A program made the translations under genes and the position numbers. Below are positions 1 through 64,000 of a stretch of 64,000 nucleotides of DNA, piece after piece. A model generated the notes under the pieces. The model did no database searches and was not told where the DNA came from. It saw only the letters and a list, made by a program, of their open reading frames with translations. Numbering within the stretch: position 1 is the first letter of the stretch; each line of letters opens with the position of its first letter. This stretch comes from an uncultured Candidatus Saccharibacteria bacterium (lineage in GTDB: Bacteria > Patescibacteriota > Minisyncoccia > Phycocordibacterales > UBA918), in NCBI GenBank assembly GCA_964493145.1, contig CAZBMV010000002.1:14157-78156 (forward strand), given 5' to 3'.

Positions 1-542
1 TGCGCGCATTCATTCTCCAGAACATGATAATGCACGAAAATCAGGTACGTCTCATTCTTGAGGGACCAACACGAGGTCTCCTCGGGTACAAGGGGCAATT
101 CATTATTGATACAAAGGGAGAGGGGATACTCTGCTCACGGGTAATTGGATTCAGACCGTACGCGGGTGAAATCAAGAAGCGCCAGGCCGGCTCAATGGTG
201 TCCATGGCAACGGGAAAAGCACTCGGATTTTCACTCTGGAATCTACAAGACAGGGGGCAACTCTACATTGGTCCCGCTACCGATGTGTACGAGGGCATGG
301 TCATCGGAAACACCTCCAAGGGTGAAGAACTCATGGTGAATCCGACGAAGGGGAAGCAACTCTCAAACGTCCGCGCTTCCGGTTCCGACGAGGCGCTGTA
401 CCTCACCCCACACAGGCCACTCAACATTGAAACGGGACTTGAAATCATGGCAGATGATGAGTATTTGGAAATCACGCCCAATTCCACCCGTCTCCGCAAG
501 CAAGTGCTCAAGGAGAGCGATCGCGTTCGTTCACGACGATAA
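1..542 (+). CDS. typA: Translational GTPase TypA/BipA, C-terminal part (5' end lies outside the window)
   Basis: The ORF is open to the window edge. The C-terminal sequence (…LEITPNSTRLRKQVLKESDRVRSRR) matches the conserved TypA/BipA C-terminus. Confidence 0.65.
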   Translation, partial: RAFILQNMIMHENQVRLILEGPTRGLLGYKGQFIIDTKGEGILCSRVIGFRPYAGEIKKRQAGSMVSMATGKALGFSLWNLQDRGQLYIGPATDVYEGMVIGNTSKGEELMVNPTKGKQLSNVRASGSDEALYLTPHRPLNIETGLEIMADDEYLEITPNSTRLRKQVLKESDRVRSRR

Positions 543-574
543 GTACACGATGCTCAATGTGATATCATAGACGT

Positions 575-973
575 ATGAAAGTAAGCAACGTCGTACTCTA
601 TGCGCTCTTGGTCGCCATCCTCATAGCAGGGCTCATATATGCGCGCGCTGTTTCGGCTCCACAGAGTTCACAGGGAACGAACAGTCCGTACGATGTATTT
701 GCGCAATGTCTCAGTGACGCCGGCGCAAAGTTTTACGGAACCTTCTGGTGCCCGCACTGTAAAAATCAAAAGGATCTTTTCCAAAATTCAAAAAAGTTAC
801 CGTACATTGAGTGCTCAACGCCCAACGGACAGGGGCAACTTAAAATTTGTGCCGACGCAGGCATAACGGGCTACCCGACATGGACTTTTGCGGACGGCTC
901 GCAACTCTCCGGAGAGCAATCGTTTGAAAAACTTGCAGAGAAAACGGGATGCGCAGTTCCGGTAACGCAGTAG
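575..973 (+). CDS. Membrane-anchored thioredoxin-fold thiol:disulfide oxidoreductase
   Basis: One N-terminal TM helix followed by a thioredoxin-like domain with a WCPHC active-site motif. Confidence 0.7.
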   Translation: MKVSNVVLYALLVAILIAGLIYARAVSAPQSSQGTNSPYDVFAQCLSDAGAKFYGTFWCPHCKNQKDLFQNSKKLPYIECSTPNGQGQLKICADAGITGYPTWTFADGSQLSGEQSFEKLAEKTGCAVPVTQ

Positions 974-1083
974 CGCAAAATCCAAAGACATGAAGCTAAA
1001 AGCCGGAATGTAATGTTGAATGATAAAAATTTTTCATTTTTGATTACATCCTGGTTTCAGTATTTTGGTTTTTAGTTTCAACC

Positions 1084-1353
1084 TCAGCTCTTCTCGTCGG
1101 GGGGATGTATTCCCTGAACAGGGCTCACGATACTCGGATTCCACTCCGCTTTAATTTCCCCGTGCATCTTTTCAAACTGATTGATTTCGTGTGAGAGGTA
1201 ATCACGAAGGCGCTTTGCGTGCTGCGGTGTGAGCGAATAAATAGCAGACTGCGCACCTGAACTTAGACCAATAACGAAATACTCAGGCGTATAGCCAATT
1301 TTGATGTTCTCACAAAATAACTTCGGTGCCTTTTGCAAATCCTCAGGTTTCAT
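1084..1353 (-). CDS. DUF3467-family small protein
   Basis: About 90 aa with the TPQHAKRL and HGEIK motifs typical of DUF3467. The start is taken at MKPEDL. Confidence 0.5.
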   Translation of the reverse strand: MKPEDLQKAPKLFCENIKIGYTPEYFVIGLSSGAQSAIYSLTPQHAKRLRDYLSHEINQFEKMHGEIKAEWNPSIVSPVQGIHPPDEKS

Positions 1354-1409
1354 AGTACTGAACACGATACCACCCCATTGAGGATGTTGTCCATGAGGAG
1401 TACACTATT

Positions 1410-2330
1410 GTGTATATGGAAAACACCGCAAAAAATTTTGCCCTACAGTTAGGGTCACTGGTGACATTATACGTAAGTATCGGTGCGCTTATAGGTCTTC
1501 TTTTCGGTATCATTACAGTTCAGTATCCTGATCAAGCTCAAATGTATTGGGAGTACAATGATGCGACATCAAGTATCAGGTTCTCAATTGCCCTGCTCAT
1601 TGTCTTCTTCCCAACGTACATAATTCTTACGCGATTGGTAAATGTTATCAGACGCACAGAACAGGGGACGTACCTCACACTCACACGGTGGCTCATCTAT
1701 CTCTCACTTCTCGTCGGAGGTGGTGTGCTACTCGGCGACCTCGTGGCGACATTCAATAGTTTTCTCAATGGAGAAATCACCATTCGCTTCGCGCTCAAGG
1801 CACTCACCGTACTCCTCGTTACCGGTGTCGCATTCGTGTACTACCTCATGGATGTGCGCGGATACTGGCAGGCAAACGAGCGCCATTCACAGTACTACGG
1901 GGGAATCGTCGCTCTTACGGTCGTCGTGTCGCTTATTTCAGGATTCATGCACACAGAAACACCGGGTGAGGTACGTGATATGAATCTTGATGCAAAGCAA
2001 ATTACCGACCTTCAGGATATGCAGTACAGAGTGCAAGCGTACGCATCGCTCCATGAGGCACTCCCAAAATCACTCTCAGACGCATACAGTGGACTCCAAT
2101 TACCGATGGCGCCCGAGGGGAGAGCGATGTATCGTTATGAAGTAATTTCGTACAACTCATTTAATCTTTGCGCAGAATTTTTCACAGAAACGAAGCCCGG
2201 TGAAAACGCTTTATACGGCTACGATTACACTGAACCGTTTTCTATCAAAAATCCTGATGACTGGTCACATGGGAAAGGTGAGTGGTGCTTCATGCGGGTT
2301 CTCAATACTGACAAAACAATACTGGACTAA
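1410..2330 (+). CDS. Hypothetical membrane protein (multi-TM N-terminus, soluble C-terminal domain)
   Basis: Long ORF with several hydrophobic helices. No recognisable catalytic motif. Confidence 0.4.
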   Translation: MYMENTAKNFALQLGSLVTLYVSIGALIGLLFGIITVQYPDQAQMYWEYNDATSSIRFSIALLIVFFPTYIILTRLVNVIRRTEQGTYLTLTRWLIYLSLLVGGGVLLGDLVATFNSFLNGEITIRFALKALTVLLVTGVAFVYYLMDVRGYWQANERHSQYYGGIVALTVVVSLISGFMHTETPGEVRDMNLDAKQITDLQDMQYRVQAYASLHEALPKSLSDAYSGLQLPMAPEGRAMYRYEVISYNSFNLCAEFFTETKPGENALYGYDYTEPFSIKNPDDWSHGKGEWCFMRVLNTDKTILD

Positions 2331-2373
2331 TTCAAATTTAACTGCATAATAGGCCACATAATTACTGCTTCCC

Positions 2374-4749
2374 ATGCACAAGAAATTTGACCACGGAATA
2401 ATTGAAAAAAAATGGCAGAAGCATTGGGAGGAGACAGGCATATACAACGTCGGAGCGCGTGATGTATCCAAGGAAAAAGAGTACGTCCTCGTAGAGTGGC
2501 CGTACCCGTCAGGGAACCTCCACATCGGTCACTGGTTCGCATTTGCCGTCGTGGACATATACGTTCGTGCGAGACGTATGCAGGGGAAGCAGGTACTGTT
2601 TCCAATCGGCTTTGATGCCTTTGGGCTTCCCGCAGAGAACGCCGCAATCAAGCGAGATTTAGACCCCCGTGCATGGACGGAGTCAAATATCGCGCACATG
2701 ATCAAGCAACTCAAGAGCATGGGGAATGCGTTTTCGTGGGACATGATGACAAGTTCCACCGACCCGGAATACTACAAGTGGACACAGTGGATATTTACAA
2801 AGTTTTTTGAGAAAGGGATTGCGTTTCGGGGAGATGCGGTGGTGAACTGGTGCCCGGGTTGCAACACCGTCATCGCGAATGAGCAGGTGCTTGCGAATGG
2901 CACCTGCGAACGTTCCGGTGACACCATTGAGCGCAAGGAAATGAAGCAATGGATGCTCCGCATCACCGATTACGCCGATCGGCTCGTTGATGATCTGGAT
3001 GCACTCAATTGGCCGACCCACATCAAGGAGTCCCAACGTCAGTGGATTGGTCGTTCGCGTGGCGCCGAGCTCTCGTTTGCACTTTCTTCTGGAGAGAGCG
3101 TTACTATTTTCACGACACGACCGGACACACTCTTCGGCGCGACGTACCTTGTTCTCGCACCGGAGCATGACCTCGTACAAAAAAACAAGCACCTCATTTC
3201 AAATTGGGTGGACGTTGAGGCGTACGTCATCGCATCGGCACAAAAAGATGAAATTCAGCGAACGAAGGCGGAAAAGGAAAAGACCGGCGTTCGGCTTGAG
3301 GGTGTATCCACAACGAATCCGGCAACAGGTGAAACCATCCCTGTCTTCATCGCCGACTACGTCCTCAAGGGGTACGGCACCGGTGCCATTATGGCGGTGC
3401 CCGCGCACGATGAGCGCGATTTTGCGTTTGCAACGAAGTTTAATCTCCCGATTAAAATTGTTATCAGTGGATCAGAGTCTGCTCCTTTTTCAGGCGCGGG
3501 AGCACTTGTGAATTCCGGAGAATTTGACGGGATGGATTCAGAGGAGGCAAAAATCGCCATTACCGAAAAAGTTGGAGGAAAACTCACCTCAACGTACCGT
3601 CTCCGCGACTGGTCAATCGGACGCCAGCGATACTGGGGTGTCCCCATTCCCATTGTGTACGATCCCGAAGGGAATCCACACGCAATTCCGAAGGAACATC
3701 TCCCGTGGCACCTGCCGACCGACGTTGACTTCAAGCCGACGGGTGTGGCGCCGCTTGCGAAAAGTACAGAACTGAAGGAACGGGTGGAGCGGATATTTGG
3801 TAAGGGTTGGACACCTGAAGTTGAAACCATGGATACGTTTGTGGACTCTTCATGGTATTTTTTCAGGTACATTGATACGAAAAACACTGAAGAATTCTCA
3901 TCAAAAAAGGCACAGGACGAGTGGATGCCGATTGATATTTACTTCGGGGGTTCCGAACACAACACCATGCACCTCCTCTACTCACGTTTTTTCACAAAGG
4001 TACTCTTTGACCTCGGCCTCACGAAACTGAGCGAACCATACACGAAACGCATCAACCGGGGCCTCGTCCTCGGTCCCGACGGCAACAAGATGAGCAAATC
4101 AAAGGGAAATGTCATAGAACCCGATGAGCAGGTGGAACGTCTTGGCGCCGACACCGTGAAAATGTACCTCGCCTTCATGGGACCGTACGGAGAGATTACC
4201 AACTATCCGTGGGACGTGGGTGGCATCGCTGGGCAACGACGATTCCTTGAGCGCGTGAATGGGTTGTCAGAGCACATTGTAGAAACGGAGACAGAGGAAA
4301 CAACACGCCTTCTCCATAAAACAATACAGAAGGTACGTGACGATATTGACGCGTACAAATTCAATACCGCCATCAGTGCGCTCATGGTATTTCTCAACCA
4401 TGTTGAGAAACATGGTTTGACTCGTGATTCGTACACACTTTTCGTGCGCACACTCGCACCCTTCGCACCGCACCTCACCGAGGAGCTGTGGCACGAGCAC
4501 GGGGAAGTCGGCTCCGTTCATGCGACACCGTGGCCGACAGTTCGCACTGAACTCCTCACCGAATCTACGGTGACTGTGAGTATTCAAATTAACGGAAAGA
4601 TGCGCGGTACACTCACCGCACCCTTTGATGCCGACGAGCAAACTGTTTTGGCTCTCTGCAGGAATACACCAAACTTGAGTGACAAAATTCCGCCAGCCAT
4701 TTCAAGAATTGTGTACGTCAAAAATAAGATTTTGAGCATTATAGGGTGA
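2374..4749 (+). CDS. leuS: Leucyl-tRNA synthetase
   Basis: N-terminal PYPSGNLHIGH (HIGH) motif, a CP1 editing region and a KMSKS motif. 791 aa. Confidence 0.95.
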   Translation: MHKKFDHGIIEKKWQKHWEETGIYNVGARDVSKEKEYVLVEWPYPSGNLHIGHWFAFAVVDIYVRARRMQGKQVLFPIGFDAFGLPAENAAIKRDLDPRAWTESNIAHMIKQLKSMGNAFSWDMMTSSTDPEYYKWTQWIFTKFFEKGIAFRGDAVVNWCPGCNTVIANEQVLANGTCERSGDTIERKEMKQWMLRITDYADRLVDDLDALNWPTHIKESQRQWIGRSRGAELSFALSSGESVTIFTTRPDTLFGATYLVLAPEHDLVQKNKHLISNWVDVEAYVIASAQKDEIQRTKAEKEKTGVRLEGVSTTNPATGETIPVFIADYVLKGYGTGAIMAVPAHDERDFAFATKFNLPIKIVISGSESAPFSGAGALVNSGEFDGMDSEEAKIAITEKVGGKLTSTYRLRDWSIGRQRYWGVPIPIVYDPEGNPHAIPKEHLPWHLPTDVDFKPTGVAPLAKSTELKERVERIFGKGWTPEVETMDTFVDSSWYFFRYIDTKNTEEFSSKKAQDEWMPIDIYFGGSEHNTMHLLYSRFFTKVLFDLGLTKLSEPYTKRINRGLVLGPDGNKMSKSKGNVIEPDEQVERLGADTVKMYLAFMGPYGEITNYPWDVGGIAGQRRFLERVNGLSEHIVETETEETTRLLHKTIQKVRDDIDAYKFNTAISALMVFLNHVEKHGLTRDSYTLFVRTLAPFAPHLTEELWHEHGEVGSVHATPWPTVRTELLTESTVTVSIQINGKMRGTLTAPFDADEQTVLALCRNTPNLSDKIPPAISRIVYVKNKILSIIG

Positions 4750-4823
4750 TGCTTGACGTCTCATGGATGTCGTGATAAAAATAACACCACACTTTTGAAA
4801 GATGACCAGTAACACGAGGCGCC

Positions 4824-5849
4824 ATGATTACATTTAAACCAAAACAGGTAACAAAGAAACTACTTTCAGTCCTCCCCGAGCGCGCACGTGACGTCCTTGA
4901 GAAGCGATACGGCCTCGGCAGTGACGCGGAAACGTATACACTGGAATCAATCGGCCAAACCTACGGCATTACGAGAGAGCGCGTCCGCCAGATTGAAAAT
5001 TACGGTATTCAATCCATTCAGAAATCGTCAGTTTATAAGGAGTTTCAGAATGTATTTGATGAACTTAAGACAGCACTTGACTCACTCGGCGGTGTCATAA
5101 ATGAGCAAGAGCTCCTCAGCGAACTTTCGGGTGACCAATCGCTCCGCAATCATATTTACTTCCTTCTCGTCATTGGAGAACCGTTCAGGCGTGAGAAGGA
5201 GTCAAATTACTTCACGCATCGCTGGTACATTGAGAAAAGAATTTCTGATACCGTTGAGAAAGCGCTTTCAAACATTTTCAATTCACTCAATGAAGACGAA
5301 CTTGTTGCTGAGGATGAAATTCTCGCTCGTCTCAAGGAAGAGCTCGGTGAAATTGAAGAGCGTTACCGCGATGAAAAAATACTCCGCAGGTGGCTCTCCA
5401 TCTCAAAGCAAATTGACCGTAATCCGCTTGGCGAGTGGGGACCAGCAACGAGTGCGAACGTGCGCGCGAAGGGAATTCGTGACTACGCGTACCTCGCCGT
5501 AAAGCGACACGGTTCACCGATGCACTTCAAAGAGGTTGCTGAAGCGATTAGAAAACTTTTCAACAAGAATGCCCACGTTGCAACAACGCACAATGAACTC
5601 ATCAAGGATAAGCGCTTCGTTCTCGTCGGACGTGGATTGTACGCTCTCTCAGAATGGGGGTACTCAGCGGGTGTCGTGAAGGACGTCCTCTGCGATATTC
5701 TTCATACCTGTGGACCACTCACGCGTGAAGAAATCATTGATAAAGTGCGCAAGGAACGTTACGTAAAGGACAACACCATCATTGTCAATCTTCAGGATTC
5801 ATCTATCTTTAGGAGACTTCCGGATGGTAGTTATATTCTCGTAGAGTAG
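4824..5849 (+). CDS. DNA-binding protein with an N-terminal sigma-70 region-4-like HTH and a C-terminal HARE-HTH domain
   Basis: The N-terminus (TLESIGQTYGITRERVRQIE) resembles sigma-70 region 4. The C-terminal domain (AYLAVKRHGSPMHFKEVAEAI…GLYALSEWGY) resembles the HARE-HTH / RpoE-delta N-domain. Confidence 0.5.
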   Translation: MITFKPKQVTKKLLSVLPERARDVLEKRYGLGSDAETYTLESIGQTYGITRERVRQIENYGIQSIQKSSVYKEFQNVFDELKTALDSLGGVINEQELLSELSGDQSLRNHIYFLLVIGEPFRREKESNYFTHRWYIEKRISDTVEKALSNIFNSLNEDELVAEDEILARLKEELGEIEERYRDEKILRRWLSISKQIDRNPLGEWGPATSANVRAKGIRDYAYLAVKRHGSPMHFKEVAEAIRKLFNKNAHVATTHNELIKDKRFVLVGRGLYALSEWGYSAGVVKDVLCDILHTCGPLTREEIIDKVRKERYVKDNTIIVNLQDSSIFRRLPDGSYILVE

Positions 5850-5920
5850 AGTCCATTTCATACACATAACCCACGGAGAGGCAACGCCTTCTCGAGGGTT
5901 ATGTTGTACAATACTCACAT

Positions 5921-7255
5921 ATGATGCATTTTCTTGAGGGGCCGGTTGAGTTCCTTGAAAAATTCGGAGCCAACGTGAAGTGGCTCCTTGTCATGGTCGG
6001 TCTCGGCTTGGCATTTTTTGTTTTTTCACTCCTCAATCTCAAATCAAATGTCATTTGGGAATTCATGGTCGGAACCGCACCGCTGTGGCTCCCCGTCATC
6101 ATGTTCTTTCTCTTCTTTGAGTACTGGCTCTACTACGTACGTAAAAATTTTGATTTGCAACAGGGACGGGTCACGCTGGAACTGAAGGTTCCGCAGGAAA
6201 TTTTTAAATCTCCCGAGGCGATGGAGCTTGTTCTCATCCAACTCCACCAGACCGCCACCCCCGACAACCACATTCAGACCTACATTGACGGCAAACATCC
6301 ACCGAAATACTCGCTTGAACTCGTCTCACGTGGTGGTGATGTTCGTTTGTACATGAACGTCCCACGAAAGAAATTCAAAAATATTGCCGAAACGCAACTG
6401 TATGCGCAATACCCGGGAATAGAGGTTCACGAATTAGACATTGATTACACGGCGGAGGTTCCATGGGATCCCGAGCGGTTCTCGTACTTTTCAATTCACT
6501 TCGGATTAAAGAAGGCGGACGCATACCCCATTAAGACGTACATTGAGTACGGTCTCCAGACCATGCCGAAGGAGGAGGAGAAGGTTGATCCGATTACCTC
6601 AATGCTTGAAATGCTCGGAAGTGTCGGTCCCAATGAATTTTATTGGATTCAAATCCTCATTGATGCAAACAGGGAAGTCACATTCAAGGAGGGTGCGCTG
6701 TCACTCACGCCGGACTGGAAGGGTGCCGCACGCAAGGAAATTAAGAAGATTATTGACGATGCCGTTCTACGAGCCGGTGCTGAGACGAAAGGAAACGTTA
6801 TGCAGCTCCTTACCGACACGGAGAAGGACACCATCAAGGCGATTGAACGCAGTCTCGGAAAAAATGCGTTCAATACCGCCATACGAGGCATGTACATCGC
6901 CAAGAAAGAGCACTACAATCCGGGTGAGCGTATCGGGGCGCTCATTACCGGGTGGCGCGGGTACGACGACCTCAACAGGAACGCAATCGGTGTGCGCTGG
7001 AGAACGGACTTTGACTGGAATTGGTGGCAGGACCCAAAGGATAGGAAGAAGGATGCACTCAAGAAGGAAGAACTCCATGAGTACAAGATCCGTGCGTACA
7101 CAAGCCAGTCTGCAAACGATAAACCAAAGGTAATGACGACTGAGGAGCTCGCAACCATCTTCCACATCCCGGGCAAGGTGGTCACGACGCCAACGCTCTC
7201 ACGTATCCCATCCAAGCGTGCAGAAGCACCATCAAACCTCCCCGTAGGCGGTTAA
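5921..7255 (+). CDS. Hypothetical membrane protein (two N-terminal TM helices plus a large soluble domain)
   Basis: 444-aa ORF at native GC. No recognised motif. Confidence 0.4.
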   Translation: MMHFLEGPVEFLEKFGANVKWLLVMVGLGLAFFVFSLLNLKSNVIWEFMVGTAPLWLPVIMFFLFFEYWLYYVRKNFDLQQGRVTLELKVPQEIFKSPEAMELVLIQLHQTATPDNHIQTYIDGKHPPKYSLELVSRGGDVRLYMNVPRKKFKNIAETQLYAQYPGIEVHELDIDYTAEVPWDPERFSYFSIHFGLKKADAYPIKTYIEYGLQTMPKEEEKVDPITSMLEMLGSVGPNEFYWIQILIDANREVTFKEGALSLTPDWKGAARKEIKKIIDDAVLRAGAETKGNVMQLLTDTEKDTIKAIERSLGKNAFNTAIRGMYIAKKEHYNPGERIGALITGWRGYDDLNRNAIGVRWRTDFDWNWWQDPKDRKKDALKKEELHEYKIRAYTSQSANDKPKVMTTEELATIFHIPGKVVTTPTLSRIPSKRAEAPSNLPVGG

Positions 7256-7256
7256 T

Positions 7257-8237
7257 ATGAATACCGCTTTGCCTCTACAACTGCAGACAGGGAAGTTTTA
7301 CAGGTACATCGTCGCTTGTGTACTCGCAGCGCTCGTTGTGCTAACGGGAATGTTTTTTTATTTCAGATCACTCAATGAAGCACCCGACGATTTTCCTGTC
7401 ACCTCGGATATTCGTATTGACGATGGACTGACGGTGCGAGACGTTACTGATGCACTTGCGGAGAGCGGTGTCGTTCAATCATCTTTGTATCTCTATCTCG
7501 TCATCATGACAGAGTATGGGAACATGCCGGTGCAGGCGGGGACATACCGTTTTTCAGAACCGCAAACGACAAAGGAAATTGCACGCGCCATCGTCTACGG
7601 CGAGAATCTTTCTCCCCTCATTCGCGTTACCCTTCCTGAGGGATTTCGGGCGCGCGACATTTTGTCGTACTTGCCGCCGCTCTTTGACACGGACGTCACC
7701 GCACTCTTTACTCCGTATGAGGGCTACCTTTTTCCGGACACGTATTTCATTTCTCGCACCATGTCCCCCGTTGACCTGTTGGAACTGTTGCGCTCAACGC
7801 ACGCCGACAAGCTCATGCCCTATGCGGACAAAATAAGAACTTCCGGTCTTACGTACGACGAGGTTATTACATTCGCCTCAATCATTGAGCGTGAGGCGAA
7901 GGATGAGGAGTCTAAACGTATGGTCTCCGGAATTTTACACAACAGGCTCGCACGCAATATGCCACTGCAGGTTGATGCGTCATTTGACTACCTCCTAGGC
8001 AAGGAGAGTAGCGAACTCACCGAGGAAGATCTCACCATTGACTCACCCTACAACACGTACACACACCTCGGACTTCCCCCAACACCGATTTCAAATCCGG
8101 GACTACTAGCGATTGATGCCGTGCTCAATCCGACGCAAACACCATTTTTGTACTACCTAACCGCGGATGATGGAACATTTCATTACGCAAAAACATTTGA
8201 GGAACATAGGCGGAATAAGCAGAAGTACCTAAAATAG
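7257..8237 (+). CDS. mltG: Endolytic murein transglycosylase MltG (YceG family)
   Basis: N-terminal TM anchor and a YceG-like domain (YRFSEPQTTKEIARAIVYGE…). Confidence 0.8.
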   Translation: MNTALPLQLQTGKFYRYIVACVLAALVVLTGMFFYFRSLNEAPDDFPVTSDIRIDDGLTVRDVTDALAESGVVQSSLYLYLVIMTEYGNMPVQAGTYRFSEPQTTKEIARAIVYGENLSPLIRVTLPEGFRARDILSYLPPLFDTDVTALFTPYEGYLFPDTYFISRTMSPVDLLELLRSTHADKLMPYADKIRTSGLTYDEVITFASIIEREAKDEESKRMVSGILHNRLARNMPLQVDASFDYLLGKESSELTEEDLTIDSPYNTYTHLGLPPTPISNPGLLAIDAVLNPTQTPFLYYLTADDGTFHYAKTFEEHRRNKQKYLK

Positions 8238-8269
8238 CAATTTTGGTACCGCTGTGTTACTTTTTTCGG

Positions 8270-9346
8270 ATGAGTGAGCGAGAAACAGTATTCGTTGGCC
8301 TTTCGGGTGGCGTTGATTCAAGCGTTGCTCTTTTGCGCTTAAAAAATGCCGGATATAACGTTGTCGCCGTTTTTATAAAAACGTGGCAACCTGATTTTAC
8401 CCCCTGTACGTGGAAACGTGACCGTCTTGACGCAATGCGCGTTGCAGCGCACCTCGGCGTACCATTTATAACTTTTGACGCAACCGACGCTTACAAACAG
8501 GGAGTGGCGGACTACCTCATTCGTGAATACGGAGAAGGGAGAACACCAAATCCAGATGTCATGTGCAATGAAGAGGTAAAATTCGGTGTGTTTTACGATT
8601 TTGCGCTCGCACGAGGGGCGACAAAGGTGGCGACGGGTCACTACGCACGTATAGAGTCCGGTTCCCATGGGAACGAACTTCACCGTGGGGTAGATGTTGA
8701 AAAGGATCAAAGTTATTTTTTGTGGCGATTGACGAGAGATAAACTCTCTCACATCCTTTTTCCCATCGGCAATAGCACGAAGGCGCATATTCGCAGGGAA
8801 GCACGAGATGCGGGAATCCCCACATCAGAAAAGCCGGATAGTCAGGGAATTTGTTTTCTCGGACACGTTGATATACGAGAGTTTCTTTCGCACTACCTCA
8901 CCCTCACAAGGGGTGCAGTCGTAGACACACGCGGAAATACTATCGGAATGCATGAAGGAGCGATTCTCTACACCCTGGGACAGCGGCACGGATTTACCAT
9001 CCAGAGAAAAGGGGTGGCCGATGCTCCCTATTACGTCATTGATCGCGATATTGAAAAAAACACCATTACCGTGGCAAACACACTTCGCGCGTGTGACAAC
9101 GCGCACATTGAACTTGCAGACATGCACTTGTGCGTGGACGAGTTACCGTCAGCCTGTGAGGCGCAGTTTAGATACAGACAGAAGCCGTTTCGTGTACAAC
9201 TTGCGGATGTTCACAACGGGCGTGCTATGCTCAAAGTGGTGGACGATGGCATAGACATCCCATCGGCTGGACAATCATGCGTGCTGTACCATGGCACACA
9301 CTGTCTCGGCGGAGGAATTATTAATACTGTTTTGAAAAGAGCATGA
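8270..9346 (+). CDS. mnmA: tRNA-specific 2-thiouridylase MnmA
   Basis: SGGVDSSV PP-loop and MnmA-like catalytic cysteines (…PDVMCN…, …GICF…). Confidence 0.9.
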   Translation: MSERETVFVGLSGGVDSSVALLRLKNAGYNVVAVFIKTWQPDFTPCTWKRDRLDAMRVAAHLGVPFITFDATDAYKQGVADYLIREYGEGRTPNPDVMCNEEVKFGVFYDFALARGATKVATGHYARIESGSHGNELHRGVDVEKDQSYFLWRLTRDKLSHILFPIGNSTKAHIRREARDAGIPTSEKPDSQGICFLGHVDIREFLSHYLTLTRGAVVDTRGNTIGMHEGAILYTLGQRHGFTIQRKGVADAPYYVIDRDIEKNTITVANTLRACDNAHIELADMHLCVDELPSACEAQFRYRQKPFRVQLADVHNGRAMLKVVDDGIDIPSAGQSCVLYHGTHCLGGGIINTVLKRA

Positions 9347-10170
9347 AGATAGTAAAAGCGGATGGCGGTGTTGAAGAGTTTAAGCCTCAAAAACTCGTTG
9401 CGTCACTCAAAAAAGCGGGGGCAAAGCCTGCCGAAGTATCGCGCATACTCAGACAGGTGGAGACATCACTCCGAGATGGGATGCGGACGCAGATGATATA
9501 CCAGAAAGCGTTCCAATTACTCCGTGAGACGGAGGAACCCATTGCCGCACGGTACTCACTCAGGAGAGCGGTTTTCAGTCTCGGTCCGACAGGCTTTCCC
9601 TTTGAAGATTTTCTCGGTCGCATTTTTGAGGCGGAGGGATACAGGACGAAGCGCAGGCTCATACTCAAAGGAAAGTGCGCGACACACGAGATAGACCTCG
9701 CGGCATACTCACCGTCAGACACATTCATAGCAGAAGCAAAATTTCATGCACGTCCCGGAATCAAATCCGATCTTCAAGTTGCGATGTACTCGTACGCACG
9801 CTTTCTTGATCTCGCGTCAACACAAATTTGCAAAGCGGACACGTGTGGCATTGTCTCGCTTCGCGTCGTTACAAACACAAAATTTACACACGCCGCTGTT
9901 AAGTATGCGGAGTGCAGCGGCATTAGACTCCTCAGTTGGGACTACCCGCGCCGTGAATCGCTTCACGAAAAAATTGAGCGCTACAAGACGTACCCGATTA
10001 CCGTACTCACACACCTAAGTACAAACCAGAAGCAAGCCCTCCTCATGAAGGGAACCATACTCTGTTCCGACATAACAAAAAACCCGTCGGTACTCCACGA
10101 AATGAACCTACCAAGGAGCAAATTTGAGGCTGTTCTCCACGAAGCGCAGTCACTCTGTGGCTCACTCTAG
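9343..10170 (+). CDS. ATP-cone domain fused to an Mrr-like restriction-endonuclease fold
   Basis: The N-terminus resembles the NrdR-type ATP-cone. The C-terminal region has a PD-(D/E)xK-like EAK motif (DTFIAEAKFH). Confidence 0.5.
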   Translation: MKIVKADGGVEEFKPQKLVASLKKAGAKPAEVSRILRQVETSLRDGMRTQMIYQKAFQLLRETEEPIAARYSLRRAVFSLGPTGFPFEDFLGRIFEAEGYRTKRRLILKGKCATHEIDLAAYSPSDTFIAEAKFHARPGIKSDLQVAMYSYARFLDLASTQICKADTCGIVSLRVVTNTKFTHAAVKYAECSGIRLLSWDYPRRESLHEKIERYKTYPITVLTHLSTNQKQALLMKGTILCSDITKNPSVLHEMNLPRSKFEAVLHEAQSLCGSL

Positions 10171-10288
10171 TCATTTTTGACAAAAATGACCTCAAAATGC
10201 CCAATTAATGTGGCTTATTCTGTATGTTTTTTATCGTGTTATACTTGAGGGGTCATTACAAGGTGTAGTAGATACGCAATTAAGAATT

Positions 10289-10801
10289 ATGTCAGAAGTA
10301 GATAAGCAGGAAAGTCAGAAGACCGTCGTCGCATTTATTACCGGTTTACTCATTGGAGGACTGCTCGTATGGGTTTTTTCATCAACACCGGAGTCAAAGG
10401 TTGAGGAAGTGAATACAACGACAAACACAGAGCAAGAATCAACATCTGAAGTTACCACCGATGCAAGTGAAAATGCATCTGATGCAACAGGAAAGGGTTC
10501 AATCACTGTCGTAGATCAAAAGGCGGGAGCTGTCGTAACACTTGGAAAAATTGAGTTTCCAACGACTAACGGTTGGGTTGTTGTTCGTGATTACTCAAAT
10601 GGAGTTTCCGGTAACGTTCTCGGAGCAGCGCGCTACAGCGCCGATGAGGGCCTCGTACCAATAGCCGTTGAACTCGTACGAGCGACTGTTTCAGGAAGCA
10701 GCTACCAAGTCGTATTTTTCACAAACGAGGGTGACGCGGGCTTCTCACTTTCAGAGGACAAAGTTATTGATGGAGCATCTGCAACTTTCAGCGCAAACTA
10801 G
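10289..10801 (+). CDS. Hypothetical membrane-anchored protein with an acidic Ser/Thr-rich linker
   Basis: ORF with a TM helix and a low-complexity TTNTEQESTSE linker. The start is taken at MSEVDKQ. Confidence 0.35.
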   Translation: MSEVDKQESQKTVVAFITGLLIGGLLVWVFSSTPESKVEEVNTTTNTEQESTSEVTTDASENASDATGKGSITVVDQKAGAVVTLGKIEFPTTNGWVVVRDYSNGVSGNVLGAARYSADEGLVPIAVELVRATVSGSSYQVVFFTNEGDAGFSLSEDKVIDGASATFSAN

Positions 10802-10830
10802 AAGCAACGCAACAAACGCAAATGGAAATC

Positions 10831-10854
10831 AAAAAAGCCCTATGGGCTTTTTTG
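10831..10854 (+). terminator. Rho-independent terminator
   Basis: AAGCCC-TAT-GGGCTT hairpin followed by a T-run. A TTGCAT…TATACT promoter-like element follows it. Confidence 0.55.
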
Positions 10855-10885
10855 CATGTGTCATGAATAGGGTATACTTGTTCGC

Positions 10886-11674
10886 ATGGCTACCTTTGCA
10901 AAAAAATACAACCCGAATAGAAACAGCGACTGGAACTACGGCGGGAGCAAGTGGCGTCTCTCACGATCAAAAATTGACTTATTTACCGAGTGTCCCCGAT
11001 GTTTTTACCTTGATAACAAACTTGGTACGGCACGACCGCGCGGCCCCGCGTTCACACTCAATGTCGCCGTTGACGCACTGTTTAAGAAGGAATTTGATCA
11101 ATACAGAGCAAAAGGAGAACCTCACCCTCTCATGGCAAAGTATGGTATTAACGCGGTTCCGTTTGCACATGCACAGATGGACGTGTGGCGAGACAACTTT
11201 GCCGGCATTGAATTCCTTCACACTGAAACGGGATTTACGGTGTCCGGAGCCGTTGACGATATTTGGATCACTCCAAGCGGGGAACTGATAGTTGTTGACT
11301 ACAAAGCCACAGCCAAAGACGGAACGATTGAAACACTTGCCGATTCGGCATGGGAAGACCAGTACCGCAGACAAATCGGTGTGTACCAGTGGCTTTTTAC
11401 ACAGAACGGTTTTACGGTCTCGCCGACGGGTTATTTTGTGTATGCAAACGGCGACAGTGATCAGCCGGCGTTCAACGACACGCTCCACTTTGAGACGACA
11501 CTTGTGCCGTGCGACGGCGACACCTCATGGATAGAACCGACACTTCTAGACATTAAGAAGTGCCTCGCAGACGAGCAATTTCCGAAGAGTAATCCTGACT
11601 GTGAATTTTGTCTCTACCGTGAGGCATGCGGAAAAAAGTTACAGGCACTACACACAAAGAGTATAAAGAGGTAA
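10886..11674 (+). CDS. PD-(D/E)XK nuclease, Cas4/RecB-like with a Cys cluster
   Basis: VVDYKATAK (D…EXK) core, N-terminal CPRC, and a C-terminal C-x…CEFC…C pattern typical of Cas4-like Fe-S nucleases. Confidence 0.5.
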   Translation: MATFAKKYNPNRNSDWNYGGSKWRLSRSKIDLFTECPRCFYLDNKLGTARPRGPAFTLNVAVDALFKKEFDQYRAKGEPHPLMAKYGINAVPFAHAQMDVWRDNFAGIEFLHTETGFTVSGAVDDIWITPSGELIVVDYKATAKDGTIETLADSAWEDQYRRQIGVYQWLFTQNGFTVSPTGYFVYANGDSDQPAFNDTLHFETTLVPCDGDTSWIEPTLLDIKKCLADEQFPKSNPDCEFCLYREACGKKLQALHTKSIKR

Positions 11675-11699
11675 TGTAAACCTCGTATAATACACTCCT

Positions 11700-12296
11700 A
11701 TGGCATACTCATACGCAATAGAACAAGCGATACGAGCAGCATCAGTCCTCCATAAAGATCAGGTGCGAAAGGGGCACGTGCCCTACCCATACGTAACGCA
11801 TCTCTTTGCCGTTGCAACAATCGTGTCTGACTATACCGATGATGAAGATACCATTATCGCCGCACTCCTCCATGACACGCTGGAAGACACCGACTACACT
11901 GAAAAAGAACTTGAGGACGACTTTGGCGGTAGTGTGAAGGACATTGTTCTCTCACTCACCGAACCGCAGACGCCAGAAGGTGAAAAACGTGATTTCGCGT
12001 TTCAAAAAAAGGAGTACGTTACTCAACTCAAGAAGGCATCCGAGCGTGCGCTCGTCGTCGCCGCTGCCGACAAAATACATAACATGCGCTCCGTTGTTGA
12101 GGAATACTATGATGACCACTCATCATTCATCGCGCATTTCGGATCAAATCTTGAAGATCGTCTCCGCATGTACCAGGAAATAAGCAACGTGCTCAATCGG
12201 AGACTCAAGAACAGTATCCTTGCTGAATTTAACAGTGTGTTCACCGAATATAAAAATTTTTTACATGACGTTGAAAAAAAACGGAACGAGTATTAA
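11700..12296 (+). CDS. HD-domain hydrolase, small (p)ppGpp hydrolase-like (RelA/SpoT HD fold)
   Basis: H…HD…D metal-binding pattern (VTHLFAVATIV…ALLHDTLEDT). 198 aa. Confidence 0.6.
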   Translation: MAYSYAIEQAIRAASVLHKDQVRKGHVPYPYVTHLFAVATIVSDYTDDEDTIIAALLHDTLEDTDYTEKELEDDFGGSVKDIVLSLTEPQTPEGEKRDFAFQKKEYVTQLKKASERALVVAAADKIHNMRSVVEEYYDDHSSFIAHFGSNLEDRLRMYQEISNVLNRRLKNSILAEFNSVFTEYKNFLHDVEKKRNEY

Positions 12297-12363
12297 AAAT
12301 CAAAAGCAAAAAAATACCACCGAAAGGAAACAGGGTTTACGCGGAAAGAAAAATACGTCCGAT

Positions 12364-14331
12364 ATGCCCGTGCGGACGCTCACAAAAAATGACTTCGCGT
12401 GGGTAACGTGGCAACCAAAGGATTTCAAAAAATTTCCTACGCAAGCCATTAAGGAACTCACGGATGACTACTCACGCATAAAGAATATTCCTTCCCACGC
12501 GCGCACATTTGAGAACACCGTCCTCGCTCTTGAACGAAGTGGCTCCACGTACAGGCAAAAGATACATTTTGTCGGCTTTTTGGCTGAGGTGTCGCCACAC
12601 AAAAACGTGCGCGACGCGGCACATGCGATAACAGAGGAGTACGCGAAAAAAATTGTTGATGTCGTACACGATGAAGGTATCTACAACGCACTCCGTGAAT
12701 ATGCATCAAAAAAGGAGAAGTTGATCGGTGAAGACAAGATACTTTTTGAAGATATGCTGCGCGACTATCGTCGCATGGGGTTTGATTTGCCGAAGGAAAA
12801 GCAAAAACTGCTTAAGAAAAATCTTAAAGAACTTTCACAGCTTTCGCTCTCTTTTAGAAAAAATATTAACGATTACAAGGATTCCATAACGCTTACCGTT
12901 GCCGAGGCAGTTGGTCTTCCCGAGAGGTTTCTCTCCGGTCTCAAACGTGATGCGAAGGGGCGTTACGTAGTGACACTTGAGTATCCGGACATTGGGCCAT
13001 TTCTGGAAAACTCACCGAATGACCGTAAGCGCAAGGAAATTGTTGATAAAAACGCCCGTAAAGGCGGACCAAAAAACATAGCGCTCCTCAAGCGCATCAT
13101 TACGCTCAGACACAGGAACGCCACCATGCTCGGGTACAAAACATTCGCACACTACGCGATTGAGGATCGGATGGCAAAAAATCCTGAGACGGTGATGAAG
13201 TTTCTCAACGCAATTAAAAAGCGTGTTGAACGGGGAGCGCGAAGAGACAGAGAAGAACTGGTCACATTCAAACGTGCCTTTACAAAAAATCCTCGTGCAA
13301 CGAGTGAGTACTACGATTCGTACTACGTGCATCAATTGCAAAAACAGTTGTATTCCATTGATACCGAAACGGTACGCGAATACTTTCCATTTCCAAAGGT
13401 CAGGGAAGGTGTCTTTGAGGTATATCAAAAATTGCTCGGCGTCAGGTTCAAAAAAGTAACCAATCGTCCTCTCTGGCATTCCGACGTTGAACTCTACGCG
13501 ATTATTGATAACAACAAAGAAATCGCGTATTTTGCCATGGATCTTTTCCCGCGAGACGGGAAGTACGGCCACGCGGCGGCGTTTGATCTCATTAATGGGC
13601 GAGCCCATGGCAATATGTACGTCGCACCGCTTGCGGCGCTCGTTTGTAATTTCTCAAAGCCGACGGGCAAAACACCATCACTCCTCTCGCACGATGAGGT
13701 TGAAACTTTTTTTCATGAATTCGGACACATCATGCACGATGTGCTTACCAAGGCACGGTATGAATCACAGTCAGGATTTCATGTCGCATGGGACTACGTA
13801 GAGATGCCATCACAAATGTTGGAAAATTGGGTGTGGAAAAAGGAAATTTTGAGGAAAATTTCCAGTCATTACAAAACAGGCAAGCCACTACCCGATACAC
13901 TCGTCACAAATATGCTCCGTGCGGAAAAATTCAGAATATCAACGATGTACCTTCGTCAAATGCTCTTGGCGCTCTTTGATATGAAGTTGCACTACGCGTG
14001 TGCTCAGGGTGCACCGCACGAAATATACCGCTCCATGGTTAAGCGCATGATGGGGTACTCATTGCCAAAAACGCAACTTTTTCCTGCAGGGTTTGGCCAT
14101 ATCGTTGGGGGGTACGAAGCGGGATACTACTCATACGCGTGGGCTAAGGTGTATGCGCAGGATATGTTCACACGATTTGAAAATGATGGGCTCTTGAATA
14201 AAAAAACGGGACGCGATTACCGAACGTGGATTCTTGAAAAGGGAAGCTCAATGGATGAGATGGCATTGATTAAAAAGTTTCTTGGTCGCGCACCGAGCGT
14301 GAGCGCGTTCTACAGATACATACGCGCATAG
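12364..14331 (+). CDS. M3-family oligoendopeptidase (thimet/oligopeptidase A-like)
   Basis: HEFGH zinc-binding motif and overall length. The ATG at 12364 avoids a long overlap with the upstream gene. Confidence 0.85.
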   Translation: MPVRTLTKNDFAWVTWQPKDFKKFPTQAIKELTDDYSRIKNIPSHARTFENTVLALERSGSTYRQKIHFVGFLAEVSPHKNVRDAAHAITEEYAKKIVDVVHDEGIYNALREYASKKEKLIGEDKILFEDMLRDYRRMGFDLPKEKQKLLKKNLKELSQLSLSFRKNINDYKDSITLTVAEAVGLPERFLSGLKRDAKGRYVVTLEYPDIGPFLENSPNDRKRKEIVDKNARKGGPKNIALLKRIITLRHRNATMLGYKTFAHYAIEDRMAKNPETVMKFLNAIKKRVERGARRDREELVTFKRAFTKNPRATSEYYDSYYVHQLQKQLYSIDTETVREYFPFPKVREGVFEVYQKLLGVRFKKVTNRPLWHSDVELYAIIDNNKEIAYFAMDLFPRDGKYGHAAAFDLINGRAHGNMYVAPLAALVCNFSKPTGKTPSLLSHDEVETFFHEFGHIMHDVLTKARYESQSGFHVAWDYVEMPSQMLENWVWKKEILRKISSHYKTGKPLPDTLVTNMLRAEKFRISTMYLRQMLLALFDMKLHYACAQGAPHEIYRSMVKRMMGYSLPKTQLFPAGFGHIVGGYEAGYYSYAWAKVYAQDMFTRFENDGLLNKKTGRDYRTWILEKGSSMDEMALIKKFLGRAPSVSAFYRYIRA

Positions 14332-14379
14332 AACAGAGTCTGGAAAATACATGGTAAATTTAGTATAGTTGTCCGCATT

Positions 14380-16320
14380 ATGTCAGGAAATGACATTCGT
14401 AAAAAATATCTAGCATTCATGGAAAAGCGTGGCCACGCTATTATTCCATCTGCCTCGCTCATACCGGCAAACGACCCGACGACGCTCTTCACGGGAAGCG
14501 GTATGCAACCGTTGGTTCCGTACCTCATGGGAGAAAATCACCCTATGGGTACCCGTCTCGCCGACTCGCAGAAGTGTTTTCGTGCGGAAGACATTGAGGA
14601 AGTCGGCGATAACAGACACACAACCTTTTTTGAAATGCTCGGAAATTGGTCGTTGGGTGACTATTTTAAAAAAGAACAAATACCATGGATCTATGAATTT
14701 CTTGTAGACGATGTCGGCCTCAAGCCGGAAAATATATACGTTACGGTTTTTGCGGGTGATACGCACGCGAACGTACCTAGAGATGAGGAGTCTGCAGAAC
14801 TGTGGCAACATATTTTTGCGGGGCGCGGTCTCTCCCACGGTGTCGCTCACATGGGATCCGAAAAGGAAGGTAGTGAACGTGGCATGAAGGAGGGCGAACG
14901 AATTTTTTACTATGATGCAAGCAAAAATTGGTGGTCACGTGCCGGTAAGCCTGAAAAAATGCCCGTTCACGAGATAGGTGGACCTGATACTGAAATTTTT
15001 TACGATTTTGGCACCCCGCACGATACGGCATTTGGTTCTCACTGCCACCCAAATTGCGACTGCGGACGTTTTTTGGAAATCGGAAATTCTGTATTTATCG
15101 AGTACATAAAGTCGGAGGATGGTTCGTTTAAAAAGCTTCCAAGGCGCAACGTTGACTTTGGGGGTGGCTTGGAGCGCATAACCGCTGCACGTCTCGGGAA
15201 TCCCGACATCTTCATGATTGACCTTCTCAAAAAGGTAATCGTAAACATTGAGGAACTTTCCGGAAAGAAATACGAGGATGACATGTCCGCATTTCGTGTC
15301 ATCACCGATCACATTCGCGGAGCCGTCTTCATGATTAGTGAGGGCATATACCCGAGCAATGCGGAACAGGGGTACTTTACGCGCAGACTCCTGCGTCGTG
15401 CAGTACGCTACGCGGATGTTATCGGTATTCCTCACGGCGAATTGAAGGTTTTGGCAAAAAGTGTCGTTGACACGTACAGGGAGCACTATCCAAAGATTGC
15501 AGAACATGAGTCTGACATTATTGACACCATTCACGGCGAGGAGGTTCAATTTAGAAAAACACTTGAGCATGGTCTCAAAGAGTTCAATAAGATTGCAGTC
15601 AGGGTAACGCTTCCGGTTACGAAGAAAGACGGAAAGGTTCTCGTGGATACATCACAGGAAATAAAACAGCAAAAATTTATTACCGGTGAGAGTGCATTCA
15701 ATCTTTTCACCACGTACGGTTTTCCCATTGAGCTGACAACTGAAATCGCCGCAGAGCGAGGCATGACCGTTGCACTTGATGAATTCAACGCACTCATGGA
15801 AAAACATCGTGCAACATCTCGTGCGGGTGCTGAACAAAAATTCAAAGGGGGTCTCGCAGATCATTCGGATGTCGTTGTCATGTACCACACCGCAACGCAC
15901 CTCCTCCTCGCCGGCTTGCGCAGGGAATTGGGAAGCGGAGTGCACCAGGCGGGATCAAACATCACAAACGAACGCTTGCGTTTTGATTTTACGTACGACG
16001 AAAAAGTGCCGGAGGATGTGCTCGCGCGCGTTGAGGCATTTGTAAATGAAGCGATACGACACAATGCACAGGTGACCATTGAAACGGTACCGAAGGAAGA
16101 AGCGGAGAAAGATCCAACCATTGAAGGAAGTTTTTGGGATCGGTACCCTGACCAGGTGAAGGTGTACACAATCAGGGGAGACGACGGCACCGTATACTCG
16201 CGTGAGCTTTGTGGAGGTCCTCATGTAGAAAAAACGGGAAGTATACGAGGCACGTTTAAAATTCAAAAAGAGGAATCTTCAGCACGCGGCGTTCGACGAA
16301 TTAAGGCTGTCCTCATGTAG
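14380..16320 (+). CDS. alaS: Alanyl-tRNA synthetase, short form lacking the C-terminal domain
   Basis: Class II AlaRS N-terminus (FTGSGMQPLVPY, WSLGDYFK) and an editing-domain HTATHLL motif. Only 646 aa. Confidence 0.9.
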   Translation: MSGNDIRKKYLAFMEKRGHAIIPSASLIPANDPTTLFTGSGMQPLVPYLMGENHPMGTRLADSQKCFRAEDIEEVGDNRHTTFFEMLGNWSLGDYFKKEQIPWIYEFLVDDVGLKPENIYVTVFAGDTHANVPRDEESAELWQHIFAGRGLSHGVAHMGSEKEGSERGMKEGERIFYYDASKNWWSRAGKPEKMPVHEIGGPDTEIFYDFGTPHDTAFGSHCHPNCDCGRFLEIGNSVFIEYIKSEDGSFKKLPRRNVDFGGGLERITAARLGNPDIFMIDLLKKVIVNIEELSGKKYEDDMSAFRVITDHIRGAVFMISEGIYPSNAEQGYFTRRLLRRAVRYADVIGIPHGELKVLAKSVVDTYREHYPKIAEHESDIIDTIHGEEVQFRKTLEHGLKEFNKIAVRVTLPVTKKDGKVLVDTSQEIKQQKFITGESAFNLFTTYGFPIELTTEIAAERGMTVALDEFNALMEKHRATSRAGAEQKFKGGLADHSDVVVMYHTATHLLLAGLRRELGSGVHQAGSNITNERLRFDFTYDEKVPEDVLARVEAFVNEAIRHNAQVTIETVPKEEAEKDPTIEGSFWDRYPDQVKVYTIRGDDGTVYSRELCGGPHVEKTGSIRGTFKIQKEESSARGVRRIKAVLM

Positions 16321-16410
16321 GTGGTATGAACACTGCCTGAAACTCTGTTGTTCCCATTTTTCTTTTTTTGAATCTATTTTTTTTGTGCGCGCGCGATATA
16401 CTTTACTAGT

Positions 16411-17592
16411 ATGTTCCATTTTAGTGGAGGCGCAAAAAAGGTCGCCTACGGCGTGCTCGTTGATATCAGTTCCGGGTCCATCGGCGTTGCCATTGTTTCA
16501 TCGCCTCGCAATTCGCCTGAACCGACACTTCTTTACGTACACCGAAATTCAATGCGTGTGACCACCCACGGGATTGAGGGTATACGGAGGGTCAAGGAGG
16601 CACTATTTTCAACGGCACTCATTCTGTCACAGGAGGGAATGGGCGTTCTCAGACAACATGATCCCAGCGCACGTATTTCGCGTATGTTTGTGACGTGTTC
16701 AGCCCCGTGGGCTCACACGGTGTCACGTGACGTTTACTACGAGAGTGACACGCCGTTCAAGGTAACCGCTTCGGTTTTGAATGACCTCATTGAGAGCGCT
16801 GAAGCTGAGATATATACTTCCATTGAACAAAACCCCGACATCAGCGAAACAGCGTTTGATATTGTTGAACGTGCAACCGTCAACGCGACGGTCAATGATT
16901 ACCCGGTCGTTCAACCACTTCACCTTAAAGGCAGAACGCTGGGACTTTCGCACGTTGTCGGTCTCATTCCACACGAGATACGCGACGCTGTCTATGAAAT
17001 TCAAGAGAAACTTTTTCCGACGACCACACTTCGTGCGCACACCTGCATGCTCGTGACATACTGTGTGCTCCGCGACCTGTTTCCAAAAACAGAAGCGCTG
17101 TGCATCGTAGACACAACAGGCGAGGCAACCGAAATCGCAGTAGTGGAGCGTCACACCCTCATTGAAAACATATCAATGCCAATGGGAGTTAACACGCTCA
17201 TTCGCTCCATCATGGAGACGACAAAAAAACCGGCGACAGATATACAGTCGGTTATTGAGTTGCACGAAGATGGTTCGCGCGACATTGAACCGGAGTACCG
17301 TTCGTGCACCGATTCATACGTAGACAATCTCACGCGAACACTTGGTGTTATTTTTGAAAAAAAGCAACTGCCAAAAAACGTTGTTTTTCTTACGCAACGT
17401 AAGCACAATGGCTTTTTTGTACCGCTTGTCACAAAATCGTTTGAGCAGACACTCTCGGTAAAGCCACACTTCCTCAATGTACAAAATAAATTATCACTCC
17501 ACACAGACTCGTCAGTTGGTGAGGATCTCTATTTGAAGTTAAGCGCTCGCTTTTTCCACAAAATGCATGGCTGTGGGGAATTTGATGCATAA
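16411..17592 (+). CDS. Actin-fold ATPase, FtsA/PilM-like
   Basis: Phosphate-1-like motif (GVLVDISSGSIGVAIV) and an adenosine-like motif (IVDTTGEATEIAVV). Confidence 0.4.
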   Translation: MFHFSGGAKKVAYGVLVDISSGSIGVAIVSSPRNSPEPTLLYVHRNSMRVTTHGIEGIRRVKEALFSTALILSQEGMGVLRQHDPSARISRMFVTCSAPWAHTVSRDVYYESDTPFKVTASVLNDLIESAEAEIYTSIEQNPDISETAFDIVERATVNATVNDYPVVQPLHLKGRTLGLSHVVGLIPHEIRDAVYEIQEKLFPTTTLRAHTCMLVTYCVLRDLFPKTEALCIVDTTGEATEIAVVERHTLIENISMPMGVNTLIRSIMETTKKPATDIQSVIELHEDGSRDIEPEYRSCTDSYVDNLTRTLGVIFEKKQLPKNVVFLTQRKHNGFFVPLVTKSFEQTLSVKPHFLNVQNKLSLHTDSSVGEDLYLKLSARFFHKMHGCGEFDA

Positions 17593-18952
17593 AATTAGGT
17601 ATACTTACCATATGGGACAAAAATGGAACTTGCAGGATATTCGACCGGCTGCCACACCAAAGGCTCCGGTGCGCGATTTTGTTGAGCAGTCAAAAGCTCG
17701 GCAAGATATCAAGCCACGCGCACCACGCGCAGAGGCATCGGTACAGTCCTTTGATGATTCCGACCTTTCTACGCTTGATATCATTGACGGAAATTCGGCG
17801 AAGCGAAAACGTGTTATCGTAAGCGCTTCTATCGCTGCGATCGTTATTGTCGCAGGCATTTTCCTTAATATTTTTCTCGGCGGAGCGGAGGTAACGGTGT
17901 ACCCGAAATTTAGAGATGTTTCCGTTCAATCCGATTTTACTATTTTTACCGCACCCCAAACGGGTGAACTCGGGTATGAACTCCTCTCACTGGAAGCGAC
18001 CGGTGAGCGGCAGGTGAAGGCGACCGGCAGGGAACAGGTCTCCACGCGTGCAGAGGGAAAGATTTTTGTATACAACACGCAAGTGTCCGTGTCACAGCGT
18101 CTCATTAAGAATACGCGGTTTGAGACATCGGACGACCTTGTCTACAGGATTAAGGAATCTATTGAGGTGCCCGGGGCAACGAAGGATGCAAAGGGGAATC
18201 TCGTTGCGGGGAGCGTTGTCGCAGATGTATTTGCGGACGCAACAGGTGAAAAATACAACGTACAGCCTCAAAAGTTTACGGTGCCTGGGCTGAAGGGAAG
18301 TGAACAGTACGAAAGTATTTACGGTGAATCAACAACCGCCTTTACGGGAGGGTTTGAGGGTGAGAAGTACCTTATTGACGAACAGGAACTTGAAACAGCA
18401 AAGCAAGCCCTCCACGTCGAGCTACGTGACAAACTGCTTGCACGCCTCACCGATGAAAAACCTGCGGGCTTCGTTGTCTACGATGGCGCGGTAACATTTG
18501 TCTATGAATCACTTCCCGCAACCGAGTACGGTGATTCGCTCGCAACAATCAAAGAAAAGGTTCGCCTTCTCGTTCCAATCTTCAATGAGACTGAGTTTGC
18601 GAAGTACCTTGCCGAAAAATCGGTACCTGAATACAAGGGCGAGGATGTCACACTTCCAGATGCAACAACACTTACCTTTACGTACACAGACCCACTCACC
18701 CCGCTTCAGGATATCAGTGCATCATCCTCGCTCAACGTAACCCTTAAGGGATCTACCCGGATTGTGTGGAAATTTGATGAAGAAAAATTAAAGTCTGAAC
18801 TGATTAATCTTCCCAAAAAGGACAGCACGGAGGTATTTAAGACATACAATTCCATTAGCCATGCACAAGCGGAAGTACGACCATTTTGGGCCACCTCATT
18901 TCCTGAAAACCCCGATAAGATTAGAGTGCGTACTGTCATAGAAGACCGTTAA
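17585..18952 (+). CDS. Hypothetical single-pass membrane protein with a large extracytoplasmic domain
   Basis: One TM helix (VIVSASIAAIVIVAGIFLNIFLGG). Its ATG overlaps the upstream stop (ATGCATAA). Confidence 0.35.
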   Translation: MHKIRYTYHMGQKWNLQDIRPAATPKAPVRDFVEQSKARQDIKPRAPRAEASVQSFDDSDLSTLDIIDGNSAKRKRVIVSASIAAIVIVAGIFLNIFLGGAEVTVYPKFRDVSVQSDFTIFTAPQTGELGYELLSLEATGERQVKATGREQVSTRAEGKIFVYNTQVSVSQRLIKNTRFETSDDLVYRIKESIEVPGATKDAKGNLVAGSVVADVFADATGEKYNVQPQKFTVPGLKGSEQYESIYGESTTAFTGGFEGEKYLIDEQELETAKQALHVELRDKLLARLTDEKPAGFVVYDGAVTFVYESLPATEYGDSLATIKEKVRLLVPIFNETEFAKYLAEKSVPEYKGEDVTLPDATTLTFTYTDPLTPLQDISASSSLNVTLKGSTRIVWKFDEEKLKSELINLPKKDSTEVFKTYNSISHAQAEVRPFWATSFPENPDKIRVRTVIEDR

Positions 18953-18976
18953 TTCGGTACTGGGGACAACAAGGGG

Positions 18977-19005
18977 TTGACGGTCATTATAAACTTTGTT
19001 ACACT
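18977..19005 (+). promoter_or_regulatory. Sigma-70-like promoter (TTGACG, 17-nt spacer, TACACT) upstream of the infA ribosomal block
   Basis: -35 and -10 hexamers with a 17-nt spacer. Confidence 0.4.
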
Positions 19006-19014
19006 CTCGGTCGT

Positions 19015-19239
19015 TTGATGCAGGAAAAATCAGACAAAGAAGTTCTCGTCTATGGAACAGTAGAGGAGGCGCTCCCTAATGCGCTTTTTCGTGTTTTGAT
19101 TGACGGTGAAGAAAAACCAATTATTGCCTATTTGGCGGGTAAAATGCGAAAGTTTAAAATTCGCGTTCTCGTCGGGGACAGAGTTGCGGTCGTTCCTGAA
19201 CCATACGGTGGAAAGGCGCGCATCGCTAAACGACTTTAA
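19015..19239 (+). CDS. infA: Translation initiation factor IF-1
   Basis: 74-aa S1-like OB fold with high identity to IF-1. Confidence 0.9.
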   Translation: MMQEKSDKEVLVYGTVEEALPNALFRVLIDGEEKPIIAYLAGKMRKFKIRVLVGDRVAVVPEPYGGKARIAKRL

Positions 19240-19346
19240 ATATTCATCCCGTTTGAAATCATGGTATGCACTATGATTGCGAACAGGATAATTCAGACCC
19301 ACAACCGCAATTAATATTTCATTATCAGAATGTAATTCCAAATGGG

Positions 19347-19463
19347 ATGAAAGTACGATCATCAGTAAAAAAAATCAGTCCAGACGACAAAATCGTCCGA
19401 CGACGCGGATACATTTACGTTATCAACAAGAAGAAGCCACGAAATAAGCAACGACAGGGTTAA
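19347..19463 (+). CDS. rpmJ: Ribosomal protein L36, cysteine-less (C-minus) form
   Basis: MKVRSSVKK…IVRRRG…YVI…NKQRQG matches L36. The Zn-binding cysteines are replaced (SPDDK, NKKKP). Confidence 0.8.
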
Positions 19464-19474
19464 TTAAGCGCACT

Positions 19475-19852
19475 ATGAGAATTTCAGGTATTACAATTCC
19501 AGATACAAAGCATTTAGAGTTTGCCCTCACCTCTGTCTTTGGTGTTGGTCATTCACGTGCCCTTTCAATACTTAACGGACTCAAGATTGATCCAAAGAAG
19601 ACAACGAAAGACCTCTCCACTGATGAAGAGAATGCCATTCGTGAAAAGGTTGAATCATTTACCATTGAAGGCGAGCTTAAACGCGCCGTCGGTGCAAACA
19701 TCAAGCGTCTCAAGGATATTCAGTGCTACCGTGGCTCACGTCACGCAAAACGCCTTCCGTGCCGTGGACAGCGCACCAAGACGAACGCCCGCACTCTCAA
19801 GGGTGTTAAGAAGACTATGGGTTCCGGCCGTCGTAAGCTTGAGAAGACGTAA
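19475..19852 (+). CDS. rpsM: Ribosomal protein S13
   Basis: RISGITIPDTKHLEFALTSVFGVG… is canonical S13. Confidence 0.95.
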   Translation: MRISGITIPDTKHLEFALTSVFGVGHSRALSILNGLKIDPKKTTKDLSTDEENAIREKVESFTIEGELKRAVGANIKRLKDIQCYRGSRHAKRLPCRGQRTKTNARTLKGVKKTMGSGRRKLEKT

Positions 19853-19882
19853 TCAATTTCCTTATTTAGTAACGAATGACCT

Positions 19883-20311
19883 ATGGGTAAGAAACGAATA
19901 ATCAAAAAAGGAGGGAGCGACGCTAGCGGTTCATCACGCGCGCTTGCACGTATTCCGAAAAAGAAGGTTGCAGTAGGCACGCTCAACATTCTCGCAACGT
20001 TCAACAACACAATTCTCACACTCTGCGATAACAAGGGTAACTCTTTGATTGCAGCATCCAGCGGCGCACTCGGCTTTGCCGGTTCACGAAAGAGCACTCC
20101 GTTTGCAGCTGCTAAGGTTGGTGAGATTATCGGTGAAAAGGCATCACAAATGGGTATGAAGGAGGCAAATGTCGTCATCAAAGGCATCGGTGCCGGACGG
20201 GAATCAGCACTTCGCGGTTTTTCAAGCAAGGGCATTGCCATTACAAGCATTTCTGACAAGACACCGGTTCCACACAACGGTCCACGACCACCTAAACCAC
20301 GCAGAATCTAA
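19883..20311 (+). CDS. rpsK: Ribosomal protein S11
   Basis: Canonical S11 sequence. Confidence 0.95.
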   Translation: MGKKRIIKKGGSDASGSSRALARIPKKKVAVGTLNILATFNNTILTLCDNKGNSLIAASSGALGFAGSRKSTPFAAAKVGEIIGEKASQMGMKEANVVIKGIGAGRESALRGFSSKGIAITSISDKTPVPHNGPRPPKPRRI

Positions 20312-20326
20312 ATATTTATTACGCAT

Positions 20327-20935
20327 ATGATCATCGGTCCAAAATATAAAATTGCAAAGCGACTTGGCGCAGCCATCTTTGAAAAAACGCAAACACAGAA
20401 GTTTGCGCTTTCAGAGGCACGCAGTGCACGAAATAAGAAGGTCGGACGTGGTGCGATGTCAGACTACAAAAAGCAGCTTCTCGAGAAGCAAAAAATGCGA
20501 TTTGGGTACGGCATTTCGGAAAAGCAACTCTCACGCTACGTACGTGAATCATTTGCACAAGGTCACCAGCCAATCGGAGCTCTCATTGGGCGCCTTGAGT
20601 CTCGTCTGGATAACGTTGTGTACCGTCTCGGTCTCGCGAAGACACGCCGTCTTGCACGACAACTCGTTTCACACGGGCACATCTGTGTAAACGGACGCCG
20701 TTTGAACATTCCGTCACACATTGTTCGTATTGGTGAGACGGTGTCGGTTCGTGAACAGAGCAAGCAGTCTCCACTCTTCGTAACGCTTGGTGAGACACTT
20801 GCACAGTACACTGCACCGCACTGGCTTTCACTCAACGCAAAAACACTTTCCGGAGAAAAGAAGGCGGAACCAACCTATGAGCCATCTGAAACACTGTTTG
20901 ATCCACAGCAAGTCCTTGAGTATTACAGTCGTTAA
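20327..20935 (+). CDS. rpsD: Ribosomal protein S4
   Basis: Canonical S4 with an S4 RNA-binding domain. Confidence 0.95.
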   Translation: MIIGPKYKIAKRLGAAIFEKTQTQKFALSEARSARNKKVGRGAMSDYKKQLLEKQKMRFGYGISEKQLSRYVRESFAQGHQPIGALIGRLESRLDNVVYRLGLAKTRRLARQLVSHGHICVNGRRLNIPSHIVRIGETVSVREQSKQSPLFVTLGETLAQYTAPHWLSLNAKTLSGEKKAEPTYEPSETLFDPQQVLEYYSR

Positions 20936-20961
20936 TAATTAGCACTAATAAGTAACGTACT

Positions 20962-21930
20962 ATGCTTGAAACAAACGTCGCATTGCCATCAAAGCCACGA
21001 GTCGTAAAGGAGGAAGAATTCTCAGGTGTTTTTGAAATTGACGGACTCTACCCGGGGTACGGTCACACACTCGGTAACTCACTCCGACGTATTATTCTCT
21101 CATCACTTCCGGGAGCGGCAATCACAAAAGTAAAAATTGATGGTGTAGACCACGAGTTTTCAACAATCACGGGCGTAAAGGAGGATGTCGTAACCATCCT
21201 TCTCAACCTCAAGCGCGTACGTCTCCACATGCACAGCGACACTCCGCTCACCCTCACACTCAAAGCCAGCGGTGCACAGACGGTAACCGCGAAGAACATT
21301 GATGCACCAAGCCAGATTACTATTTTGAATCCTGAGCAAAAAATCGCAGAAATTACGGAAAAGTCTACGACGCTTAACATGGAAATCACCGTTGAACATG
21401 GCCTTGGCTACGTTCCTCGCGAAATTCATCAGAAGGAGAAGGTTGAGATTGGCACCATTGCACTTGATGCAGTATTTACGCCGATTCGCCGCGTAAACTA
21501 TGAGGTTGAGAACATGCGCGTCGGTGACCGCACCGATTACAACCGCCTTCGTTTTTTCATTGAGACCGATGGTACGCTCACCCCACGTCAAGCGCTTGAA
21601 AACTCCATTGAAATCATGATACACCAGCTCAAGGCAGTCATCGGTTTCCAGGATGCGGTACACACACCGTCAGAGACGGCAAACCATGATGAAGTACATG
21701 AACAGGATGCATCCGATATTGTTGACACCGACGCTCTCAAGACTCGCATTGAAACACTCGACCTCTCAACTCGTACACTTAATGCGCTTGAAAATGCGAA
21801 CATTCGTACGCTCGGCGGACTTGTGCGTAAGAAAAAAGATGATATTCTTGCGCTCGAAGGTATGGGTCCAAAGGGGATTGAGGAGCTTGAGACCATACTC
21901 GGTAAGATGAATCTAGGATTTAAGGAATAA
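20962..21930 (+). CDS. rpoA: DNA-directed RNA polymerase alpha subunit
   Basis: N-terminal dimerisation domain and C-terminal alpha-CTD. Confidence 0.95.
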   Translation: MLETNVALPSKPRVVKEEEFSGVFEIDGLYPGYGHTLGNSLRRIILSSLPGAAITKVKIDGVDHEFSTITGVKEDVVTILLNLKRVRLHMHSDTPLTLTLKASGAQTVTAKNIDAPSQITILNPEQKIAEITEKSTTLNMEITVEHGLGYVPREIHQKEKVEIGTIALDAVFTPIRRVNYEVENMRVGDRTDYNRLRFFIETDGTLTPRQALENSIEIMIHQLKAVIGFQDAVHTPSETANHDEVHEQDASDIVDTDALKTRIETLDLSTRTLNALENANIRTLGGLVRKKKDDILALEGMGPKGIEELETILGKMNLGFKE

Positions 21931-21931
21931 C

Positions 21932-22285
21932 ATGCGACACCACTCACAAAAAAGAACACTCGGACGATCACGCAGCCAACGTACTGCGCTCCTTCGTGGA
22001 CTTGCTATTTCGCTCTTTGAGCACGGAACTATCAAGACAACGGAAGCGAAAGCGAAGGAACTTCGTCCGTATGTTGAAAAACTCATCACGAAGAGCAAAC
22101 AGGACTCTGTTGTCTCACGACGAAACGTCATGAGCACACTCGGGGAGCCAAAGGATGCAGTTGTAAAGAAACTGTTCACCGATATCGCAAAGCGGTATGC
22201 GGAACGACAGGGAGGGTACACACGCATTGTAAAACTTGGTGAGACACGTGCAGGTCGCAGTGAAGCCTGCGTTGAGCTCGTATAA
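21932..22285 (+). CDS. rplQ: Ribosomal protein L17
   Basis: MRHHSQKRTLGRSRSQRTALLRGLA… is canonical L17. Confidence 0.95.
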   Translation: MRHHSQKRTLGRSRSQRTALLRGLAISLFEHGTIKTTEAKAKELRPYVEKLITKSKQDSVVSRRNVMSTLGEPKDAVVKKLFTDIAKRYAERQGGYTRIVKLGETRAGRSEACVELV

Positions 22286-22295
22286 CGAATATACT

Positions 22296-22646
22296 ATGGA
22301 TAAGAAAGAATACATTATTGATGCATCAAACAAGCGACTCGGACGTATTGCAACCGAGGCTGCTTCAGTGCTTCTCGGAAAGAATACGACTCATTTTGCA
22401 AAAAATGTTGTTGAACCGGTGACGGTAAAAATTACCAATGCACACCTCTTGGATATTACCGAGAAGCGTGGGAACATGGAATTTCAATCATACTCAGGGT
22501 ACCCGGGTGGACGACGCGTAGAGACACTTGCGCACCTTGCAAAACGTCTCGGGTACAGTGAAGTTGTTCGCCGCGTTGTGAGCGGTATGATTCCAAAGAA
22601 CAAACTCCATTCACCACGAATGCGTAATCTTGAAGTAACAGAATAA
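22296..22646 (+). CDS. rplM: Ribosomal protein L13
   Basis: MDKKEYIIDASNKRLGRIATEAA… is canonical L13. The start is the ATG at 22296. Confidence 0.9.
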   Translation: MDKKEYIIDASNKRLGRIATEAASVLLGKNTTHFAKNVVEPVTVKITNAHLLDITEKRGNMEFQSYSGYPGGRRVETLAHLAKRLGYSEVVRRVVSGMIPKNKLHSPRMRNLEVTE

Positions 22647-22652
22647 TCACGT

Positions 22653-23054
22653 ATGGCAACGAAACAATACATAGAGGGGATCGGACGACGAAAGACTGCG
22701 ACGGCGCGCGTACGTATTACAAAATCAAAAGATTCACGAGTCATTGTGAATGAAAAGCCGATTGCTGAATACTTCAAAGCTCGCACACTCCAGAAGAATG
22801 TGCTCTCGGCACTGGAAGTTGAAAACGCAGGTATTGATACCTACGAAATCAGCGCACACGTACAGGGAGGTGGCCTCAGCGCACAGGCAGACGCCATTAA
22901 ACTCGGTGTCGCTCGCGCCCTCCTTAAGGAAAAGGCGGATCGCAGAAGTGTCCTTAAAAAGGCGGGACTCCTGAAGCGAGACGCTCGCGCAGTTGAACGA
23001 AAGAAGTTCGGTCTCCGCAAAGCACGACGTCGCCCACAGTGGTCAAAACGTTAG
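22653..23054 (+). CDS. rpsI: Ribosomal protein S9
   Basis: Canonical S9 ending …RRRPQWSKR. Confidence 0.95.
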   Translation: MATKQYIEGIGRRKTATARVRITKSKDSRVIVNEKPIAEYFKARTLQKNVLSALEVENAGIDTYEISAHVQGGGLSAQADAIKLGVARALLKEKADRRSVLKKAGLLKRDARAVERKKFGLRKARRRPQWSKR

Positions 23055-23057
23055 TAA

Positions 23058-23087
23058 AAAAGGCTCCTCTACGGAGCCTTTTCAACG
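23058..23087 (+). terminator. Rho-independent terminator after rpsI
   Basis: GGCTCC-TCTAC-GGAGCC hairpin followed by TTTTC. Confidence 0.6.
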
Positions 23088-23203
23088 CTTTGAAGACGAA
23101 GCGATGTTTTGTCGATCACAAGGAGACAAAACCGCGAGTCCGGCCAGGAAGCATTTATGAGCGTAAGCGAATGAGTAACCTGACGCCAACGAGATAGTAA
23201 AGT

Positions 23204-23230
23204 GGCTCCACTACGAAGCCTTTTTCAATA
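23204..23230 (+). terminator. Second, degenerate copy of the rpsI terminator hairpin
   Basis: GGCTCC-ACTAC-GAAGCC followed by TTTTTC, a near-duplicate of the hairpin at 23058. Confidence 0.45.
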
Positions 23231-23374
23231 CCTTGAGGCAAGGGTATTTCGTACTTACTTTTTATTGACACGTGTGAGGCATAGATACATGGCAGACCTA
23301 CGATGTCGGCGACTTTAAATTTATAAACAGTAGCGTGTTTGTATTATATTTTCCTATTTTTTTCCGATTTTGAC

Positions 23375-23989
23375 ATGACCGAAAATCGCAGTTATAATGC
23401 ACGCACTATGGTAGAAAAAGAGCATGTACATGATGAAGAAGTAGTGATTGAGGAAGGAGAGCACGTGTTACATGAGGACGATGTAGAGCTTGAAGAAGAG
23501 GAGGGGTTGACGAGGGACAAGCTCAAAGCCATGCGAGAAAAATTGCGAGCGTGTGAGGTGGAAAAGACAAAACACCAGGACGACCTCCAACGAGCACGTG
23601 CGGACTTTCTCAACAGCAAACGTCGTCTTGAGGAACAACTCCTACGCGACAGAGAGCGCTCACGTGACGGCATTCTCACCGAACTCCTCACCCTCGCAGA
23701 CAGTTTTGACACCGCAATGATGAACGCAGAAGCATGGCAATCACTGGACGCAACATGGAGAACGGGCATTGAAGCGATACAATCAAAACTTACTGCGATT
23801 CTCAAGAGCAACGGCGTAGAAGAAATTAATCCAGTCGGACAACCATTTAGCCCACACGAGCACGAAGCGGTTTCAAGTGAAGCGGTAGAGGACGAACAGG
23901 TGGACACCGTGATCAGGGTGCTTCAGAAAGGATACCGACGGAATGCAGACATTCTTCGCCCCGCTCGTGTTGTCGTAGGAGCAAAGTAA
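23375..23989 (+). CDS. grpE: Nucleotide exchange factor GrpE
   Basis: Coiled-coil N-terminus and a GrpE C-terminal beta-domain (…[25 protein letters not shown]…). Confidence 0.85.
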
Positions 23990-24021
23990 ATGTATTATCA
24001 CAATTTAATTTCATACAACAT

Positions 24022-25914
24022 ATGGCAAAAATTCTTGGCATAGACCTTGGAACAACAAACTCCGCAATGGCAATCATTGAGGCGGGTGAACCTACGATCA
24101 TTGAGAATGCTGAAGGAAACCGCACAACACCTTCAATCGTTGCCATTTCGAAAACAAATGAACGTCTCGTGGGACAAATTGCGAAGCGTCAAGCGGTAAC
24201 AAACCCGAAAAATACCATTTACGGTATCAAGCGCTTCATGGGACACAGTTTCAATGAGCAAGCGGTCCAGAGCGACAAAGCAATCGTACCGTACGAGGTA
24301 AAGAGCGGCGCCGACAATGGTGTGCTCGTACACATGGGTGAGAAGGACTATCGACCGGAGGAAGTGTCGGCGATGATACTCGCAAAGCTAAAGGCCGACG
24401 CAGAGGCAAAACTCGGAGAAAAGATTACCGAAGCGGTCATCACGGTGCCGGCGTACTTTAATGACGCACAGCGTAAGGCGACGCAGGACGCAGGGAAGAT
24501 TGCCGGCCTTGAGGTGAAGCGCATCATCAATGAGCCGACTGCGGCGGCACTCGCGTACGGATTCAATAAGAAGAAAGAAGAAAAGATTGTCGTCTACGAC
24601 TTCGGTGGCGGTACCTTTGACGTGACGGTGCTTGAGGTTGGCGATGACGTCATTGAGGTGCAGTCAACGGACGGCGACGCACACATGGGTGGTCGTGACA
24701 TTGACCAAAAAATTGTTCGCCACCTCATTGCGGAATTCAAGAGTCTTGAGGGTATTGACCTCGGCAAAGACCCGCTCGCACTCCAGCGTCTCGACGAAGC
24801 GGCAGAAAAGGCAAAGCACGAACTCTCATCTACGGGAGAGGCGGAAATCAATATTCCGTTCATCACCTCTGACGCGAACGGTCCAAAACATATGCTCGTA
24901 AAGCTTACCCGTGCAAAACTTGAGGAACTCGCACGTGAGTACGTTGACCGTTCCATTGAAATCACAAAGCGTGCGCTTGAAGCGTCTGGTCTTAAAAAAG
25001 AAGACATTGATGAAATCATTCTCGTCGGCGGACAAACTCGTATGCCCGCAATCGTACAGGCGGTGAAAGACCTCTTCGGCAAGGAACCGAACAAATCAGT
25101 GAATCCGGACGAGGTGGTTGCACTCGGTGCCGCAATTCAGGCAGGAATTTTTCAGGGTGACATTCACGACATCACACTCGTTGACGTCATTCCGCTTTCA
25201 CTCGGCATTGAGACCATGGGCGGCGTTTCAACGAAACTCGTTGAGAAGAACACGCACATTCCCACAAAGCGAGAGCAAATATTCTCAACTGCGGCAGACA
25301 ACCAGACATCGGTAGAGATTCACATTACACAGGGGGAGCGCTCAATGGCAGCGGACAACAAGTCACTCGGTCGGTTCATTCTTGACGGTATTCCGCCGGC
25401 ACCCCGCGGCATGCCACAGATTGAGGTTGTCTTTGACGTAGACAGCAACGGTGTGCTCAACGTTACCGCACGAGACAAGTCAACGGGGAAAGAGCAAAAG
25501 ATTCGCATTGAGGCGAACTCAGGTCTCACACCCGATGACATTGAACGCATGAAGCAAGACGCCGAGGCACACGCAAGCGACGATGCGAAGAAAAAGGAAC
25601 TCATTGATTCACGCAACATCGCCGACCAAATGATATACACCGCTGAAAAGTCGCTTCAGGATCACAAGGATGCGATTCCGACCGATGTGAAAACTGCTGT
25701 TGAGGACAAGGTTAAAGCGCTTCGCGAAGTGAAAGATAAAGACGACAATGAAGTTATTAAGTCAAAGACCCAAGAACTTTCACACGAAATGCAAAAGATA
25801 GGTGAGGCAATTCAAAAAAATTCCGCTGGGCAGGGAACTGCACAGGAGGCACCGAAGACTGACGAGAACATTCGCGATGCTGAACCCGGTGATGAAAACA
25901 ACACGACAAATTAG
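24022..25914 (+). CDS. dnaK: Chaperone DnaK (Hsp70)
   Basis: [16 protein letters not shown] and the other Hsp70 signatures. 630 aa. Confidence 0.97.
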
Positions 25915-25929
25915 TGGTACACTCTTCAT

Positions 25930-27000
25930 ATGAAAAATTACTACGAAATCCTCGGCATTCAGAAGAATGCAACAAAAGACGAAGTGAAGAAGGCGTTTCG
26001 TAAACTTGCTGCGAAGTACCACCCTGACAAGAAAACCGGTGATGAGGCAAAATTCAAGGAAATAAGCGAGGCATACGCCACACTTTCGGACGACAAGAAG
26101 CGTGCAGAATACGACACGTACGGTCGCTCGTACGCGCAGGGCGGTGCACAGGGTGGGCAGTGGGGTGGTTTTCAGGGTGGCTTTGGTGGCGCAAACATGG
26201 AGTTTGACCTCAATGATATTTTTGAAAACTTCGGTGATATTTTCGGCGGAGGACGTTCATCGGGAGCGCGACGACAGGCACGTGGAAATGACGTTTCAGT
26301 GGATATTGAACTGACATTTAAAGAGGCAATATTTGGCACGAAGCGAACACTACGCCTCATGAAGCACAACGTGTGTGAGACATGCGGTGGAACCGGAGCG
26401 AAGCCACACACCGAAATGACGACGTGTAGCACCTGTAACGGCAACGGCCGTGTTCGTGAGACGAGGCAGAGCATTCTCGGACAATTTGCGACCGTGCGAG
26501 AGTGTTCCGTATGTAACGGCACCGGCAAGATTCCAAAGGAGAAATGCTCCGACTGTCATGGCGCGGGTGTGAAGCGAACGGAGGACACGATTGACATCAG
26601 TATTCCTGCCGGCATTGAACCGGGTGAAATGATTCGGATGACAGGGCGAGGGGAAGGAGTGAAAAACGGTATTGCAGGCGATCTCTACATTAAGGTACAC
26701 GTACAGCGTCATGCAACCATTCACCGCAATGGTGACAACCTGGAGATGACCCTTCGTGTAAAGCTCTCCGACGCGCTCCTCGGCGCAACGTACAACGTTG
26801 AAACGCTTGATGGCGAAGTGAGCATCAAAATTCCCGAAGGTGTTCAGCACGGCGAGATTCTCCGCATAAAGGGGAGGGGGGTGCCGACATCAGGCTCACA
26901 CCGCGGTGACTTCCACGTAAAGATTATGATAGATATTCCACAGAAACTTTCACGGAACGCAAAGAAACTCGTTGAAGAGCTGAGAAAAGACGGAATTTAA
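25930..27000 (+). CDS. dnaJ: Chaperone DnaJ
   Basis: J-domain with HPD, a G/F region and four CxxCxGxG zinc-finger repeats. Confidence 0.95.
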
Positions 27001-27042
27001 TTCCACAGTATACGCCATGTAGAATATGTATAGCGCGTGGTA

Positions 27043-27285
27043 TTAATAATTCCGATATGTTTTCTCATTTCTTAAGGAAACCTCTAGAATCTCAATGTCA
27101 TCGTGTAATTGTCTGAAGATAATTCGTTTACTACCAACTCTAACGCGGTAGATATCACGATACCCCTTCAGCTTCTTGATATCATATTGTTCTGTTCCTT
27201 GTTCAATAATATCAGCAATCACCCTAGCGAGCAGAATTGATTCCGCTTTTGAGAGTTTTCTAAGAAATTTGTCAATTTTATCCAT
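27043..27285 (-). CDS. Type II toxin, RelE/ParE family
   Basis: 80 aa with a C-terminal …YRVRVGSKRIIFRQLHDDIEILEVSLRNEKTY typical of RelE/ParE. It overlaps the upstream antitoxin by 8 nt. Confidence 0.7.
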   Translation of the reverse strand: MDKIDKFLRKLSKAESILLARVIADIIEQGTEQYDIKKLKGYRDIYRVRVGSKRIIFRQLHDDIEILEVSLRNEKTYRNY

Positions 27286-27529
27286 TGAGCTTTTTAAGTC
27301 TCTTGAGGATCTCTTTTCCGCTCACTCCTCGTGGATTAATCTCCGTAAAATCAATAATGGTTTCCCAACCCATTTCCTCTTCATCAACCGGACTAAGGCG
27401 GAAGATGGGACGATTGCGGCGCATCACGGTTATGGACTCACCCTTATCAACACGAGAAATGTATTTTTCCATGTTCTCACGGAGTTCCTTGAGTCCAACC
27501 ACTTTGAGTTTTGCGAGTTTTGTATTCAT
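27278..27529 (-). CDS. Type II antitoxin, Phd/YefM family
   Basis: 83 aa and Phd/YefM-like (…ESITVMRRNRPIFRLSPV…). It lies immediately upstream of the toxin and overlaps it. Confidence 0.65.
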   Translation of the reverse strand: MNTKLAKLKVVGLKELRENMEKYISRVDKGESITVMRRNRPIFRLSPVDEEEMGWETIIDFTEINPRGVSGKEILKRLKKLNG

Positions 27530-27625
27530 AATACGAATAAGTTTATCTTAAGATAAACTTTAGTCAACAGGCATTGTATACAGAGCATTGCGCACGTATA
27601 AACTATTCCATACTATAATACTTTC

Positions 27626-28105
27626 ATGGAATCAGGCGATATTATTTCATTTCTCAAGGAATCCATTTTCACCGTTACGGTGTTCTCGGTTTTTCTTGTG
27701 TACGCCATGGCGAAGGGGCGCTACGCGCTCGTCAATGTTATTTTTGCGCTGTACCTCGCGCTTCTCGTTTCAATCAAATTTCCATACTTTAGCAATGTCG
27801 TGGGTGGGGGAGGGCAGAGCGGTGCGATGACAAAAATTCTCATTTTCGCCGGCTTTACCGTACTCGGCATTATGCTTTTCAGACGTCACATACCGGGTGA
27901 CGACTACGAGCCTGCATTTCATAAATTGGGCATGAAGGTGCTCCTCGCCACCATGGCGACCGTGCTCGTCATGGCGTACAGTTTTCACGCACTCCCGGTG
28001 ACGGAAATACTCACACCCTCAACACCGATTCAACACCTCTTTGCTCCCGAACAGCACTTCTTCTGGTGGCTCATCCTCCCACTCGCGGTCCTCTTCTTTG
28101 TGTAA
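27626..28105 (+). CDS. Small integral membrane protein (about 5 TM)
   Basis: Hydrophobic 159-aa ORF directly upstream of the CofE-like gene. Confidence 0.4.
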   Translation: MESGDIISFLKESIFTVTVFSVFLVYAMAKGRYALVNVIFALYLALLVSIKFPYFSNVVGGGGQSGAMTKILIFAGFTVLGIMLFRRHIPGDDYEPAFHKLGMKVLLATMATVLVMAYSFHALPVTEILTPSTPIQHLFAPEQHFFWWLILPLAVLFFV

Positions 28106-28111
28106 TTCCTC

Positions 28112-28831
28112 ATGCTGATCAAACCGATCAAAACATCACTTTTCAATATCAATGATGATCTATTTTTATTCATCACAAAATATATTAAAAAATTTAACGA
28201 GTATGACATACTCGTTATAACATCAAAAATTGTTGCCCTCTCTCAGGGGTGCGTGATTCCACACGATTCGTATACCAAGTATATGAATACCGTCTCAGCC
28301 CATTCAGTGAAGACGCCATGGGCGATACTCACGCTCACGAGTGAAGGGTGGTGTATTAATGCAGGTGTCGATGAATCTAACGTACGGAATGGCTACGTTA
28401 CACTGCCTGAAAACCCTTTTGAATATGCTCACATCCTGAGGAAGCGACTTAGGAAAAAATACGGTCTTAAAAATCTCGGTGTCATTATCACCGACACTCG
28501 AAGTGTCCCGCTTCGAGCCGGAACCGTTGGTCGCGCTATCGGCTGTGCCGGTTTTCATCCCCTCAAAAGCTACATTGGTAAAAAAGATTTGTTTGGGCGA
28601 AAGAGCAGAGTGACGGTGAGCAATAATGCCGACGCACTCGCGACCGGTGCGGTCTTCGTCATGGGCGAGGGAAGTGAGCAAACACCACTTGCGGTCATAC
28701 AAAATGCCCCGGTGAGATTCACTCAAAAAAAATTACCGAAAAAGGAAACACGCCTCTTTCTTCTCCCACGCGAAGATATTTTCACGTACCTATACAGAGC
28801 GCCTCGGAAATACCTCAAAGACACTCCATGA
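28112..28831 (+). CDS. CofE-like gamma-glutamyl ligase family protein (F420-0:gamma-glutamyl ligase fold)
   Basis: ILVITSKIVA…NAGVDESN…GVIITDT pattern and a length consistent with the F420_ligase family. Assigned by motif recall only. Confidence 0.5.
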   Translation: MLIKPIKTSLFNINDDLFLFITKYIKKFNEYDILVITSKIVALSQGCVIPHDSYTKYMNTVSAHSVKTPWAILTLTSEGWCINAGVDESNVRNGYVTLPENPFEYAHILRKRLRKKYGLKNLGVIITDTRSVPLRAGTVGRAIGCAGFHPLKSYIGKKDLFGRKSRVTVSNNADALATGAVFVMGEGSEQTPLAVIQNAPVRFTQKKLPKKETRLFLLPREDIFTYLYRAPRKYLKDTP

Positions 28832-29245
28832 GGAAATGTTGGTGTCGTACACTATCGTATAATCAACCGGCTCGTCCCACGATTGCCGTGTGAGAGTCTC
28901 TTTATCCTTAAACGATTCGGACGTTGCAACCCCGATGCGCACCCACTCCTTTGGAATAAGGGAAAGGAATCTGTCATACCACCCACCGCCACGTCCGTGG
29001 CGGGTGCCGTAAATATCAAAAGCCGTACCTGGTAGGAAGACACACACATTTTTCTTGTGTCCGAGTATTGCAGTGCACGTCTTCACCCACGTAACAACAT
29101 CCGCCTTCGCATCACATGGGATGACCAGCGTATCTTCTATATGTGTTATCGGAGTGTACTGGAGCGGATCAATCTCATCAAAATGTGGTGTGTACAAAAT
29201 TACACCCGTACACAATGCGAGTTCAGGAATATCAGCGCGAAGCAT
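28790..29245 (-). CDS. 5-formyltetrahydrofolate cyclo-ligase family protein
   Basis: LPGTAFDIYGTRHGRGGGWYDRFL matches the conserved 5-FCL motif. Confidence 0.65.
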   Translation of the reverse strand: MLRADIPELALCTGVILYTPHFDEIDPLQYTPITHIEDTLVIPCDAKADVVTWVKTCTAILGHKKNVCVFLPGTAFDIYGTRHGRGGGWYDRFLSLIPKEWVRIGVATSESFKDKETLTRQSWDEPVDYTIVYDTNISSWSVFEVFPRRSV

Positions 29246-29302
29246 GAGGATACTATACAAAAAAATGCCATGGGTGGGAACCCACGGCATTCACCGGTAC
29301 AC

Positions 29303-30313
29303 CTAGGAATCAAGGCTTTTGAGTATCTTGGTGTACAACGCTTCAACAATCGCTTGTTGCTCCTTGCCACTACGCGCGTAATGATCGAGGCCGGGTGCCG
29401 CGTTAATTTCGAGGACCCAGTACTTCTTTGGCTCCATGGAAATATCACCATGGATCATGAGGTCGACCCCGCAAAGCCGAAGCCCCATGTCACGCGTAAG
29501 CGATATGGCAATATCACGAAACGCGCGATGTACCACACTCGTCACATCGACTGATTCGCCACCGGAGGAAAGGTTCGCATTATCGAGAAGAAACACTTGC
29601 TCTCCTTTCAAAATGACACTCTCGGGAGAGTAGCCACTTCGCGCGAGCTTTTCTTTGATGCGCGAATCATCAAACGCAATCTGTGTATCGCGCTTTGCCC
29701 GAGCGAACTCTTGTTGCTTCTTGAGGAGAAGCTCGCGTACCGTCATCTTTCCGTCACCCGTGACAGAGAGCGGGATACGCTCGTACGCAGAAATAATTTT
29801 TCCATCGAGAACCACAATGCGATAATCCTTCCCGGATACCGGCTTTTGCACGAGCACAATACGATCATCCTTGAATGCCGCTCTCATCGCTTTATAGAAT
29901 CCTTGCTTCGTGTGGACAAGTACCACACCTTTTCCCTGGCTCCCGCTGTTGGGTTTCACGATGACCGGAAAGCCGAGTTGTTGCGCATGCCTGTACGCAG
30001 CATCAATTCCTCGATTGGTAACACCGATAACCTTTCCCCAATCATCTCGGAAAAACGTTTTGCTTCCGGGAACAACAGGGTACCCCATGCGTGCCATAAA
30101 GAAATTCGCGTAATCCTTATCCTTCGCGATATCAGCGGCACCAACAGGATTGAGGTCAAGTGAATTGTACCTAAAGTACGACCGTTTGCCGCTCTTGAAG
30201 GTGATTTGCCCGGCAATGCGCCACACAGGCTCAAGGAGAACCCTTGCACCAATCTGCAGTGCCACCTTTTGAAGTACCTTTCCAAGTACAAGTGATTCGT
30301 GTTTCTTTTTCAT
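29303..30313 (-). CDS. RimK-family ATP-grasp alpha-L-glutamate ligase-like protein
   Basis: PVIVKPNSGSQGKGV and …CGVDLMIHGD…WVLEINAAPGL are ATP-grasp RimK/CofF/MptN-type motifs. Confidence 0.7.
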   Translation of the reverse strand: MKKKHESLVLGKVLQKVALQIGARVLLEPVWRIAGQITFKSGKRSYFRYNSLDLNPVGAADIAKDKDYANFFMARMGYPVVPGSKTFFRDDWGKVIGVTNRGIDAAYRHAQQLGFPVIVKPNSGSQGKGVVLVHTKQGFYKAMRAAFKDDRIVLVQKPVSGKDYRIVVLDGKIISAYERIPLSVTGDGKMTVRELLLKKQQEFARAKRDTQIAFDDSRIKEKLARSGYSPESVILKGEQVFLLDNANLSSGGESVDVTSVVHRAFRDIAISLTRDMGLRLCGVDLMIHGDISMEPKKYWVLEINAAPGLDHYARSGKEQQAIVEALYTKILKSLDS

Positions 30314-30493
30314 GATTTCCTCCGTGATGTGATAGTACTGTAATGTACGAATTTACTTTGTAAAAAATGACACATGTAGCAATAAAAATCAAGCACTTTC
30401 GGTAATGTGCAAGCACATTACCGAAGGCACTGGACAAGTGTGTATTTTTATGCTAAAATACATATAATTTGATCTTTTCATAGGAGGTGTAAA

Positions 30494-31096
30494 ATGTGCA
30501 GCCAAAAAGGTGTGGCTGCCACGTTTGCAGCCTTCGCAGTACGTGTCACCCGCGTCTGGAATGCCTTCTTCGGTATCCAGTCGCACGACAGTAACACGAA
30601 AGCCGGCTACAAAGTCGGCAAGATAATAGCCCAGCGCGTCATCTACACAATGGCGGACTACTGGCTCATGGCTTTGTCTGCGGCATTTATCATTGTCGTG
30701 GACAAAGCACTCGGCTACGAGTGGTTCGGCCTATTCATGGCGATGTGGGGATTTGACATCGTCGTTGCGTGCGCCTTTGTTGCAATCTGGACACGCACGG
30801 GAGAGGACGTCACGCTCGGCGAGAGTTATCGCCGAGCGGCAGATGCCATTCATGCAGAGTCCCGCATTGCGGGATACCTTGCAATGGCAGGTGTCTGCAT
30901 CAAAGCGTCGTTCTGGGATGGTCCGGAGCATATTGTCATCTTCTTTCACAAGGAGATTGGCAATGAGGGACGAATGCTTGCTGTTCTCCTCGCGCTCACG
31001 GCAATTCAGGCGGCAATCTGGACTCCTGTCTACGTACTGGGGTTTGATACCGCCTCAGAACTCTTCACGCACATTATGAACACGTACGTGAGGTGA
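30494..31096 (+). CDS. Integral membrane protein (about 5 TM)
   Basis: Strong RBS (AGGAGGTG) 6 nt upstream, a TATAAT-like -10, and a 10-bp hairpin in the leader. Confidence 0.45.
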   Translation: MCSQKGVAATFAAFAVRVTRVWNAFFGIQSHDSNTKAGYKVGKIIAQRVIYTMADYWLMALSAAFIIVVDKALGYEWFGLFMAMWGFDIVVACAFVAIWTRTGEDVTLGESYRRAADAIHAESRIAGYLAMAGVCIKASFWDGPEHIVIFFHKEIGNEGRMLAVLLALTAIQAAIWTPVYVLGFDTASELFTHIMNTYVR

Positions 31097-31126
31097 CGGC
31101 CGACGCAGAGTTACATACTCGCCGAC

Positions 31127-31156
31127 CCACGGTCGGCGAGTTTTTTATTCCCACGC
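31127..31156 (+). terminator. Rho-independent terminator
   Basis: CTCGCCGACC-CACG-GTCGGCGAG hairpin followed by TTTTTTATT. Confidence 0.6.
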
Positions 31157-31216
31157 GCACATGGTATTTCATCGTATTTCTCGTCATACTGTACAGAGCA
31201 CAGGGCTATTCAACAC

Positions 31217-31990
31217 ATGAACACCGCAAAATTTTTTACCAATCCAAACGACGCCGTCGCCGAGATTCAGCGCCGACGAAACGACACCGATCTGCGACAA
31301 CGAGTCGCCGATTTTTTGAATGGTGACATTCCCGAGCACTTCAGCGGCGACACTCCCATTCTCTACCTCGCACGCCACGTGGTAACACCGAGCCATGAGA
31401 CGCTCAAGTTCATTGAGAAGGCACAGCCACTCGGTCTCCCCATCGTGCTTGGACAAGATGTAAAAGATAAATTCGTTTCAAATAACTCAATGAAACGCAC
31501 CCTTGGCAAAATGCCTGTCGTGAAGGGCATCTCACGAAACACCGACGAAATTATTGAGCATTTCACCGTGATTGATTTTGACGACGCACAAGGAAAACCC
31601 TTTTGCGAAATTATGACAAAAAACAACGGGAGTCTCGTTGAGTTACACACATCACTCCTGAGGGAAATTTATCCAACCGGAATTACCATTGTAGATGAAT
31701 CGGAGTGGATAGACAGAAATGGACGTGGAAACATTCTAGAACACTACAAAAGATTTCTCACACTCTTCCTCGCACACGGTATTATGTATGAAACGTACAT
31801 TCTTGAGGATCACTACTTCGTAAAGCAGGTACTTGAGCCGGCGGTCGCCTTTGTGGAAGAAACGTTTGGGTACAAACCCCTCATCTGCGAACTCATACCA
31901 AATAGGGATATCGGAGAACGCAACTGGGACGCCTACCCGAGCGTTCTCTATGCCCGTATTAAGAACATGCTCACGGGTGACAAGAAATAG
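31217..31990 (+). CDS. Unknown-function protein, paralog A of a three-member family in this window
   Basis: It aligns with the ORFs at 35613 and 36397 in several conserved blocks, e.g. LAHGIMYETY / VAHGVLFETF / VAHGVAFENL and VEPA…FG.KPLI. This copy has native (~50%) GC. Confidence 0.5.
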   Translation: MNTAKFFTNPNDAVAEIQRRRNDTDLRQRVADFLNGDIPEHFSGDTPILYLARHVVTPSHETLKFIEKAQPLGLPIVLGQDVKDKFVSNNSMKRTLGKMPVVKGISRNTDEIIEHFTVIDFDDAQGKPFCEIMTKNNGSLVELHTSLLREIYPTGITIVDESEWIDRNGRGNILEHYKRFLTLFLAHGIMYETYILEDHYFVKQVLEPAVAFVEETFGYKPLICELIPNRDIGERNWDAYPSVLYARIKNMLTGDKK

Positions 31991-32054
31991 ACTGGATTTG
32001 ATCCCGTGCATAAACAATAAAACAGATGGGGTGTGGGTGCTATAATTTACGTAC

Positions 32055-32594
32055 ATGGTAGATGGGAAGTCAAAGATGCTTTTTTGGGTGATGGCGATGC
32101 TCATCGTACTTTCGGTGTCGGCATCGTACTACCGTTTTATGGTGCTCCATGATTACGTCGTGGAGGCGCAAATTGACTGCGACCCGACATTTGAAAGCTG
32201 TTTCGTCTGGGAATGTGACCCGAGCATAGAAGGCGAGTGTACCGGAAATGAAGAAGAAGATACATGGTATTACAAGATTGCACATCGTAACGCGAAGAAC
32301 ATTACCGGTTGCGAAGATGGTGACACGACCTGTCAATTCACCTGTCCGAGTGATGGGGAAGAAGAGTGTGATGAGATACTTTGTTCTGATGAAGCACTTG
32401 CAACATACGACGTTTTGAATACGTGTACAAATCCTGATGATTTTCAGGATGAGACTCTTGAGGAAACAGAAGATGAGGAAGTGGTAAATGAGGAGGAATT
32501 AGTAGATGACACAGAATCATCTGATGAACAGATTGCAGACGATACAATCTCCACAACAGGCGACACCGTTGAAGCAGACAAGGAAATAGAATAA
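32055..32594 (+). CDS. Membrane-anchored cysteine-rich protein with an acidic C-terminal tail
   Basis: N-terminal TM helix, then 12 Cys in about 90 aa (CDP…C…C…CEDGDTTCQFTCPSDGEEECDEILC), then a D/E-rich tail. Confidence 0.45.
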   Translation: MVDGKSKMLFWVMAMLIVLSVSASYYRFMVLHDYVVEAQIDCDPTFESCFVWECDPSIEGECTGNEEEDTWYYKIAHRNAKNITGCEDGDTTCQFTCPSDGEEECDEILCSDEALATYDVLNTCTNPDDFQDETLEETEDEEVVNEEELVDDTESSDEQIADDTISTTGDTVEADKEIE

Positions 32595-32780
32595 AAAATG
32601 TAGATGGTTAGCGGTGTGTGGGGGCGGTTGTCGTAATGATGCAATCATTGCAAGTAAAAATATTAATGGAGCATCCGAGAGGTTTTGTCAAAAGGAGTTT
32701 TTAGACATCCGGTCCGCAGGCACTAGTATGTCGTTGCTTTATAGGGGTTATCTTTGTGCTTTTCATATAACTATTCACCA

Positions 32781-33305
32781 CTACTTAACAATACTGAAAT
32801 GGTGGACATTGATTCTCTTTCCGTTTTTTACACGCGCTGACACAAAAAGCCCGTCTTGTGTAAAACCAACTTTCTCCAAAGCTTTCATCATGGGAATATT
32901 TCCTTCTTCAACCTCTGCACCAATACTGAAAATACCCAGATGTTCAAATGCGTAATGCGCTACAGCATTTATTACTTCTGTCGCAACACCTTTACCCCAA
33001 TAATTTTTGTCGCCAACAACAATGCCTAAATTTGCCACTCCGTGATACTCATTAAATTCGGTGAGAGCGACTGTTCCTATTGTTATCCCGTCAATTGTTT
33101 CAATTGACCAGTAGAAACCCTCTTCATCATTCTCACATTCATTGATGTACTCATATTGTGTCGTGATGTCCTGGGTTACACTTCGTGGTTCTGGCATAAA
33201 CGCTTGTACTTCTGGATCGGTGTCCCATTTCTGCCACAGCTCAACATCGCCCATTTTGAACGGACGGATATTATAATGTTCAGATGTGATTTTCGGTGAT
33301 TTCAT
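32781..33305 (-). CDS. GNAT-family N-acetyltransferase (RimJ/RimL-like)
   Basis: GNAT fold motifs (…IGTVAL…HGVANLGIVVGDKNYWGKGVATE…). Confidence 0.8.
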   Translation of the reverse strand: MKSPKITSEHYNIRPFKMGDVELWQKWDTDPEVQAFMPEPRSVTQDITTQYEYINECENDEEGFYWSIETIDGITIGTVALTEFNEYHGVANLGIVVGDKNYWGKGVATEVINAVAHYAFEHLGIFSIGAEVEEGNIPMMKALEKVGFTQDGLFVSARVKNGKRINVHHFSIVK

Positions 33306-33529
33306 ACAACATCTAGTGTATCAAGAATCCCGGATTTTGTTGAACTCATAGATTCTGTTTAATGTCTCGTATTGCAAATCCTGTTTTTCATCCTATCTCA
33401 CATGCTAGAATGCTCGCATAATTTTACATAGTATGGAAAACAACACTGAACAATATTGGTCGATGCTGGGGAACAAATTGATCTATATATACGAATGATA
33501 CATTCGCAAAAATAATGGCTGACCCCATC

Positions 33530-34465
33530 TCACGGTCGTACATCTGTCCGGTCCAAGATTTTGAACCCTTCTATAACCGCTTCACAAAGAAAGTCCTCAA
33601 GCTGACTCTGGTCCCCTTTTGTCTGTGCCTTATACAGATACGTATAATACAGTTGTTTTTGTTCCTGACGGATAATAGCCGGAGCAATATTTGCGTTAAG
33701 CAGCATAGCGTTCATGAGTAATCGACCAACTCGACCATTACCATCTCCGAATGGATGAATTTGTTCGAACCTACTATGAACATCAGCAGATACGCCAATG
33801 ATGTCCGCAGTCTTTTCATGTATTCTGGTTATTACTTCCGTGATTAATTTAGTGATACTCATATAATTCGCAGTTGCTAAATGAACACCGGTTATTCTGA
33901 CCCCGTGATTTCTATATACACCCGCGTCCGAACGGACACCATTCATGAGAATGCTGTGAAGTTTAAGAACGAGAGCTTCATCGATTATTTTCTTTTGAGC
34001 GATATAATCAAATAAATAATTTAGAGCCGTCTGATGATTTTTTGCCTCCAATTGTTCAGAAAGGCTCTTACTCGGTAACGCAACATTATCAAAAAGGATA
34101 GCCGCTGTATCTCCCTCGGTAAGAGTACTGCCCTCGATACTGTTACTGTGGTATGTGAGCTTCAAAATGAATTGGTCACGAACATCGGGATTATCTAAAA
34201 TCTCATCTATCACACTTGAATATTCATTTGACTTTTTCTGAATAGCTTGTTTTTTTGCCACCAGAAAGTCGGCTGAGATTACCTTCTGTCCGGTAACTTC
34301 TAAAAAAAGTTCGTCTATCAATGCTCGCATTTTTGCTCGCGGGTGAGATTTCTCTGTCCACCAGCTATTAAACGTGACGAAAGACACACCAAACCTTTCT
34401 GCTAATTTGGTTTGGGTTAACCCCAACATTTTTTTAATTATCTCTAGTTTTTGGCGTGTATTCAT
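33530..34465 (-). CDS. Fic-family protein with an N-terminal HTH
   Basis: HPFGDGNGRVGRLL is the canonical Fic motif. The N-terminus has an XRE-like HTH (LTQTKLAERFGVSFVTF). Confidence 0.85.
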   Translation of the reverse strand: MNTRQKLEIIKKMLGLTQTKLAERFGVSFVTFNSWWTEKSHPRAKMRALIDELFLEVTGQKVISADFLVAKKQAIQKKSNEYSSVIDEILDNPDVRDQFILKLTYHSNSIEGSTLTEGDTAAILFDNVALPSKSLSEQLEAKNHQTALNYLFDYIAQKKIIDEALVLKLHSILMNGVRSDAGVYRNHGVRITGVHLATANYMSITKLITEVITRIHEKTADIIGVSADVHSRFEQIHPFGDGNGRVGRLLMNAMLLNANIAPAIIRQEQKQLYYTYLYKAQTKGDQSQLEDFLCEAVIEGFKILDRTDVRP

Positions 34466-34509
34466 ATACGTTTAGATGCGAGTAGTAGTAGATATCAGTC
34501 ATGTTATCA

Positions 34510-34551
34510 AACTTTATAAAGTTAGTCAAAATGTCTAAACCTTATAAAGTT
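34510..34551. promoter_or_regulatory. Two copies of a 14-bp palindrome between the divergent Fic and HExxH genes (putative operator)
   Basis: AACTTTATAAAGTT (a perfect palindrome, 34510-34523) and AACCTTATAAAGTT (34538-34551), centres 28 bp apart. Confidence 0.5.
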
Positions 34552-34610
34552 ACAATAACGCTGATGGTGAAGAAATATTGTCCTGTTTATTCTATAATCT
34601 ATATACAATT

Positions 34611-35363
34611 ATGTACCCACAACATCTTCCCACATATATTCATACTTTTCTTGACTATCCCGACTGGAGAGCCGTCGAATCTGCACACTATATATTTAAC
34701 TACACAAATGGGAGTGAAGCAGAAAGGGAAATCCAACATATCATTCACACACAAGAGGAAGGCTTCACAAGAATACTTAATGTTCTTAAAATTGTACCTC
34801 CCACAAAGAAGATTACATACTACTTTTATCCCAATGAACAGCTCAAAATGCAGCTTATGGGTGATGATTGGTATGCCCAGTCTATTTATAATGAATTCTG
34901 TGTTCATGTGCTATATACATCTGAACACAAACCAATAGGACCACATGAAGATACGCATCTTCTGAGTCTACCGTGGGGTCTTTCGTGGTGCTTCCTCCAG
35001 GAAGGACTTGCGGAACATATAGTTGGACACTCGTGGGACAAATGCTCTCATATTGAGAAGATGAAGGAGGGTATTGCAAAAGGAATCAACCTTTATCCTT
35101 CAACCCAACTTTCAGACGAGGATTGGCTGAATACATCGGACGATGGTGCGATATATTACTATGCACTCGCTGGTTCATGGGCAACGTTTTTGATTGAGCA
35201 GTATGGGCTTGAATGTTTTAAGAATCTGTATACCAACACTCACAATACAATGTCGCGAAGTATGATTGAATCAGCATATATGAAATATTATGGTGTGTCA
35301 CTTGAGAATCTTGAAAGACAGTATTTCCAGAAAATTTTGGGTTCGAGAAGAACTTCTGAATAA
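34611..35363 (+). CDS. HExxH-motif protein, putative zincin-like metallopeptidase
   Basis: GPHEDTHLL plus a downstream Glu (…QEGLAEH…). The start is uncertain: TTG at 34578 or ATG at 34611. Confidence 0.4.
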   Translation: MYPQHLPTYIHTFLDYPDWRAVESAHYIFNYTNGSEAEREIQHIIHTQEEGFTRILNVLKIVPPTKKITYYFYPNEQLKMQLMGDDWYAQSIYNEFCVHVLYTSEHKPIGPHEDTHLLSLPWGLSWCFLQEGLAEHIVGHSWDKCSHIEKMKEGIAKGINLYPSTQLSDEDWLNTSDDGAIYYYALAGSWATFLIEQYGLECFKNLYTNTHNTMSRSMIESAYMKYYGVSLENLERQYFQKILGSRRTSE

Positions 35364-35612
35364 AAATGCAATAAATGTTCTCACGGACGAAAAAATCAGA
35401 AACATCATTGAGAGTTCAGAGATGCAAAAGTTAAATTGGCGCATGAAATTCCCACTTAGGACTATGGAGAAATATTCCATTCCACCAAAAAATGAACGTC
35501 CCACCGTCGTAACCCCTTAAATGCACTGAAGCCCTCTATACTTTAGGACAAATTATGACATTCACACACAGCGGGTAAAAGCGTCGTGTTGTGGTTATGG
35601 GTGTGGTAAAAT

Positions 35613-36404
35613 ATGAGTACGTGTATGGAAAATATCTATTTGTCGCTGGATGAAGCTCGTGAAAAATTGAGAGAGCGGTGGAATGATGTTGAACTCAAAA
35701 GCAAAATTGAAAATGAATTAGGGGATAAATTTATCCAGCAATACTCAAGTGGTCCCCTTGGTATCACCACGCGACAAATAATATCCGCCGACAACGGTTG
35801 TTCTTTTTTAGACTACGCCGCTCATTACATTGGTGCTAAACCATGTGCACAAGAATTTTATGGTGATAAATTCGTTCATTTTAACGAAGAAAAGAAGGGT
35901 CTTGGCAGACTCAGAATCACGCTTAATACTGGAGAGTATGCAACGATTGATTGTATGGATTTCCACGCTTGTGAAAAAAAGAAGTTGATTGACTGTCAAC
36001 TTAAATCAGGCGAATCTCTTGTTGAGTTTCATCATGAACTTCTTGCAATAGACAATATAGGCATTGAGTATTTTGATAATACAAATTGGTACCATTCAAT
36101 CGGTCATGCGACAGATTATTATTATTACATGCTACTACATTTTGTCGCGCACGGTGTTCTCTTTGAGACATTTTATGACGAAGGAGGAACGACAGAGGAT
36201 GAGTTTACACACAATGTGGTATACCCAACGATTAACAGAATCCACGAAAAATTTGGTTTGATGCCAATGCTTATCAGAGCATACCCTGAGCACCAAAGTG
36301 ACGAAGAGGATTTTTACTGGTGGAATCACAGTAATAATGTCAACAAATGCATTATTGAATATGCATTAAAAAATAATCTTGAAATCAAAAAAGTATATGT
36401 ATGA
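35613..36404 (+). CDS. Unknown-function protein, paralog B of the three-member family
   Basis: AT-rich (~38% GC). It aligns with paralogs A and C. Conserved blocks include KKGLGRLRI and the His-rich segments FHHEL and HFVAHG. Confidence 0.5.
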   Translation: MSTCMENIYLSLDEAREKLRERWNDVELKSKIENELGDKFIQQYSSGPLGITTRQIISADNGCSFLDYAAHYIGAKPCAQEFYGDKFVHFNEEKKGLGRLRITLNTGEYATIDCMDFHACEKKKLIDCQLKSGESLVEFHHELLAIDNIGIEYFDNTNWYHSIGHATDYYYYMLLHFVAHGVLFETFYDEGGTTEDEFTHNVVYPTINRIHEKFGLMPMLIRAYPEHQSDEEDFYWWNHSNNVNKCIIEYALKNNLEIKKVYV

Positions 36405-37155
36405 AATATCTAACATTCATCTATCCCTTGATGATGTGCGGACCCAATTAAATCACAGGTGGAATAACGTTGATTTGAGAAAACAAATTGAAGACGAGCT
36501 CGGCGAGTATTTTATGCCGCAGTTTAAAAGTGTACCTCGTACAGTTTCTTTTAGACAAATATGTACTCCAGATCATGGGTTTTTCTTTTTTAATTATGCC
36601 TCCAAATATGTGGGGGCACAGCCACTCGTTCTTGAATACCATGATGATTTATTTGTATCACTAAATGAGGAGAAGAAGGGACTTGGTCGGCTTCGTATCG
36701 TAAATGAGAATGGTGCATGCACAACACTTGATATATTGGACTTTCATGAAAATGAAAGGAAAAAACTTTCAGAGTGCAAAACAAAGCAGGGTGTTAATCT
36801 TGTAGATTTTCATCATGAGCTTTTTAAGGTTTCAAATACTGAGATTGAACTTTTAGATAACTCAAAATGGTTTAAGGCGCAGGGTTCTGCATCTGACTAT
36901 TACTACAATTTGTACCTACACTACGTCGCTCATGGTGTTGCGTTTGAAAATTTATTTGATGAGACGGAAAGTGGAATAAATTTTCTTAATAATATTGTTG
37001 AACCAGCCATTGAACGAATTTATTCTAAATACAATCTCAAACCTCTCATTGCTAGACAGTACCCAACTAATCAAAACGATGCCGAAGATTTCTACTGGTG
37101 GTCCTATCCATCACGTATAAATGATTATATAATTAAAATGAGTCCAGCAAATTAA
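36397..37155 (+). CDS. Unknown-function protein, paralog C of the three-member family
   Basis: Its ATG overlaps the stop of paralog B by 8 nt. It ends 1 nt before the histidine kinase start. Confidence 0.5.
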   Translation: MYEISNIHLSLDDVRTQLNHRWNNVDLRKQIEDELGEYFMPQFKSVPRTVSFRQICTPDHGFFFFNYASKYVGAQPLVLEYHDDLFVSLNEEKKGLGRLRIVNENGACTTLDILDFHENERKKLSECKTKQGVNLVDFHHELFKVSNTEIELLDNSKWFKAQGSASDYYYNLYLHYVAHGVAFENLFDETESGINFLNNIVEPAIERIYSKYNLKPLIARQYPTNQNDAEDFYWWSYPSRINDYIIKMSPAN

Positions 37156-37156
37156 A

Positions 37157-38839
37157 ATGATATGCACTGATATACCACCTCCTGAATATTTAATTTTTTC
37201 GGACACTGTTCCGCAATTGCTTTATTATTCACATATACCTACCGCAATAATAACCTTATTCATTGGGCTTTTTGTTTTTTTGAAAAGTAAAAATTTATTA
37301 AGTGCATTACTTCTTTTAATCTCGTCTACCTTTACAATATGGCTCTTTATTAACCTTCTCAGTTGGACTAGCGTAAACGGTGACTTGATAATGTTCAACT
37401 CTTCACTCTTTGGTATCTTAAACATTGTTCTATTTTTTTCATTTTTATATTTTTATATATTTTATATTAGGAGGTGTGACGTTCACTATTTTTATAAAAT
37501 ATTATTATCACTTTTGCTTTTACCAGTTATTTTATTTAGTCAATATAATTTTTCTGTTTTTAACCTTACTTACTGTGAAGTATTTGATACTGTCGGTGTC
37601 TATTCGGACTATATTTACATACTTGAACTACTTGTATTTATTACCATATTACTATTTGGAGGATATAGTTATATACGTTCCAAGGAGGAGTTGAGAGAAC
37701 AAATTTTACTTATTACTTTTGGTGTAGGATCATTTTTATTTTTGTTTTTTACAACTGGATACTTTGCGAGCTACTTAAATGAAATGGGGTTCAATAACGC
37801 ATTTGAGATTGAGCAGTACGGTCTTTTTGGTATGACATTTTTTATCGGTGTGCTCTCATACCTCATCGTGAAGTTCCACGCCTTTAATATCAAACTTGCG
37901 GCGGCACAGGCGCTCGTCGTTGCGCTTATCTTTATTACCGGATCCGAACTCTTCTTCGTTGAGTCACTCACCAACTACATCCTCGTCAGTATTACGCTCA
38001 TCTTCTCCATCATTGGTGGATACTTCCTCGTGCGAAGTGTAAAGAGAGAAATAGCCCAGCGTGAAGAAATTGCACAACTCGCGGATACACTGGCGAAGGC
38101 GAATGAGCGATTGAAGATTTTGGACAAAATGAAGTCGGAGTTTGTCTCCATTGCATCGCACCAGCTCCGAAGCCCGCTCACCTCTATTCGCGGCTACGCG
38201 TCTATGCTTGCAGAAGGATCGTATGGGAAACTACCTGAGAAAGCGCAGGAAGTTGCAAGCAGTATTGCCGAGTCAAGCAAATTTATGGCAATGTCTATTG
38301 AGGACTACCTCAATGTCTCGCGCATTGAAGCGGGGAACATGAAGTACGAGATGAGCGACTTTAGCTTAAAAGATGTTGCCGGAAAGGTTGTGGACGAATT
38401 GCGACCAACCGCCATGAAGAAGGGTCTTGTCATGGTCTTCCGTTCTGATTGCACCACGCAGGGTACCATTCACGCCGACATAGGAAAGACGCGCCAGATC
38501 ATCATGAACCTCGTGGACAACTCCATGAAGTACACGCCAAAGGGTACCGTGACGGTCATCGCGCACGACGACGTGAAAAAGAAGAAGATGTACGTCACGA
38601 TTCAAGACACCGGCATTGGCATGAGCAAGGAAACGCTAGAAGAGGTCTTTGATAAGTTCGTGAGGGCAAAGAACGCCAACAGCGTAAACGTCACCGGCAC
38701 CGGTCTCGGCCTTTTTGTCGCAAAGAAAATGGTTACCGAAATGAAAGGTAAGGTCTGGGCCGAGTCTGAAGGAGAAGGCAAGGGCTCACGGTTCATTGTG
38801 GAGTTTCCACTGATTTCTGGGGATGCGAGTGGGAAGTAA
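37157..38839 (+). CDS. Sensor histidine kinase with a multi-TM N-terminal domain; no response regulator nearby
   Basis: HisKA H-box (SIASHQLRSPLTSIRGY) and HATPase_c N/G boxes (NLVDNSMKYT, GTGLGLFVAKKMV). The N-terminus has about 7-8 hydrophobic helices, partly encoded by a very AT-rich low-complexity stretch. Confidence 0.8.
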   Translation: MICTDIPPPEYLIFSDTVPQLLYYSHIPTAIITLFIGLFVFLKSKNLLSALLLLISSTFTIWLFINLLSWTSVNGDLIMFNSSLFGILNIVLFFSFLYFYIFYIRRCDVHYFYKILLSLLLLPVILFSQYNFSVFNLTYCEVFDTVGVYSDYIYILELLVFITILLFGGYSYIRSKEELREQILLITFGVGSFLFLFFTTGYFASYLNEMGFNNAFEIEQYGLFGMTFFIGVLSYLIVKFHAFNIKLAAAQALVVALIFITGSELFFVESLTNYILVSITLIFSIIGGYFLVRSVKREIAQREEIAQLADTLAKANERLKILDKMKSEFVSIASHQLRSPLTSIRGYASMLAEGSYGKLPEKAQEVASSIAESSKFMAMSIEDYLNVSRIEAGNMKYEMSDFSLKDVAGKVVDELRPTAMKKGLVMVFRSDCTTQGTIHADIGKTRQIIMNLVDNSMKYTPKGTVTVIAHDDVKKKKMYVTIQDTGIGMSKETLEEVFDKFVRAKNANSVNVTGTGLGLFVAKKMVTEMKGKVWAESEGEGKGSRFIVEFPLISGDASGK

Positions 38840-38851
38840 TTTTTTATGTAA

Positions 38852-39244
38852 GAAAAACAGTTTGACGAATGGAATAATGTTAAGAAGAAAATTGATTCTC
38901 ACATTCACAAGCCACCGCTATTTAAAGAACGTGAAATTTGGTGGTGCTCATTTGGTGTAAATGTTGGGTCAGAAGTGTGTGGCAAAAATGTATTTTTTCG
39001 TAGACCAGTTTTGGTTCTCAAAAAACTTTCTCAAACTTCGTTTATAGGAGTACCCCTATCAACAAAGAAGACTGAGGGTACGTGGTATATCGAAATTACT
39101 CACAGTGACGGTATGAAAAATACCGTAAACGTTGCACAGGTACGTTACGTTGATTACAGAAGACTTGATAAGAAGATTGGAACGCTTGATTCAATTGATT
39201 TTGAAAAGGTCAAAAACCAATTGAAAATAGTACTGGGTATATAA
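38852..39244 (+). CDS. MazF/PemK-family endoribonuclease toxin homolog with no canonical start (possible pseudogene)
   Basis: The in-frame region encodes …EREIWWCSFG…RRPVLVL…VPLST…LDSIDFEKVKNQLKIVLGI, which matches PemK/MazF. An ATG at 38846 is followed at once by TAA. The first in-frame canonical start is GTG 38975, which would delete beta-strand 1. Confidence 0.5.
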   Translation, partial: EKQFDEWNNVKKKIDSHIHKPPLFKEREIWWCSFGVNVGSEVCGKNVFFRRPVLVLKKLSQTSFIGVPLSTKKTEGTWYIEITHSDGMKNTVNVAQVRYVDYRRLDKKIGTLDSIDFEKVKNQLKIVLGI

Positions 39245-39437
39245 CATAAATCCCCACCCTTTCGGGCGGGGGACGTGGCTAATGCCAAATGTACGTATAT
39301 TGTATACAGGTAAAGTTGTGTTGTCAATCGAAACTGAGTAACTAATTGCAGAATGAGTATTCCATGGTATTATGTTGATGTGCTTGTGGGGCGTCAGCCC
39401 TATTCGGCTAATACATAAGCTGAAGGCAAGCATATTA

Positions 39438-39468
39438 AAAAATACCACCCTCGGGTGGTATTTTTTAA
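39438..39468. terminator. Bidirectional terminator hairpin
   Basis: ATACCACC-CTCG-GGTGGTAT perfect stem flanked by A-run and T-run, between convergent genes. Confidence 0.6.
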
Positions 39469-39944
39469 TCCTCATCCGGATTACCTTTCATAGTGGATAC
39501 AAATTTGATATCTCTATATTTATTTGTTGTCCATGCAGGCACAACGCTCCAAAAATGTAGCAGTCCATTATCCCCAATTTTTCTCAAGATTACTTTTATT
39601 TTTCTATTACCCATAATCGCAATGATTCCCCAGTACTGTATACGTTTTGCTTTCACAACCTTTGATTTCCTTTCTTTCACTACAAATTCTTTCAACATCT
39701 CTTCATACTCTTGGTGTGTAGTTGAGAGCGCAACGAGTTCAATCACTCGTGGCAAAAGTTTAAAGCGCATTACTTGCGAAGCACGATCACGTTCGTGTCT
39801 CGAATTCTTAAATATAATATGATTGAAACCTTCAGCATTGAAATATACAAGCTCATTCATAACAGGTGAAAACACCGGCTTTTGCAAAACATAAAAGGTG
39901 TGTGAATCCGCTTTTAATTTTTCATAATTTAAAAGATCATCCAT
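39465..39944 (-). CDS. Hypothetical protein (159 aa)
   Basis: ORF with a hairpin terminator downstream. No motif recognised. Confidence 0.4.
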   Translation of the reverse strand: MDDLLNYEKLKADSHTFYVLQKPVFSPVMNELVYFNAEGFNHIIFKNSRHERDRASQVMRFKLLPRVIELVALSTTHQEYEEMLKEFVVKERKSKVVKAKRIQYWGIIAIMGNRKIKVILRKIGDNGLLHFWSVVPAWTTNKYRDIKFVSTMKGNPDED

Positions 39945-39990
39945 GCAAAAAATTATATCATTTCAATGCACAAGTCCTTAACTTGCCTGA

Positions 39991-40185
39991 ATGAGGACAG
40001 GTGATGGTGATTATAAAATGCTTGTCGATTTTCTTATTGAGGAAAATCGGTTTGAAAAAGTATTGTTTCCAAATAGAAAATTTGCATCTTCATTGTATAA
40101 GCAGATTTCACACATTTATTTTGATGACTTAAGCAAAACGGAACTTCGCACCAAAATTGGGAAAAGAAAAGGGGGCCTTAGGTAA
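39991..40185 (+). CDS. Small hypothetical protein (64 aa)
   Basis: ORF followed by a GGGGCC…GGCCCC hairpin plus T-run. Confidence 0.3.
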   Translation: MRTGDGDYKMLVDFLIEENRFEKVLFPNRKFASSLYKQISHIYFDDLSKTELRTKIGKRKGGLR

Positions 40186-40318
40186 TTAACCGTTCGGGCC
40201 CCTTTTCGTCGTGATGTATATATACTAGCAAGATGTTTTTAAAAGTCAACCGTATGCATAAAATAGTATTGGTGATATAACGTAACTGCCCACTCGTCTT
40301 AAGACCGGTGGTCGGTTA

Positions 40319-40918
40319 TTGCTTGAATTATTAAAAATGAAAATTTCTTGGAAAAAATATTTTGAGGTGCGGTGTGCAAAAAATGAACGTGAACTTCTCA
40401 CGGAAGCGCTTCCGTATGTCACGTGTCGAGGTATTGCACTTGATCTTGGCGCCGGTTCAATGAATGACTCAAAGTACCTACTCACACAAAATTTTAAACA
40501 CGTTATTGCAATGGATAGTGACGATGAGGCAGCGATATATGCGCATGAGATTACATCAGATCGTTTTGAATTTGTTAAAGAAACATTTCACAATTTTTTC
40601 TTTCAGGAAAACCTTTATGACCTGATAAACGCACAATATGCACTTCCGTTTATTCCACAGAATGATTTTGATACGCTCATTCCTAGGGTTGTACTGAGTC
40701 TCAAGTCAGGAGGTGTATTTTGCGGACAATTATTTGGTGTTTGCGATTCATGGAATGTGGAAGGGCACGAAATGTCTTTTCATACAGAAAATGAGATTCG
40801 AAATATTTTCAAAAATTTCAAAATTATTAAACTCCTTGAGGACAAAAAGGATGGCTTGACTGCGCTCGGGAAGGAGAAACACTGGCACATTTTTCACATT
40901 ATTGCGGTCAAGATGTAG
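40319..40918 (+). CDS. Class I SAM-dependent methyltransferase (TehB-like size)
   Basis: Motif I (ALDLGAGSMNDS), acidic motif II (IAMDSD) and a motif-III-like LKSGGVF. Confidence 0.7.
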   Translation: MLELLKMKISWKKYFEVRCAKNERELLTEALPYVTCRGIALDLGAGSMNDSKYLLTQNFKHVIAMDSDDEAAIYAHEITSDRFEFVKETFHNFFFQENLYDLINAQYALPFIPQNDFDTLIPRVVLSLKSGGVFCGQLFGVCDSWNVEGHEMSFHTENEIRNIFKNFKIIKLLEDKKDGLTALGKEKHWHIFHIIAVKM

Positions 40919-41013
40919 GTGTCACTCCTTCAGCAACATTAAAAATATAAAGCATGCCTCAAGGTTCAATGTGGGTTTCCACTTCTTCTAAACATTGCAA
41001 GTGCGAACTGATA

Positions 41014-42042
41014 TCAAAACGTCGCAAAAATACGCTTCTCGCTTGAATCAATTCTCACGACTCCTCCGTAGGGCATTGGAATTTGCGGGTCAGTGTGACC
41101 GAAGTCAAGATTCTGTATAACCGGAATTTCAGTATTGTACTTTCTGACCGTTTTGAGAATTGTATCGCGTTGTCCTTGCCGGTACGCAATTTTTTCTTCA
41201 TCAGAGTGTGGCTTGTTGTATTCCCACGCCTTTGGCCGTCCGATAAGAACGCCTTTAATCGCACTCAGTATGCCTCGCTCACCGAACGCGCGAATAACTC
41301 GCATGACGTAGTCATGGGAAGGAATTTCTTCTGACGACTCAAGCATAAGAACAATATCCTTAAATTGTTCATGTGTTGGAATCGATACACCATGACGAAA
41401 CATTTCATCAACTGATTCAATGCAACCACCCCAGAGAATGCCTTGTGCATTTTCTATACCATCCCAGTACCATCCTTCATTACCACAATGCGTCCGACGT
41501 TTGTTGGTGTTTTCAACATCATTCCAGTCAAGTCCTTGGTCATTGTATGTTGATGATGCTTTCAACTCAAATTCACCCTCATCAAACAGTGCGTGTTTAA
41601 TGTACTCAATGGTGAATGCATCCATTTCTCCTTGCATGGCAAACTGCGTAAAAAGGGAAGCACCGTAGTATGAGGGAATGCCGTTAAGAAATAAAAAGTT
41701 TTCAAAGTGAGAATTGTCACTATACCCCAGAAATGGCTTCGGGTTTTTTATAAATGGATCAACAGGAAGATTTTTTACATATGTAACTTGATCATCGCCA
41801 CCGAGTGATGCAATCACTCCTCTGATTGCAGAGTTTTCAAACGCACTGATAAGGTCTCGCGTACGTTCCTCAGTAGACGCACCGACTAATTTTGTGGTAG
41901 GAAACTCAATCGGCTCAAGCTCAAATACTTCACGAACCCTTTTCAATCCGAGTTCATACATATGTGGCCATACGCCTGGCGCCGCAAAAGATGGAGAGAG
42001 AATGGCAATCTTATCTCCTTTTTTTAATTTTGATAATTTCAT
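41014..42042 (-). CDS. S66-family peptidase (LD-carboxypeptidase / MccF-like)
   Basis: GDKIAILSPS N-terminus, GYSDNSHF nucleophile-region motif and an overall length of ~340 aa. Confidence 0.65.
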   Translation of the reverse strand: MKLSKLKKGDKIAILSPSFAAPGVWPHMYELGLKRVREVFELEPIEFPTTKLVGASTEERTRDLISAFENSAIRGVIASLGGDDQVTYVKNLPVDPFIKNPKPFLGYSDNSHFENFLFLNGIPSYYGASLFTQFAMQGEMDAFTIEYIKHALFDEGEFELKASSTYNDQGLDWNDVENTNKRRTHCGNEGWYWDGIENAQGILWGGCIESVDEMFRHGVSIPTHEQFKDIVLMLESSEEIPSHDYVMRVIRAFGERGILSAIKGVLIGRPKAWEYNKPHSDEEKIAYRQGQRDTILKTVRKYNTEIPVIQNLDFGHTDPQIPMPYGGVVRIDSSEKRIFATF

Positions 42043-42147
42043 ATTTAAAAATGATACAGTATTTGCTTTAAAAAATACAAAAATGGTCACTGAAATAAAG
42101 AACTGAATGTAAGGGGTACATTTCAGAACCTTGAGCAGTTTCAGTGA

Positions 42148-42216
42148 GCGGAGAGTGAAGGCGAAGGGAAGGGCTCACGGTTCATTGTGGAGTTTCCACT
42201 CGTGGTGGGGAAATAG
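42148..42216 (+). pseudogene. 3' remnant of a second sensor histidine kinase gene
   Basis: It encodes AESEGEGKGSRFIVEFPL…*, identical in amino acids to the C-terminus of the kinase at 38770-38811, with 32 nt identical and synonymous differences around it. A stop codon lies immediately upstream. Confidence 0.6.
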
Positions 42217-42277
42217 GACACATATTTATTCAGTAATTCAGTATTGCAGAATTACTGAATTTTGCTATACTGGTTTC

Positions 42278-42535
42278 ATGAATACAATCAAACTCAATCA
42301 ACGTGGTGTGCTCACACTCCCAAAAAATATTCGTGATACATTTGGTCTCAAGGCGGGTGAGATTCTCGTTGTTTCAAAAGAAGACAATAAAATTGTGCTT
42401 GAACGCCAGCAATCTGACAAGGAACTTCTCCGTAGTATTCAGCACTCGCTTAACGATATTAAGCACGGAAGGTTTATTGAATTCGGCTCAATTAGCGAGT
42501 TTAAGAAAAAACTAAAAGCATATGATGCGAATTAG
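42278..42535 (+). CDS. AbrB/MazE/SpoVT-type antitoxin
   Basis: MNTIKLNQRGVLTLPKNIRDTFGLKAGEILVV is a SpoVT_AbrB swapped-hairpin domain. It overlaps the downstream toxin by 14 nt. Confidence 0.65.
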   Translation: MNTIKLNQRGVLTLPKNIRDTFGLKAGEILVVSKEDNKIVLERQQSDKELLRSIQHSLNDIKHGRFIEFGSISEFKKKLKAYDAN

Positions 42536-42770
42536 AATTTCTGAAACCGCACTCAAGCAGTACAACAAACTTCCCACAGCACTCAAGCAAAAGGCAAACA
42601 AACAGTTTGAATATCTCCTCTCAGACGTTCGTCACCCTTCTCTACACGCAAAAAAGTACAAGGAGTCCGACGATCTTTGGCAGGCAAGCATTGATAAGAA
42701 TTGGCGTTTTTATTTTTTCATTGTGTCACCAGAGTACATTATCGTTTCAGTCATTAGGCATCCGAAGTAG
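42522..42770 (+). CDS. Type II toxin, RelE/ParE family
   Basis: 82 aa with …DLWQASIDKNWRFYFFIVSPEYIIVSVIRHPK, a typical RelE/ParE C-terminus. Confidence 0.7.
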   Translation: MMRIRISETALKQYNKLPTALKQKANKQFEYLLSDVRHPSLHAKKYKESDDLWQASIDKNWRFYFFIVSPEYIIVSVIRHPK

Positions 42771-43022
42771 CATGCATTTAAAAACACCCTTACTCAATAT
42801 TGCGTATTCAAAAAATGCTGAAATTGAGCGTGTGAAATACACCTACAAGAAACTAGATTGGTACCGTATGGCGGTATGGAGAAAATTATTAAAAAATTGG
42901 CTCAAAATAGGCCTTGAAAGTATATAGACGTGTTTTAAAATTTGTGATATAATCTTGGTCAATTAGTTGTTTCTAGTTTTTTGATTATTTCTTGCCCGGA
43001 GAGCCGGGAGAAAGGATAGAAA

Positions 43023-43799
43023 GTGAGAAATATTCTCATTTCACTGATGTTCGCTCTCGTCTCCTTTGGAGCGTGTGCGAGTACCTCGTCGAACGACGTG
43101 CCGAAAGGCATGTATCCCATTACTTGGGATAGGTCGTTAGCAACCCCTCCGGCAATGACTGCGGAAGAGCTCACGAAGGCGGAGGAGGAACTTCTGCCCG
43201 AGAACGTGGGGAAGACCCACGTCGCTTATGCGAGCGACTATGGTCAGAAGTATGAGGGTGGAGCGGTGGACGAATTTCAACCCTATGCGGAGGTGCAACT
43301 GACCTACCGCAATGGAAGGAATAGCCAGCGTGACCTCTTCGGTCGTCAGGTGTATCTGGAAAATCCCCTTGGGGATTCTGGCTACTCCGTGTGGGCTTCG
43401 GCCTACAAAGATCAGGAGTTTAAGTCAGCATATGTCGGTCTTGCTCTCAAAGAGGGCAACTGGCAGTTCGGCCTCGGTCTCGGCTCCGCCTGGTACGATG
43501 ACAGAAGGAGAAATGCTATCACCCCGTGGGTGTATTATTCGTCCGCGGAATACGTTGGCCTCTTCATTGCCGAACGCTACCTGGGAGACCATGAGGATCC
43601 TTGGTTCTACAAGGGATACTTCCAGAAAAAAATTGGCTCCTTTGGAATTGGCGTCTATGGTGAAAAAGGGGCTGGTATCGGTCCGATGTTGAGTTACAAT
43701 ATCACCAAGTCGGTCAAGGTGTGGGGAGCCGCACCTGTCGCAAAGAAACCGTCCGACGGTGGATTCAGTTTTATCTTCGGACTGAATGTAGAGTTCTGA
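43023..43799 (+). CDS. Lipoprotein with a beta-barrel (outer-membrane-protein-like) sequence signature
   Basis: Signal peptide with lipobox (LVSFGAC). The body is Gly/Tyr/Trp-rich. The C-terminus FSFIFGLNVEF has alternating hydrophobic residues and a terminal Phe. GTG start. Confidence 0.5.
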   Translation: MRNILISLMFALVSFGACASTSSNDVPKGMYPITWDRSLATPPAMTAEELTKAEEELLPENVGKTHVAYASDYGQKYEGGAVDEFQPYAEVQLTYRNGRNSQRDLFGRQVYLENPLGDSGYSVWASAYKDQEFKSAYVGLALKEGNWQFGLGLGSAWYDDRRRNAITPWVYYSSAEYVGLFIAERYLGDHEDPWFYKGYFQKKIGSFGIGVYGEKGAGIGPMLSYNITKSVKVWGAAPVAKKPSDGGFSFIFGLNVEF

Positions 43800-43819
43800 G
43801 TTACTGCGGGGAGCAGTTT

Positions 43820-43851
43820 GCAGGAGCGCACGATGTGCCTCCTGCTTTTTT
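43820..43851 (+). terminator. Rho-independent terminator
   Basis: GCAGGAG-…-CTCCTGC hairpin followed by TTTTTT. Confidence 0.65.
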
Positions 43852-43974
43852 ATTATTAGTACAGTATTTGGTACACATACGATAGAGATTAACGGAGGTC
43901 CGGCTTCCGTTACCATTGTTTTGAGGAAATACTTCTGCCTTTTGCTCTTTGCGTTGATTTGGTACTATTTCCGT

Positions 43975-44919
43975 ATGAACAAAAAACGACTATTTACGGG
44001 GTTGCAACCATCGGGTGCACTTCACATTGGAAATTATTTTGGTGCGCTTAAGCCATTCAGAGACGCCTCGGGTGAGTATGAGAGTTTTCTCATGATTGCA
44101 AATCTCCACGCACTCACGACAATGCGCGATGGGAACGCGCTCCGAGAAAATACATACAATGTCGTGCGCGATTACCTCGCCGCAGGAATTGACCCGAAAG
44201 AGGTAACCATCTTTTTGCAATCGGATGTCCCTCAGCACACCGAACTCGCGTGGGTCTTTGAGTGTCTCGTCACGGTGCCTTTCCTCATGCAGGCGCACGC
44301 GTATAAGGATAAAGTCGCGAAGGGACTTGAGGCGAACGCCGGTCTCTTCAACTATCCGATGCTCATGGCGGCGGACATCCTTCTCTACAATGCAGATGTG
44401 GTGCCTGTCGGCGAAGACCAGCGTCAGCACGTTGAGTATGCGCGTGAAGCGGCAACGAAGTTTAACAATGCGTACGGTGAGACCTTTACCACACCACAGG
44501 AACTCATTTTGAAGAGCGTCGGCATTGTGCCGGGGACTGATGGTCAGAAGATGAGCAAGAGTTACAAAAACACCGTACCGCTTTTTGGAACAAAGGATGA
44601 AATAGCGAAGGCGGTGATGAGTATTGTTACCGACTCCGCGGGTGAACGGCCTGAGAACGTATGCGCAATTCACAAACTCTTTAGAGATGAAGAAAGCTTG
44701 GAGGTACTCTACGCAGAAAACGCAGGAAAGTACAAAAATCTCAAAGACGCACTCATTGAAGACATTGAGACAGTGGTCGCACCAATGCGAGAAAAGAGAG
44801 AGGGTATAACAGATGAGGATGTACGCGGAGTCCTCAGTAACGGAGCGGAACGAGCACACGCAATTGCATCAAAAACAATGCGCGACATCCGAGAGAAAAT
44901 TGGCATTTCGCTCCACTAA
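43975..44919 (+). CDS. trpS: Tryptophanyl-tRNA synthetase
   Basis: GLQPSGALHIGNYFG (HIGH-type motif) and KMSKS. About 314 aa from MNKKRL. Confidence 0.9.
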   Translation: MNKKRLFTGLQPSGALHIGNYFGALKPFRDASGEYESFLMIANLHALTTMRDGNALRENTYNVVRDYLAAGIDPKEVTIFLQSDVPQHTELAWVFECLVTVPFLMQAHAYKDKVAKGLEANAGLFNYPMLMAADILLYNADVVPVGEDQRQHVEYAREAATKFNNAYGETFTTPQELILKSVGIVPGTDGQKMSKSYKNTVPLFGTKDEIAKAVMSIVTDSAGERPENVCAIHKLFRDEESLEVLYAENAGKYKNLKDALIEDIETVVAPMREKREGITDEDVRGVLSNGAERAHAIASKTMRDIREKIGISLH

Positions 44920-44956
44920 CAAGTCGCCTAGGGTCACCCTAGGCAGACGTGCAAAA

Positions 44957-44986
44957 CAAAAGTCCTGTGCGCACAGGACTTTTAAA
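44957..44986. terminator. Bidirectional terminator
   Basis: AGTCCTGTG-CG-CACAGGACT stem with T/A runs on both sides. A GCCTAGGG-TCA-CCCTAGGC hairpin lies just upstream. Confidence 0.6.
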
Positions 44987-45000
44987 GTTGTTTCATTTTT

Positions 45001-45135
45001 CTATTCAATGCAACTCAGGATGTCAGTAAGACACCCAGTCGTCGCTTCAAACGCATACCCAATCATGAGAACTGCTGCGATTGAATACACCACCTCCACC
45101 CAGTTGCGTTTCATTGCTTCCTTGAGCGCGTCCAT
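45001..45135 (-). CDS. Small hydrophobic protein (44 aa), absent from the ORF track because it is under 60 aa
   Basis: GGAGGTG RBS 5 nt upstream of the ATG. Encodes MDALKEAMKRNWVEVVYSIAAVLMIGYAFEATTGCLTDILSCIE. The bidirectional terminator lies downstream. Confidence 0.45.
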   Translation of the reverse strand: MDALKEAMKRNWVEVVYSIAAVLMIGYAFEATTGCLTDILSCIE

Positions 45136-45239
45136 TTTTCACCTCCTTATATGAGCAACACAACTCCGTTAGTTATTATACGGTACACACGGTACGACAC
45201 TTCACTTTTTAAACAGGTCGGTCCTGTTTATTTGTCTAT

Positions 45240-45470
45240 TTTCTTGACGTTTTGGTGATACACGGTACTCTGTATGTAACCAATGACGCAGCTGACACCT
45301 GCCGAGGAGTGGAGGAATTAAAAGCGTCCTGCACCATTTTGCGAAGCAAAATGGTGCAGGGAAGTAGGGTGGCACCGCGGTTCGCATGAGCGACGTCCGA
45401 CGTCGTTCATGTATCGCCCCTATAGATATATTATTCGTATAATTTATCTGGAGGGGCGTTTTGTTTCTCC
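45240..45470 (+). promoter_or_regulatory. T-box riboswitch leader upstream of the class IIb aaRS gene
   Basis: AAGUAGGGUGGCACCGCGG (45362-45380) matches the T-box consensus AAUUAGGGUGGUACCGCGG. A 15-bp stem-III-like hairpin (45328-45360) precedes it. The alternative CGCCCCU…GGAGGGGCG hairpin plus U-run (45413-45470) shares CCCUAU with the antiterminator 3' strand. A candidate specifier GAC sits in the loop of a GCAG/CUGC hairpin (45287-45301). Confidence 0.6.
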
Positions 45471-45481
45471 ATACATTATTT

Positions 45482-46828
45482 ATGACTCGCATACTCATCA
45501 AAGATTTGAAAGAGCACCTTGAAAAGGAAGTTCTCATTCAGGGGCACATCAATGTCGTTCGTAATCAGGGTAAGGTTGCCTTTTTTGACTTCAGAGACCG
45601 AACGAGCATCGTTCAGGGTGTCATCTTTGGGAAGCCCGATGTTCTTGAATCTGCAAAAGACCTTCGCCAGGAGTCACCAGTTAGCGTACATGGCATTGTG
45701 CACGCGCGTTCCGAAAAAATGGTGAACCCCAATGTTGAAAACGGCGACATTGAACTTGAGATACTGAGCATCACCGCGCTCTCGGCAACTGAAGCGCTTC
45801 CGTTTGACCTCGCATCAGACATCTCCATTGAGACACTCCTTGATTACCGTCCGCTCACACTCCGCCGTCCCCGGGAGCGCGCCATATTTAAGGTACAGCA
45901 CACCATCGTCTCGGCGTATCGTGCATTCCTCGTGAGTGAGGGATTCACGGAGTTTCAGGCGCCAAAGCTTGTCGGTGGAGACGCAGAGGGCGGTGCGGAG
46001 GTATTTGAGGTGAAGTACTTCAACGACGAACGTGCGTACCTCGCGACGAGCCCGCAACTCTACAAGCAGATTATGGTCGGCGTCTTCGAGCGTGTCTTTT
46101 CAGCCGGCGCGACCTTCCGCGCAGAGAAGAGTGCGACGACGAGGCACCTGAGTGAAATCACCATGCTCGATCTTGAGATGGGATTTATCAGTGACCACAC
46201 CGATGTCATTCTGCTCGTCACCAAACTCATGCGTGCGATTACCGATGCCGTTGCGACAGAGTGCGCACGCGAACTTACGCTCCTCGGTATGCAATCACCA
46301 CTCGCACCGGAAACATTTCCCACAATGACGCTCCGGGAGGCGCAAGAACTCATTAAGAGCGAAACAGGGGTAGATAAGACGAGCGAGCCGGACCTTGAGC
46401 CGGAGGACGAACGTTTTCTCTGCGAGTACGCGGCAAAAAATCTCGGCTCCGACTTCGTCTTCGTGACGCACTTCCCAACGAAAAAGCGTCCCTTTTACAC
46501 GCACGTTGACCCTGAGAATCCGGAGTACACGCGCAGTTTTGACCTCCTCTTCCGCGGTCTTGAGATGTGCTCGGGAGGACAGCGCGTACACGAGTACGAG
46601 ATGCTCAAGTCGCGCATCGCCGAGAAGGGGCTTGATCCGGAAAAGTTTGGCTTTTACCTGCAAGCGTTCAAGTACGGCATTCCACCGCACGGGGGCATCG
46701 GCATGGGTCTTGAGCGCCTCACTGCGAAGTTCTGTGGTGTCGCGAATGTGAAGGAGGCGACCCTCTTCCCACGTGATATTCATCGCATAGACACACTCCT
46801 CTCTAAGCACGACGAACATGAAAATTAA
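45482..46828 (+). CDS. aspS: Class IIb aminoacyl-tRNA synthetase, archaeal-type AspRS (AsnRS not excluded)
   Basis: N-terminal OB fold, FRAE (motif 2) and GLERL (motif 3). About 449 aa from MTRIL. The candidate specifier codon GAC in the leader favours Asp. Confidence 0.75.
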   Translation: MTRILIKDLKEHLEKEVLIQGHINVVRNQGKVAFFDFRDRTSIVQGVIFGKPDVLESAKDLRQESPVSVHGIVHARSEKMVNPNVENGDIELEILSITALSATEALPFDLASDISIETLLDYRPLTLRRPRERAIFKVQHTIVSAYRAFLVSEGFTEFQAPKLVGGDAEGGAEVFEVKYFNDERAYLATSPQLYKQIMVGVFERVFSAGATFRAEKSATTRHLSEITMLDLEMGFISDHTDVILLVTKLMRAITDAVATECARELTLLGMQSPLAPETFPTMTLREAQELIKSETGVDKTSEPDLEPEDERFLCEYAAKNLGSDFVFVTHFPTKKRPFYTHVDPENPEYTRSFDLLFRGLEMCSGGQRVHEYEMLKSRIAEKGLDPEKFGFYLQAFKYGIPPHGGIGMGLERLTAKFCGVANVKEATLFPRDIHRIDTLLSKHDEHEN

Positions 46829-48194
46829 CGTTGCGCGCACAGCAAAAAGGGACTACACGCACATTTCATTCATTGAGAAAGGTGTTGAGCGATTTATTGA
46901 AAAGGGTGATGCGACGACGCTCCTCATACCATCGGGAAAAATTTCAAAGGTGACTCCCCGTACGCTCCGCACGTTGGTGCGAGGTGTTGTACAGAGCGCA
47001 AAGAAGTACAAACTTGCGAACATTGCACTTATGCTCAACTACGCTGATTTCACAAAGTGCCACGAGTACGACGAGCAGTGGTTTTTTGCCACTGTCGCGG
47101 AAAACCTCATCCTCGCAGATTACGAACACACCGCGTACAAGAGCAAGAAGGCAACGTACACACTTGAAGAGGTAACGCTCGTGGTGAAAAATGAAACGGC
47201 GGTGCGCGATTTTATTGCTCACGGCATTACACTTGCGACGTACACAAATCTTTGTCGTGATCTTGGAAACATTTCGGGGAGTGACATGACCCCACAGATA
47301 CTCGCGACACGAACGAAAGACATCTTCAAAGGCACAAAGGTGGGGGTGACGGTTTTTGATGAGAAGAAAATGGCATCGCTCGGCATGGGTGGTGTACTCG
47401 GCATAGGAAAAGGATCAAAGCACAAGCCACGATTCATTGTCGTGGAGTACAAGGGTGGTAAAAAAGGTGAGAAGCCGATTGTCTTCGTGGGGAAGGGGGT
47501 TACGTTTGATATGGGTGGGCTTCAGATTAAGCCGGGGATGTCCATGTACGAAATGCACATGGACATGCTCGGTGGCGCGGCGGTCATTGCGGCGATTCGC
47601 GCCATTGCATCACTCAAGCTCAAGAAGAACATTGTCGGACTCATTCCCGCGGTTGAAAATGGTGTCGGAGAAGATGCAATTCGCCCAGGGGATGTACTCA
47701 CGACACTCTCGGGAACGACCGTGGAAGTCCTCCACACCGATGCCGAGGGACGAATCATTCTCGCAGATGCGCTCCACTACGCACGGAAGTACGACCCTGC
47801 GCTCGTCATTGACGTTGCAACACTCACCGGAGCATCACTCATAGCGGTGGGGCAACACGCGAGTGTCATCATGACAAAGAATCGCGCACTTGAGGACACC
47901 CTTCGCAATCTCGGAGAAGAATCAGGTGACTATGTCGCACCGCTTCCGCTCTGGGATGAGTATATGCAGTACACAAAAGGTACTTATGCCGATATCACGA
48001 ACGTCCCAACAGGCGACTCACGAAACGGGGGAACGATTAACGCGGGAATGTTCCTCGCACACTTCACCAAAAAGATGCGCTGGGTACACATAGACATGGC
48101 GCCACGCATGACCTCGGTCCCCTCGGACAAGCTTGCGAAGGGAGCAACGGGGGAACCGACGCGACTACTCGTAAAAATCGCCGAGAAACTCTAA
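46818..48194 (+). CDS. pepA: Leucyl aminopeptidase (M17)
   Basis: GKGVTFDMGGLQIKPG and HTDAEGRIILADAL are M17 signatures. Confidence 0.85.
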   Translation: MKINVARTAKRDYTHISFIEKGVERFIEKGDATTLLIPSGKISKVTPRTLRTLVRGVVQSAKKYKLANIALMLNYADFTKCHEYDEQWFFATVAENLILADYEHTAYKSKKATYTLEEVTLVVKNETAVRDFIAHGITLATYTNLCRDLGNISGSDMTPQILATRTKDIFKGTKVGVTVFDEKKMASLGMGGVLGIGKGSKHKPRFIVVEYKGGKKGEKPIVFVGKGVTFDMGGLQIKPGMSMYEMHMDMLGGAAVIAAIRAIASLKLKKNIVGLIPAVENGVGEDAIRPGDVLTTLSGTTVEVLHTDAEGRIILADALHYARKYDPALVIDVATLTGASLIAVGQHASVIMTKNRALEDTLRNLGEESGDYVAPLPLWDEYMQYTKGTYADITNVPTGDSRNGGTINAGMFLAHFTKKMRWVHIDMAPRMTSVPSDKLAKGATGEPTRLLVKIAEKL

Positions 48195-48337
48195 ATTTAT
48201 ATATGTCTGCGTGGATAGCGACGTACGTGCCTATAGGCGCACGTGGTAAGATACATACGTGGATCCCATTCATAATTTATGTGAGTGGGTGTATCGTAAA
48301 ATTGCACTATGGCACACGGCAATAGTAACGTGCCTTA

Positions 48338-49120
48338 ATGCAGCGCAAGAGCATTATGAACGGGACAGGTGTAGAGCAAACCCCACATGTTCAAATGAGC
48401 GGTTTCAGTGTGCAAACCGACGTCTATTCAGGGCCTTTGGACTTGCTCATTGATCTCATTGAAAAACGGAAACTTCTCGTAAACGACATCTCACTCACTG
48501 CCGTCACCGATGACTACATGGCATACGTTGCGCGGTTTGAAAAGAATCCGCTTCGTGAAATGGCGGATTTTATTGTGCTCGCCTCAACACTCCTCCTCCT
48601 TAAATCCAAATCACTCCTTCCGGTACTTGAACTCACCGAGCAGGAGGAAGAGACACTTGAATCACTTGAGAAGCGTCTCCGCTACTATCAAATATTCAGG
48701 AATGCAGGAAAGGTTGTTGAAACAATTTTCGCAGAAAAACCGGCGTACGAGCGCCGTTTCATTCCCGACAAAAATCCTCTGTTTGTTACTGACAGGTACA
48801 CCGATCTTTCAGCACTCCACATTGCAATGACAGACGTGCTCCACAATCTTCCAAAGAAGGTTGCAAAGCCAAAGGTACAGGTGAGAACGGTCGTCTCACT
48901 GGAAACCATGATAGACCGACTCAAAGAGCGCATTGAGCGACAAATCTCCTGCAAATTTAAGGACTTCACAGGAAACGCAACAGAGCGGACAACAATTATT
49001 GTCGGATTTCTCGCGGTACTTGAGATGGTTAAGCAGGGAACTATTCTCGTGCGACAATCGTCGCACTTTTGTGACATTGAAATTGAACGTGAGGGAAATA
49101 CTACACCACGCTATCAGTAA
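48338..49120 (+). CDS. scpA: Segregation and condensation protein A
   Basis: FSVQTDVYSGPLDLLIDLIEKRKLLVNDISL is ScpA. The true start may be an internal Met (48356 or 48395). Confidence 0.8.
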   Translation: MQRKSIMNGTGVEQTPHVQMSGFSVQTDVYSGPLDLLIDLIEKRKLLVNDISLTAVTDDYMAYVARFEKNPLREMADFIVLASTLLLLKSKSLLPVLELTEQEEETLESLEKRLRYYQIFRNAGKVVETIFAEKPAYERRFIPDKNPLFVTDRYTDLSALHIAMTDVLHNLPKKVAKPKVQVRTVVSLETMIDRLKERIERQISCKFKDFTGNATERTTIIVGFLAVLEMVKQGTILVRQSSHFCDIEIEREGNTTPRYQ

Positions 49121-49195
49121 ATTTCAAGTGTTTTTATTCCCACATTAAGGAGAAATAGCGCGTATTTCTTGATGATTTTTTGATATACTGTACCT

Positions 49196-49759
49196 ATGGA
49201 ACTTGAGCAACGCATTGAGGCTGTTTTGTTTTACAAAACTGAACCCGTACGAAAAGACGAGCTGGAAAGGATTTTCGGCGTAACTCCCGACGTACTCAAC
49301 AGTGCTCTTGAATCGCTGCGAATTGCACTCGGCAACCGTGGTATTCGCCTCACCGCAACCGATACCACCGTACAACTCGTGACCGCACCGGAGGTGAGCG
49401 ACCTCATTGAACAGGTGCGGAAAGAGGAACTCCGAGGAGATATAGGCAAAGCGGGAGCCGAGACGCTCGCCATTATCCTGTACCGCGGACCACTCTCGCG
49501 CGTTGAGATAGATCGCGTTCGTGGCGTGAACTCAACATTCATACTCAGGAACCTCCTCATTCGCGGTCTCATTGAAAGACGCCCACACCCAACTGACGCG
49601 CGCTCATACACGTACGCCATTACGACAACACTTCTCAACCACCTCGGTGTTCAGTCACGAGAATCTCTCCCCGAGTGGAGCGATGTCATGAATGCACTTG
49701 ATGCATTTGAGCGTGAAAATGTTGAAGTAGACGAAACGACGCAACCGGAAACACCATAA
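49196..49759 (+). CDS. scpB: Segregation and condensation protein B
   Basis: Tandem winged helices (IEAVLFY…, GDIGKAGAETLAIILYRGPLSRVEIDRVRGV) typical of ScpB. Confidence 0.85.
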   Translation: MELEQRIEAVLFYKTEPVRKDELERIFGVTPDVLNSALESLRIALGNRGIRLTATDTTVQLVTAPEVSDLIEQVRKEELRGDIGKAGAETLAIILYRGPLSRVEIDRVRGVNSTFILRNLLIRGLIERRPHPTDARSYTYAITTTLLNHLGVQSRESLPEWSDVMNALDAFERENVEVDETTQPETP

Positions 49760-49763
49760 ACGT

Positions 49764-50807
49764 ATGCGCGACACTGAAATACACATGAATGAAGAGGGAG
49801 AGCGTGCTCTTGAAACCACGGATGACCGGTTGATGAATGGTGCCACCTCGCCCATACCGGTCATTCCGCAACTTTCAGTTGCGCTCCTACTCCTCGTGTT
49901 TGTATTCGGTGTCACGTACATCGGCGCAACGAGCGCGCTCACGACCGCACACGTTCCTGATGTGCGCGTTGAAACACTCCCCGCGGTACCCCAGCAAAAC
50001 ATACACACGAAGATGAGTGCCTTTGAGGATATTTCCATTGAAGCGCAGAGCGCATTTGTGTGGGACGTTGCAAAACAGCGAGTACTCTTTAATAAAAATG
50101 CTGACGAGAGCCACCCACTCGCCTCCATTACAAAACTCATGACTGCACTCGTTGCGTATGAACTGCTTGATCCGAATGAAACGGTTGCGATATCGGAACA
50201 TGCCATCAGGGAGGAGGGTGACAGCGGTTTCACAGATGGTGAGACATTCAGCATGCAGAATCTTGCCGACCTCACCCTCCTCACCTCATCTAATGACGGC
50301 GCGGTGGCACTGAGTGCGCAAGCGGGTGCGGTTCTCTACAGCGATGCACCGGAAGATGTGTTTGTTCACGCAATGAATGTGAAGGCGCGCGAACTCGGCC
50401 TTTCTAAAACACGTTTTTTCAACAGCACCGGACTTGATATTTCAGAACACGAGGCGGGCGCGTATGGGAGCGCACGTGATGTTGCGCTTCTCATGGAATA
50501 TGTCATCACGCACAGTGAAGATGCGGTCGCGCTCACAAAGATGGATGTTACGAAAATCACGAACGAGCGCGGAGAGTACCACACCGCGCAAAACACAAAC
50601 ACCGCAATCAATGAGTTGGAAGGACTCATTGCGTCCAAGACCGGCTACACCCTCCTCTCGGGAGGCAACCTCGTCGTCGCGGTGAACGTAGGACTCAATC
50701 GTCCAATCATTGTTGCGGTACTCGGTTCATCGTACGATGGACGCTTCGCGGATGTCGTGAACCTCGTTGAAGAAGCACGTCTTCGCATCATAGGTGAATC
50801 GGAATAA
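49764..50807 (+). CDS. D-alanyl-D-alanine carboxypeptidase (S11, PBP5-like)
   Basis: SITKLMTALVA (SxxK), FFNSTGL (SxN-like) and SKTGYT (KTG). Confidence 0.75.
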   Translation: MRDTEIHMNEEGERALETTDDRLMNGATSPIPVIPQLSVALLLLVFVFGVTYIGATSALTTAHVPDVRVETLPAVPQQNIHTKMSAFEDISIEAQSAFVWDVAKQRVLFNKNADESHPLASITKLMTALVAYELLDPNETVAISEHAIREEGDSGFTDGETFSMQNLADLTLLTSSNDGAVALSAQAGAVLYSDAPEDVFVHAMNVKARELGLSKTRFFNSTGLDISEHEAGAYGSARDVALLMEYVITHSEDAVALTKMDVTKITNERGEYHTAQNTNTAINELEGLIASKTGYTLLSGGNLVVAVNVGLNRPIIVAVLGSSYDGRFADVVNLVEEARLRIIGESE

Positions 50808-50815
50808 TCAATCAT

Positions 50816-51889
50816 ATGGAAACAACAATCATCAAAGTGCTCGCACCAACCGCCATTGCATTCGTCATCGGTATTCTCATTACACCGATTGTGACGCACT
50901 ACCTGTACAAACACGAAATGTGGAAAAAGAAGGCGGGGAAGGGTGCCGGGTACGGAGGGGGCGAGACTCCGCTCTTTGATGCACTCCACAAAAAGCGAGA
51001 TACGAACACGCCTCGAATGGGGGGTATCGTCATCTGGGCAAGCGTTCTCCTCACCGTCTGCCTCCTCTGGGTGTTTCAATTCATTTTCCCCGAGAGTGGC
51101 CTCGGATCACTTGACTACCTGAGCAGATCACAGACGTGGCTTCCGCTCTTCGCGCTCCTCGTCGGCGCACTCGTCGGCTTCGTTGACGACCTCCTCGTTG
51201 TCAGGGGAACGGGAATGCACTTCGCGGGCGGACTTCCTCTCTCACAGCGACTCCTCGTCGTGGGGATGACCGCACTCGTGAGCGGGTGGTGGTTTTATGA
51301 AAAACTTGAGGTGCAGACCGTCTCACTCATCGGGTACGGCCCCGTGGATCTCGGCATATTTTTCATCCCATTCTTTGTCATGGTTGCTATTGCGATTTAC
51401 GCGAGCAGTGTCATTGATGGCATAGACGGGCTCTCGGGGGGCACGTTCATGTTTATCTTCACCGCGTACGCGGGCATTGCGGTGTTCCAGAATCAGATTG
51501 ACCTTGCGGCGTACTGTGCAACACTCGTCGGCGGCATTCTCGCATTTTTGTGGTTTAATGTTCCTCCTGCGCGCTTTTACATGACCGAGACGGGCATCAT
51601 GGCACTCACCATGTCGCTCACCATTGTCGCATTCATGACCGACACCATTGGTGGCGGGGAGGGCGTCTCGATACTTCCCATCATCGGTAGCCTCCTCGTA
51701 CTCACCGTTGCCTCGGACGTACTCCAACTCCTCTCAAAGAAAATTCGCGGGAAAAAGATATTTCTCATCGCACCGCTCCACCATCACTTTGAGGCAATCG
51801 GATGGCCTGCAGAGAAGGTGACCATGCGCTATTGGATTTTTGGGTTCGTCTGCGCCGTCGTCGGCACACTTTTTGCCATCGCATTCTGA
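50816..51889 (+). CDS. mraY: Phospho-N-acetylmuramoyl-pentapeptide transferase
   Basis: About 10 TM, DDLLVV, and the SVIDGIDGLSGG (NxxDGxDGL-type) motif. Confidence 0.85.
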   Translation: METTIIKVLAPTAIAFVIGILITPIVTHYLYKHEMWKKKAGKGAGYGGGETPLFDALHKKRDTNTPRMGGIVIWASVLLTVCLLWVFQFIFPESGLGSLDYLSRSQTWLPLFALLVGALVGFVDDLLVVRGTGMHFAGGLPLSQRLLVVGMTALVSGWWFYEKLEVQTVSLIGYGPVDLGIFFIPFFVMVAIAIYASSVIDGIDGLSGGTFMFIFTAYAGIAVFQNQIDLAAYCATLVGGILAFLWFNVPPARFYMTETGIMALTMSLTIVAFMTDTIGGGEGVSILPIIGSLLVLTVASDVLQLLSKKIRGKKIFLIAPLHHHFEAIGWPAEKVTMRYWIFGFVCAVVGTLFAIAF

Positions 51890-51892
51890 AGT

Positions 51893-52996
51893 ATGCACCA
51901 TTCTGTTGACAGAACACTTCTCATACTCACCGCGCTTCTCGTCGTTGTCGGTTTTTTGATTTTTTCCTCTGCGTCACTCGGGCTCCTTGCACGCGAAGGT
52001 GCGCGATTTTCGTCTGTTGCGCTCAACCAGGTCATGTTCGGCATCATCGGCGGTGGCTTTGCGCTTTTTTTCGCATCGCTCCTCCACTACCGGTGGTGGC
52101 GACAGTATGCATTTTACATTTTCCTCTTCACCATGATACTCACGCTCGCGGTGTTCCTTCCCGTAATCGGTTTTTCACACGGGGGTGCGACACGCTGGAT
52201 TAAGATTGGCTCGCTCACGCTTCAGCCCGCCGAGCTTTTGAAAATCGGCTTTGTCATTTACGTTGCGACGTGGCTCTCCGGTGTGAAGCCGTACATACAC
52301 AGTTTCCTCAAGGGTACACTCCCGTTCATCGGAGGCATTGCACTCGTTGCCATTCCACTCCTCCTCCAGCCCGACACCGACACCTTCCTCATCATGGTCG
52401 CCGCGGCGCTCGCAATGTTTATTGCGGCAGGCGGGCGTGTGCGAGATGTCATCGTCATGGGACTCGTGGGCATACTCCTCATCACCGTACTCGCATTCAG
52501 CCGCGACTACATCATGGACAGAATTCAGACGTTCATCAATCCGAACCTTGACCCGCAGGGCTCAGGGTACCAAATCAAGCAATCCCTCATCGCCATCGGT
52601 TCAGGCGGTATAGCCGGGAGAGGTTTTGGTCAGAGTATACAGAAGTTTGAGTACCTGCCGGAACCAATCGGTGATTCCATCTTTGCGGTGTACGCTGAAG
52701 AATTCGGATTCGCGGGATCTACGGTACTCATACTCCTCTTTGTCGCGTTTGCGATGCGTGGGTACCGCATTGCAACGCACGCACCCGACCTCTTTGGCAT
52801 GCTTCTTGTTGTCGGCATCATCACCGTGATCTCTGCACAGGTGTTCCTCAACATCGCGGCAATGCTTGGACTCGCACCGCTCTCCGGTCTTCCGCTTCCT
52901 TTCATCAGTCATGGTGGCACCGCACTTCTCATGACGCTTGGTGCGGTGGGTATTGTTCTGAGCGTGTCTAAATACCAACGTCCTCGTGCACTGTAG
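51893..52996 (+). CDS. ftsW: SEDS-family peptidoglycan glycosyltransferase FtsW/RodA
   Basis: Polytopic membrane protein with C-terminal PFISHGGTALLMT. It sits between mraY and murG. Confidence 0.8.
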   Translation: MHHSVDRTLLILTALLVVVGFLIFSSASLGLLAREGARFSSVALNQVMFGIIGGGFALFFASLLHYRWWRQYAFYIFLFTMILTLAVFLPVIGFSHGGATRWIKIGSLTLQPAELLKIGFVIYVATWLSGVKPYIHSFLKGTLPFIGGIALVAIPLLLQPDTDTFLIMVAAALAMFIAAGGRVRDVIVMGLVGILLITVLAFSRDYIMDRIQTFINPNLDPQGSGYQIKQSLIAIGSGGIAGRGFGQSIQKFEYLPEPIGDSIFAVYAEEFGFAGSTVLILLFVAFAMRGYRIATHAPDLFGMLLVVGIITVISAQVFLNIAAMLGLAPLSGLPLPFISHGGTALLMTLGAVGIVLSVSKYQRPRAL

Positions 52997-53009
52997 CGTG
53001 ATATAATTT

Positions 53010-54155
53010 GTGAGCAACATGGAACGAAACAACAACGAGATCAGAGTAGCGCTCGTCGGTGGCGGAACGGGAGGTCACTTTTACCCGCTCATTGCACTCG
53101 CAGAGCGAATGAATGATGCTCCGGAAGCACCGCGCCTCTACTACATGGGACCTGAAATGTACGACACTGATGCGCTCGCCTCGGAGCGAATTGAGTACGT
53201 AAAAACGTGGGCGGGAAAACATAGACGCTACTTTTCACTACACAACTTTGTTGACCCGTTCAAGACATTCGCTGGTTCCGTCACCGCATTTTTTGAGTTA
53301 TTCGCCATATACCCCGACGTCGTCGTGAGCAAGGGTGGGTACACGAGTGTTCCCGTCATACTCGCCGCAGCTTTTTTGCGCATTCCTATCGTCATCCATG
53401 AATCAGATGCGGTCATGGGAAAAGCAAACAGACTCGCAGCACGCTTTGCACGCGCCATCGTCATTGCGTACGATTCTATCGTAATGCCAAAAACACGCGC
53501 ACAGGTGTATAAACTGGGCATTCCCATTAGGCGAGCACTCCTTAGTGAGCCCTCATCGGAAATGAAAGCGCAACTGGGCATTGTGAGTGACAGACCGGTT
53601 ATTTTCGTCGTCGGTGGTTCACAGGGTGCGGAACGGGTAAACGAACTCATCCTTGACTCGCTTGATGAACTCCTCAACGATTTCACCATTCTTCACCAAA
53701 CAGGGAAGAAGAACTACGAAATTTGCAAACTTTCTGCGGACAATCTCATCCCCGACGCCGACAGACGCCAGCACTACCACCCTGTTCCGTTTTTGGGAGC
53801 AGAAGAACTGAGCGGAGCATATCGCGAGGCGTCACTCATCATTTCGCGAGCGGGAAGCACATCCATATACGAAATAGCCCTCAACGGGAAGCCTTCAATT
53901 ATCATTCCGATTCCCGAGGGAATTAGTCATGATCAGCGTACGAATGCGTACACGTACGCACGGTCCGGAGCGGCGACCGTCATGGAGGAAATGAACCTTA
54001 CCGATGGCTTGCTTAGGGCTGAAATTGACCGTATTATGCAAAATGATGATATCTATGCGAGTATGGCAAACGCCGCTCGGTCATTCGGGCGACCGGATAC
54101 GGCGGAACACATGACAACCCTTATTTTAGATATTGCAAAAGAACACATTTACTGA
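53010..54155 (+). CDS. murG: Undecaprenyldiphospho-muramoylpentapeptide beta-N-acetylglucosaminyltransferase
   Basis: IRVALVGGGTGGHFYPLIALAE and the GT28 C-terminal domain. Confidence 0.9.
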   Translation: MSNMERNNNEIRVALVGGGTGGHFYPLIALAERMNDAPEAPRLYYMGPEMYDTDALASERIEYVKTWAGKHRRYFSLHNFVDPFKTFAGSVTAFFELFAIYPDVVVSKGGYTSVPVILAAAFLRIPIVIHESDAVMGKANRLAARFARAIVIAYDSIVMPKTRAQVYKLGIPIRRALLSEPSSEMKAQLGIVSDRPVIFVVGGSQGAERVNELILDSLDELLNDFTILHQTGKKNYEICKLSADNLIPDADRRQHYHPVPFLGAEELSGAYREASLIISRAGSTSIYEIALNGKPSIIIPIPEGISHDQRTNAYTYARSGAATVMEEMNLTDGLLRAEIDRIMQNDDIYASMANAARSFGRPDTAEHMTTLILDIAKEHIY

Positions 54156-54157
54156 TT

Positions 54158-55522
54158 ATGTCAATTTTTCATGAGCGGAAGGTAGTGGTCCGTATGGCAC
54201 CGAGTCCCACGGGGCACCTCCATATCGGAACGGTACGTACCGCACTCTTCAATTACCTTTTTGCGCGCCATAATAAAGGTGAGTTCATTCTACGCATTGA
54301 GGATACCGATAAAGAACGCAGCACAAAAGAGTTTGAAGAAGAAATTGTGAGCGGGCTTCAACGAATTGGTATCACCTGGGATGGCTTTTATCGGCAGTCA
54401 GAACGCGGAGCGATGTATAGAACGTACCTTGAGAAAATGGTTGCAAACGGCAGTGCGTACGTAAGCAAGGAGGAGAGCAAAATGCGACCCGGTGAGTTTG
54501 TTGAAGTTGTACGTCTTAAAAATCCAAATACGACCATTTCGTTTGCCGATGAAATACGTGGTGAAATTTCATTTGATACAACCGAACTTGGTGACTTCGT
54601 TATTGCACGCTCACTTGATGATGCGCTGTACCACTTTACCGTCGTTGTTGATGATCATGAAATGGGTGTGACGCACGTCATCCGTGGCGAGGACCACATA
54701 TCAAATACACCGAGACAAATTCTCATTCAGGAAGCTATTGGCGCACATCGTCCGACGTACGCACACCTCCCGCTCATACTCGCACCTGATCGCTCAAAAC
54801 TTTCAAAGCGCCATGGTGCGGTCATGATGAGCGAGTATGAATCACAGGGTTACCTCCATGAAGCGCTCATCAATTACCTCGCCCTCCTCGGATGGAACCC
54901 GGGAACCGATCAGGAACTCTTCACCCTTGACGAGCTTGTGAAGGTTTTTGATATTTCCGGTGTACAGAAAAGCGGTGCAATTTTCAACATTGATAAACTC
55001 AAGTGGTTTAATAAGGAGTACCTGGAGAAACGTGATGCGAATGCATTTCGCGAGTACGCACGTGCGTTCATTCCCGAGAGCGTCGCATCGCTCCCGCAGT
55101 ACAGCGATCTACGTATGGAAAAAATTTTCCCTCTCATCCGTGAGCGGAGCAGTATCGGATTGGATATCACCAATGATTTTGCATCAGGTGAGTACGATTT
55201 TGCGTTCATCGCGCCACATCCCGATGCGCACATGATTAAGTGGAAGAATGACGCAACGCCGAAGGATACCCTGTCACGGCTTCAGAAAATTGCGGAGATT
55301 ATTGCAACGATGCCCGAGGAACTCACCGCAGAAGTTGCGAAGGGGTACCTGTGGGATTACGCGTGTGAGGTGGGGAAGGGAGAAGTGCTCTGGCCCCTTC
55401 GCGTGTCACTTACCGGTAGGGAACGCTCACCCGACCCTTTCACGGTTATTGCAATCCTTGGCTCAGCTGAGTCCTATAAGAGGGTTATCACCGCATGTGA
55501 TACAATTTTAAGAGCATCGTAA
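54158..55522 (+). CDS. gltX: Glutamyl-tRNA synthetase
   Basis: VVRMAPSPTGHLHIGTVRTALFNYLFAR (HIGH) and KLSKR. Confidence 0.9.
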   Translation: MSIFHERKVVVRMAPSPTGHLHIGTVRTALFNYLFARHNKGEFILRIEDTDKERSTKEFEEEIVSGLQRIGITWDGFYRQSERGAMYRTYLEKMVANGSAYVSKEESKMRPGEFVEVVRLKNPNTTISFADEIRGEISFDTTELGDFVIARSLDDALYHFTVVVDDHEMGVTHVIRGEDHISNTPRQILIQEAIGAHRPTYAHLPLILAPDRSKLSKRHGAVMMSEYESQGYLHEALINYLALLGWNPGTDQELFTLDELVKVFDISGVQKSGAIFNIDKLKWFNKEYLEKRDANAFREYARAFIPESVASLPQYSDLRMEKIFPLIRERSSIGLDITNDFASGEYDFAFIAPHPDAHMIKWKNDATPKDTLSRLQKIAEIIATMPEELTAEVAKGYLWDYACEVGKGEVLWPLRVSLTGRERSPDPFTVIAILGSAESYKRVITACDTILRAS

Positions 55523-55550
55523 TTCTATTACGTATGCGATGCTTTTTTGT

Positions 55551-56873
55551 ATGAACTCACGCACATCTGCGTATCAATTTTTTATGTACGGCGTTACGGG
55601 CCTACTCATCATTTGCATGGTGTTTTCGGCGCACATAGGCATAACGTCCGCTGTCTCCGAGATAGATTCATTGAAGAACCAAATCAGCGACCGGAACAGT
55701 CGTTTGCAAGAAATTGAGAAGGAGATTGCGAACTATCAGTCCGAACTGCAGAAGGTGGGGAGTGAAAAAAACACACTCCAAAAAGCGATATCTCAACTTG
55801 AATTGGAACGAAAGAAGGTACAGGCGGATATTGCGTACACGCAAAATAAAATCGGTACGACCGATCTTGAAATAGATAAACTCACGATTGAAATCGGTGA
55901 AACTGAGAAGAGTATTTCACTCAACCGACAGGCAATTGAAGAAACGCTCCGAGCGCTTAGTGAAACCGACAACGACAGCATCGTTGAGGTTCTCCTCACG
56001 TACGACACTCTCTCTGATTTTTGGGGGACCATTGATGAACTTGAGCGCATACGGGACATCATGCGAAGCAAGGTCAACACGCTCGTGGAAGAAAAGACAC
56101 TCCTTGATTCACAGTACGCGACCCAAACACAGAAGCGTGAAGACCTTGTAGAACTGAAAGAGCAGTACTCCGACCAAAATTCCGTCCTCGTCAGCAACAA
56201 GGCGGAAAAATCAAAATTACTCGTCGCAACGAAGAACGAGGAGGCGGAGTATCAAAAACTGCTCGCACAGAAAAAAGCCGAGTATGAGATTGTTCTCAAG
56301 GAAATGCGTGAATTTGAATCACGACTTCAATTCATTCTTGATCCGAACACCGTTCCGCCAAAAGGAACGCCCGTCTTTAATTGGCCACTGGAAAAAATTA
56401 TCATTACGCAACTCTTTGGCGGAACTGAATTTGCAAAGCAAAATTCATCAGTGTATGGAGGACGTGCGTACCACCCCGGAGTGGACTTCGGTGCTCCACG
56501 AGGCACGAAAATACTCGCGCCGCTCTCGGGTACTGTTCGCGCAACCGGTGACACCGATGCGGTACCTGGATGCTACTCATGGGGAAAATGGACACTCATA
56601 GATCATGCGAATGGTCTCTCAACATTGTACGCACACCAGAGCGTCATAAGTGTCAGCCCCGGACAACAGGTAAAGACGGGGGAGGTTATAGGCTACACGG
56701 GGAATACGGGATACTCAACGGGTCCGCATCTCCACTTTACCGTTTACGCGAAGGCGGGAGTTTCCGTTCGCAAATTTAACGAAATAAAAGCGGTGACAAG
56801 CTGTGGTTCTGCAACGACTCCGGTAGCGGCGACCGATGCGTACATTGATCCTATGGTATACTTACCACAATAG
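55551..56873 (+). CDS. M23-family peptidoglycan metalloendopeptidase with a long coiled-coil N-terminal region
   Basis: C-terminal HPGVDFGAPRGTKILAPLSGTV…HLHFTVY LytM-domain motifs. N-terminal TM plus a coiled coil. Confidence 0.8.
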   Translation: MNSRTSAYQFFMYGVTGLLIICMVFSAHIGITSAVSEIDSLKNQISDRNSRLQEIEKEIANYQSELQKVGSEKNTLQKAISQLELERKKVQADIAYTQNKIGTTDLEIDKLTIEIGETEKSISLNRQAIEETLRALSETDNDSIVEVLLTYDTLSDFWGTIDELERIRDIMRSKVNTLVEEKTLLDSQYATQTQKREDLVELKEQYSDQNSVLVSNKAEKSKLLVATKNEEAEYQKLLAQKKAEYEIVLKEMREFESRLQFILDPNTVPPKGTPVFNWPLEKIIITQLFGGTEFAKQNSSVYGGRAYHPGVDFGAPRGTKILAPLSGTVRATGDTDAVPGCYSWGKWTLIDHANGLSTLYAHQSVISVSPGQQVKTGEVIGYTGNTGYSTGPHLHFTVYAKAGVSVRKFNEIKAVTSCGSATTPVAATDAYIDPMVYLPQ

Positions 56874-56919
56874 GTACATGCGTTTGTCAAATTTTTGTAG
56901 GGAAATGTGATTTCGCCTT

Positions 56920-57390
56920 ATGAGACGTCTTTTGCTTGCAGTCGCACTCATTATCCTCATTTATATATTTTTTGCGCGTGCGCAATCATCGCTCATGGTT
57001 TTTATTGATAACGCGTCGTCGGTATTTATGGGAACCGAAACATACATGACGCGTGAGGCTGTTGTTAATTTCTACAATTCACAAAAACGTACGAGTAATG
57101 ATACAACACTCACACCGGAGAGTGACATTGAGATTCGCTCCACGTACATCAACAATGACAGTACGAAGGATGTCATCGCGATTGCACGCGAGGATGCAAT
57201 GTGTGGTACCGGAGGGTGCCTTGCAGCACTCTTTGTACGTACAGACGGGAAGTTGGAGCCGGTTACATTTGAATATGCAGTTAAGGAAATTGAGAGTTTG
57301 CCCAATATAACGAACGGTATGCATGACATACGGATTAACGAGAAGACGATTGTGAGGTGGACGGGTGAGGGGTACGTAGCTGACTATTAA
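56920..57390 (+). CDS. Hypothetical secreted or membrane-anchored protein
   Basis: N-terminal hydrophobic segment. No motif recognised. Confidence 0.35.
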   Translation: MRRLLLAVALIILIYIFFARAQSSLMVFIDNASSVFMGTETYMTREAVVNFYNSQKRTSNDTTLTPESDIEIRSTYINNDSTKDVIAIAREDAMCGTGGCLAALFVRTDGKLEPVTFEYAVKEIESLPNITNGMHDIRINEKTIVRWTGEGYVADY

Positions 57391-57408
57391 AATAGTTCAA
57401 ACTAAAAA

Positions 57409-57601
57409 TGTGCGACGCAAATGCGGTCGCACAAGCAGGGTCGTAGAAGATGACATCCATACGACGATACGAACGTCATTGCCGTATGTGTCTTAAAAGA
57501 TTCTTCTACGACTCAATACAAACAGAGTCGCAGAAGAATGTCATCTTTTACAACACAAACGGCTTTGCCGTATGTGTCGTAAAAGATATATTGTGCGACG
57601 C
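57409..57601. repeat. Repeat-rich convergent intergenic segment with interleaved direct and inverted repeats
   Basis: TTGCCGTATGTGTC(T/G)TAAAAGA twice (57479 and 57565). TGTGCGACGC twice (57409 and 57591). Inverted repeat GTCGTAGAAGA / TCTTCTACGAC. Hairpin TGTGCGAC…GTCGCACA. Confidence 0.4.
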
Positions 57602-57707
57602 TTACCATACTTTAACACGGCTCATTCCCTATACACCTATGTGTAGGTGATCTATGCTAAGTAAAATTATTTACTCATTCTTTGAGTCTGTTTGCCTTTG
57701 TATATTT

Positions 57708-58490
57708 TCATGGCAGGTATGTCGGGTATTGGGAGCAGAGATTTCCCATGATTTTTTTATAGGTAGGGGACTCGGCACTCAAGTCCACCTCTACACTTCC
57801 CTCTCTCGTGAGCTGTCGTTCAATTTCGGGATGTCGCATGAGGTAGTCCTTGAGCTTATATGGAATGATTTCGTCCTGCGAGATGATAGTGTGTCGCGAA
57901 TGCGTGCGTCGCAAGCACTCTTTAATGAGCGTGTAGTGGGTGCACCCGAGGACGACCGTATCAACGAGGTGTGCTACTTCGCCAACAACCTGCAGTGCGT
58001 GCTCGCATGCGAGGTTGTGTTCTCCCGCCTCAATGAGCGGTACGAGTTTGGGGGTTGCCTTCGTATGGAGTGTGAGCGACACCTCACTTTTCTTCAGTTC
58101 AATCGCATACTTATCGGATTGTATGGTTCGCTCCGTCCCAATGAGGAGCACCGACGACGCGCCTGAATCAAGGAGCGTTTCAACGGTCGGGATGATGACC
58201 CCCAAGACCTTTCTCCCAGGGTACTCCACCGCAAGCATCTCGTCTTGGTACTTTCGCACAGACGAGACCGATGCCGTGTTGCACGCGACAATGACAAGGA
58301 GTGCTCCGCTATCAAAGAGTCTCTTGATGCCGGCGTACGTGAGCGCGTGTATTTCCTCTTCTGTCTTATCACCGTACGGGAGATTCGCGGTATCGCCGAA
58401 GTACAGGTAGTCGTACTCGGGAATGAGTTCGCGCACCGCAGAGAGTATGGTGATGCCGCCAAGCCCGGAATCAAAAAAGCCGATTTTCAT
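57708..58490 (-). CDS. murI: Glutamate racemase
   Basis: MKIGFFDSGLGGITIL…, …VIVACNTAS… and …LGCTHYTL… are canonical MurI. Confidence 0.9.
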   Translation of the reverse strand: MKIGFFDSGLGGITILSAVRELIPEYDYLYFGDTANLPYGDKTEEEIHALTYAGIKRLFDSGALLVIVACNTASVSSVRKYQDEMLAVEYPGRKVLGVIIPTVETLLDSGASSVLLIGTERTIQSDKYAIELKKSEVSLTLHTKATPKLVPLIEAGEHNLACEHALQVVGEVAHLVDTVVLGCTHYTLIKECLRRTHSRHTIISQDEIIPYKLKDYLMRHPEIERQLTREGSVEVDLSAESPTYKKIMGNLCSQYPTYLP

Positions 58491-58491
58491 A

Positions 58492-58725
58492 TCAGGTGTC
58501 TAACTGCGTAAACCGTTCCTTTTCCTCACCATTGACGACCACCTTCCCCTCAAAGTTGCTTCGCTCTCGTGCCCACACGGCACCGAAGCCCACATCGGGA
58601 GCATCGTACTCAGCCCTGTAGATAACGAGGAATTCACTCGGATTGGCTTCACTTCGCGCTATTGTGAGCACCGTGTACTCCCTTCCCTTGTAGTGTTTGT
58701 ATCGTTTGCCAATATGTGCCTCCAT
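58492..58725 (-). CDS. DUF1653-family small protein
   Basis: YKHYKGREYTVLTIARSE…VIYRAEYD pattern typical of DUF1653. Confidence 0.55.
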   Translation of the reverse strand: MEAHIGKRYKHYKGREYTVLTIARSEANPSEFLVIYRAEYDAPDVGFGAVWARERSNFEGKVVVNGEEKERFTQLDT

Positions 58726-58797
58726 GGTGCTATATACTTAGTATAGTGGCGAATGTGAAGTACGTCCGCCACGTTACTCGTTAAGTATAGAAAACAT

Positions 58798-59190
58798 ATG
58801 AATGATGCACAACGTGCATGTGTACGCACACACGGAATACTTGTTGGACGCATACTCATCGGCCTCCTATTCCTCGTATCCGGTCTCTCAATGATTTTTG
58901 GCGAATACGGAGTTGCGGGTGTTGCGGGGATGATTGAAAAAATTGGATTCCCTGTCGCAGGTCTCCTCGCGTGGATTGTTGTCCTCGTGAAAGTCCTGGG
59001 AGGTGCGGGGCTTATCCTCGGCTACAGGACGGAACAGTGTGCAATGGCACTCTTCGTCTTTACCCTCCTCACCGTTGTGTTTGTACACAACACTGTTGAC
59101 GACATGACACAGGCGATGAAGAACCTCTCCATCATGGGTGGTCTTCTCTACGTTGTGGCGTATGGTACCGGTGATTCGTGGAAACTGTGA
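58798..59190 (+). CDS. DoxX-family membrane protein
   Basis: Four TM helices and the DoxX-like N-terminal pattern (GRILIGLLFLVSGLSMI). Confidence 0.7.
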   Translation: MNDAQRACVRTHGILVGRILIGLLFLVSGLSMIFGEYGVAGVAGMIEKIGFPVAGLLAWIVVLVKVLGGAGLILGYRTEQCAMALFVFTLLTVVFVHNTVDDMTQAMKNLSIMGGLLYVVAYGTGDSWKL

Positions 59191-59215
59191 TCGTAACGTC
59201 TTGTCGTTAGGTAAC

Positions 59216-59246
59216 AAAAAACTCCCCTCCGGGGAGTTTTTTGTTA
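59216..59246. terminator. Bidirectional rho-independent terminator
   Basis: AAAAAACTCCCC-TCC-GGGGAGTTTTTT perfect hairpin between convergent genes. Confidence 0.7.
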
Positions 59247-59639
59247 CTAACGCATTGCAATGGTATGTGACCAACAAGGTGACGAAGCATTCCATGGTTT
59301 CGTACCCTGTCGTAGGTAGAGATCACGAGCATACGCCATATTGTCGTACATATCGGTGAGGTCAAGTCCGAGCTCCTCTGCCTTCGCACTGTGGTAACGC
59401 ATGTTTATCTGCATCACACCGGTGTCGGCCGGATCTACTCTCCCCCGAAGAACGGTACCGTCAGCGAGCGTATGTCTAAAGTGAGATTCACAACGCGCGA
59501 TTTGAATCATGACAGGTATGTCACTGAAGTAGGAACGCACCGCAAGTTCAGTGTCTGTTCCCGTCAGCCCTTCCTCAGTGACTTGGTCTTCCTTTGTTGC
59601 AATGTGCCCATAGGCAGTGTCCGTAACCGGCACTACCAC
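59247..59639 (-). CDS. Small lytic-transglycosylase-like (SLT/lysozyme-like) protein
   Basis: IARCES…GVMQIN resembles the SLT catalytic E-S…G(L/V)MQ motif. GTG start. The upstream in-frame hydrophobic stretch lacks a start codon. Confidence 0.45.
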   Translation of the reverse strand: MVVPVTDTAYGHIATKEDQVTEEGLTGTDTELAVRSYFSDIPVMIQIARCESHFRHTLADGTVLRGRVDPADTGVMQINMRYHSAKAEELGLDLTDMYDNMAYARDLYLRQGTKPWNASSPCWSHTIAMR

Positions 59640-59875
59640 GTTAGATACGGCAAGAACTGCCGTAAGTAAACTAGATAATATAAGCCAAGGGTCTTATCGA
59701 ACAAAATGTATTACAAGCCGGTAATACAAAAAACGGCCGAAACCGTTTACCTAATTAGTATACCATTTTGATGCGCAAAGTCAAATTAAATGACAACTAT
59801 GGACTGTTGTCAAATTATTTGATGGCTAGGTTTTGAGCCATATTATTTAGTAAAAATATTGACAATAATACACAA

Positions 59876-60721
59876 TTATTGTGTTGTTTTTTGCTTTATG
59901 AGTGCCATTGCACCATAGATTCCACCCTCGTCTTTAAGCATCGCGTCCACAATGGGAGGGCATGGCAAGAGGCCATCAAGCGCTTCAGTGGTGTACTTTA
60001 CAATTGGGTCAAGGAAGATACGCGGATCGCCCACAATCATAGATCCGCCCAGAACAATGGCATCCGGTGACCAGTAGACGACGGTATTTTTTAGGCCCGA
60101 AGCCAGGTATTTTGCCAATTCATCCCACACGTGATCGTCTTGCGGTATTTCGTATGGTTTTACCCCTCGCTGTCGTTCAAGCGAAGCGCCCGATACTAGA
60201 TTTTCAAGGGTCGGAGGGATGTGATTCCCGAGGAGCGTGCGGTCAATATCAAGCACTTGGTGTCCCGGTTCAAATCCAACACTCACGACATCAAGTTTTC
60301 CATTGACAAATCGTGCACCTCCGACTCCCGTACTCACCGTGTGGTACGCGACGATGTTGTACCCCTTCCCCGCCCCGAATGCGACCTCGCCGAGACCGAC
60401 GATGGCCGTGTCATTTTCAAGGTACGTGGGAACACCAAAAACTCCGCCGAGGTCGGTGGTTAGAGAACGCCCGACCCAATCACTGAGTACTTTCTCACTC
60501 ACAATGCCGGTCTTCTCGTGATTGAGTGGCCCGCGAATACCTCCCGCCATTGCGGTAATCTGTTGATTTTTTCTCACCGACTCAATGGCGTTCACAATCG
60601 CTCCGATTCCCTCTCGGTACGTGAGTGGGGTGTCAAACTTAATAATGTCGGAAACCGTCATGAGATCATCACTCGCGGCGACCCGCGTTTTTGTTCCACC
60701 GATGTCAAAGAGGATGTACAT
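59876..60721 (-). CDS. ROK-family glucokinase
   Basis: MYILFDIGGTKTRVA…, …LENDTAIVGLGE… and …VSTGVGGA… are ROK signatures. Confidence 0.8.
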   Translation of the reverse strand: MYILFDIGGTKTRVAASDDLMTVSDIIKFDTPLTYREGIGAIVNAIESVRKNQQITAMAGGIRGPLNHEKTGIVSEKVLSDWVGRSLTTDLGGVFGVPTYLENDTAIVGLGEVAFGAGKGYNIVAYHTVSTGVGGARFVNGKLDVVSVGFEPGHQVLDIDRTLLGNHIPPTLENLVSGASLERQRGVKPYEIPQDDHVWDELAKYLASGLKNTVVYWSPDAIVLGGSMIVGDPRIFLDPIVKYTTEALDGLLPCPPIVDAMLKDEGGIYGAMALIKQKTTQ

Positions 60722-60724
60722 ACG

Positions 60725-61981
60725 TTACTTGGTGAGTGCCGATCGTGTGTGGGACTTGTATGACTCAACACTTGGCTGTATGAACGGATTGATGTTGAGG
60801 AGGTGTGCGAGAACCATCATTTCGCACATGAGTGAGGTGAGGAGCGTACCGACTTCTTCGGCGTCTACCGATGCGAGTTCAATTTTTTCGTACGGCAACG
60901 ACTGCTCGTCGTATGCTTTGAGAACACCGGTGCGAATTGCTCCCCGTATCTCTGGCACACGCTTTCCTCCGAGGTGAGGCACGTGTTTTACGAGCCAGTG
61001 GTTCTTGGGTACCGATGTCGCACCCAACTCAGGAGCGAGTACAAAGCGTGTGTACACACCCCTGTAGCCGCCAAGGTAGAGCTCGGCAACCGAGTGGAGG
61101 TCTGCGTCTGTGGTGACGGTAGGATTGAGGTGGTTGATAAATTTTTTACCGTCTACTGTCGTGTGTCTCCCGATGCTCTCTGCGAGGAGTTGGCGATACC
61201 ACAGTCCGACCGTGCGAAGGCGCTTGTTGAAGGTGAAGAAGTTTACCGTGTGTACTCCCTGCGCTGCCATACGAGCGAGTACAGACGCTCGCTTCTCAAT
61301 AGTTGCAAAACTTTTTTTCGTGCATGCATTCCGTGCTCCGCGAAGAAAACTTTCTGTGTCAATCTTTAGGAGCGTGAGCGGTACCATGCCCGCGGCGGTG
61401 AAAACGGAATACCTGCCTCCGATTGATGAAGGTAGGGTGAGAGTGCACACGTTCTTTTCGTGTCCCATGGTGACGAGCGCACTTCCCTCATCACCCACGA
61501 ACACCACCTGTGCGCGCGACTTCTCTCCGAATTTCTTTTCAAAGAGCTGCAGAACACACGTTGCATTCGTAACCGTTTCCGTCGTCGTACCTGACTTACT
61601 TATGATAACGACGGCGATATCTTTTACCTTTGAAACCGTAGCGAGGCGTGCGCGGAACGCAGAAATGTTTTCTTCATCAAGTGTATCCATGACGAGGAGT
61701 GACGGGCTCTTGTCGGTCTTGAGCGCGCTGTACACCGCTTCTGTTCCGAGACTGGAACCGCCGATACCCACGAGAACGACGTGATGTACGCCGGAAAAGC
61801 GACGCAGTGTGGAGCGTATGTGGTTCTGATATGCGGTATCTGCGCTTATGGCGAGTGATGATTCCGACGCAGCGTAGTCGCGATTTTTTATGACCTTCGC
61901 GATATGCGTCACATACTCGCCGGCATGCGATGACTGCGCATCACTTTTTTGTAACGGTGTGTGTGAAAATGATGATCGCAT
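60725..61981 (-). CDS. pgi: Glucose-6-phosphate isomerase
   Basis: VVLVGIGGSSLGTEAV and ISKSGTTTETVTNA are PGI signatures. Confidence 0.85.
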   Translation of the reverse strand: MRSSFSHTPLQKSDAQSSHAGEYVTHIAKVIKNRDYAASESSLAISADTAYQNHIRSTLRRFSGVHHVVLVGIGGSSLGTEAVYSALKTDKSPSLLVMDTLDEENISAFRARLATVSKVKDIAVVIISKSGTTTETVTNATCVLQLFEKKFGEKSRAQVVFVGDEGSALVTMGHEKNVCTLTLPSSIGGRYSVFTAAGMVPLTLLKIDTESFLRGARNACTKKSFATIEKRASVLARMAAQGVHTVNFFTFNKRLRTVGLWYRQLLAESIGRHTTVDGKKFINHLNPTVTTDADLHSVAELYLGGYRGVYTRFVLAPELGATSVPKNHWLVKHVPHLGGKRVPEIRGAIRTGVLKAYDEQSLPYEKIELASVDAEEVGTLLTSLMCEMMVLAHLLNINPFIQPSVESYKSHTRSALTK

Positions 61982-61989
61982 ACGCTGTA

Positions 61990-62733
61990 CTATATCTGAC
62001 GTGGTGCCGCTAAATCTACGTGCGCAACGATGTACTCGTACGCCTCATCAACCGAATCCACAATATGGAAGAGATCCATATCTTCAGGACTGATGGTCTT
62101 ATACTGCTTGAGTAACTTTTTATCAAACAATTCAAGAATCGAAGCCCAAAAATCTTTTCCGTAGAGCACAATGGGGATGCGGGCAATCTTTTCTGTTTGG
62201 ATGAGGGTGACAATCTCCAACAGTTCATCCAGTGTTCCGAATCCGCCCGGAAAGTACACGTAGACTTCGGAGGCAAATGAGAGCATGACCTTGCGAGAAA
62301 AAAAGTAGTGGAACGTTTCTGACTCAGTGACGTACGGATTCAACTTTTGTTCTGTGGGAAGCACGATGTTGAGACCGAGGGACTTACCACCAACCTTAAA
62401 TGAGCCGACGTTAGCGGCCTCCATGATACCGGGGCCTCCGCCGGTAATAATTGTAAAGCCCTTTTTCGCAAGTTTTGCGGCGAGCGACTCTGCGGCTTTG
62501 TATACCGGATCACGAGGGGTGAGGCGAGCGCTTCCAAAAAATGTGGCGGCGGTGCTGTATTTGCGAAGAACATCAAATCCGTTCACGAACTCCGACATGA
62601 TGCGGAAGATGCGCCACGACTGAACCGCGTTATCACTCTCAAAGAGATCGGTCATGACCCTGCAGTGCATGTTCCGATCATCCTTTTTTAAATTAAATTT
62701 TTTCGCTGAGGTGCTCTTTTTTTTGAATGCCAT
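61990..62733 (-). CDS. LOG-family protein (TIGR00730, putative nucleotide 5'-monophosphate nucleosidase)
   Basis: VYFPGGFGTLDELLEIVTLIQTEKI… and …ITGGGPGIMEAAN… are LOG motifs. The start is taken at MAFKKK. Confidence 0.8.
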   Translation of the reverse strand: MAFKKKSTSAKKFNLKKDDRNMHCRVMTDLFESDNAVQSWRIFRIMSEFVNGFDVLRKYSTAATFFGSARLTPRDPVYKAAESLAAKLAKKGFTIITGGGPGIMEAANVGSFKVGGKSLGLNIVLPTEQKLNPYVTESETFHYFFSRKVMLSFASEVYVYFPGGFGTLDELLEIVTLIQTEKIARIPIVLYGKDFWASILELFDKKLLKQYKTISPEDMDLFHIVDSVDEAYEYIVAHVDLAAPRQI

Positions 62734-62753
62734 GGTGAAATTGTACCACGACG

Positions 62754-63359
62754 TCACGCCCACGGGACCTCATACTGTTCAAATTCTGGGAGTAATTTTT
62801 TCCCATAGAGGAGGCGCGAGATGACCTCGGCATGCGAGAGTGCACCGGTGAGTGCGCTGTGTGGTTTTGGTTCATCGGGTATGCCACAGTAGTTGAGTAC
62901 GGCGTCAAGATTGAGCGCAGAGCGACGATGCTGTGGGTCTGTAGGAGGTGTGACGCCGTGCGCCACCATGTGCATGTAGCAGAGCGAATGTGTATCTATG
63001 GTGCGGTGTGCGAGATCCCACGGAAGCCCTTCACGCCTGCATGCCGCTTTTAGAAAATCTCTATCAAATGAGACATTCTGCCCTGCGAGGGTACGATCAG
63101 CCATGTGCTGAGACCACTCAAAGAACTTGCGCACAATTTCACCCTCTGAAGGCTTTGTCGCATCGGTAACCTCTTCACGTGTGAATCCATTCACCTCAAG
63201 TGCTTCATCCATAACGTGTGCACCTTCCCACATGCAACACTCTTCATAGAAACGATTGATTGGGTCACTGAAATCAACCGCCCCGAGCGAGACAATTGAG
63301 TGAATCCCCGCCTCGGTTCCCGTCGCTTCTATATCTATGACAATCATACGTGTAAGCAT
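62754..63359 (-). CDS. DEDDh 3'-5' exonuclease (DnaQ/epsilon-like)
   Basis: Exo I (MIVIDIEATG), Exo II (…NVSFDRDFL…) and Exo III (HSALTGALSHAEV). Confidence 0.75.
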   Translation of the reverse strand: MLTRMIVIDIEATGTEAGIHSIVSLGAVDFSDPINRFYEECCMWEGAHVMDEALEVNGFTREEVTDATKPSEGEIVRKFFEWSQHMADRTLAGQNVSFDRDFLKAACRREGLPWDLAHRTIDTHSLCYMHMVAHGVTPPTDPQHRRSALNLDAVLNYCGIPDEPKPHSALTGALSHAEVISRLLYGKKLLPEFEQYEVPWA

Positions 63360-63398
63360 ACCATGGCGTAGGAGCATCTCTTTCTATACAATATTTGC

Positions 63399-64000
63399 AT
63401 GGACGTACACATTGAGGATTCGTGGAAGACAGCAATCGGTGAAGAGTTTGAAAAACCATACTTTAAACTTCTTACCGAAAAGGTGCGCACCGCGTACACG
63501 AGTGGTGTTCCTGTGTATCCTCCACCGAAACACATTTTCCGTGCCTTTGAACTTTGCCCTTTTGATGCGGTGCGCGTCGTGATACTCGGACAAGATCCGT
63601 ACCACGGACCGCATCAGGCACACGGACTCTGTTTTTCCGTTAACGACGACATCCCCATTCCTCCATCACTCAAGAACATACACAAGGAACTTCGCGATGA
63701 CCTCGGCACGCCCATTCCCATGACCGGTAACCTCACGCACTGGGGCGTGCAGGGAGTTCTCCTCCTCAATGCGACACTCACCGTCCATGCGGGAATTGCC
63801 GGTTCACACCAAGGGTGGGGGTGGGAAGAATTTACCGATGCTGTTATTCACGCAATTTCGGAAAAGAATACACACGTTGTCTTTCTTCTCTGGGGCAAGT
63901 ACGCACAGGGTAAGCGAACGCTCATAGACGAGACAAAGCACCTCGTCCTCACCGCCGCACACCCTTCCCCGCTCTCAGCACATAATGGTTTTTTCGGGTG
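63399..64000 (+). CDS. ung: Uracil-DNA glycosylase, family 1 (3' end lies outside the window)
   Basis: My own translation gives …VVILGQDPYHGPHQAHGLCFSV… and …HPSPLSAHNGFFG. It is open to the window end. Confidence 0.85.
   Translation, partial: MDVHIEDSWKTAIGEEFEKPYFKLLTEKVRTAYTSGVPVYPPPKHIFRAFELCPFDAVRVVILGQDPYHGPHQAHGLCFSVNDDIPIPPSLKNIHKELRDDLGTPIPMTGNLTHWGVQGVLLLNATLTVHAGIAGSHQGWGWEEFTDAVIHAISEKNTHVVFLLWGKYAQGKRTLIDETKHLVLTAAHPSPLSAHNGFFG

Follow-up and report, generated by a model that had tools for sequence, protein, structure and literature searches.

Patescibacteria represent a very large, mostly uncultured radiation of bacteria with reduced genomes, whose cofactors must come from hosts, by salvage. 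Among folates, 5-formyl-tetrahydrofolate (5-formyl-THF) is a stable form that is open to such salvage, and it arises, too, as a by-product of serine hydroxymethyltransferase (SHMT). CofF is an ATP-grasp ligase that adds an alpha-glutamate to the tail of coenzyme F420, and from E. coli an alpha-folylpolyglutamate synthetase activity is known, as biochemistry only. CofE, in turn, is a gamma-glutamate ligase (PMC1971073), and glutamate tails are extended or capped by MptN as well as by MyfA/MyfB (PMC8141765). That a CofE homolog can stand in for FolC is already known rather than new. That is, FolC2 (CT611) replaces FolC in Chlamydia, as was predicted and also shown by complementation in 2007 (PMC1971073; PMC4161248), and a curated model for such enzymes exists. 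CPR genomes often possess folA, glyA, and folD, with the de novo folate pathway absent (PMC11974145). The family of 5-formyl-THF cyclo-ligases (5-FCLs), COG0212, includes paralogs without 5-FCL activity (PMC3223725, PMC5041015), among them inactive, thiamin-linked ones (PMC3223725).

The window considered here, i.e., the whole stretch of DNA that was analyzed, is 64 kb in length. It comes from a Patescibacterium (CPR), one that is Paceibacteria/Kaiserbacteria-like. Within it a sequence-only reading had marked off five open reading frames, here called A through E, and all five were confirmed in position. On balance, we lean toward seeing positions 28112-30313, that is, B, C, and D, as the core of a cluster for the salvage and retention of folate in Patescibacteria. 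What the present analysis establishes is the domain identities of these proteins, the conservation of their catalytic residues, and the linkage of D to folate genes in genomes. A (27626-28105, + strand, 159 aa) and E (30494-31096, + strand, 200 aa) are small membrane proteins, each with 3-4 hydrophobic segments and no family match. These had been viewed as possible uptake components bracketing the cluster, an idea that is not supported. Neither is part of the module, with one of the two keeping company with grpE-dnaK-dnaJ and the other sitting within a 13.5-kb insertion.

B (28112-28831, + strand, 239 aa) is, to judge from its sequence, a probable folylpolyglutamate synthetase, i.e., a CofE-family gamma-glutamate ligase of the FolC2 type. 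Its assignment to the CofE family holds (PF01996, 143.2 bits vs a cut-off of 25), and its top PDB match is CofE itself (2g9i, E = 3e-25). Among NCBIfam profiles, the best model is TIGR04132, ‘putative folate metabolism gamma-glutamate ligase’, which aligns over the full length of B (residues 1-224 on profile positions 1-230 of 241) with a score, 168.7 bits, that is under the curated cut-off of 350. The same model also is the top one for all of the Patescibacterial B relatives tested, at 187-242 bits against that cut-off of 350, which appears to us to have been tuned to a narrower bacterial set. Across the B family, the NAGxDxSN, ITDT, and MGEG motifs are invariant, as are the metal and nucleotide motifs of CofE. 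In related loci, B-family genes adjoin those for 5-FCL, FolD, dihydrofolate-reductase-type proteins (DHFR and DHFR-like), and ThyA.

C (28790-29290, - strand, 166 aa) overlaps B convergently, as had been noted, with 42 nt shared. It is an N-terminally truncated member of the 5-FCL family, a call that stands on a PF01812 match of 44.9 bits (cut-off 27) along with presence of the GRGGGWYDR motif. That match involves the C-terminal third only, i.e., profile positions 121-184 of 186, and C falls short of the equivalog model TIGR02727 (51.8 vs 84.9). The C family profile maps to residues 69-187 of the MTHFS structure 1sbq and to 1sou from residue 39 on, with the N-terminal 30-60 residues of canonical 5-FCL lacking. 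Between the stop codon of D and the start of C is found a terminator-like hairpin with T-tract (29263-29292, - strand), consisting of a 13-pair stem and then TTTTGTATAG. At least 12 related loci have an equivalent GC-rich hairpin with a T-run after the stop codon of D. The first 15 annotated residues of C are this hairpin element, translated, and the true start of C probably is M16, at 29245, giving a protein of 151 aa. Of 31 convergent loci, 11 have a C-type gene separating B from D, and of 80 D-seeded loci, 13 have one immediately following D. The 5-FCL gene is an optional member of the cluster.

D (29303-30313, - strand, 336 aa) had been described as RimK/CofF-like, which does not hold beyond the level of superfamily. 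Though the generic ‘RimK-like ATP-grasp domain’ of PF08443 passes (58 bits vs a cut-off of 21), the RimK family model TIGR00768 does not (67.4 vs 143.4). Identification as MptN (NF040720, 49.9 vs 350) or as RimK proper (NF007764, 40.6 vs 331) was rejected as well. The best NCBIfam matches instead are to the ATP-grasp region of cyanophycin synthetase (CphA; 178 bits) and to GshAB (148 bits), D matches the PDB sequence of CphA1 at 7e-29, and Foldseek ranks CphA1 (6e-19) and GshAB (7e-19) above RimK (1.6e-11). D-Ala-D-Ala ligase (Ddl) models score just 40-47 bits. D is a stand-alone ATP-grasp carboxylate-amine ligase of the cyanophycin-synthetase G-domain/GshAB branch. A full cyanophycin synthetase it is not, with a TIGR02068 score of 176 vs 850 and with D residues 59-328 aligning to positions 207-472 of 862. 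Nor is it a three-domain CphA1, since only the G-domain part is present, with the N and M domains absent. NCBI's naming of D homologs as ‘cyanophycin synthetase’ is an over-annotation; JGI labels D ‘D-Ala-D-Ala ligase-like’.

Sequence identity of D is 65-82% over more than 120 Patescibacterial clusters. Based on alignment with TeCphA1 (PMC9427784), the invariant D residues K120, E302, N304, R165, and G308 correspond to K261, E450, N452, R309, and G456, and TeCphA1 residues K261, R309, R323, N394, S396, E450, and G456 all are present. D retains the ATP and Mg ligands and the acyl-phosphate-stabilizing Arg, as would an active ATP-grasp carboxylate-amine ligase. Kept also are the CphA1 loop and Arg which position the amino-acid nucleophile (N247, S249, and R179 in D; PMC9427784). 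As the active-site residues of D are common to CphA1, which uses Asp, to RimK, which uses Glu, and to GshAB, which uses Gly, they identify neither substrate.

Neighborhood conservation of B and D was borne out in related genomes. D is found within 3.5 kb of B in 17 of 17 close-relative loci with at least 1.5 kb of flank, and by tblastn D adjoins B in all 23 close-relative loci with that flank. More broadly, B and D are no more than 4 kb apart in 50 independent loci (31 convergent, 14 co-directional, and 5 divergent), and it is this recurrence, in three orientations, which makes the pairing more than chance. A single contig carries two B-D pairs (78% and 80% identity), consistent with duplication as a unit. 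Coupling with folate genes was assessed using D as the seed, in 32 metagenome loci that extend 3 kb or more to either side. A folate gene lies within 3.5 kb of D in 23 of these loci. The nearby gene is FolC2-like in 12 and canonical FolC in 7 (the canonical call being TIGR01499 at 303.8 bits vs a cut-off of 162.65), with both in the same locus in none of the 32. Counts for the other families are 11 for 5-FCL, 6 for DHFR, 4 for ThyA, 2 for DHFR-like, and 1 for FolD. The remaining 9 loci have no folate gene within 3.5 kb of D, and among D loci without folate neighbors no rival neighborhood theme recurs. Mutual replacement of FolC and a CofE-like gene beside D is what one would predict were the CofE-like enzyme to perform the function of FolC, and supports the earlier suggestion that B might substitute for FolC; no canonical folC was found in the 64-kb window. 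Farther afield, CofE-like loci mostly are without a nearby D (present in 2 of 42), and a more distant D relative (35% identity) has no folate context, its contig neighbors including a LysR regulator and isocitrate dehydrogenase.

What B, C, and D act upon, and which linkage D forms, we infer as follows. C, as a minimal 5-FCL-family protein, would probably bring 5-formyl-THF back into the active pool, in the form of 5,10-methenyl-THF. B, as a CofE-fold, nucleotide-dependent gamma-glutamate ligase of FolC2 type, would take the place of canonical FolC, putting one or more gamma-linked glutamates on salvaged folate such that the cofactor may be both retained and used. D would then partner with whichever glutamate ligase a lineage has, FolC2 or FolC. 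By analogy with the CphA1 G domain, GshAB, and RimK, D should phosphorylate a free carboxylate, joining Glu or Asp to it, with the alpha-carboxylate on the folate glutamyl tail the likeliest target. The product would be an alpha-linked extension or cap, in the manner of CofF for F420 or MptN for methanopterin. The role which we infer as best supported for D is to extend the glutamyl tail of folate by an acidic amino acid. The more specific proposal, that D is a new folate-tail ligase which is widespread in Patescibacteria, and which acts after FolC2 or FolC to add alpha-linked or otherwise non-canonical Glu or Asp, is one that we advance tentatively. We found no publication on a folate-linked D ligase, nor has any report described an alpha-linked or non-Glu folate tail from Patescibacteria.

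Other roles may be envisaged for D which nevertheless involve folate. It could add the first Glu to a salvaged pteroate, i.e., be dihydrofolate-synthase-like (DHFS-like), or be an ATP-grasp analog of formate-THF ligase that uses PurT-type chemistry. In the DHFS-like case it would be FolC2 or FolC that then elongates. Such roles share with tail capping the same folate-gene neighborhood, the attack of an amine upon an acyl-phosphate that is ATP-grasp chemistry would suit both reactions, and D is found together with FolD and 5-FCL, enzymes acting on formyl- and methenyl-THF. D, however, belongs to the peptide-ligase branch (CphA1, GshAB, RimK, Ddl) rather than that of PurT/PurK, and has kept the CphA1 loop and Arg for positioning a nucleophile, leaving these roles rather unlikely. 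That B and D together make something independent of folate, whether a small, glutathione-like peptide with a gamma-glutamyl bond or a polymer, cyanophycin-like or of poly-Glu, we consider unlikely. Under that scenario the backbone would be ligated by D and the side chain or gamma bond by B, with folate adjacency reflecting no more than shared regulation or growth-linked synteny. The nearest relatives of D indeed make cyanophycin and glutathione, the ATP-grasp plus Mur-ligase-like domains of CphA1 are mirrored by D plus B or by D plus FolC (itself Mur-ligase-like), and NCBI's annotation of D homologs is to the same effect. D, though, is equivalent to the G-domain part of CphA1 only, B is closest to a folate-type model, and seven folate gene families recur beside D or B, in several arrangements, with no other recurrent theme.

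Decidedly unlikely, from a different perspective, is that D has nothing to do with B or with folate, being instead, e.g., a cell-wall or other amino-acid ligase whose adjacency is inherited synteny within one lineage. All of the loci do come from one phylum, the housekeeping genes trpS, asnS-like, dnaK, and dnaJ also recur near the cluster in related loci, and the JGI label points toward D-Ala-D-Ala ligase. Yet a folate gene stays adjacent to D despite changes in partner (FolC2-like or FolC), in orientation (three types), and in the intervening gene (5-FCL, DHFR-like, or none), the doubled B-D pair is consistent with duplication as a unit, and Ddl models score poorly. Very improbable is that B and D are a genuine CofE/CofF-style pair, building a tail for F420 or for another deazaflavin or flavin. 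A gamma-ligase plus an ATP-grasp ligase does mimic CofE plus CofF, and B has both the PF01996 domain and CofE structures as best PDB matches. B, however, is under the CofE equivalog cut-offs (TIGR01916, 141.5 vs 180.65; NF009809, 136.1 vs 274), aligning with the former over residues 72-210 only, and D is under the cut-offs of both the RimK and the MptN models. Residues around the F420 ring, moreover, are not conserved in B. Where Af-CofE has F92 (residues as listed in PMC10861534), B has a conserved W70; in place of GRC153-155 there is an invariant S-V/I/L-P, and the C-terminal part that includes R234 is unaligned. The sequence-only reading had seen no F420 genes, and none of cofC, cofD, cofG, cofH, or fbiC was found in the 64-kb window, nor were F420 genes among the annotated recurrent neighbor families of related loci, where folate genes recur instead. 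Its preference for a folate or pterin link over F420 is upheld by these neighbors (5-FCL, DHFR, DHFR-like, ThyA, and FolD) and by B's best match, to TIGR04132.

If it is the case that D modifies the folate tail, then one-carbon cofactor metabolism would gain a new enzyme and Patescibacteria possibly would possess a distinct folate species, which could matter for cofactor retention, host exchange, and the design of culture media. That folate would be chemically distinct in a way comparable to sarcinapterin or to F420 with its alpha-Glu cap, and D would be the first gene-level example of a class like the E. coli alpha-folylpolyglutamate synthetase activity. As to annotation, Patescibacterial CofE-like genes, which automatic annotation usually names ‘coenzyme F420-0:L-glutamate ligase’, seem to encode folate enzymes of the FolC2 type, and the 336-aa proteins labeled ‘cyanophycin synthetase’ seem to be ligases linked to folate. 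In both cases the name would then be a systematic mis-annotation, with thousands of database entries affected.

Comparison with known systems can begin with C, which like YgfA and MTHFS (PF01812, COG0212) has a folate gene neighborhood and keeps the core Y-x-P-x3-E-x-D, PG-x2-FD-x2-G-x-R-x-G-x-G-x-G-W-Y-D-R, and WD-x-P-x-D motifs, but which at about 150 aa is shorter than the canonical 180-200 aa. D has its best sequence and fold matches in the CphA1 G domain and in the ATP-grasp module of GshAB (GshF), carrying a G-omega insertion of approximately 60 residues that CphA1 and GshF have and RimK does not, and sharing the N394-L-S396-x-G-G loop of CphA1 (PMC9427784). Unlike CphA1, D is a 336-aa stand-alone protein, missing the N domain and the Mur-ligase-like M domain, and arginine and cyanophycin genes are absent from its neighborhood. 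In addition, D has Gln126 in place of His267 of the CphA1 P-loop, and has Asp310 in place of Arg458, the CphA1 residue to which the incoming Asp is bound by its alpha-carboxylate. Asp310 is found within a PGLDHY motif which resembles the PGLEG of RimK.

B is most like FolC2 of Chlamydia trachomatis (CT611; COG1478; TIGR04132), with a CofE fold, folate-gene neighbors, and, as far as the 64-kb window shows, no sign of F420 in the host; 5-fcl is among the genes drawn in the folC2/pqqC-like clustering panel (Fig. 5A legend, PMC1971073). Chlamydia, though, has a de novo folBKPA cluster, in contrast to the folate-salvaging host of B, and B is coupled to an ATP-grasp ligase whereas none is listed in the Chlamydia folate cluster by two papers on it (PMC1971073, PMC4161248). 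B also shares its fold and metal-binding motifs with CofE, and the logic of B with D is that of CofE with CofF, of MptN, and of MyfA/MyfB, i.e., a gamma-glutamate ligase plus an ATP-grasp ligase which extends or caps a cofactor tail, with the difference from CofE and CofF being that the cofactor context is folate. What is new relative to the known FolC2, then, is a conserved ATP-grasp partner, D, which is found beside folate genes across the phylum and which may add a new type of residue to the tail.

The sequence-only reading had pointed to five open reading frames, here A through E, and all five are present: A (27626-28105, +, 159 aa), B (28112-28831, +, 239 aa), C (28790-29290, -, 166 aa as annotated), D (29303-30313, -, 336 aa), and E (30494-31096, +, 200 aa). 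A and B run in the same direction with a 6-nt gap, as do D and C with a 12-nt gap, and the convergent genes B and C share 42 nt, within the non-conserved C-terminal tails of both. Profile searches uphold the earlier domain calls for B (CofE-like; PF01996, 143 bits) and for C (5-formyl-THF cyclo-ligase family, 5-FCL; PF01812), but not that of RimK for D. The best homologues of A, B, and D are found in Kaiserbacteria, Paceibacteria, and other Patescibacteria. A Pfam survey of the larger ORFs of the window yields housekeeping genes only, i.e., aminoacyl-tRNA synthetases, ribosomal proteins, rpoA, grpE-dnaK-dnaJ, mraY-like, ftsW, murG, glutamate racemase, and pgi. No F420 genes were seen among those ORFs of the 64-kb window, nor did tblastn find other folate genes or a second CofE-like gene there.

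The best curated model for B is TIGR04132, ‘putative folate metabolism gamma-glutamate ligase’ (168.7 bits, residues 1-224 aligned), with CofE equivalogs scoring lower, over residues 72-210 only, and under their cut-offs. Five further Patescibacterial CofE-like proteins score 187-242 bits with TIGR04132 versus 116-162 with CofE. The CofE motifs NAGxDxSN, ITDT, and MGEG are invariant across the B family, and these we take to represent the CofE Mn and GTP ligands D109, D150, T151, and E208. The G153-C155 segment of the reference Af-CofE instead is an invariant S-V/I/L-P in the B family, and the R234 region of Af-CofE finds no alignment there. In Af-CofE, G153-C155 overlies the F420 ring (PMC10861534). 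Sequence comparison thus supports B as a predicted FolC2-type enzyme, that is, as a CofE homologue replacing FolC. The suggestion that B might substitute for FolC is reasonable, but it is not novel: in Chlamydia, the COG1478 protein CT611 (FolC2), a CofE homologue, was predicted by De Crécy-Lagard et al. (2007) to be a FolC replacement and was shown to complement an E. coli folC mutant (PMC1971073; PMC4161248). The Fig. 5A legend of that 2007 paper, in addition, includes 5-fcl among the genes of its folC2 / pqqC-like clustering panel (PMC1971073).

C matches PF01812 at 44.9 bits, over the last third of the profile only. A family profile built from 14 members covers residues 69-187 of M. pneumoniae MTHFS, and its alignment to A. 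aeolicus MTHFS begins at residue 39; the C family lacks the first 30-60 residues seen in canonical 5-FCL. Its invariant cores are Y-x-P-x3-E-x-D, PG-x2-FD-x2-G-x-R-x-G-x-G-x-G-W-Y-D-R, and WD-x-P-x-D. Directly 3' of the D stop codon, before C, is a GC-rich hairpin (29263-29292, -; 13-bp stem plus T-tract) which could be a terminator or attenuator separating D and C. Similar hairpins follow the D stop in at least 12 other loci (L004, L008, L013, L018, L019, L021, L082, L087, L088, L090, L104, L112, L128). As the first 15 annotated residues of C are a translation of hairpin and T-tract, the true start of C probably is M16 (29245), giving 151 aa. Gene callers generally render this hairpin as a spurious 5-FCL N-terminus (‘...FFYI...’). 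Since COG0212 takes in paralogues without 5-FCL activity (PMC3223725, PMC5041015), we infer such activity for C from its folate context only.

Conservation in related genomes, proposed as a check upon the sequence-only reading, is seen from both B and D. It was assessed over 80 genome loci seeded with B and 80 metagenome loci seeded with D, all from a single phylum and with genes in related loci called as longest ORFs. Among B relatives of at least 45% identity, D is the convergent neighbor in 23 of 23 loci (24 of 24 counting the window), with 5-FCL lying between B and D in 8 of the 23, on the opposite side of D in a ninth B-seeded locus (L007), and with FolD following D in 2. Distant CofE-like proteins (34-44% identity) mostly are missing D nearby; where flanks suffice (n = 42), 9 loci have a RibD_C/DHFR-like gene and 7 have ThyA no more than 3.5 kb away. 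Over all loci, B and D are no more than 4 kb apart in 50, of which 31 are convergent, 14 co-directional, and 5 divergent, a DHFR-like gene standing between the two in 9 of the 14 co-directional loci. One contig, JBBUFS010000001.1, carries two complete B-D pairs (L011 and L022) about 29 kb apart, at 78% and 80% identity, which could be a duplication as a unit or instead a chimeric assembly.

The distant CofE-like genes (L024-L080, e.g., L032:10760-11323, L078:10704-11705) often adjoin as well a protein of the PduO-type cob(I)alamin adenosyltransferase family (PF01923, 15 loci) or, in 10 loci, a FemAB-like/GNAT protein (PF13480). Many MAG records with such CofE-like genes (L021, L028, L033, L034, L039, others) bear the title ‘uncultured Pseudomonadales’ or ‘Gammaproteobacteria’, which looks like a taxonomy error in the deposits.

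Viewed from D, a folate gene lies within 3.5 kb in 23 of the 32 D-seeded loci with flanks of 3 kb or more in each direction. These neighbors include FolC2-like in 12 loci, 5-FCL in 11, canonical FolC in 7 (TIGR01499, 303.8 bits, above 162.65), DHFR in 6 (PF00186, 170 bits), ThyA in 4, DHFR-like in 2, and FolD in 1. The other 9 loci present no rival theme, their neighbors being miscellaneous. Such adjacency might be read as inherited synteny, but partner, orientation, and intervening gene all vary while a folate gene stays adjacent, which argues for functional coupling of D with folate genes instead. In none of the 32 loci do FolC and FolC2-like stand together beside D. This alternation is a classic signature of non-orthologous displacement and thus provides independent support for a FolC-like function of B.

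What, then, is D? It carries an ATP-grasp domain, but ‘RimK/CofF-like’, as it had been labeled, does not fit: D fails both the RimK family model (67, below 143) and that of MptN (50, below 350), its best models being the cyanophycin synthetase ATP-grasp region (178 and 176 bits) and GshAB (148 bits). By sequence against the PDB, D matches CphA1 (7e-29), then GshAB and CphA2, with RimK and Ddl near 1e-7, and an AF2 model (pLDDT 73.7) matches the folds of CphA1 (6e-19), GshAB (7e-19), and RimK (1.6e-11). Direct alignment with E. coli RimK reveals an insertion in D of roughly 60 residues (about residues 181-240), the counterpart of the G-omega module in CphA1 and GshF, which RimK lacks. The name ‘cyanophycin synthetase’, used by NCBI for D homologues, nonetheless is an over-annotation, as D has the G-domain part only. 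D is unusually well conserved, at 65-82% identity over more than 120 clusters (3199 matches in all). Ten longer proteins from among the best 150 representatives (50% identity clusters) either carry ATP-grasp in tandem or combine it with acylphosphatase, with no PF01996, i.e., no D-CofE fusion, in any of the ten. For distant D relatives (35-47% identity) the surroundings are uninformative, the contigs being short or without folate context.

Alignment of D with the cyanophycin synthetase TeCphA1, using residue roles from PMC9427784, equates K120 with K261 (ATP binding), Q126 with H267 (P-loop), R165 with R309 (acyl-phosphate stabilization), R179 with R323 (side-chain carboxylate of the incoming Asp), N247 and S249 with N394 and S396 (large loop positioning the incoming amino acid), E302 with E450 (Mg ligand), and G308 with G456 (oxyanion). 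R458 (alpha-carboxylate of the incoming Asp) is changed, to D310. Given these matches, along with a ‘PGLDHY’ motif similar to the ‘PGLEG’ of RimK, D is predicted to be a competent carboxylate-amine ligase, most likely one employing an acidic amino acid. The active-site residues do not discriminate further as to substrate, being common to CphA1 (Asp) and RimK (Glu).

The small membrane proteins A and E, which flank B-C-D, had been suggested to be substrate-uptake components, but neither belongs to the module, and neither has a family match by profile search. A represents a well-conserved family of 159-aa Paceibacterial proteins (221 matches, 58-86% identity, all annotated hypothetical) with four predicted membrane helices, an invariant H-x-P-G-D-D-x-E loop, and no Pfam match; an AF2 model of A (pLDDT 73.7) matches no fold in the PDB (E at least 3). 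In all three other genomes examined (L161, L162, L164) the A family directly follows grpE-dnaK-dnaJ, with neither B nor D adjoining, and A adjoins B only in the window's closest relatives (L001, L002, L081). A may be a chaperone-operon accessory. Inserted between dnaJ and A is a ParE-like/Phd-like toxin-antitoxin pair (27043-27529, -), kept in L001 and L081 (75-89% identity) and missing in L002 and the other genomes examined.

E looks like a real gene, with a promoter-like site, a Shine-Dalgarno sequence (AGGAGGTG), an ATG start at 30494, and a strong terminator (31117-31141). Its relatives are found only at 90% identity or higher, with no homologue in 160 related loci, and it sits within a 13.5-kb insertion (30.4-43.9 kb) parting D from trpS (43921-44919); it too is set aside as an uptake component. 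In about ten related loci trpS directly abuts D. The GC of the insertion drops to 0.34-0.42 from 32 kb onward, and its genes include, besides E, an ORF termed F (31217-31990), two F paralogues (35613-36404 and 36379-37155; 24-26% identity, no Pfam match), GNAT, a Fic protein, a histidine kinase, and an LD-carboxypeptidase. As L001, the closest relative, has another insert (RhuM/Fic) in this position, an integration hot spot is suggested. A better, if weak, candidate for a folate transporter than the small membrane proteins is an ABC half-transporter with an exporter fold, about 600 aa long and made up of 5-6 TM segments and an ATPase, seen a few kb from B-D in about six loci (L004, L007, L010, L013, L020, L087). 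Mutual identity is only 31-44%, and the window contains no homologue.

B-C-D is read most economically as a cluster for folate salvage and retention. B would polyglutamylate salvaged folate, the known job of FolC2; C would recycle 5-formyl-THF; and D, coupled to FolC2 or FolC, would join an acidic amino acid to a free carboxylate of the glutamyl tail. A salvage role fits with genomes of the Patescibacteria radiation (CPR), in which folA, glyA, and folD are reported to be widespread but de novo folate synthesis to be missing (PMC11974145). The sequence-only reading was thus largely right in its observation, if wrong in its ‘RimK/CofF’ and ‘uptake protein’ details, and its folate interpretation is supported, both by the folate neighbors of B and D and by the TIGR04132 match, though the central idea, FolC2, had already been published. 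Within the literature searched, no paper connects folC to an ATP-grasp enzyme, or CPR bacteria to a cyanophycin synthetase or D-type protein. The new element is D itself, a conserved ATP-grasp ligase linked to folate genes. Extension of cofactor glutamate tails by ATP-grasp ligases is otherwise familiar, from CofF (F420), MptN (methanopterin), and MyfA/MyfB (methylofuran; PMC8141765), but the branch of these enzymes is not that of D.

Follow-up and report, generated by a model that had tools for sequence, protein, structure and literature searches.

In the window, by which we mean the whole 64-kb stretch of DNA analysed, three related genes (copies A, B and C) precede a gene for a sensor histidine kinase on the same strand, and the features of this locus are listed in Table 1. 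The sequence comes from a metagenome assembly.

Table 1. Features of the A, B, C and kinase locus, with positions in the window
Feature	Position	Strand	Description
"MP200" polytopic membrane protein	30494..31096	+	~200 aa; recurrent neighbour of the family; no Pfam match
Terminator-like hairpin	31117..31141	+	11-bp stem, 8 GC pairs, T-run; between the MP200 gene and A
Copy A	31217..31990	+	257 aa; divergent ("A-type") family member; native to the lineage
Cys-rich, very acidic protein	32055..32594	+	N-terminal membrane anchor; recurrent neighbour of the kinase; no Pfam match
Low-GC replacement cassette	32090..38088		6 kb; GC 0.381 vs 0.488 in the rest of the window
GNAT	32781-33305	-	cassette cargo (Pfam)
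Fic	33530-34465	-	cassette cargo (Pfam)
Peptidase-like ORF	34578-35363	+	cassette cargo
Copy B	35613..36404	+	263 aa; canonical-clade member; first gene of the B-C-kinase operon
Copy C	36397..37155	+	252 aa, annotated as such; canonical-clade member
Sensor histidine kinase	37157..38839	+	560 aa; ~9 TM, then HisKA + HATPase_c (Pfam)

A preliminary description of this DNA had proposed that three open reading frames align over their full lengths, and all three were found where it had placed them. Using BLASTP, B and C were found to be 47% identical over 250 aa (E=1e-90), and A matched B with 25% identity (E=3e-20) and C with 26% identity (E=1e-24), in both cases across practically the whole protein (about 235 aa). 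A family HMM searched against all six-frame ORFs of the window gave bit scores of 408 for B, 386 for C and 194 for A and found nothing beyond these three, and the possibility that the alignment might not be significant is contradicted by both methods. The shared motifs quoted earlier were all present in the sequences: RHVVTPSH, RQIISADN and RQICTPDH near the N terminus and LAHGIMYETY, VAHGVLFETF and VAHGVAFENL (A, B and C, respectively), and FHHEL, which among the three copies occurs only in B and C. Copy A retains every family-wide invariant residue (R20, D84, N90, K93, H144, Y177, P208, P221 and W237). Judged by these alignments, A, B and C are confirmed as true paralogs that are homologous over their full lengths.

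The B and C genes overlap by 8 nt, and the C stop codon lies 1 nt before the kinase start codon. The public annotation of B begins at the second ATG, at position 35625, giving a protein of 259 aa, and the family member P0001 is B translated from this ATG. The hairpin upstream of A suggests that A starts its own transcript, and no comparable terminator-like site was found between B, C and the kinase gene.

An exhaustive search (E<=1e-3) yielded 835 family clusters at 50% identity, mostly from CPR/Patescibacteria, with a strong bias to Moranbacteria, Parcubacteria/Paceibacteria, Shapirobacteria and Saccharibacteria, and all members are annotated as "hypothetical". There was no significant match of the family in Pfam, NCBIfam, PADLOC, PHROGs or PDB sequence profiles, the sole PADLOC match (Csn2, E=0.012 over 35 residues) not being meaningful. 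As Foldseek likewise led to no known domain, the earlier assignment of the family to unknown function still stands. A search of a literature collection retrieved no description of the family, of its kinase, SET and GNAT associations or of its fold. These searches show a large family, undescribed so far, chiefly of ultra-small (CPR) bacteria. Comparative CPR proteome studies have catalogued CPR-enriched protein families of unknown function, which are similar to the present family in their CPR bias and "hypothetical" annotation; the present family is set apart in that no paper describing it was found.

Family members are about 260 aa long, soluble and cytoplasmic, and have no TM segment. The proteins are acidic, with a median pI of 6.4 for the family and values of 5.1-5.8 for A, B and C. 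Six polar residues (R, D, N, K, H and Y) do not vary family-wide, even in the divergent copy A (the Lys and Asp across 114 diverse members), which makes the earlier suggestion that the proteins may be enzymes plausible.

The AlphaFold model of C (pLDDT 95.5, pTM 0.90) and the AF2 model of A (pLDDT 92.8) are very confident, have the same order of secondary-structure elements and show a predicted Rossmann-like alpha/beta/alpha fold. In three independent Foldseek searches with these two models against the PDB and BFVD libraries, no significant match to a solved structure was obtained (best E 5e-3 to 1e-2, TM<=0.36), and the sub-threshold matches were mostly to ATP-using adenylating domains. The weak matches included TyrRS/TrpRS, PanC, cytidylyltransferases, NadD/PPAT, the Atg7/UBA5 E1 domain and photolyase, as well as the PP-loop enzymes TtuA/NcsA/QueC/GMPS/NAD synthetase. 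Because no structural match was significant, a reading of the fold as ATP-binding draws on the type of weak match, and any alpha/beta/alpha protein might in part yield matches of this type. Together with the invariant polar residues, kept even in A, and the strong purifying selection on A (dN/dS 0.05), these matches are suggestive of nucleotide binding by the family.

The family was compared with HUP-class and other Rossmann-like adenylating domains (the class-I aaRS catalytic domain, cytidylyl/adenylyltransferases, PanC, PP-loop ATP pyrophosphatases, E1-like adenylation domains and USP). These are three-layer alpha/beta/alpha domains of similar size, as predicted for the family, and they recur among the best non-significant Foldseek matches of both models in two libraries. 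USP domains associate with sensor kinases (KdpD), and in this they resemble the family. However, the family lacks the nucleotide-binding motifs HxGH/KMSKS, the SGGxDS PP-loop and the ATP-binding motifs of USP, and it differs also in having no significant structural, profile-profile, Pfam or PDB sequence match; hhalign against class-I aaRS catalytic domains, with shallow templates, gave probabilities below 1%, the same as for unrelated controls.

The top Foldseek matches of model C were LmbE-type (LmbE/PIG-L) metal-dependent deacetylases (diacetylchitobiose deacetylases, BC1534 and LnmX; probability 0.5-0.6), which are not ATP-binding, and these matches too were not significant. LmbE enzymes carry an "AHPDD" motif following the first core strand, and "SPDNG" stands at this place in the canonical clade; a deacetylase would also pair naturally with a GNAT. 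Nevertheless, the TM-scores are no higher than 0.27-0.30 (rmsd 7-13 A), the matches were not repeated with model A, the family lacks the first-motif His that binds metal as well as the HxxH motif, and "SPDNG" is not kept family-wide (consensus "PNxE"; "PSHE" in A).

The preliminary description had also set a copy of native composition (~50% GC) against a tandem pair at ~38%. The direction of this contrast was correct, with a GC of 0.470 for A as opposed to 0.369 for B and 0.356 for C, although both quoted values were slightly too high. The GC3 values were 0.539 (A), 0.341 (B) and 0.300 (C), and those of core genes in the window were about 0.50-0.63. Copy A lies inside a colinear block common to the relatives L007 and L047, and its orthologs there are 88% and 59.8% identical, respectively; in the comparison with L007, dS was 1.43, like that of neighbouring genes, and dN/dS was 0.052. 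These results show that A is vertically inherited and under strong purifying selection (dN/dS 0.05).

In contrast, B and C have no counterparts in L007 or L047, and they lie on the low-GC cassette, which also contains most of the Cys-rich gene and the sensor half of the kinase gene. The cassette had no blastn match to L007, whereas both flanks matched at 80-84%. Its right end is inside the kinase gene, with DNA similarity resuming at 37865 relative to L047 and at 38089 relative to L007. Residues 1-320 of the kinase are 28-55% identical to the L007 kinase, compared to 85-100% for residues 321-560. Taken by halves, the kinase shares 92% identity with L007 and 78% with L047 in its catalytic half, whereas its sensor half shares 40% and 39%, respectively, and 46-48% with kinases that follow canonical family members in distant CPR genomes. 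The GC3 of the kinase gene jumps from 0.22-0.38 to 0.55-0.80 near codon 240. The kinase is therefore a mosaic, its sensor half (up to about codon 237-311) being imported and its catalytic half native.

These comparisons show that B and C were acquired horizontally on the cassette from a Parcubacteria/Moranbacteria-like donor. Recombination of the cassette within the kinase gene exchanged the sensor half, so that the new one came in together with B and C as a single unit. The ancestral layout in the lineage was the membrane protein, A, the Cys-rich protein and the kinase. In a phylogenetic tree, B and C were never sisters (0.5% bootstrap); the nearest relatives of B are members from low-GC Parcubacteria/Moranbacteria loci and not C, and C is closest to the third copy of L001, which adjoins a kinase gene (60% bootstrap). 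The tandem pair thus consists of old paralogs and does not stem from a recent duplication, and the earlier suggestion of separate acquisition histories, or of an old duplication followed by transfer, is thus supported, with A vertical and the tandem pair imported.

The preliminary description had not noted that the family has a conserved association with the downstream kinase and with other partner genes. Gene order was compared in 24 independent loci for which 2 kb or more of downstream sequence was available, and it was found that, as in the window, a gene for a 9-TM HisKA/HATPase_c kinase lies downstream on the same strand in 18 of these, within 550 bp in 17. A SET gene adjoins the family gene in 3 further loci, and the remaining 3, with neither kinase nor SET, are all from MAGs labelled non-CPR. 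The wider surroundings vary among loci (glycosyltransferases, Mur ligases, RNase III/NusB and aaRS genes). Fusions of the family domain to SET, GNAT (at its N-terminal side) and a TM domain (likewise) were found, and each of these domains has a homolog encoded by a stand-alone neighbour gene at other loci; in L047, a PrmA/PRMT-like methyltransferase occupies the SET position. Homologs of MP200 adjoin family genes in L034, L015, L020, L026, L014, L021-23 and L047, and its 40 database homologs (55-76% identity) are all without annotation. The Cys-rich protein is homologous to the product of an L007 gene that overlaps the kinase start, and its homologs lie between a family member and the kinase in L033, L026, L029, L042, L044 and L047. 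No receiver domain was found within the 64-kb window; response regulators occur 3-6 kb downstream in L001, L002 and L044. Adjacency alone does not prove physical or functional interaction.

We tentatively propose, with a probability of roughly 0.4, that A, B and C act in the cytoplasm as partners of a sensor kinase module and probably bind nucleotides. The family would be the cytoplasmic partner in a lineage-typical signalling module, the core of which would be a 9-TM sensor histidine kinase encoded directly downstream (the kinase of the window has nine hydrophobic segments), and the optional parts of which would be a SET or PrmA-like protein methyltransferase, a GNAT acetyltransferase, a small polytopic membrane protein and a Cys-rich, acidic, membrane-anchored protein. 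The family domain would bind a nucleotide, probably ATP, in a putative pocket made of the invariant Arg, Asp, Asn, Lys, His and Tyr, and tandem paralogs such as B and C would probably work jointly as distinct subunits.

Intramembrane-sensing kinases have accessory proteins, for example LiaF with LiaS, BceAB with BceS and YycH/YycI with WalK. Like the family, these accessories are encoded in the same operon as the kinase and immediately upstream of it, and their kinases, as here, have many TM segments and no obvious extracytoplasmic sensor domain, an arrangement which suggests that kinase input may arrive via partner proteins. However, the accessories are membrane or extracytoplasmic proteins unrelated in sequence to the family, whereas family members are soluble and cytoplasmic, often occur as 2-3 paralogs and can carry a fused SET or GNAT domain.

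It appears unlikely that the family works independently as an RNA- or tRNA-directed enzyme, such as a highly derived adenylating enzyme of the class-I-aaRS-like or PP-loop-like type with tRNA or aminoacyl-tRNA as its substrate, and that its place beside the kinase reflects conserved CPR gene order and no shared function. There is, however, evidence in favour of this reading. In one family member, P0112, a 180-residue module is joined to the family domain, and this module is a homolog of the entire post-catalytic region of TyrRS (34% identity, E=3.5e-30), comprising the anticodon-binding helical domain and the S4-like domain, so that the family domain occupies the place of the TyrRS Rossmann domain. 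TyrRS and TrpRS recur in the weak fold matches, and the vicinity of the module contains aaRS genes (ArgRS, TyrRS, HisRS-type, AspRS and TrpRS) in L001, L002, L004, L007, L046 and the window. But this fusion is limited to one small cluster (1 of the 150 best representatives), a search with the TyrRS-C extension alone found no further fusions, and its nested position in the canonical clade makes it secondary. The acidic pI does not suggest direct RNA binding, hhalign gave no link to class-I aaRS, and the kinase adjacency is kept where aaRS genes are absent from the vicinity (L005, L042 and L044). The SET, GNAT and TM fusions and the co-transfer of the sensor half would also be left unexplained. 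It is rather improbable that the proteins are instead non-catalytic scaffolds, adaptors or modification substrates, with K93 (in the NEEKKGLGR loop) or D84 methylated, acetylated or phosphorylated by the SET protein, GNAT or kinase, or that they bring these enzymes to a shared target. Three unrelated folds of lysine-modifying enzyme (SET, GNAT and the PrmA-like methyltransferase) are fused to or found beside the family, the Lys and Asp are invariant, the cassette holds genes for a GNAT and an AMPylating Fic protein, and the kinase has no cognate response regulator nearby in the window. However, a cluster of six invariant polar residues fits an active site or ligand pocket better than a single modification site, receiver-domain or HAD-like phospho-acceptor folds are absent from the fold-search matches, response regulators do occur at the three loci named above, and the GNAT and Fic genes of the window, which are frequent cargo of mobile islands, run on the opposite strand.

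The signalling-partner reading was also weighed against two explanations based on the cassette itself. It is very improbable that a mobile or defence island (toxin-antitoxin or anti-phage, with Fic and GNAT) carries B and C as cargo unrelated to signalling: the two genes do share a horizontally acquired low-GC segment with Fic, GNAT and peptidase-like genes, and toxin-antitoxin-like genes (RHH, MazE and Phd) occur in the same region of related genomes, but there is no meaningful PADLOC or PHROGs match, the cassette contains no integrase or transposase and ends by in-frame recombination within the kinase gene rather than at an attachment site, the place beside the kinase is conserved on the chromosomes of many CPR lineages, and copy A is clearly vertical. 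We give equally little credence to the composition contrast being an assembly artefact, in which a stretch of conserved sequence would join DNA from two CPR populations in one chimeric contig. The contig (95,873 bp) is metagenome-derived and one junction lies in a conserved gene, where assemblers can cross over, but the kinase gene is intact and in frame, with the 560-aa length of the L007 kinase. Donor-type kinase catalytic halves have at most 46% protein identity to the native one, and therefore no long identical k-mers would be available to mislead an assembler. Furthermore, L007 and L047, which were assembled independently, carry different low-GC cassettes that also end inside the same kinase gene.

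The three ORFs that the preliminary description had reported as a paralogous family, here called A, B, and C, were all found as described, and they are listed with the other features of the window in the table. The claim that they are homologous over their full lengths was borne out by pairwise BLASTP, in which each alignment was essentially full length: B and C were 47% identical (E = 1e-90), A and B were 25% identical (E = 3e-20), and A and C were 26% identical (E = 1e-24). The motifs that had been cited are present in the alignment of the three proteins, and the contrast in base composition is real, with GC and GC3 values of 0.470 and 0.539 for A, 0.369 and 0.341 for B, and 0.356 and 0.300 for C, compared to a GC3 of about 0.50-0.63 for core genes (e.g., DnaK, DnaJ, and TrpRS). 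A 119-member profile of the family matched only A, B, and C among all six-frame ORFs of the window (408, 386, and 194 bits). Therefore, the window contains exactly three members, of which A is the outlier. No further paralog was found by HMM in the window, including among the ORFs of 257-262 aa at 10886, 43023, 48338, and 61990. The second of these ORFs is kept in the sister genome (locus L007) as a 241-aa protein encoded just upstream of TrpRS.

Features of the window discussed in the text
Feature	Coordinates	Strand	Length	Remarks
F420-0:gamma-glutamyl-ligase-like, 5-formyltetrahydrofolate cyclo-ligase-like (-), and RimK/D-Ala-D-Ala-ligase-like ATP-grasp (-) genes	28112-30313			upstream of the module
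MP200, conserved membrane protein	30494-31096		~200 aa	directly upstream of A; no Pfam match
A	31217-31990		257 aa
Cys-rich protein	32055-32594			highly acidic; N-terminal membrane anchor; no Pfam match
Low-GC cassette	32090-38088		6.0 kb	GC 0.381
RimJ/RimL-type GNAT	32781-33305	-		in cassette
Fic-domain protein	33530-34465	-		in cassette; weak N-terminal HTH match
Peptidase-like ORF	34578-35363	+	261 aa	in cassette; weak zincin-peptidase-like match
B	35613-36404		263 aa	public annotation starts at second ATG, 35625 (259 aa)
C	36397-37155		252 aa	same in annotation
Sensor histidine kinase	37157-38839		560 aa
Direct repeat of kinase 3' end	38767-38811 and 42156-42200		45 bp	95.6% identical
Second low-GC island	38812-42156		3.3 kb	GC 0.386
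Class-I methyltransferase	40319-40918			weak match to protein N-terminal methyltransferases
LD-carboxypeptidase	41014-42090	-
MazE and 81-aa ORF	42157-42770			toxin-antitoxin-like
ORF not in the family by HMM	43023-43799		258 aa	no Pfam match; GC 0.526 (native or high)

Searches of Pfam-A, NCBIfam, PADLOC, and PHROGs with A, B, and C gave nothing at E<0.01, and in Pfam scans (E≤1) of 114 diverse members, each run individually, no Pfam family recurred in more than two. Among PDB sequences, profiles of 3, 119, and 114 sequences had no match. A word-indexed search yielded 340 homologs, all annotated as hypothetical, and an exhaustive HMM search of 1.84 billion representatives yielded 835 clusters (50% identity) at E≤1e-3, of which 699 remained at E≤1e-10. 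In species-representative genomes, the matches were mostly in CPR (Patescibacteria) bacteria, namely Moranbacteria, Parcubacteria/Paceibacteria, Shapirobacteria, and Saccharibacteria, and a minority were in MAGs labeled Nitrospirota, Bdellovibrionales, Desulfuromonadales, and others, often on short contigs. The CPR bacteria, which have tiny genomes and rely on other microbes, account for a large part of bacterial diversity, and much of their proteome is without an assigned function. No description of the family or of the module in which it is encoded was found in the literature searched.

Across the 114 diverse members, residues R21 and P216 (C numbering) are invariant, and Y8, L27, F65, D84, N90, K93, F138, H139, Y169, F196, P203, G213, and W234 are at least 90% conserved. 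No transmembrane segments were found in the family proteins, and A, B, and C are acidic (pI 5.1-5.8). The family proteins are soluble and conserved under selection, and they have invariant polar residues. The AlphaFold2 models of C (pLDDT 95.5, pTM 0.90) and A (pLDDT 92.8, pTM 0.90) have an identical order of helices and strands, and these very confident models predict a Rossmann-like α/β/α fold behind an N-terminal helical hairpin in both proteins. Foldseek comparison with solved and viral structures gave no match at E≤1e-3, and the TM-scores were ≤0.36 throughout. The weak matches, although all non-significant, agreed across three Foldseek searches in pointing to ATP-using adenylating α/β domains: TyrRS/TrpRS, pantothenate synthetase, and cytidylyl-/adenylyltransferases (NadD, PPAT); the PP-loop proteins TtuA, NcsA, QueC, GMP synthetase, and NAD synthetase; the Atg7/UBA5 E1 adenylation domain; and the photolyase N-domain. 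LmbE-type deacetylases ranked first, also non-significantly, for the model of C only. The closest structural class would be the HUP/PP-loop/E1-like ATP-binding Rossmann domains, as judged from non-significant fold matches.

The sequence signatures of these classes were sought in the family alignments. The HxGH motif of class-I aaRS/HUP proteins is absent after the first core strand, where S-P-D-N-G, or P-N-x-E in the wider family, is found; no KMSKS-like loop occupies the corresponding position, and the PP-loop motif SGGxDS is absent. A derived class-I aaRS domain gained no support from hhalign, which against the catalytic domains of TyrRS, TrpRS, and ArgRS performed no better than controls, and this likeness is kept as a weak structural hint. 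An LmbE/PIG-L deacetylase was rejected because the His of motif 1 (AHPDD) is absent, there is no HxxH, and the Foldseek matches had E≥4.8e-3 and TM-scores of 0.27-0.30. A response-regulator receiver was likewise rejected, as there was no Pfam match (PF00072), no CheY-like protein was among the top 50 fold matches, and hhalign of the family against a receiver alignment gave a probability of 0.2%. For every named family that could be tested, the assignment failed or was inconclusive.

The B and C genes of the window share an 8-nt overlap, and C ends 1 nt before the ATG of the kinase gene. The product of this gene contains HisKA (E = 7e-16) and HATPase_c (E = 1e-25) domains by Pfam and is therefore a two-component sensor histidine kinase; its N-terminal half contains nine hydrophobic segments (about nine TM helices) and has no Pfam match. 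There were 24 independent loci for which 2 kb or more of downstream sequence was available. In 18 of them, a kinase gene lies downstream of a family member on the same strand (within 550 bp in 17), and a SET-domain gene is adjacent in 3 more; the 3 loci with neither are all in MAGs labeled non-CPR. Because the surrounding genes vary between loci, the link to the kinase is not merely one conserved block. The number of family genes per locus varies as well, with three tandem copies in L001, two in L030, and one divergent (A-type) plus one canonical (B/C-type) copy in each of L021-23 and L037.

SET genes are present in L004, L005, L007, L015, L020, L027, L028, and L030, and SET is fused to the family domain in L044. 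No SET-like ORF was found by hmmsearch in the 64-kb window, nor was a response regulator or a second kinase found there. In L047, a locus from a more distant relative, a PrmA/PRMT-like class-I methyltransferase occupies the SET position; this non-homologous replacement again points to protein modification. No relation was found between the L047 enzyme and the methyltransferase of the second low-GC island.

The fusion architectures of the family repeat its gene neighborhood. Fusions to SET (P0231, P0233, P0257, and P0273) have their separate counterpart in the SET genes that adjoin members in several loci; P0273 (QQS15687.1) is from a complete Moranbacteria genome, and a kinase follows the fusion gene. 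An N-terminal GNAT in P0144, P0192, and P0237 is homologous to the ORF directly upstream of the L014 member, and the N-terminal TM domain of P0208 is homologous to the product of the gene upstream of the L044 fusion. The family is encoded in an operon with a multi-TM sensor kinase, and its recurrent fusion partners or neighbors are lysine-modifying enzymes and membrane proteins. The window GNAT is unrelated to the family-fused GNAT, and MP200 is unrelated to the TM domain of P0208.

Two uncharacterized genes also accompany the family. MP200 is encoded beside family genes in seven or more independent loci, some of which lack a kinase, and has 40 database homologs (55-76% identical), none of which is annotated; it is missing from the equivalent position in L007. 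The gene for the Cys-rich protein is often immediately upstream of, or overlapping, the kinase gene, as are its homologs in L007, L033, L026, and L047, and this protein may be an extracytoplasmic co-sensor.

Apart from the low-GC cassette and the second low-GC island, neither of which had a DNA match to L007, the window and L007 are colinear, with a DNA identity of 80-84%. An ortholog of A (88% identical) is present in L007, whereas B and C have no counterpart there. The gene order in L047 (membrane protein, A-type member 60% identical to A, Cys-rich protein, methyltransferase, and kinase) equals that of the left side of the window, gene for gene. The dN/dS of A was 0.052, which indicates strong purifying selection, and its dS of 1.43 was like that of neighboring vertical genes (1.42-1.58). 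The interpretation of A as a decaying pseudo-paralog was rejected, given a dN/dS of 0.05 and the retention of all invariant residues.

The kinase gene is a mosaic. The catalytic half of the window kinase was 92% identical to that of L007, 78% to that of L047, and at most 46% to those of distant CPR kinases, with 78% identity between L007 and L047. The corresponding values for the sensor half were 40% to L007, 39% to L047, 34% between L007 and L047, and 46-48% to distant CPR kinases that are encoded downstream of canonical members. Near codon 240, the GC3 of the gene rises from 0.22-0.38 to 0.55-0.80, and DNA similarity resumes at about codon 237 in comparison to L047 and about codon 311 in comparison to L007. 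An explanation of the low GC by TM amino-acid composition alone was rejected, because it is the third codon positions that change, at the point where DNA similarity to the relatives is lost. At the left edge, a promoter-like region is preserved in L007, as are the initial ~35 nt of the window-type Cys-rich gene, beyond which L007 diverges. Genes and a sensor half of low GC likewise occur at this position in L007 and L047, each of which shows an independent replacement ending inside the kinase gene, and we consider it very improbable that the arrangement is an assembly chimera.

We conclude that a replaceable cassette, made up of partner genes and the sensor half of the kinase, is bounded by conserved flanks. 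To its left are the membrane protein, A, and the beginning of the Cys-rich gene, and to its right is the catalytic core of the kinase; the window, L007, and L047 each carry a different cassette. The window cassette contains B, C, and the GNAT, Fic, and peptidase-like genes, the last three with a GC3 of 0.36-0.37, and B and C were co-transferred with the kinase sensor half in this genome. Canonical-clade members typically come from genomes of 31-40% GC, and B and C fit this range. A recent tandem duplication giving rise to B and C was rejected, as the two were sisters in 0.5% of bootstraps; C grouped with the kinase-adjacent copy of L001 in 60%, and the three L001 copies were never monophyletic. 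The mosaic kinase is a clean natural case of a sensor domain swapped by recombination, as happened independently in the three related genomes, and bears on how two-component systems gain new inputs.

Our overall reading is that the family is a partner of the kinase/SET module and that its conserved pocket binds a nucleotide, probably ATP, with the tandem paralogs probably acting as distinct subunits. We assign this reading a probability of about 0.4, and the partnership with the kinase/SET module is held with more confidence than ATP binding. The closest functional analogy is with the accessory proteins of intramembrane-sensing kinases, and we classify the family as an accessory component of two-component signaling that is built on an undescribed protein family, the biochemistry of which could prove more unusual. 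A more far-reaching version, which we regard as unlikely, is that the family is a new class of ATP-dependent Rossmann-like enzyme or ligand sensor at the cytoplasmic core of a CPR-specific signaling system (family proteins, small polytopic membrane protein, Cys-rich acidic exoprotein, protein methyl-/acetyltransferase, and 9-TM kinase), the input cassette of which, comprising partner genes and the kinase sensor half, is repeatedly exchanged between lineages via recombination inside the kinase gene. If true, this would amount to modular re-tuning of what host-dependent bacteria sense, possibly in host or prey recognition; if the family is an ordinary ligand-binding accessory, the annotation is still useful but holds no surprise.

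An autonomous tRNA-directed enzyme is supported by P0112 (L002 8001-9302), a fusion of the family domain to a diverged copy of the entire C-terminal tRNA-binding module of TyrRS (29-34% identity to genuine TyrRS). However, this fusion, which has no separate counterpart in the neighborhood, occurs in one small cluster only, and a search with the P0112 extension alone found no further examples; it was therefore given less weight, and we think such an enzyme doubtful. Somewhat less probable still is a non-catalytic scaffold or substrate, in which the invariant Lys or Asp would be modified by the partner enzymes. Mobile-island or defense cargo is very unlikely: an anti-phage defense system was rejected, the sole PADLOC match being to Csn2 over 35 residues of C (E = 0.012) with no CRISPR context. 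What was a "hypothetical protein" is now a defined family of 835 clusters (50% identity) with a confident predicted structure that lacks a solved relative, with invariant polar residues, and with a reproducible gene and domain network of sensor kinase, SET or PrmA-like methyltransferase, GNAT, and two uncharacterized membrane or secreted partners, which provides a concrete module for experimenters. Some members are in Saccharibacteria-labeled genomes, and cultivation and genetics now exist for Saccharibacteria.

The second low-GC island, which carries small ORFs in addition to the methyltransferase and LD-carboxypeptidase genes, is flanked by the direct repeat of the kinase 3' end and looks like an insertion that duplicated its target; no integrase is present in it. 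Two toxin-antitoxin-like pairs were observed in L007, one after the A ortholog (RHH plus an 85-aa ORF, L007 10906-11371) and one after the kinase (MazE plus an 81-aa ORF, L007 15518-16010). Only the second of these pairs is found in the window as well, so the module looks as if it is flanked by insertion hotspots. A normal TyrRS gene lies 2.5 kb upstream of P0112 in L002. The ligase-like gene cluster upstream of MP200 is conserved in L007, and ATP-grasp genes are also found near the module in L002 and L048.

Follow-up and report, generated by a model that had tools for sequence, protein, structure and literature searches.

Canonical transcriptional T-boxes (RF00230; TBDB class I), such as that of Bacillus subtilis tyrS, carry a K-turn at the base of stem I with the promoter directly upstream, a specifier plus purine matching the regulated aminoacyl-tRNA synthetase (aaRS), a stem III flanked by purines, helices A1 and A2 separated by a 7-nt UGGN-ACC bulge, and an intrinsic terminator mutually exclusive with the antiterminator. 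Transcriptional T-boxes generally require a long stem I platform. Contact with the anticodon alone is too weak to hold the tRNA, and when stem I is truncated and stem II missing, tRNA binding can barely be detected (PMC7583486). Specifiers in an apical loop belong to short and ultrashort stem I variants, found in the translational ileS T-boxes of Actinobacteria (TBDB class II; Mycobacterium tuberculosis, Nocardia farcinica; Sherwood 2015, as cited in PMC7583486). Stem II is reportedly essential for tRNA binding in the latter group. It is missing only from the glycine T-boxes, which retain a long stem I, and the all-G/C GGC:GCC pairing is the reason given for its dispensability in glyQS (PMC7583486).

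Here, we describe a leader upstream of aspS in the window (by which we mean the whole 64-kb stretch of DNA that was analysed). Though no experiment has been done, this leader is likely to be an Asp-specific T-box that controls aspS, and probably also an aminopeptidase gene, by transcription attenuation. It has every canonical feature listed above. It differs from the canonical T-box in that the distal stem I platform, which stacks on the tRNA elbow, is absent; the specifier lies in an apical rather than an internal loop; stem II and IIA/B are missing; stem III and A2 are expanded; and, at the base of A2, G-C takes the place of the G-U wobble to which the role of main steric sensor is ascribed. 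Its host, moreover, belongs to the Patescibacteria rather than the Firmicutes.

With the actinobacterial ileS T-boxes the leader shares the K-turn and short helix, an apical-loop specifier at nearly the same position, and insertions in stem III and A2; in its fuller relatives, among them L006, L020 and L030, the resemblance extends to the S-turn stem II and IIA/B. Unlike those T-boxes, it has a terminator and U-tract in place of a Shine-Dalgarno sequestrator, is specific for Asp and aspS rather than Ile and ileS, comes from another phylum and, like about 50 members of its family, lacks stem II. The glyQS-type T-boxes offer a further comparison. They too are transcriptional and consist of stem I, a single-stranded linker, stem III and the antiterminator/terminator, with no stem II or IIA/B, but they combine a long stem I platform with GGC:GCC pairing, where the window has an ultrashort stem I and GAC. 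Given the binding requirements set out in PMC7583486, it follows that the architecture seen in the window should, by current understanding, bind tRNA poorly.

Table 1. Features of the aspS leader and adjoining genes, in window coordinates
Feature	Position	Strand	Description
Whole element	45244-45481	+	Promoter to leader end, upstream of aspS
Sigma-70-like promoter	-35, 45244-45249; -10, 45266-45271	+	TTGACG, 16-nt spacer, TACTCT; read from sequence
Ultrashort stem I	45280-45307	+	K-turn, 4-bp helix and apical loop
K-turn	45280-45287 with 45303-45307	+	C-helix C45280-G45307, C45281-G45306; bulge AAU; tandem G.A/A.G, 45285-45286 with 45304-45305
Stem I helix	45288-45291 with 45299-45302	+	GCAG with CUGC; 4 bp
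Apical loop	45292-45298	+	CUGACAC; 7 nt
Specifier	45294-45296	+	GAC (Asp), then conserved purine A 45297; predicted partner, GUC anticodon of tRNA-Asp
Linker	45308-45326	+	AGUGGAGGAAUUAAAAGCG; 19 nt, single-stranded, purine-rich; replaces stem II and IIA/B; 3' end is the purine string flanking stem III
Stem III	45327-45361	+	15 bp, 45328-45342 with 45346-45360, loop GAA; 16 bp counting U45327-G45361
Conserved AA	45362-45363	+	Directly 3' of stem III
Antiterminator (discriminator core)	45364-45423	+	
Helix A1	45364-45369 with 45418-45423	+	GUAGGG with CCCUAU
T-box bulge	45370-45376	+	UGGCACC; 7 nt; UGGC is the predicted partner of tRNA 3' GCCA
Helix A2	45377-45381 with 45413-45417	+	GCGGU with AUCGC
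Hairpin inserted in A2	45384-45412	+	13 bp
Intrinsic terminator	45415-45466	+	Hairpin CGCCCCU...AGGGGCG, 45415-45458, 44 nt, -22.0 kcal/mol; U-tract UUUUGUUU, 45459-45466
aspS	45482-46828	+	Archaeal-type non-discriminating AspRS; 448 aa from ATG 45482
Leucyl-aminopeptidase gene	46818-48194	+	Start overlapped by aspS end

The layout of the element is summarized in Table 1. The -10 hexamer ends 8 nt before the K-turn helix, and hence the transcript starts essentially at the T-box, leaving no room upstream for a distal stem I. Most relatives (18 of 23) contain TTGACN-16/17-TANNNT ending 7-9 nt 5' of the K-turn, and a promoter at such a fixed, short distance means that no extra 5' RNA structure can be hidden. 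A generic promoter scan missed the window promoter because its -10 element matches TATAAT at only three of six positions.

The T-box sequence itself, AAGUAGGGUGGCACCGCGG, lies at 45362-45380, and its 14-nt core, AGGGUGGCACCGCG (45366-45379), agrees at all 14 positions with the consensus AGGGUGGNACCGCG given in PMC11297988. The exact pattern GGGTGGNACCGCG occurs only once on both strands of the 64-kb window. Five further T-box-like sites with two mismatches were rejected, being no more numerous than expected by chance. Folding of the leader compared with shuffled sequences gave z = -7.8.

In stem I, the AG bulge, distal loop and tRNA-elbow platform are all gone; where RF00230 has 74 positions, the window has 5 nt and its relatives 4 nt. 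When stem I was aligned across 23 genomes (alignment A3), 99.3% of cells were paired and compensatory changes were seen in four of six pairs; the helix occurs as GCAG/CUGC, GCGG/CCGC, GUGG/CCAC, ACGG/CCGU and GCCG/CGGC. None of 500 shuffles reached the observed covariation score, and the slid-register controls collapsed. The UGACA of the loop is invariant in the aligned genome leaders (23/23) and present in 25 of the 27 genome loci that have the T-box motif.

Between stem I and stem III, the positions corresponding to stem II (27) and IIA/B (13) of RF00230 are deleted in the window, and only the linker is found. Among members with this minimal organization, the linkers analysed (n = 38) are 13-27 nt long and 70% purine (45% A and 25% G), with the same R-A-G ending throughout. 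A third of them retain AGUAA(C), a sequence similar to the 3' strand of the lost S-turn. The minimum free energy (MFE) fold of the leader contains a long-range pairing of linker nucleotides 45309-45318 with 45463-45472, which was set aside, as it is not kept in relatives.

Stem III satisfies the T-box criterion 5'-RRRxG ... AA-3', with AAGCG on its 5' side and AA on its 3' side in the window. The 23 relatives examined have equivalent purine flanks, and in each of them a hairpin, preceded by purines, lies flush with (G)AAGUAGGG; these hairpins range from 4 to 19 bp and are unrelated in sequence. Covariation was seen in all five modelled stem III pairs.

The antiterminator and terminator are likewise preserved. 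Pairs of A1 and A2 are formed in 99% of cases (74 sequences), with compensatory changes, and the hairpin inserted in A2 covaries in L002, L003, L004 and L007. Of 27 genome leaders, 25 have UGGC in the bulge and two have UGGU. Nucleotides 45415-45423 are common to the 5' strand of the terminator and the 3' strand of the antiterminator (including CGC 45415-45417, which pairs with GCG 45377-45379 in the latter), and hence the two structures cannot coexist. For nascent RNA ending at 45436, the MFE structure is the antiterminator; for the full leader, the terminator form is favoured (-85.2 versus -80.4 kcal/mol for the antiterminator form). In 56 of 63 scorable members (89%), a stable hairpin starts on the antiterminator 3' strand and has four or more U residues in the 8 nt after it; the other seven lack a clear U-tract. 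RNAalifold, run independently on 33 terminators, recovered this hairpin, and 11 of its 16 pairs bear compensatory changes. These data establish the mutual exclusivity, the covariation of both conformations and their relative energies; termination in vivo is inferred by homology to T-boxes that have been studied.

Most parts of the original prediction, which had been made from the sequence alone, held up in this analysis. It had placed a T-box sequence, by its own count a 17/19 match, at 45362-45380, and the sequence is confirmed there. The 15-bp stem III-like helix it described is the stem III of Table 1. It had also proposed a terminator exclusive with the antiterminator and sharing CCCUAU with it, which is correct except that the stem starts at 45415 rather than 45413, and a candidate GAC specifier followed by A in a loop, which is retained.

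At the gathering thresholds of Rfam, no match was found anywhere in the 64-kb window. A permissive scan of a 461-nt slice with RF00230 gave 18.5 bits (E = 0.055), against a gathering score of 93. In formal terms, then, the leader failed a check that had been named beforehand as capable of refuting the prediction, namely a significant RF00230 hit. The RF00230 alignment nonetheless places the K-turn, 4-bp stem I helix, stem III and T-box of the window in the correct order, and the score is low because distal stem I, stem II and IIA/B are truly deleted, not because the T-box is missing. The original prediction had not anticipated these deletions. Nine relatives do match RF00230 (27-53 bits, E from 8e-9 to 0.04), and they share the same 74-position deletion in stem I. 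As Rfam alone is insufficient to call a T-box here, comparative evidence must decide.

To this end, we looked upstream of aspS in other genomes of the CPR (Patescibacteria). The sequence GGTGG(C/T)ACCGCG precedes the aspS start in 27 of about 56 CPR loci; the distance is 83-175 nt in most of them but reaches 275-324 nt in two. In the other 29 aspS loci, neither a relaxed motif search nor the family model described below detected a T-box; it is truly absent from them, and its distribution is patchy and lineage-restricted. We also scanned metagenomes with the pattern CTGACA-N(35-65)-AAGTAGGGTGGCACCGCG and recovered 47 contigs. An AspRS homologue lies downstream in all 42 of those with enough sequence, and about 40 of the contigs have an ultrashort stem I and a short linker (14-27 nt).

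A family covariance model, R1, was built with six metagenomic sequences as the seed, leaving out the window and its close relatives. Searched against both strands of the window, it matched 45278-45423 over its full length with 44.5 bits (E = 5.7e-10). A second match, at 59467-59564 (12 bits, E = 0.17), was rejected, its bulge lacking UGG and no gene following it. In the fetched loci R1 found 74 elements, none of them in aspS loci without the motif. In the resulting alignment (A6), pairing holds for 96.8% of 1,663 cells, and compensatory changes (271 cells) affect 25 of the 28 pairs of the antiterminator state. None of 500 shuffles reached any of five measures, and sliding the register lowered pairing to 37-47%. 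One caveat here is that A6 is fitted to the structure of the model, and hence its paired percentage is inflated. Whole-leader MAFFT alignments (A1, A2 and A4) were dropped in favour of module and covariance-model alignments, since variable insertions put stem III and A2 out of register.

The regulated gene encodes an AspRS of the archaeal type. Its product scores 487 bits against NCBIfam NF003483, aspartate--tRNA(Asn) ligase (cutoff 353), and 390 bits against TIGR00458 (cutoff 368); the AsnRS models were not passed at their NCBIfam curated cutoffs. The AspRS profile matches from residue 2, and relatives align from residue 1 of the protein initiated at ATG 45482. The GAC specifier agrees with this assignment, bearing out the earlier suggestion that the leader would help to assign the specificity of the synthetase. 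The suggestion that the organism is CPR-like also held: every one of the closest relatives of the protein (60-81% identity) is from a Patescibacteria (CPR) MAG that carries the label Paceibacteria, Parcubacteria, Kaiserbacteria or Saccharibacteria. An exact-sequence look-up of the window protein returned no record.

On the tRNA side, no tRNA-Asp gene was found in the window or in the fetched loci (105-127 loci), the only tRNA genes there being those for tRNA-Tyr and tRNA-Ala. Bacterial tRNA-Asp has a GUC anticodon and G73, which would fit GAC and UGGC. The GAC:GUC and UGGC:GCCA pairings are thus predictions that rest on what is generally known of bacterial tRNA-Asp.

How might such a leader work? 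Transcription would begin a few nucleotides 5' of the K-turn. The GAC in the apical loop, presented on the 4-bp stem I, would then pair with the GUC anticodon of tRNA-Asp, and the 3' GCCA of the tRNA, if uncharged, would pair with UGGC of the 7-nt bulge. With tRNA-Asp charged, or with none present, the terminator would form instead, using the antiterminator 3' strand as its 5' strand, and transcription would stop about 20 nt before the start codon. Both tRNA binding and the sensing of its charge are inferred here, by homology to studied T-boxes. In the absence of stem II and IIA/B, capture of tRNA by the window copy would be expected to depend on the two base-pairing contacts. It is possible, and for now only speculation, that capture is aided by the purine-rich linker, or by the enlargement of stem III and A2.

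One alternative is that the leader is a translational T-box, the hairpin serving as a sequestrator that hides GGAGG (45450-45454) until uncharged tRNA-Asp frees it for initiation at an in-frame TTG (45461). A stem I this short, together with insertions in stem III and A2, is indeed described as typical of translational T-boxes (PMC7583486), and GGAGG in the window lies 6 nt 5' of this TTG. The original prediction had similarly seen a ribosome-binding sequence, GGAGGGG, buried in the terminator stem. This part of it is not supported. The motif lies 27 nt 5' of the conserved start, ATG 45482, and just 6 of 63 members have GGAGG within the 3' strand of the hairpin. In-frame TTG codons at -21 are likewise scarce (3 of 27 genome leaders), as are Shine-Dalgarno-like motifs near the ATG (2 of 59 members). 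The distance from the end of the hairpin to the ATG (23 nt in the window) is never below 22 nt in the family and has a median of 29 nt; in 89% of members, the sequence after the hairpin is rich in U. Given this spacing, the rarity of GGAGG and of Shine-Dalgarno motifs, and the lack of conservation of the TTG, transcription attenuation is best supported, and we regard the translational reading as very improbable. The purines in the 3' strand of the hairpin are set by complementarity to the conserved CGCCCCU rather than by a need for ribosome binding.

It could also be argued that the element is a decayed or repurposed T-box, which no longer senses tRNA and acts as a constitutive partial terminator or responds to a protein or to the speed of RNA polymerase. 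The barely detectable binding published for a truncated stem I without stem II (PMC7583486) and the G-C pair at the base of A2 are in line with this idea. However, the nucleotides that would contact tRNA are the most conserved ones (UGACA, UGGC/UGGU and the purine flanks of stem III), and in some 50 independent members without stem II both conformations are kept through compensatory changes. Specifier and downstream enzyme agree in every case, including those in which the type of AspRS differs, and a terminator that responds to nothing would be expected to be lost from in front of an essential gene. Decay thus seems very unlikely. As for a chance resemblance, in which a T-box-like 14-mer happens to lie beside unrelated hairpins, the 18.5-bit RF00230 score does correspond to E of about 7 when scaled to the whole window. 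Against this stand the 27 genomes and 47 metagenomic contigs in which the element is always upstream of aspS, the E value of 5.7e-10 from the family model, and covariation in every helix. These data all but exclude coincidence.

We return, then, to an Asp-specific transcriptional T-box. What is likely to be new is its combination of an ultrashort stem I with an intrinsic terminator, without a stem II domain and in a CPR host, its function being inferred. A bolder reading, toward which we lean only slightly, is that this is the smallest natural T-box yet seen, a terminator-type element that would recognize tRNA-Asp through anticodon and NCCA contacts only and is widespread in Patescibacteria. 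The original prediction had remarked that T-boxes are little documented in the CPR, and in the literature searched, T-boxes were not described for CPR, Patescibacteria, Saccharibacteria, Parcubacteria or metagenomes, although coverage was incomplete and absence of a report is not proof. The TBDB model for short stem I was applied only to Actinobacteria and to sequences already detected by RF00230, which explains how the Patescibacteria subfamily could have been missed.

If functional, these leaders would contradict the rule that either an elbow platform or a clamp formed by stem II and the pseudoknot is needed to hold tRNA, and that a long stem I is needed for fast capture. Some unrecognized compensation would then be implied; candidates include the linker, as a single-stranded stand-in for the purine string of the S-turn, the enlarged stem III or A2, a protein partner, and slow transcription. 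With about 50 covarying terminator-type leaders lacking both contacts, the family amounts to a natural test of the minimal requirements for tRNA sensing, and it may offer a compact scaffold for engineered tRNA-responsive switches. It would also mean that CPR bacteria, whose genomes are reduced and for which the literature searched yielded almost no documented regulation, keep feedback from tRNA charging (itself inferred) on an essential synthetase. For annotation, the curated Rfam threshold misses this subfamily, and the specifier supports assignment of the enzyme as specific for Asp.

The end of aspS overlaps the start of the leucyl-aminopeptidase gene. Based on this overlap, co-transcription of the two genes is inferred to be likely.

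The Patescibacteria subfamily comprises several grades of architecture. Eight relatives (L006, L010, L018, L020, L024, L027, L030 and L036) have the full form, with an S-turn stem II and the IIA/B pseudoknot; in L006, L010, L020, L027 and L030, the stem II and IIA/B positions of RF00230 are present. A partial form, with only an element resembling IIA/B, is found in L003, L004, L059 and L073. The minimal form, in which there is only a linker of 11-27 nt, includes the window, L001, L002, L005, L007, L008, L011, L014, L016, L017 and about 40 metagenomic members. In the window and its nearest relatives, stem III is 15-19 bp long and A2 carries an insertion; other minimal members have neither, and these expansions are therefore not required. 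In the most compact minimal members, K-turn through antiterminator takes up only about 105 nt. With full, partial and minimal forms all present in one clade, the subfamily looks like a series of stepwise losses.

At the basal pair of antiterminator helix A2 (window 45377/45417; columns 231/309 of the family alignment), 66 of 70 family members carry G-C and the remaining four G-U. In the review PMC7583486, the aminoacyl group is described as being sensed sterically, primarily by a conserved G-U wobble located here.

The same minimal Asp T-box (lacking stem II and IIA/B) also precedes a bacterial-type AspRS of 465 residues, in the related loci L082 (4307-5900), L098, L105 and L123. This protein matches NF001750 with 570 bits, in two stretches, the large insertion domain being skipped. 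Over its first ∼100 residues it is almost identical in sequence to the archaeal-type AspRS of another related locus, L086, whereas the catalytic cores are far more divergent and the full-length alignment shows 37% identity. This disparity, judged from sequence alone, suggests that the catalytic domain was exchanged while the leader and the anticodon-binding domain in front of it were conserved.

A leucyl-aminopeptidase gene follows aspS in the window, and its start lies 11 nt upstream of the stop codon of aspS (see table). Given this overlap, the two genes are probably co-transcribed, which would place the aminopeptidase under T-box control as well.

We found no SD-like motif at positions -18 to -4 relative to the aspS start codon (window 45464-45478, and the equivalents in related loci L001-L127) in 57 of 59 family members. 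Across the window, such a motif precedes only 6 of 45 long ORFs, a rough count, as ORF starts were taken as maximal-ORF starts. These data are compatible with initiation in the source organism being largely SD-independent. In the minimum-free-energy structure predicted for the complete leader, linker nucleotides 45309-45318 (GUGGAGGAAU) form a 10-bp helix with nucleotides 45463-45472 (GUUUCUCCAU), just past the U-tract; no counterpart of this helix was seen in relatives.

Features flanking the T-box leader and aspS
Feature	Window position	Strand	Remark
trpS (tryptophanyl-tRNA synthetase gene) with 3' hairpin	43921-44983	+	neighbour of aspS leader
44-aa ORF, MDALKEAMKRNWVEVVYSIAAVLMIGYAFEATTGCLTDILSCIE	45001-45135	-	divergent from aspS leader
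Terminator-like hairpin, TAAACAGGTCGGTCCTGTTTA, with T-run	45210-45230	+	directly 5' of T-box promoter -35
Leucyl-aminopeptidase gene	46818-48194	+	starts 11 nt before aspS stop codon

The 44-aa ORF is preceded by a strong Shine-Dalgarno sequence (AAGGAGGTG), and its hydrophobic core hints at a small membrane protein, an inference from the sequence only. The hairpin 5' of the promoter may shield the aspS leader from transcription coming from upstream. Another, 3' of trpS (44958-44983), could act as a terminator for trpS as well as for the small ORF on the minus strand. For trpS, neither motif search nor the family model (built from six metagenomic T-boxes) revealed a T-box.

Over the whole window (1-64000), no tRNA gene was found and no Rfam family reached its gathering score. 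The family model gave a weak second match at 59467-59564 (+) (12 bits, E = 0.17), which we attribute to chance because its bulge (AACGCACC) lacks UGG and no gene lies downstream. G+C content is 0.38-0.42 between 32001 and 44000, compared to about 0.48-0.51 for the remaining window, and this segment could be acquired, or atypical in another way.
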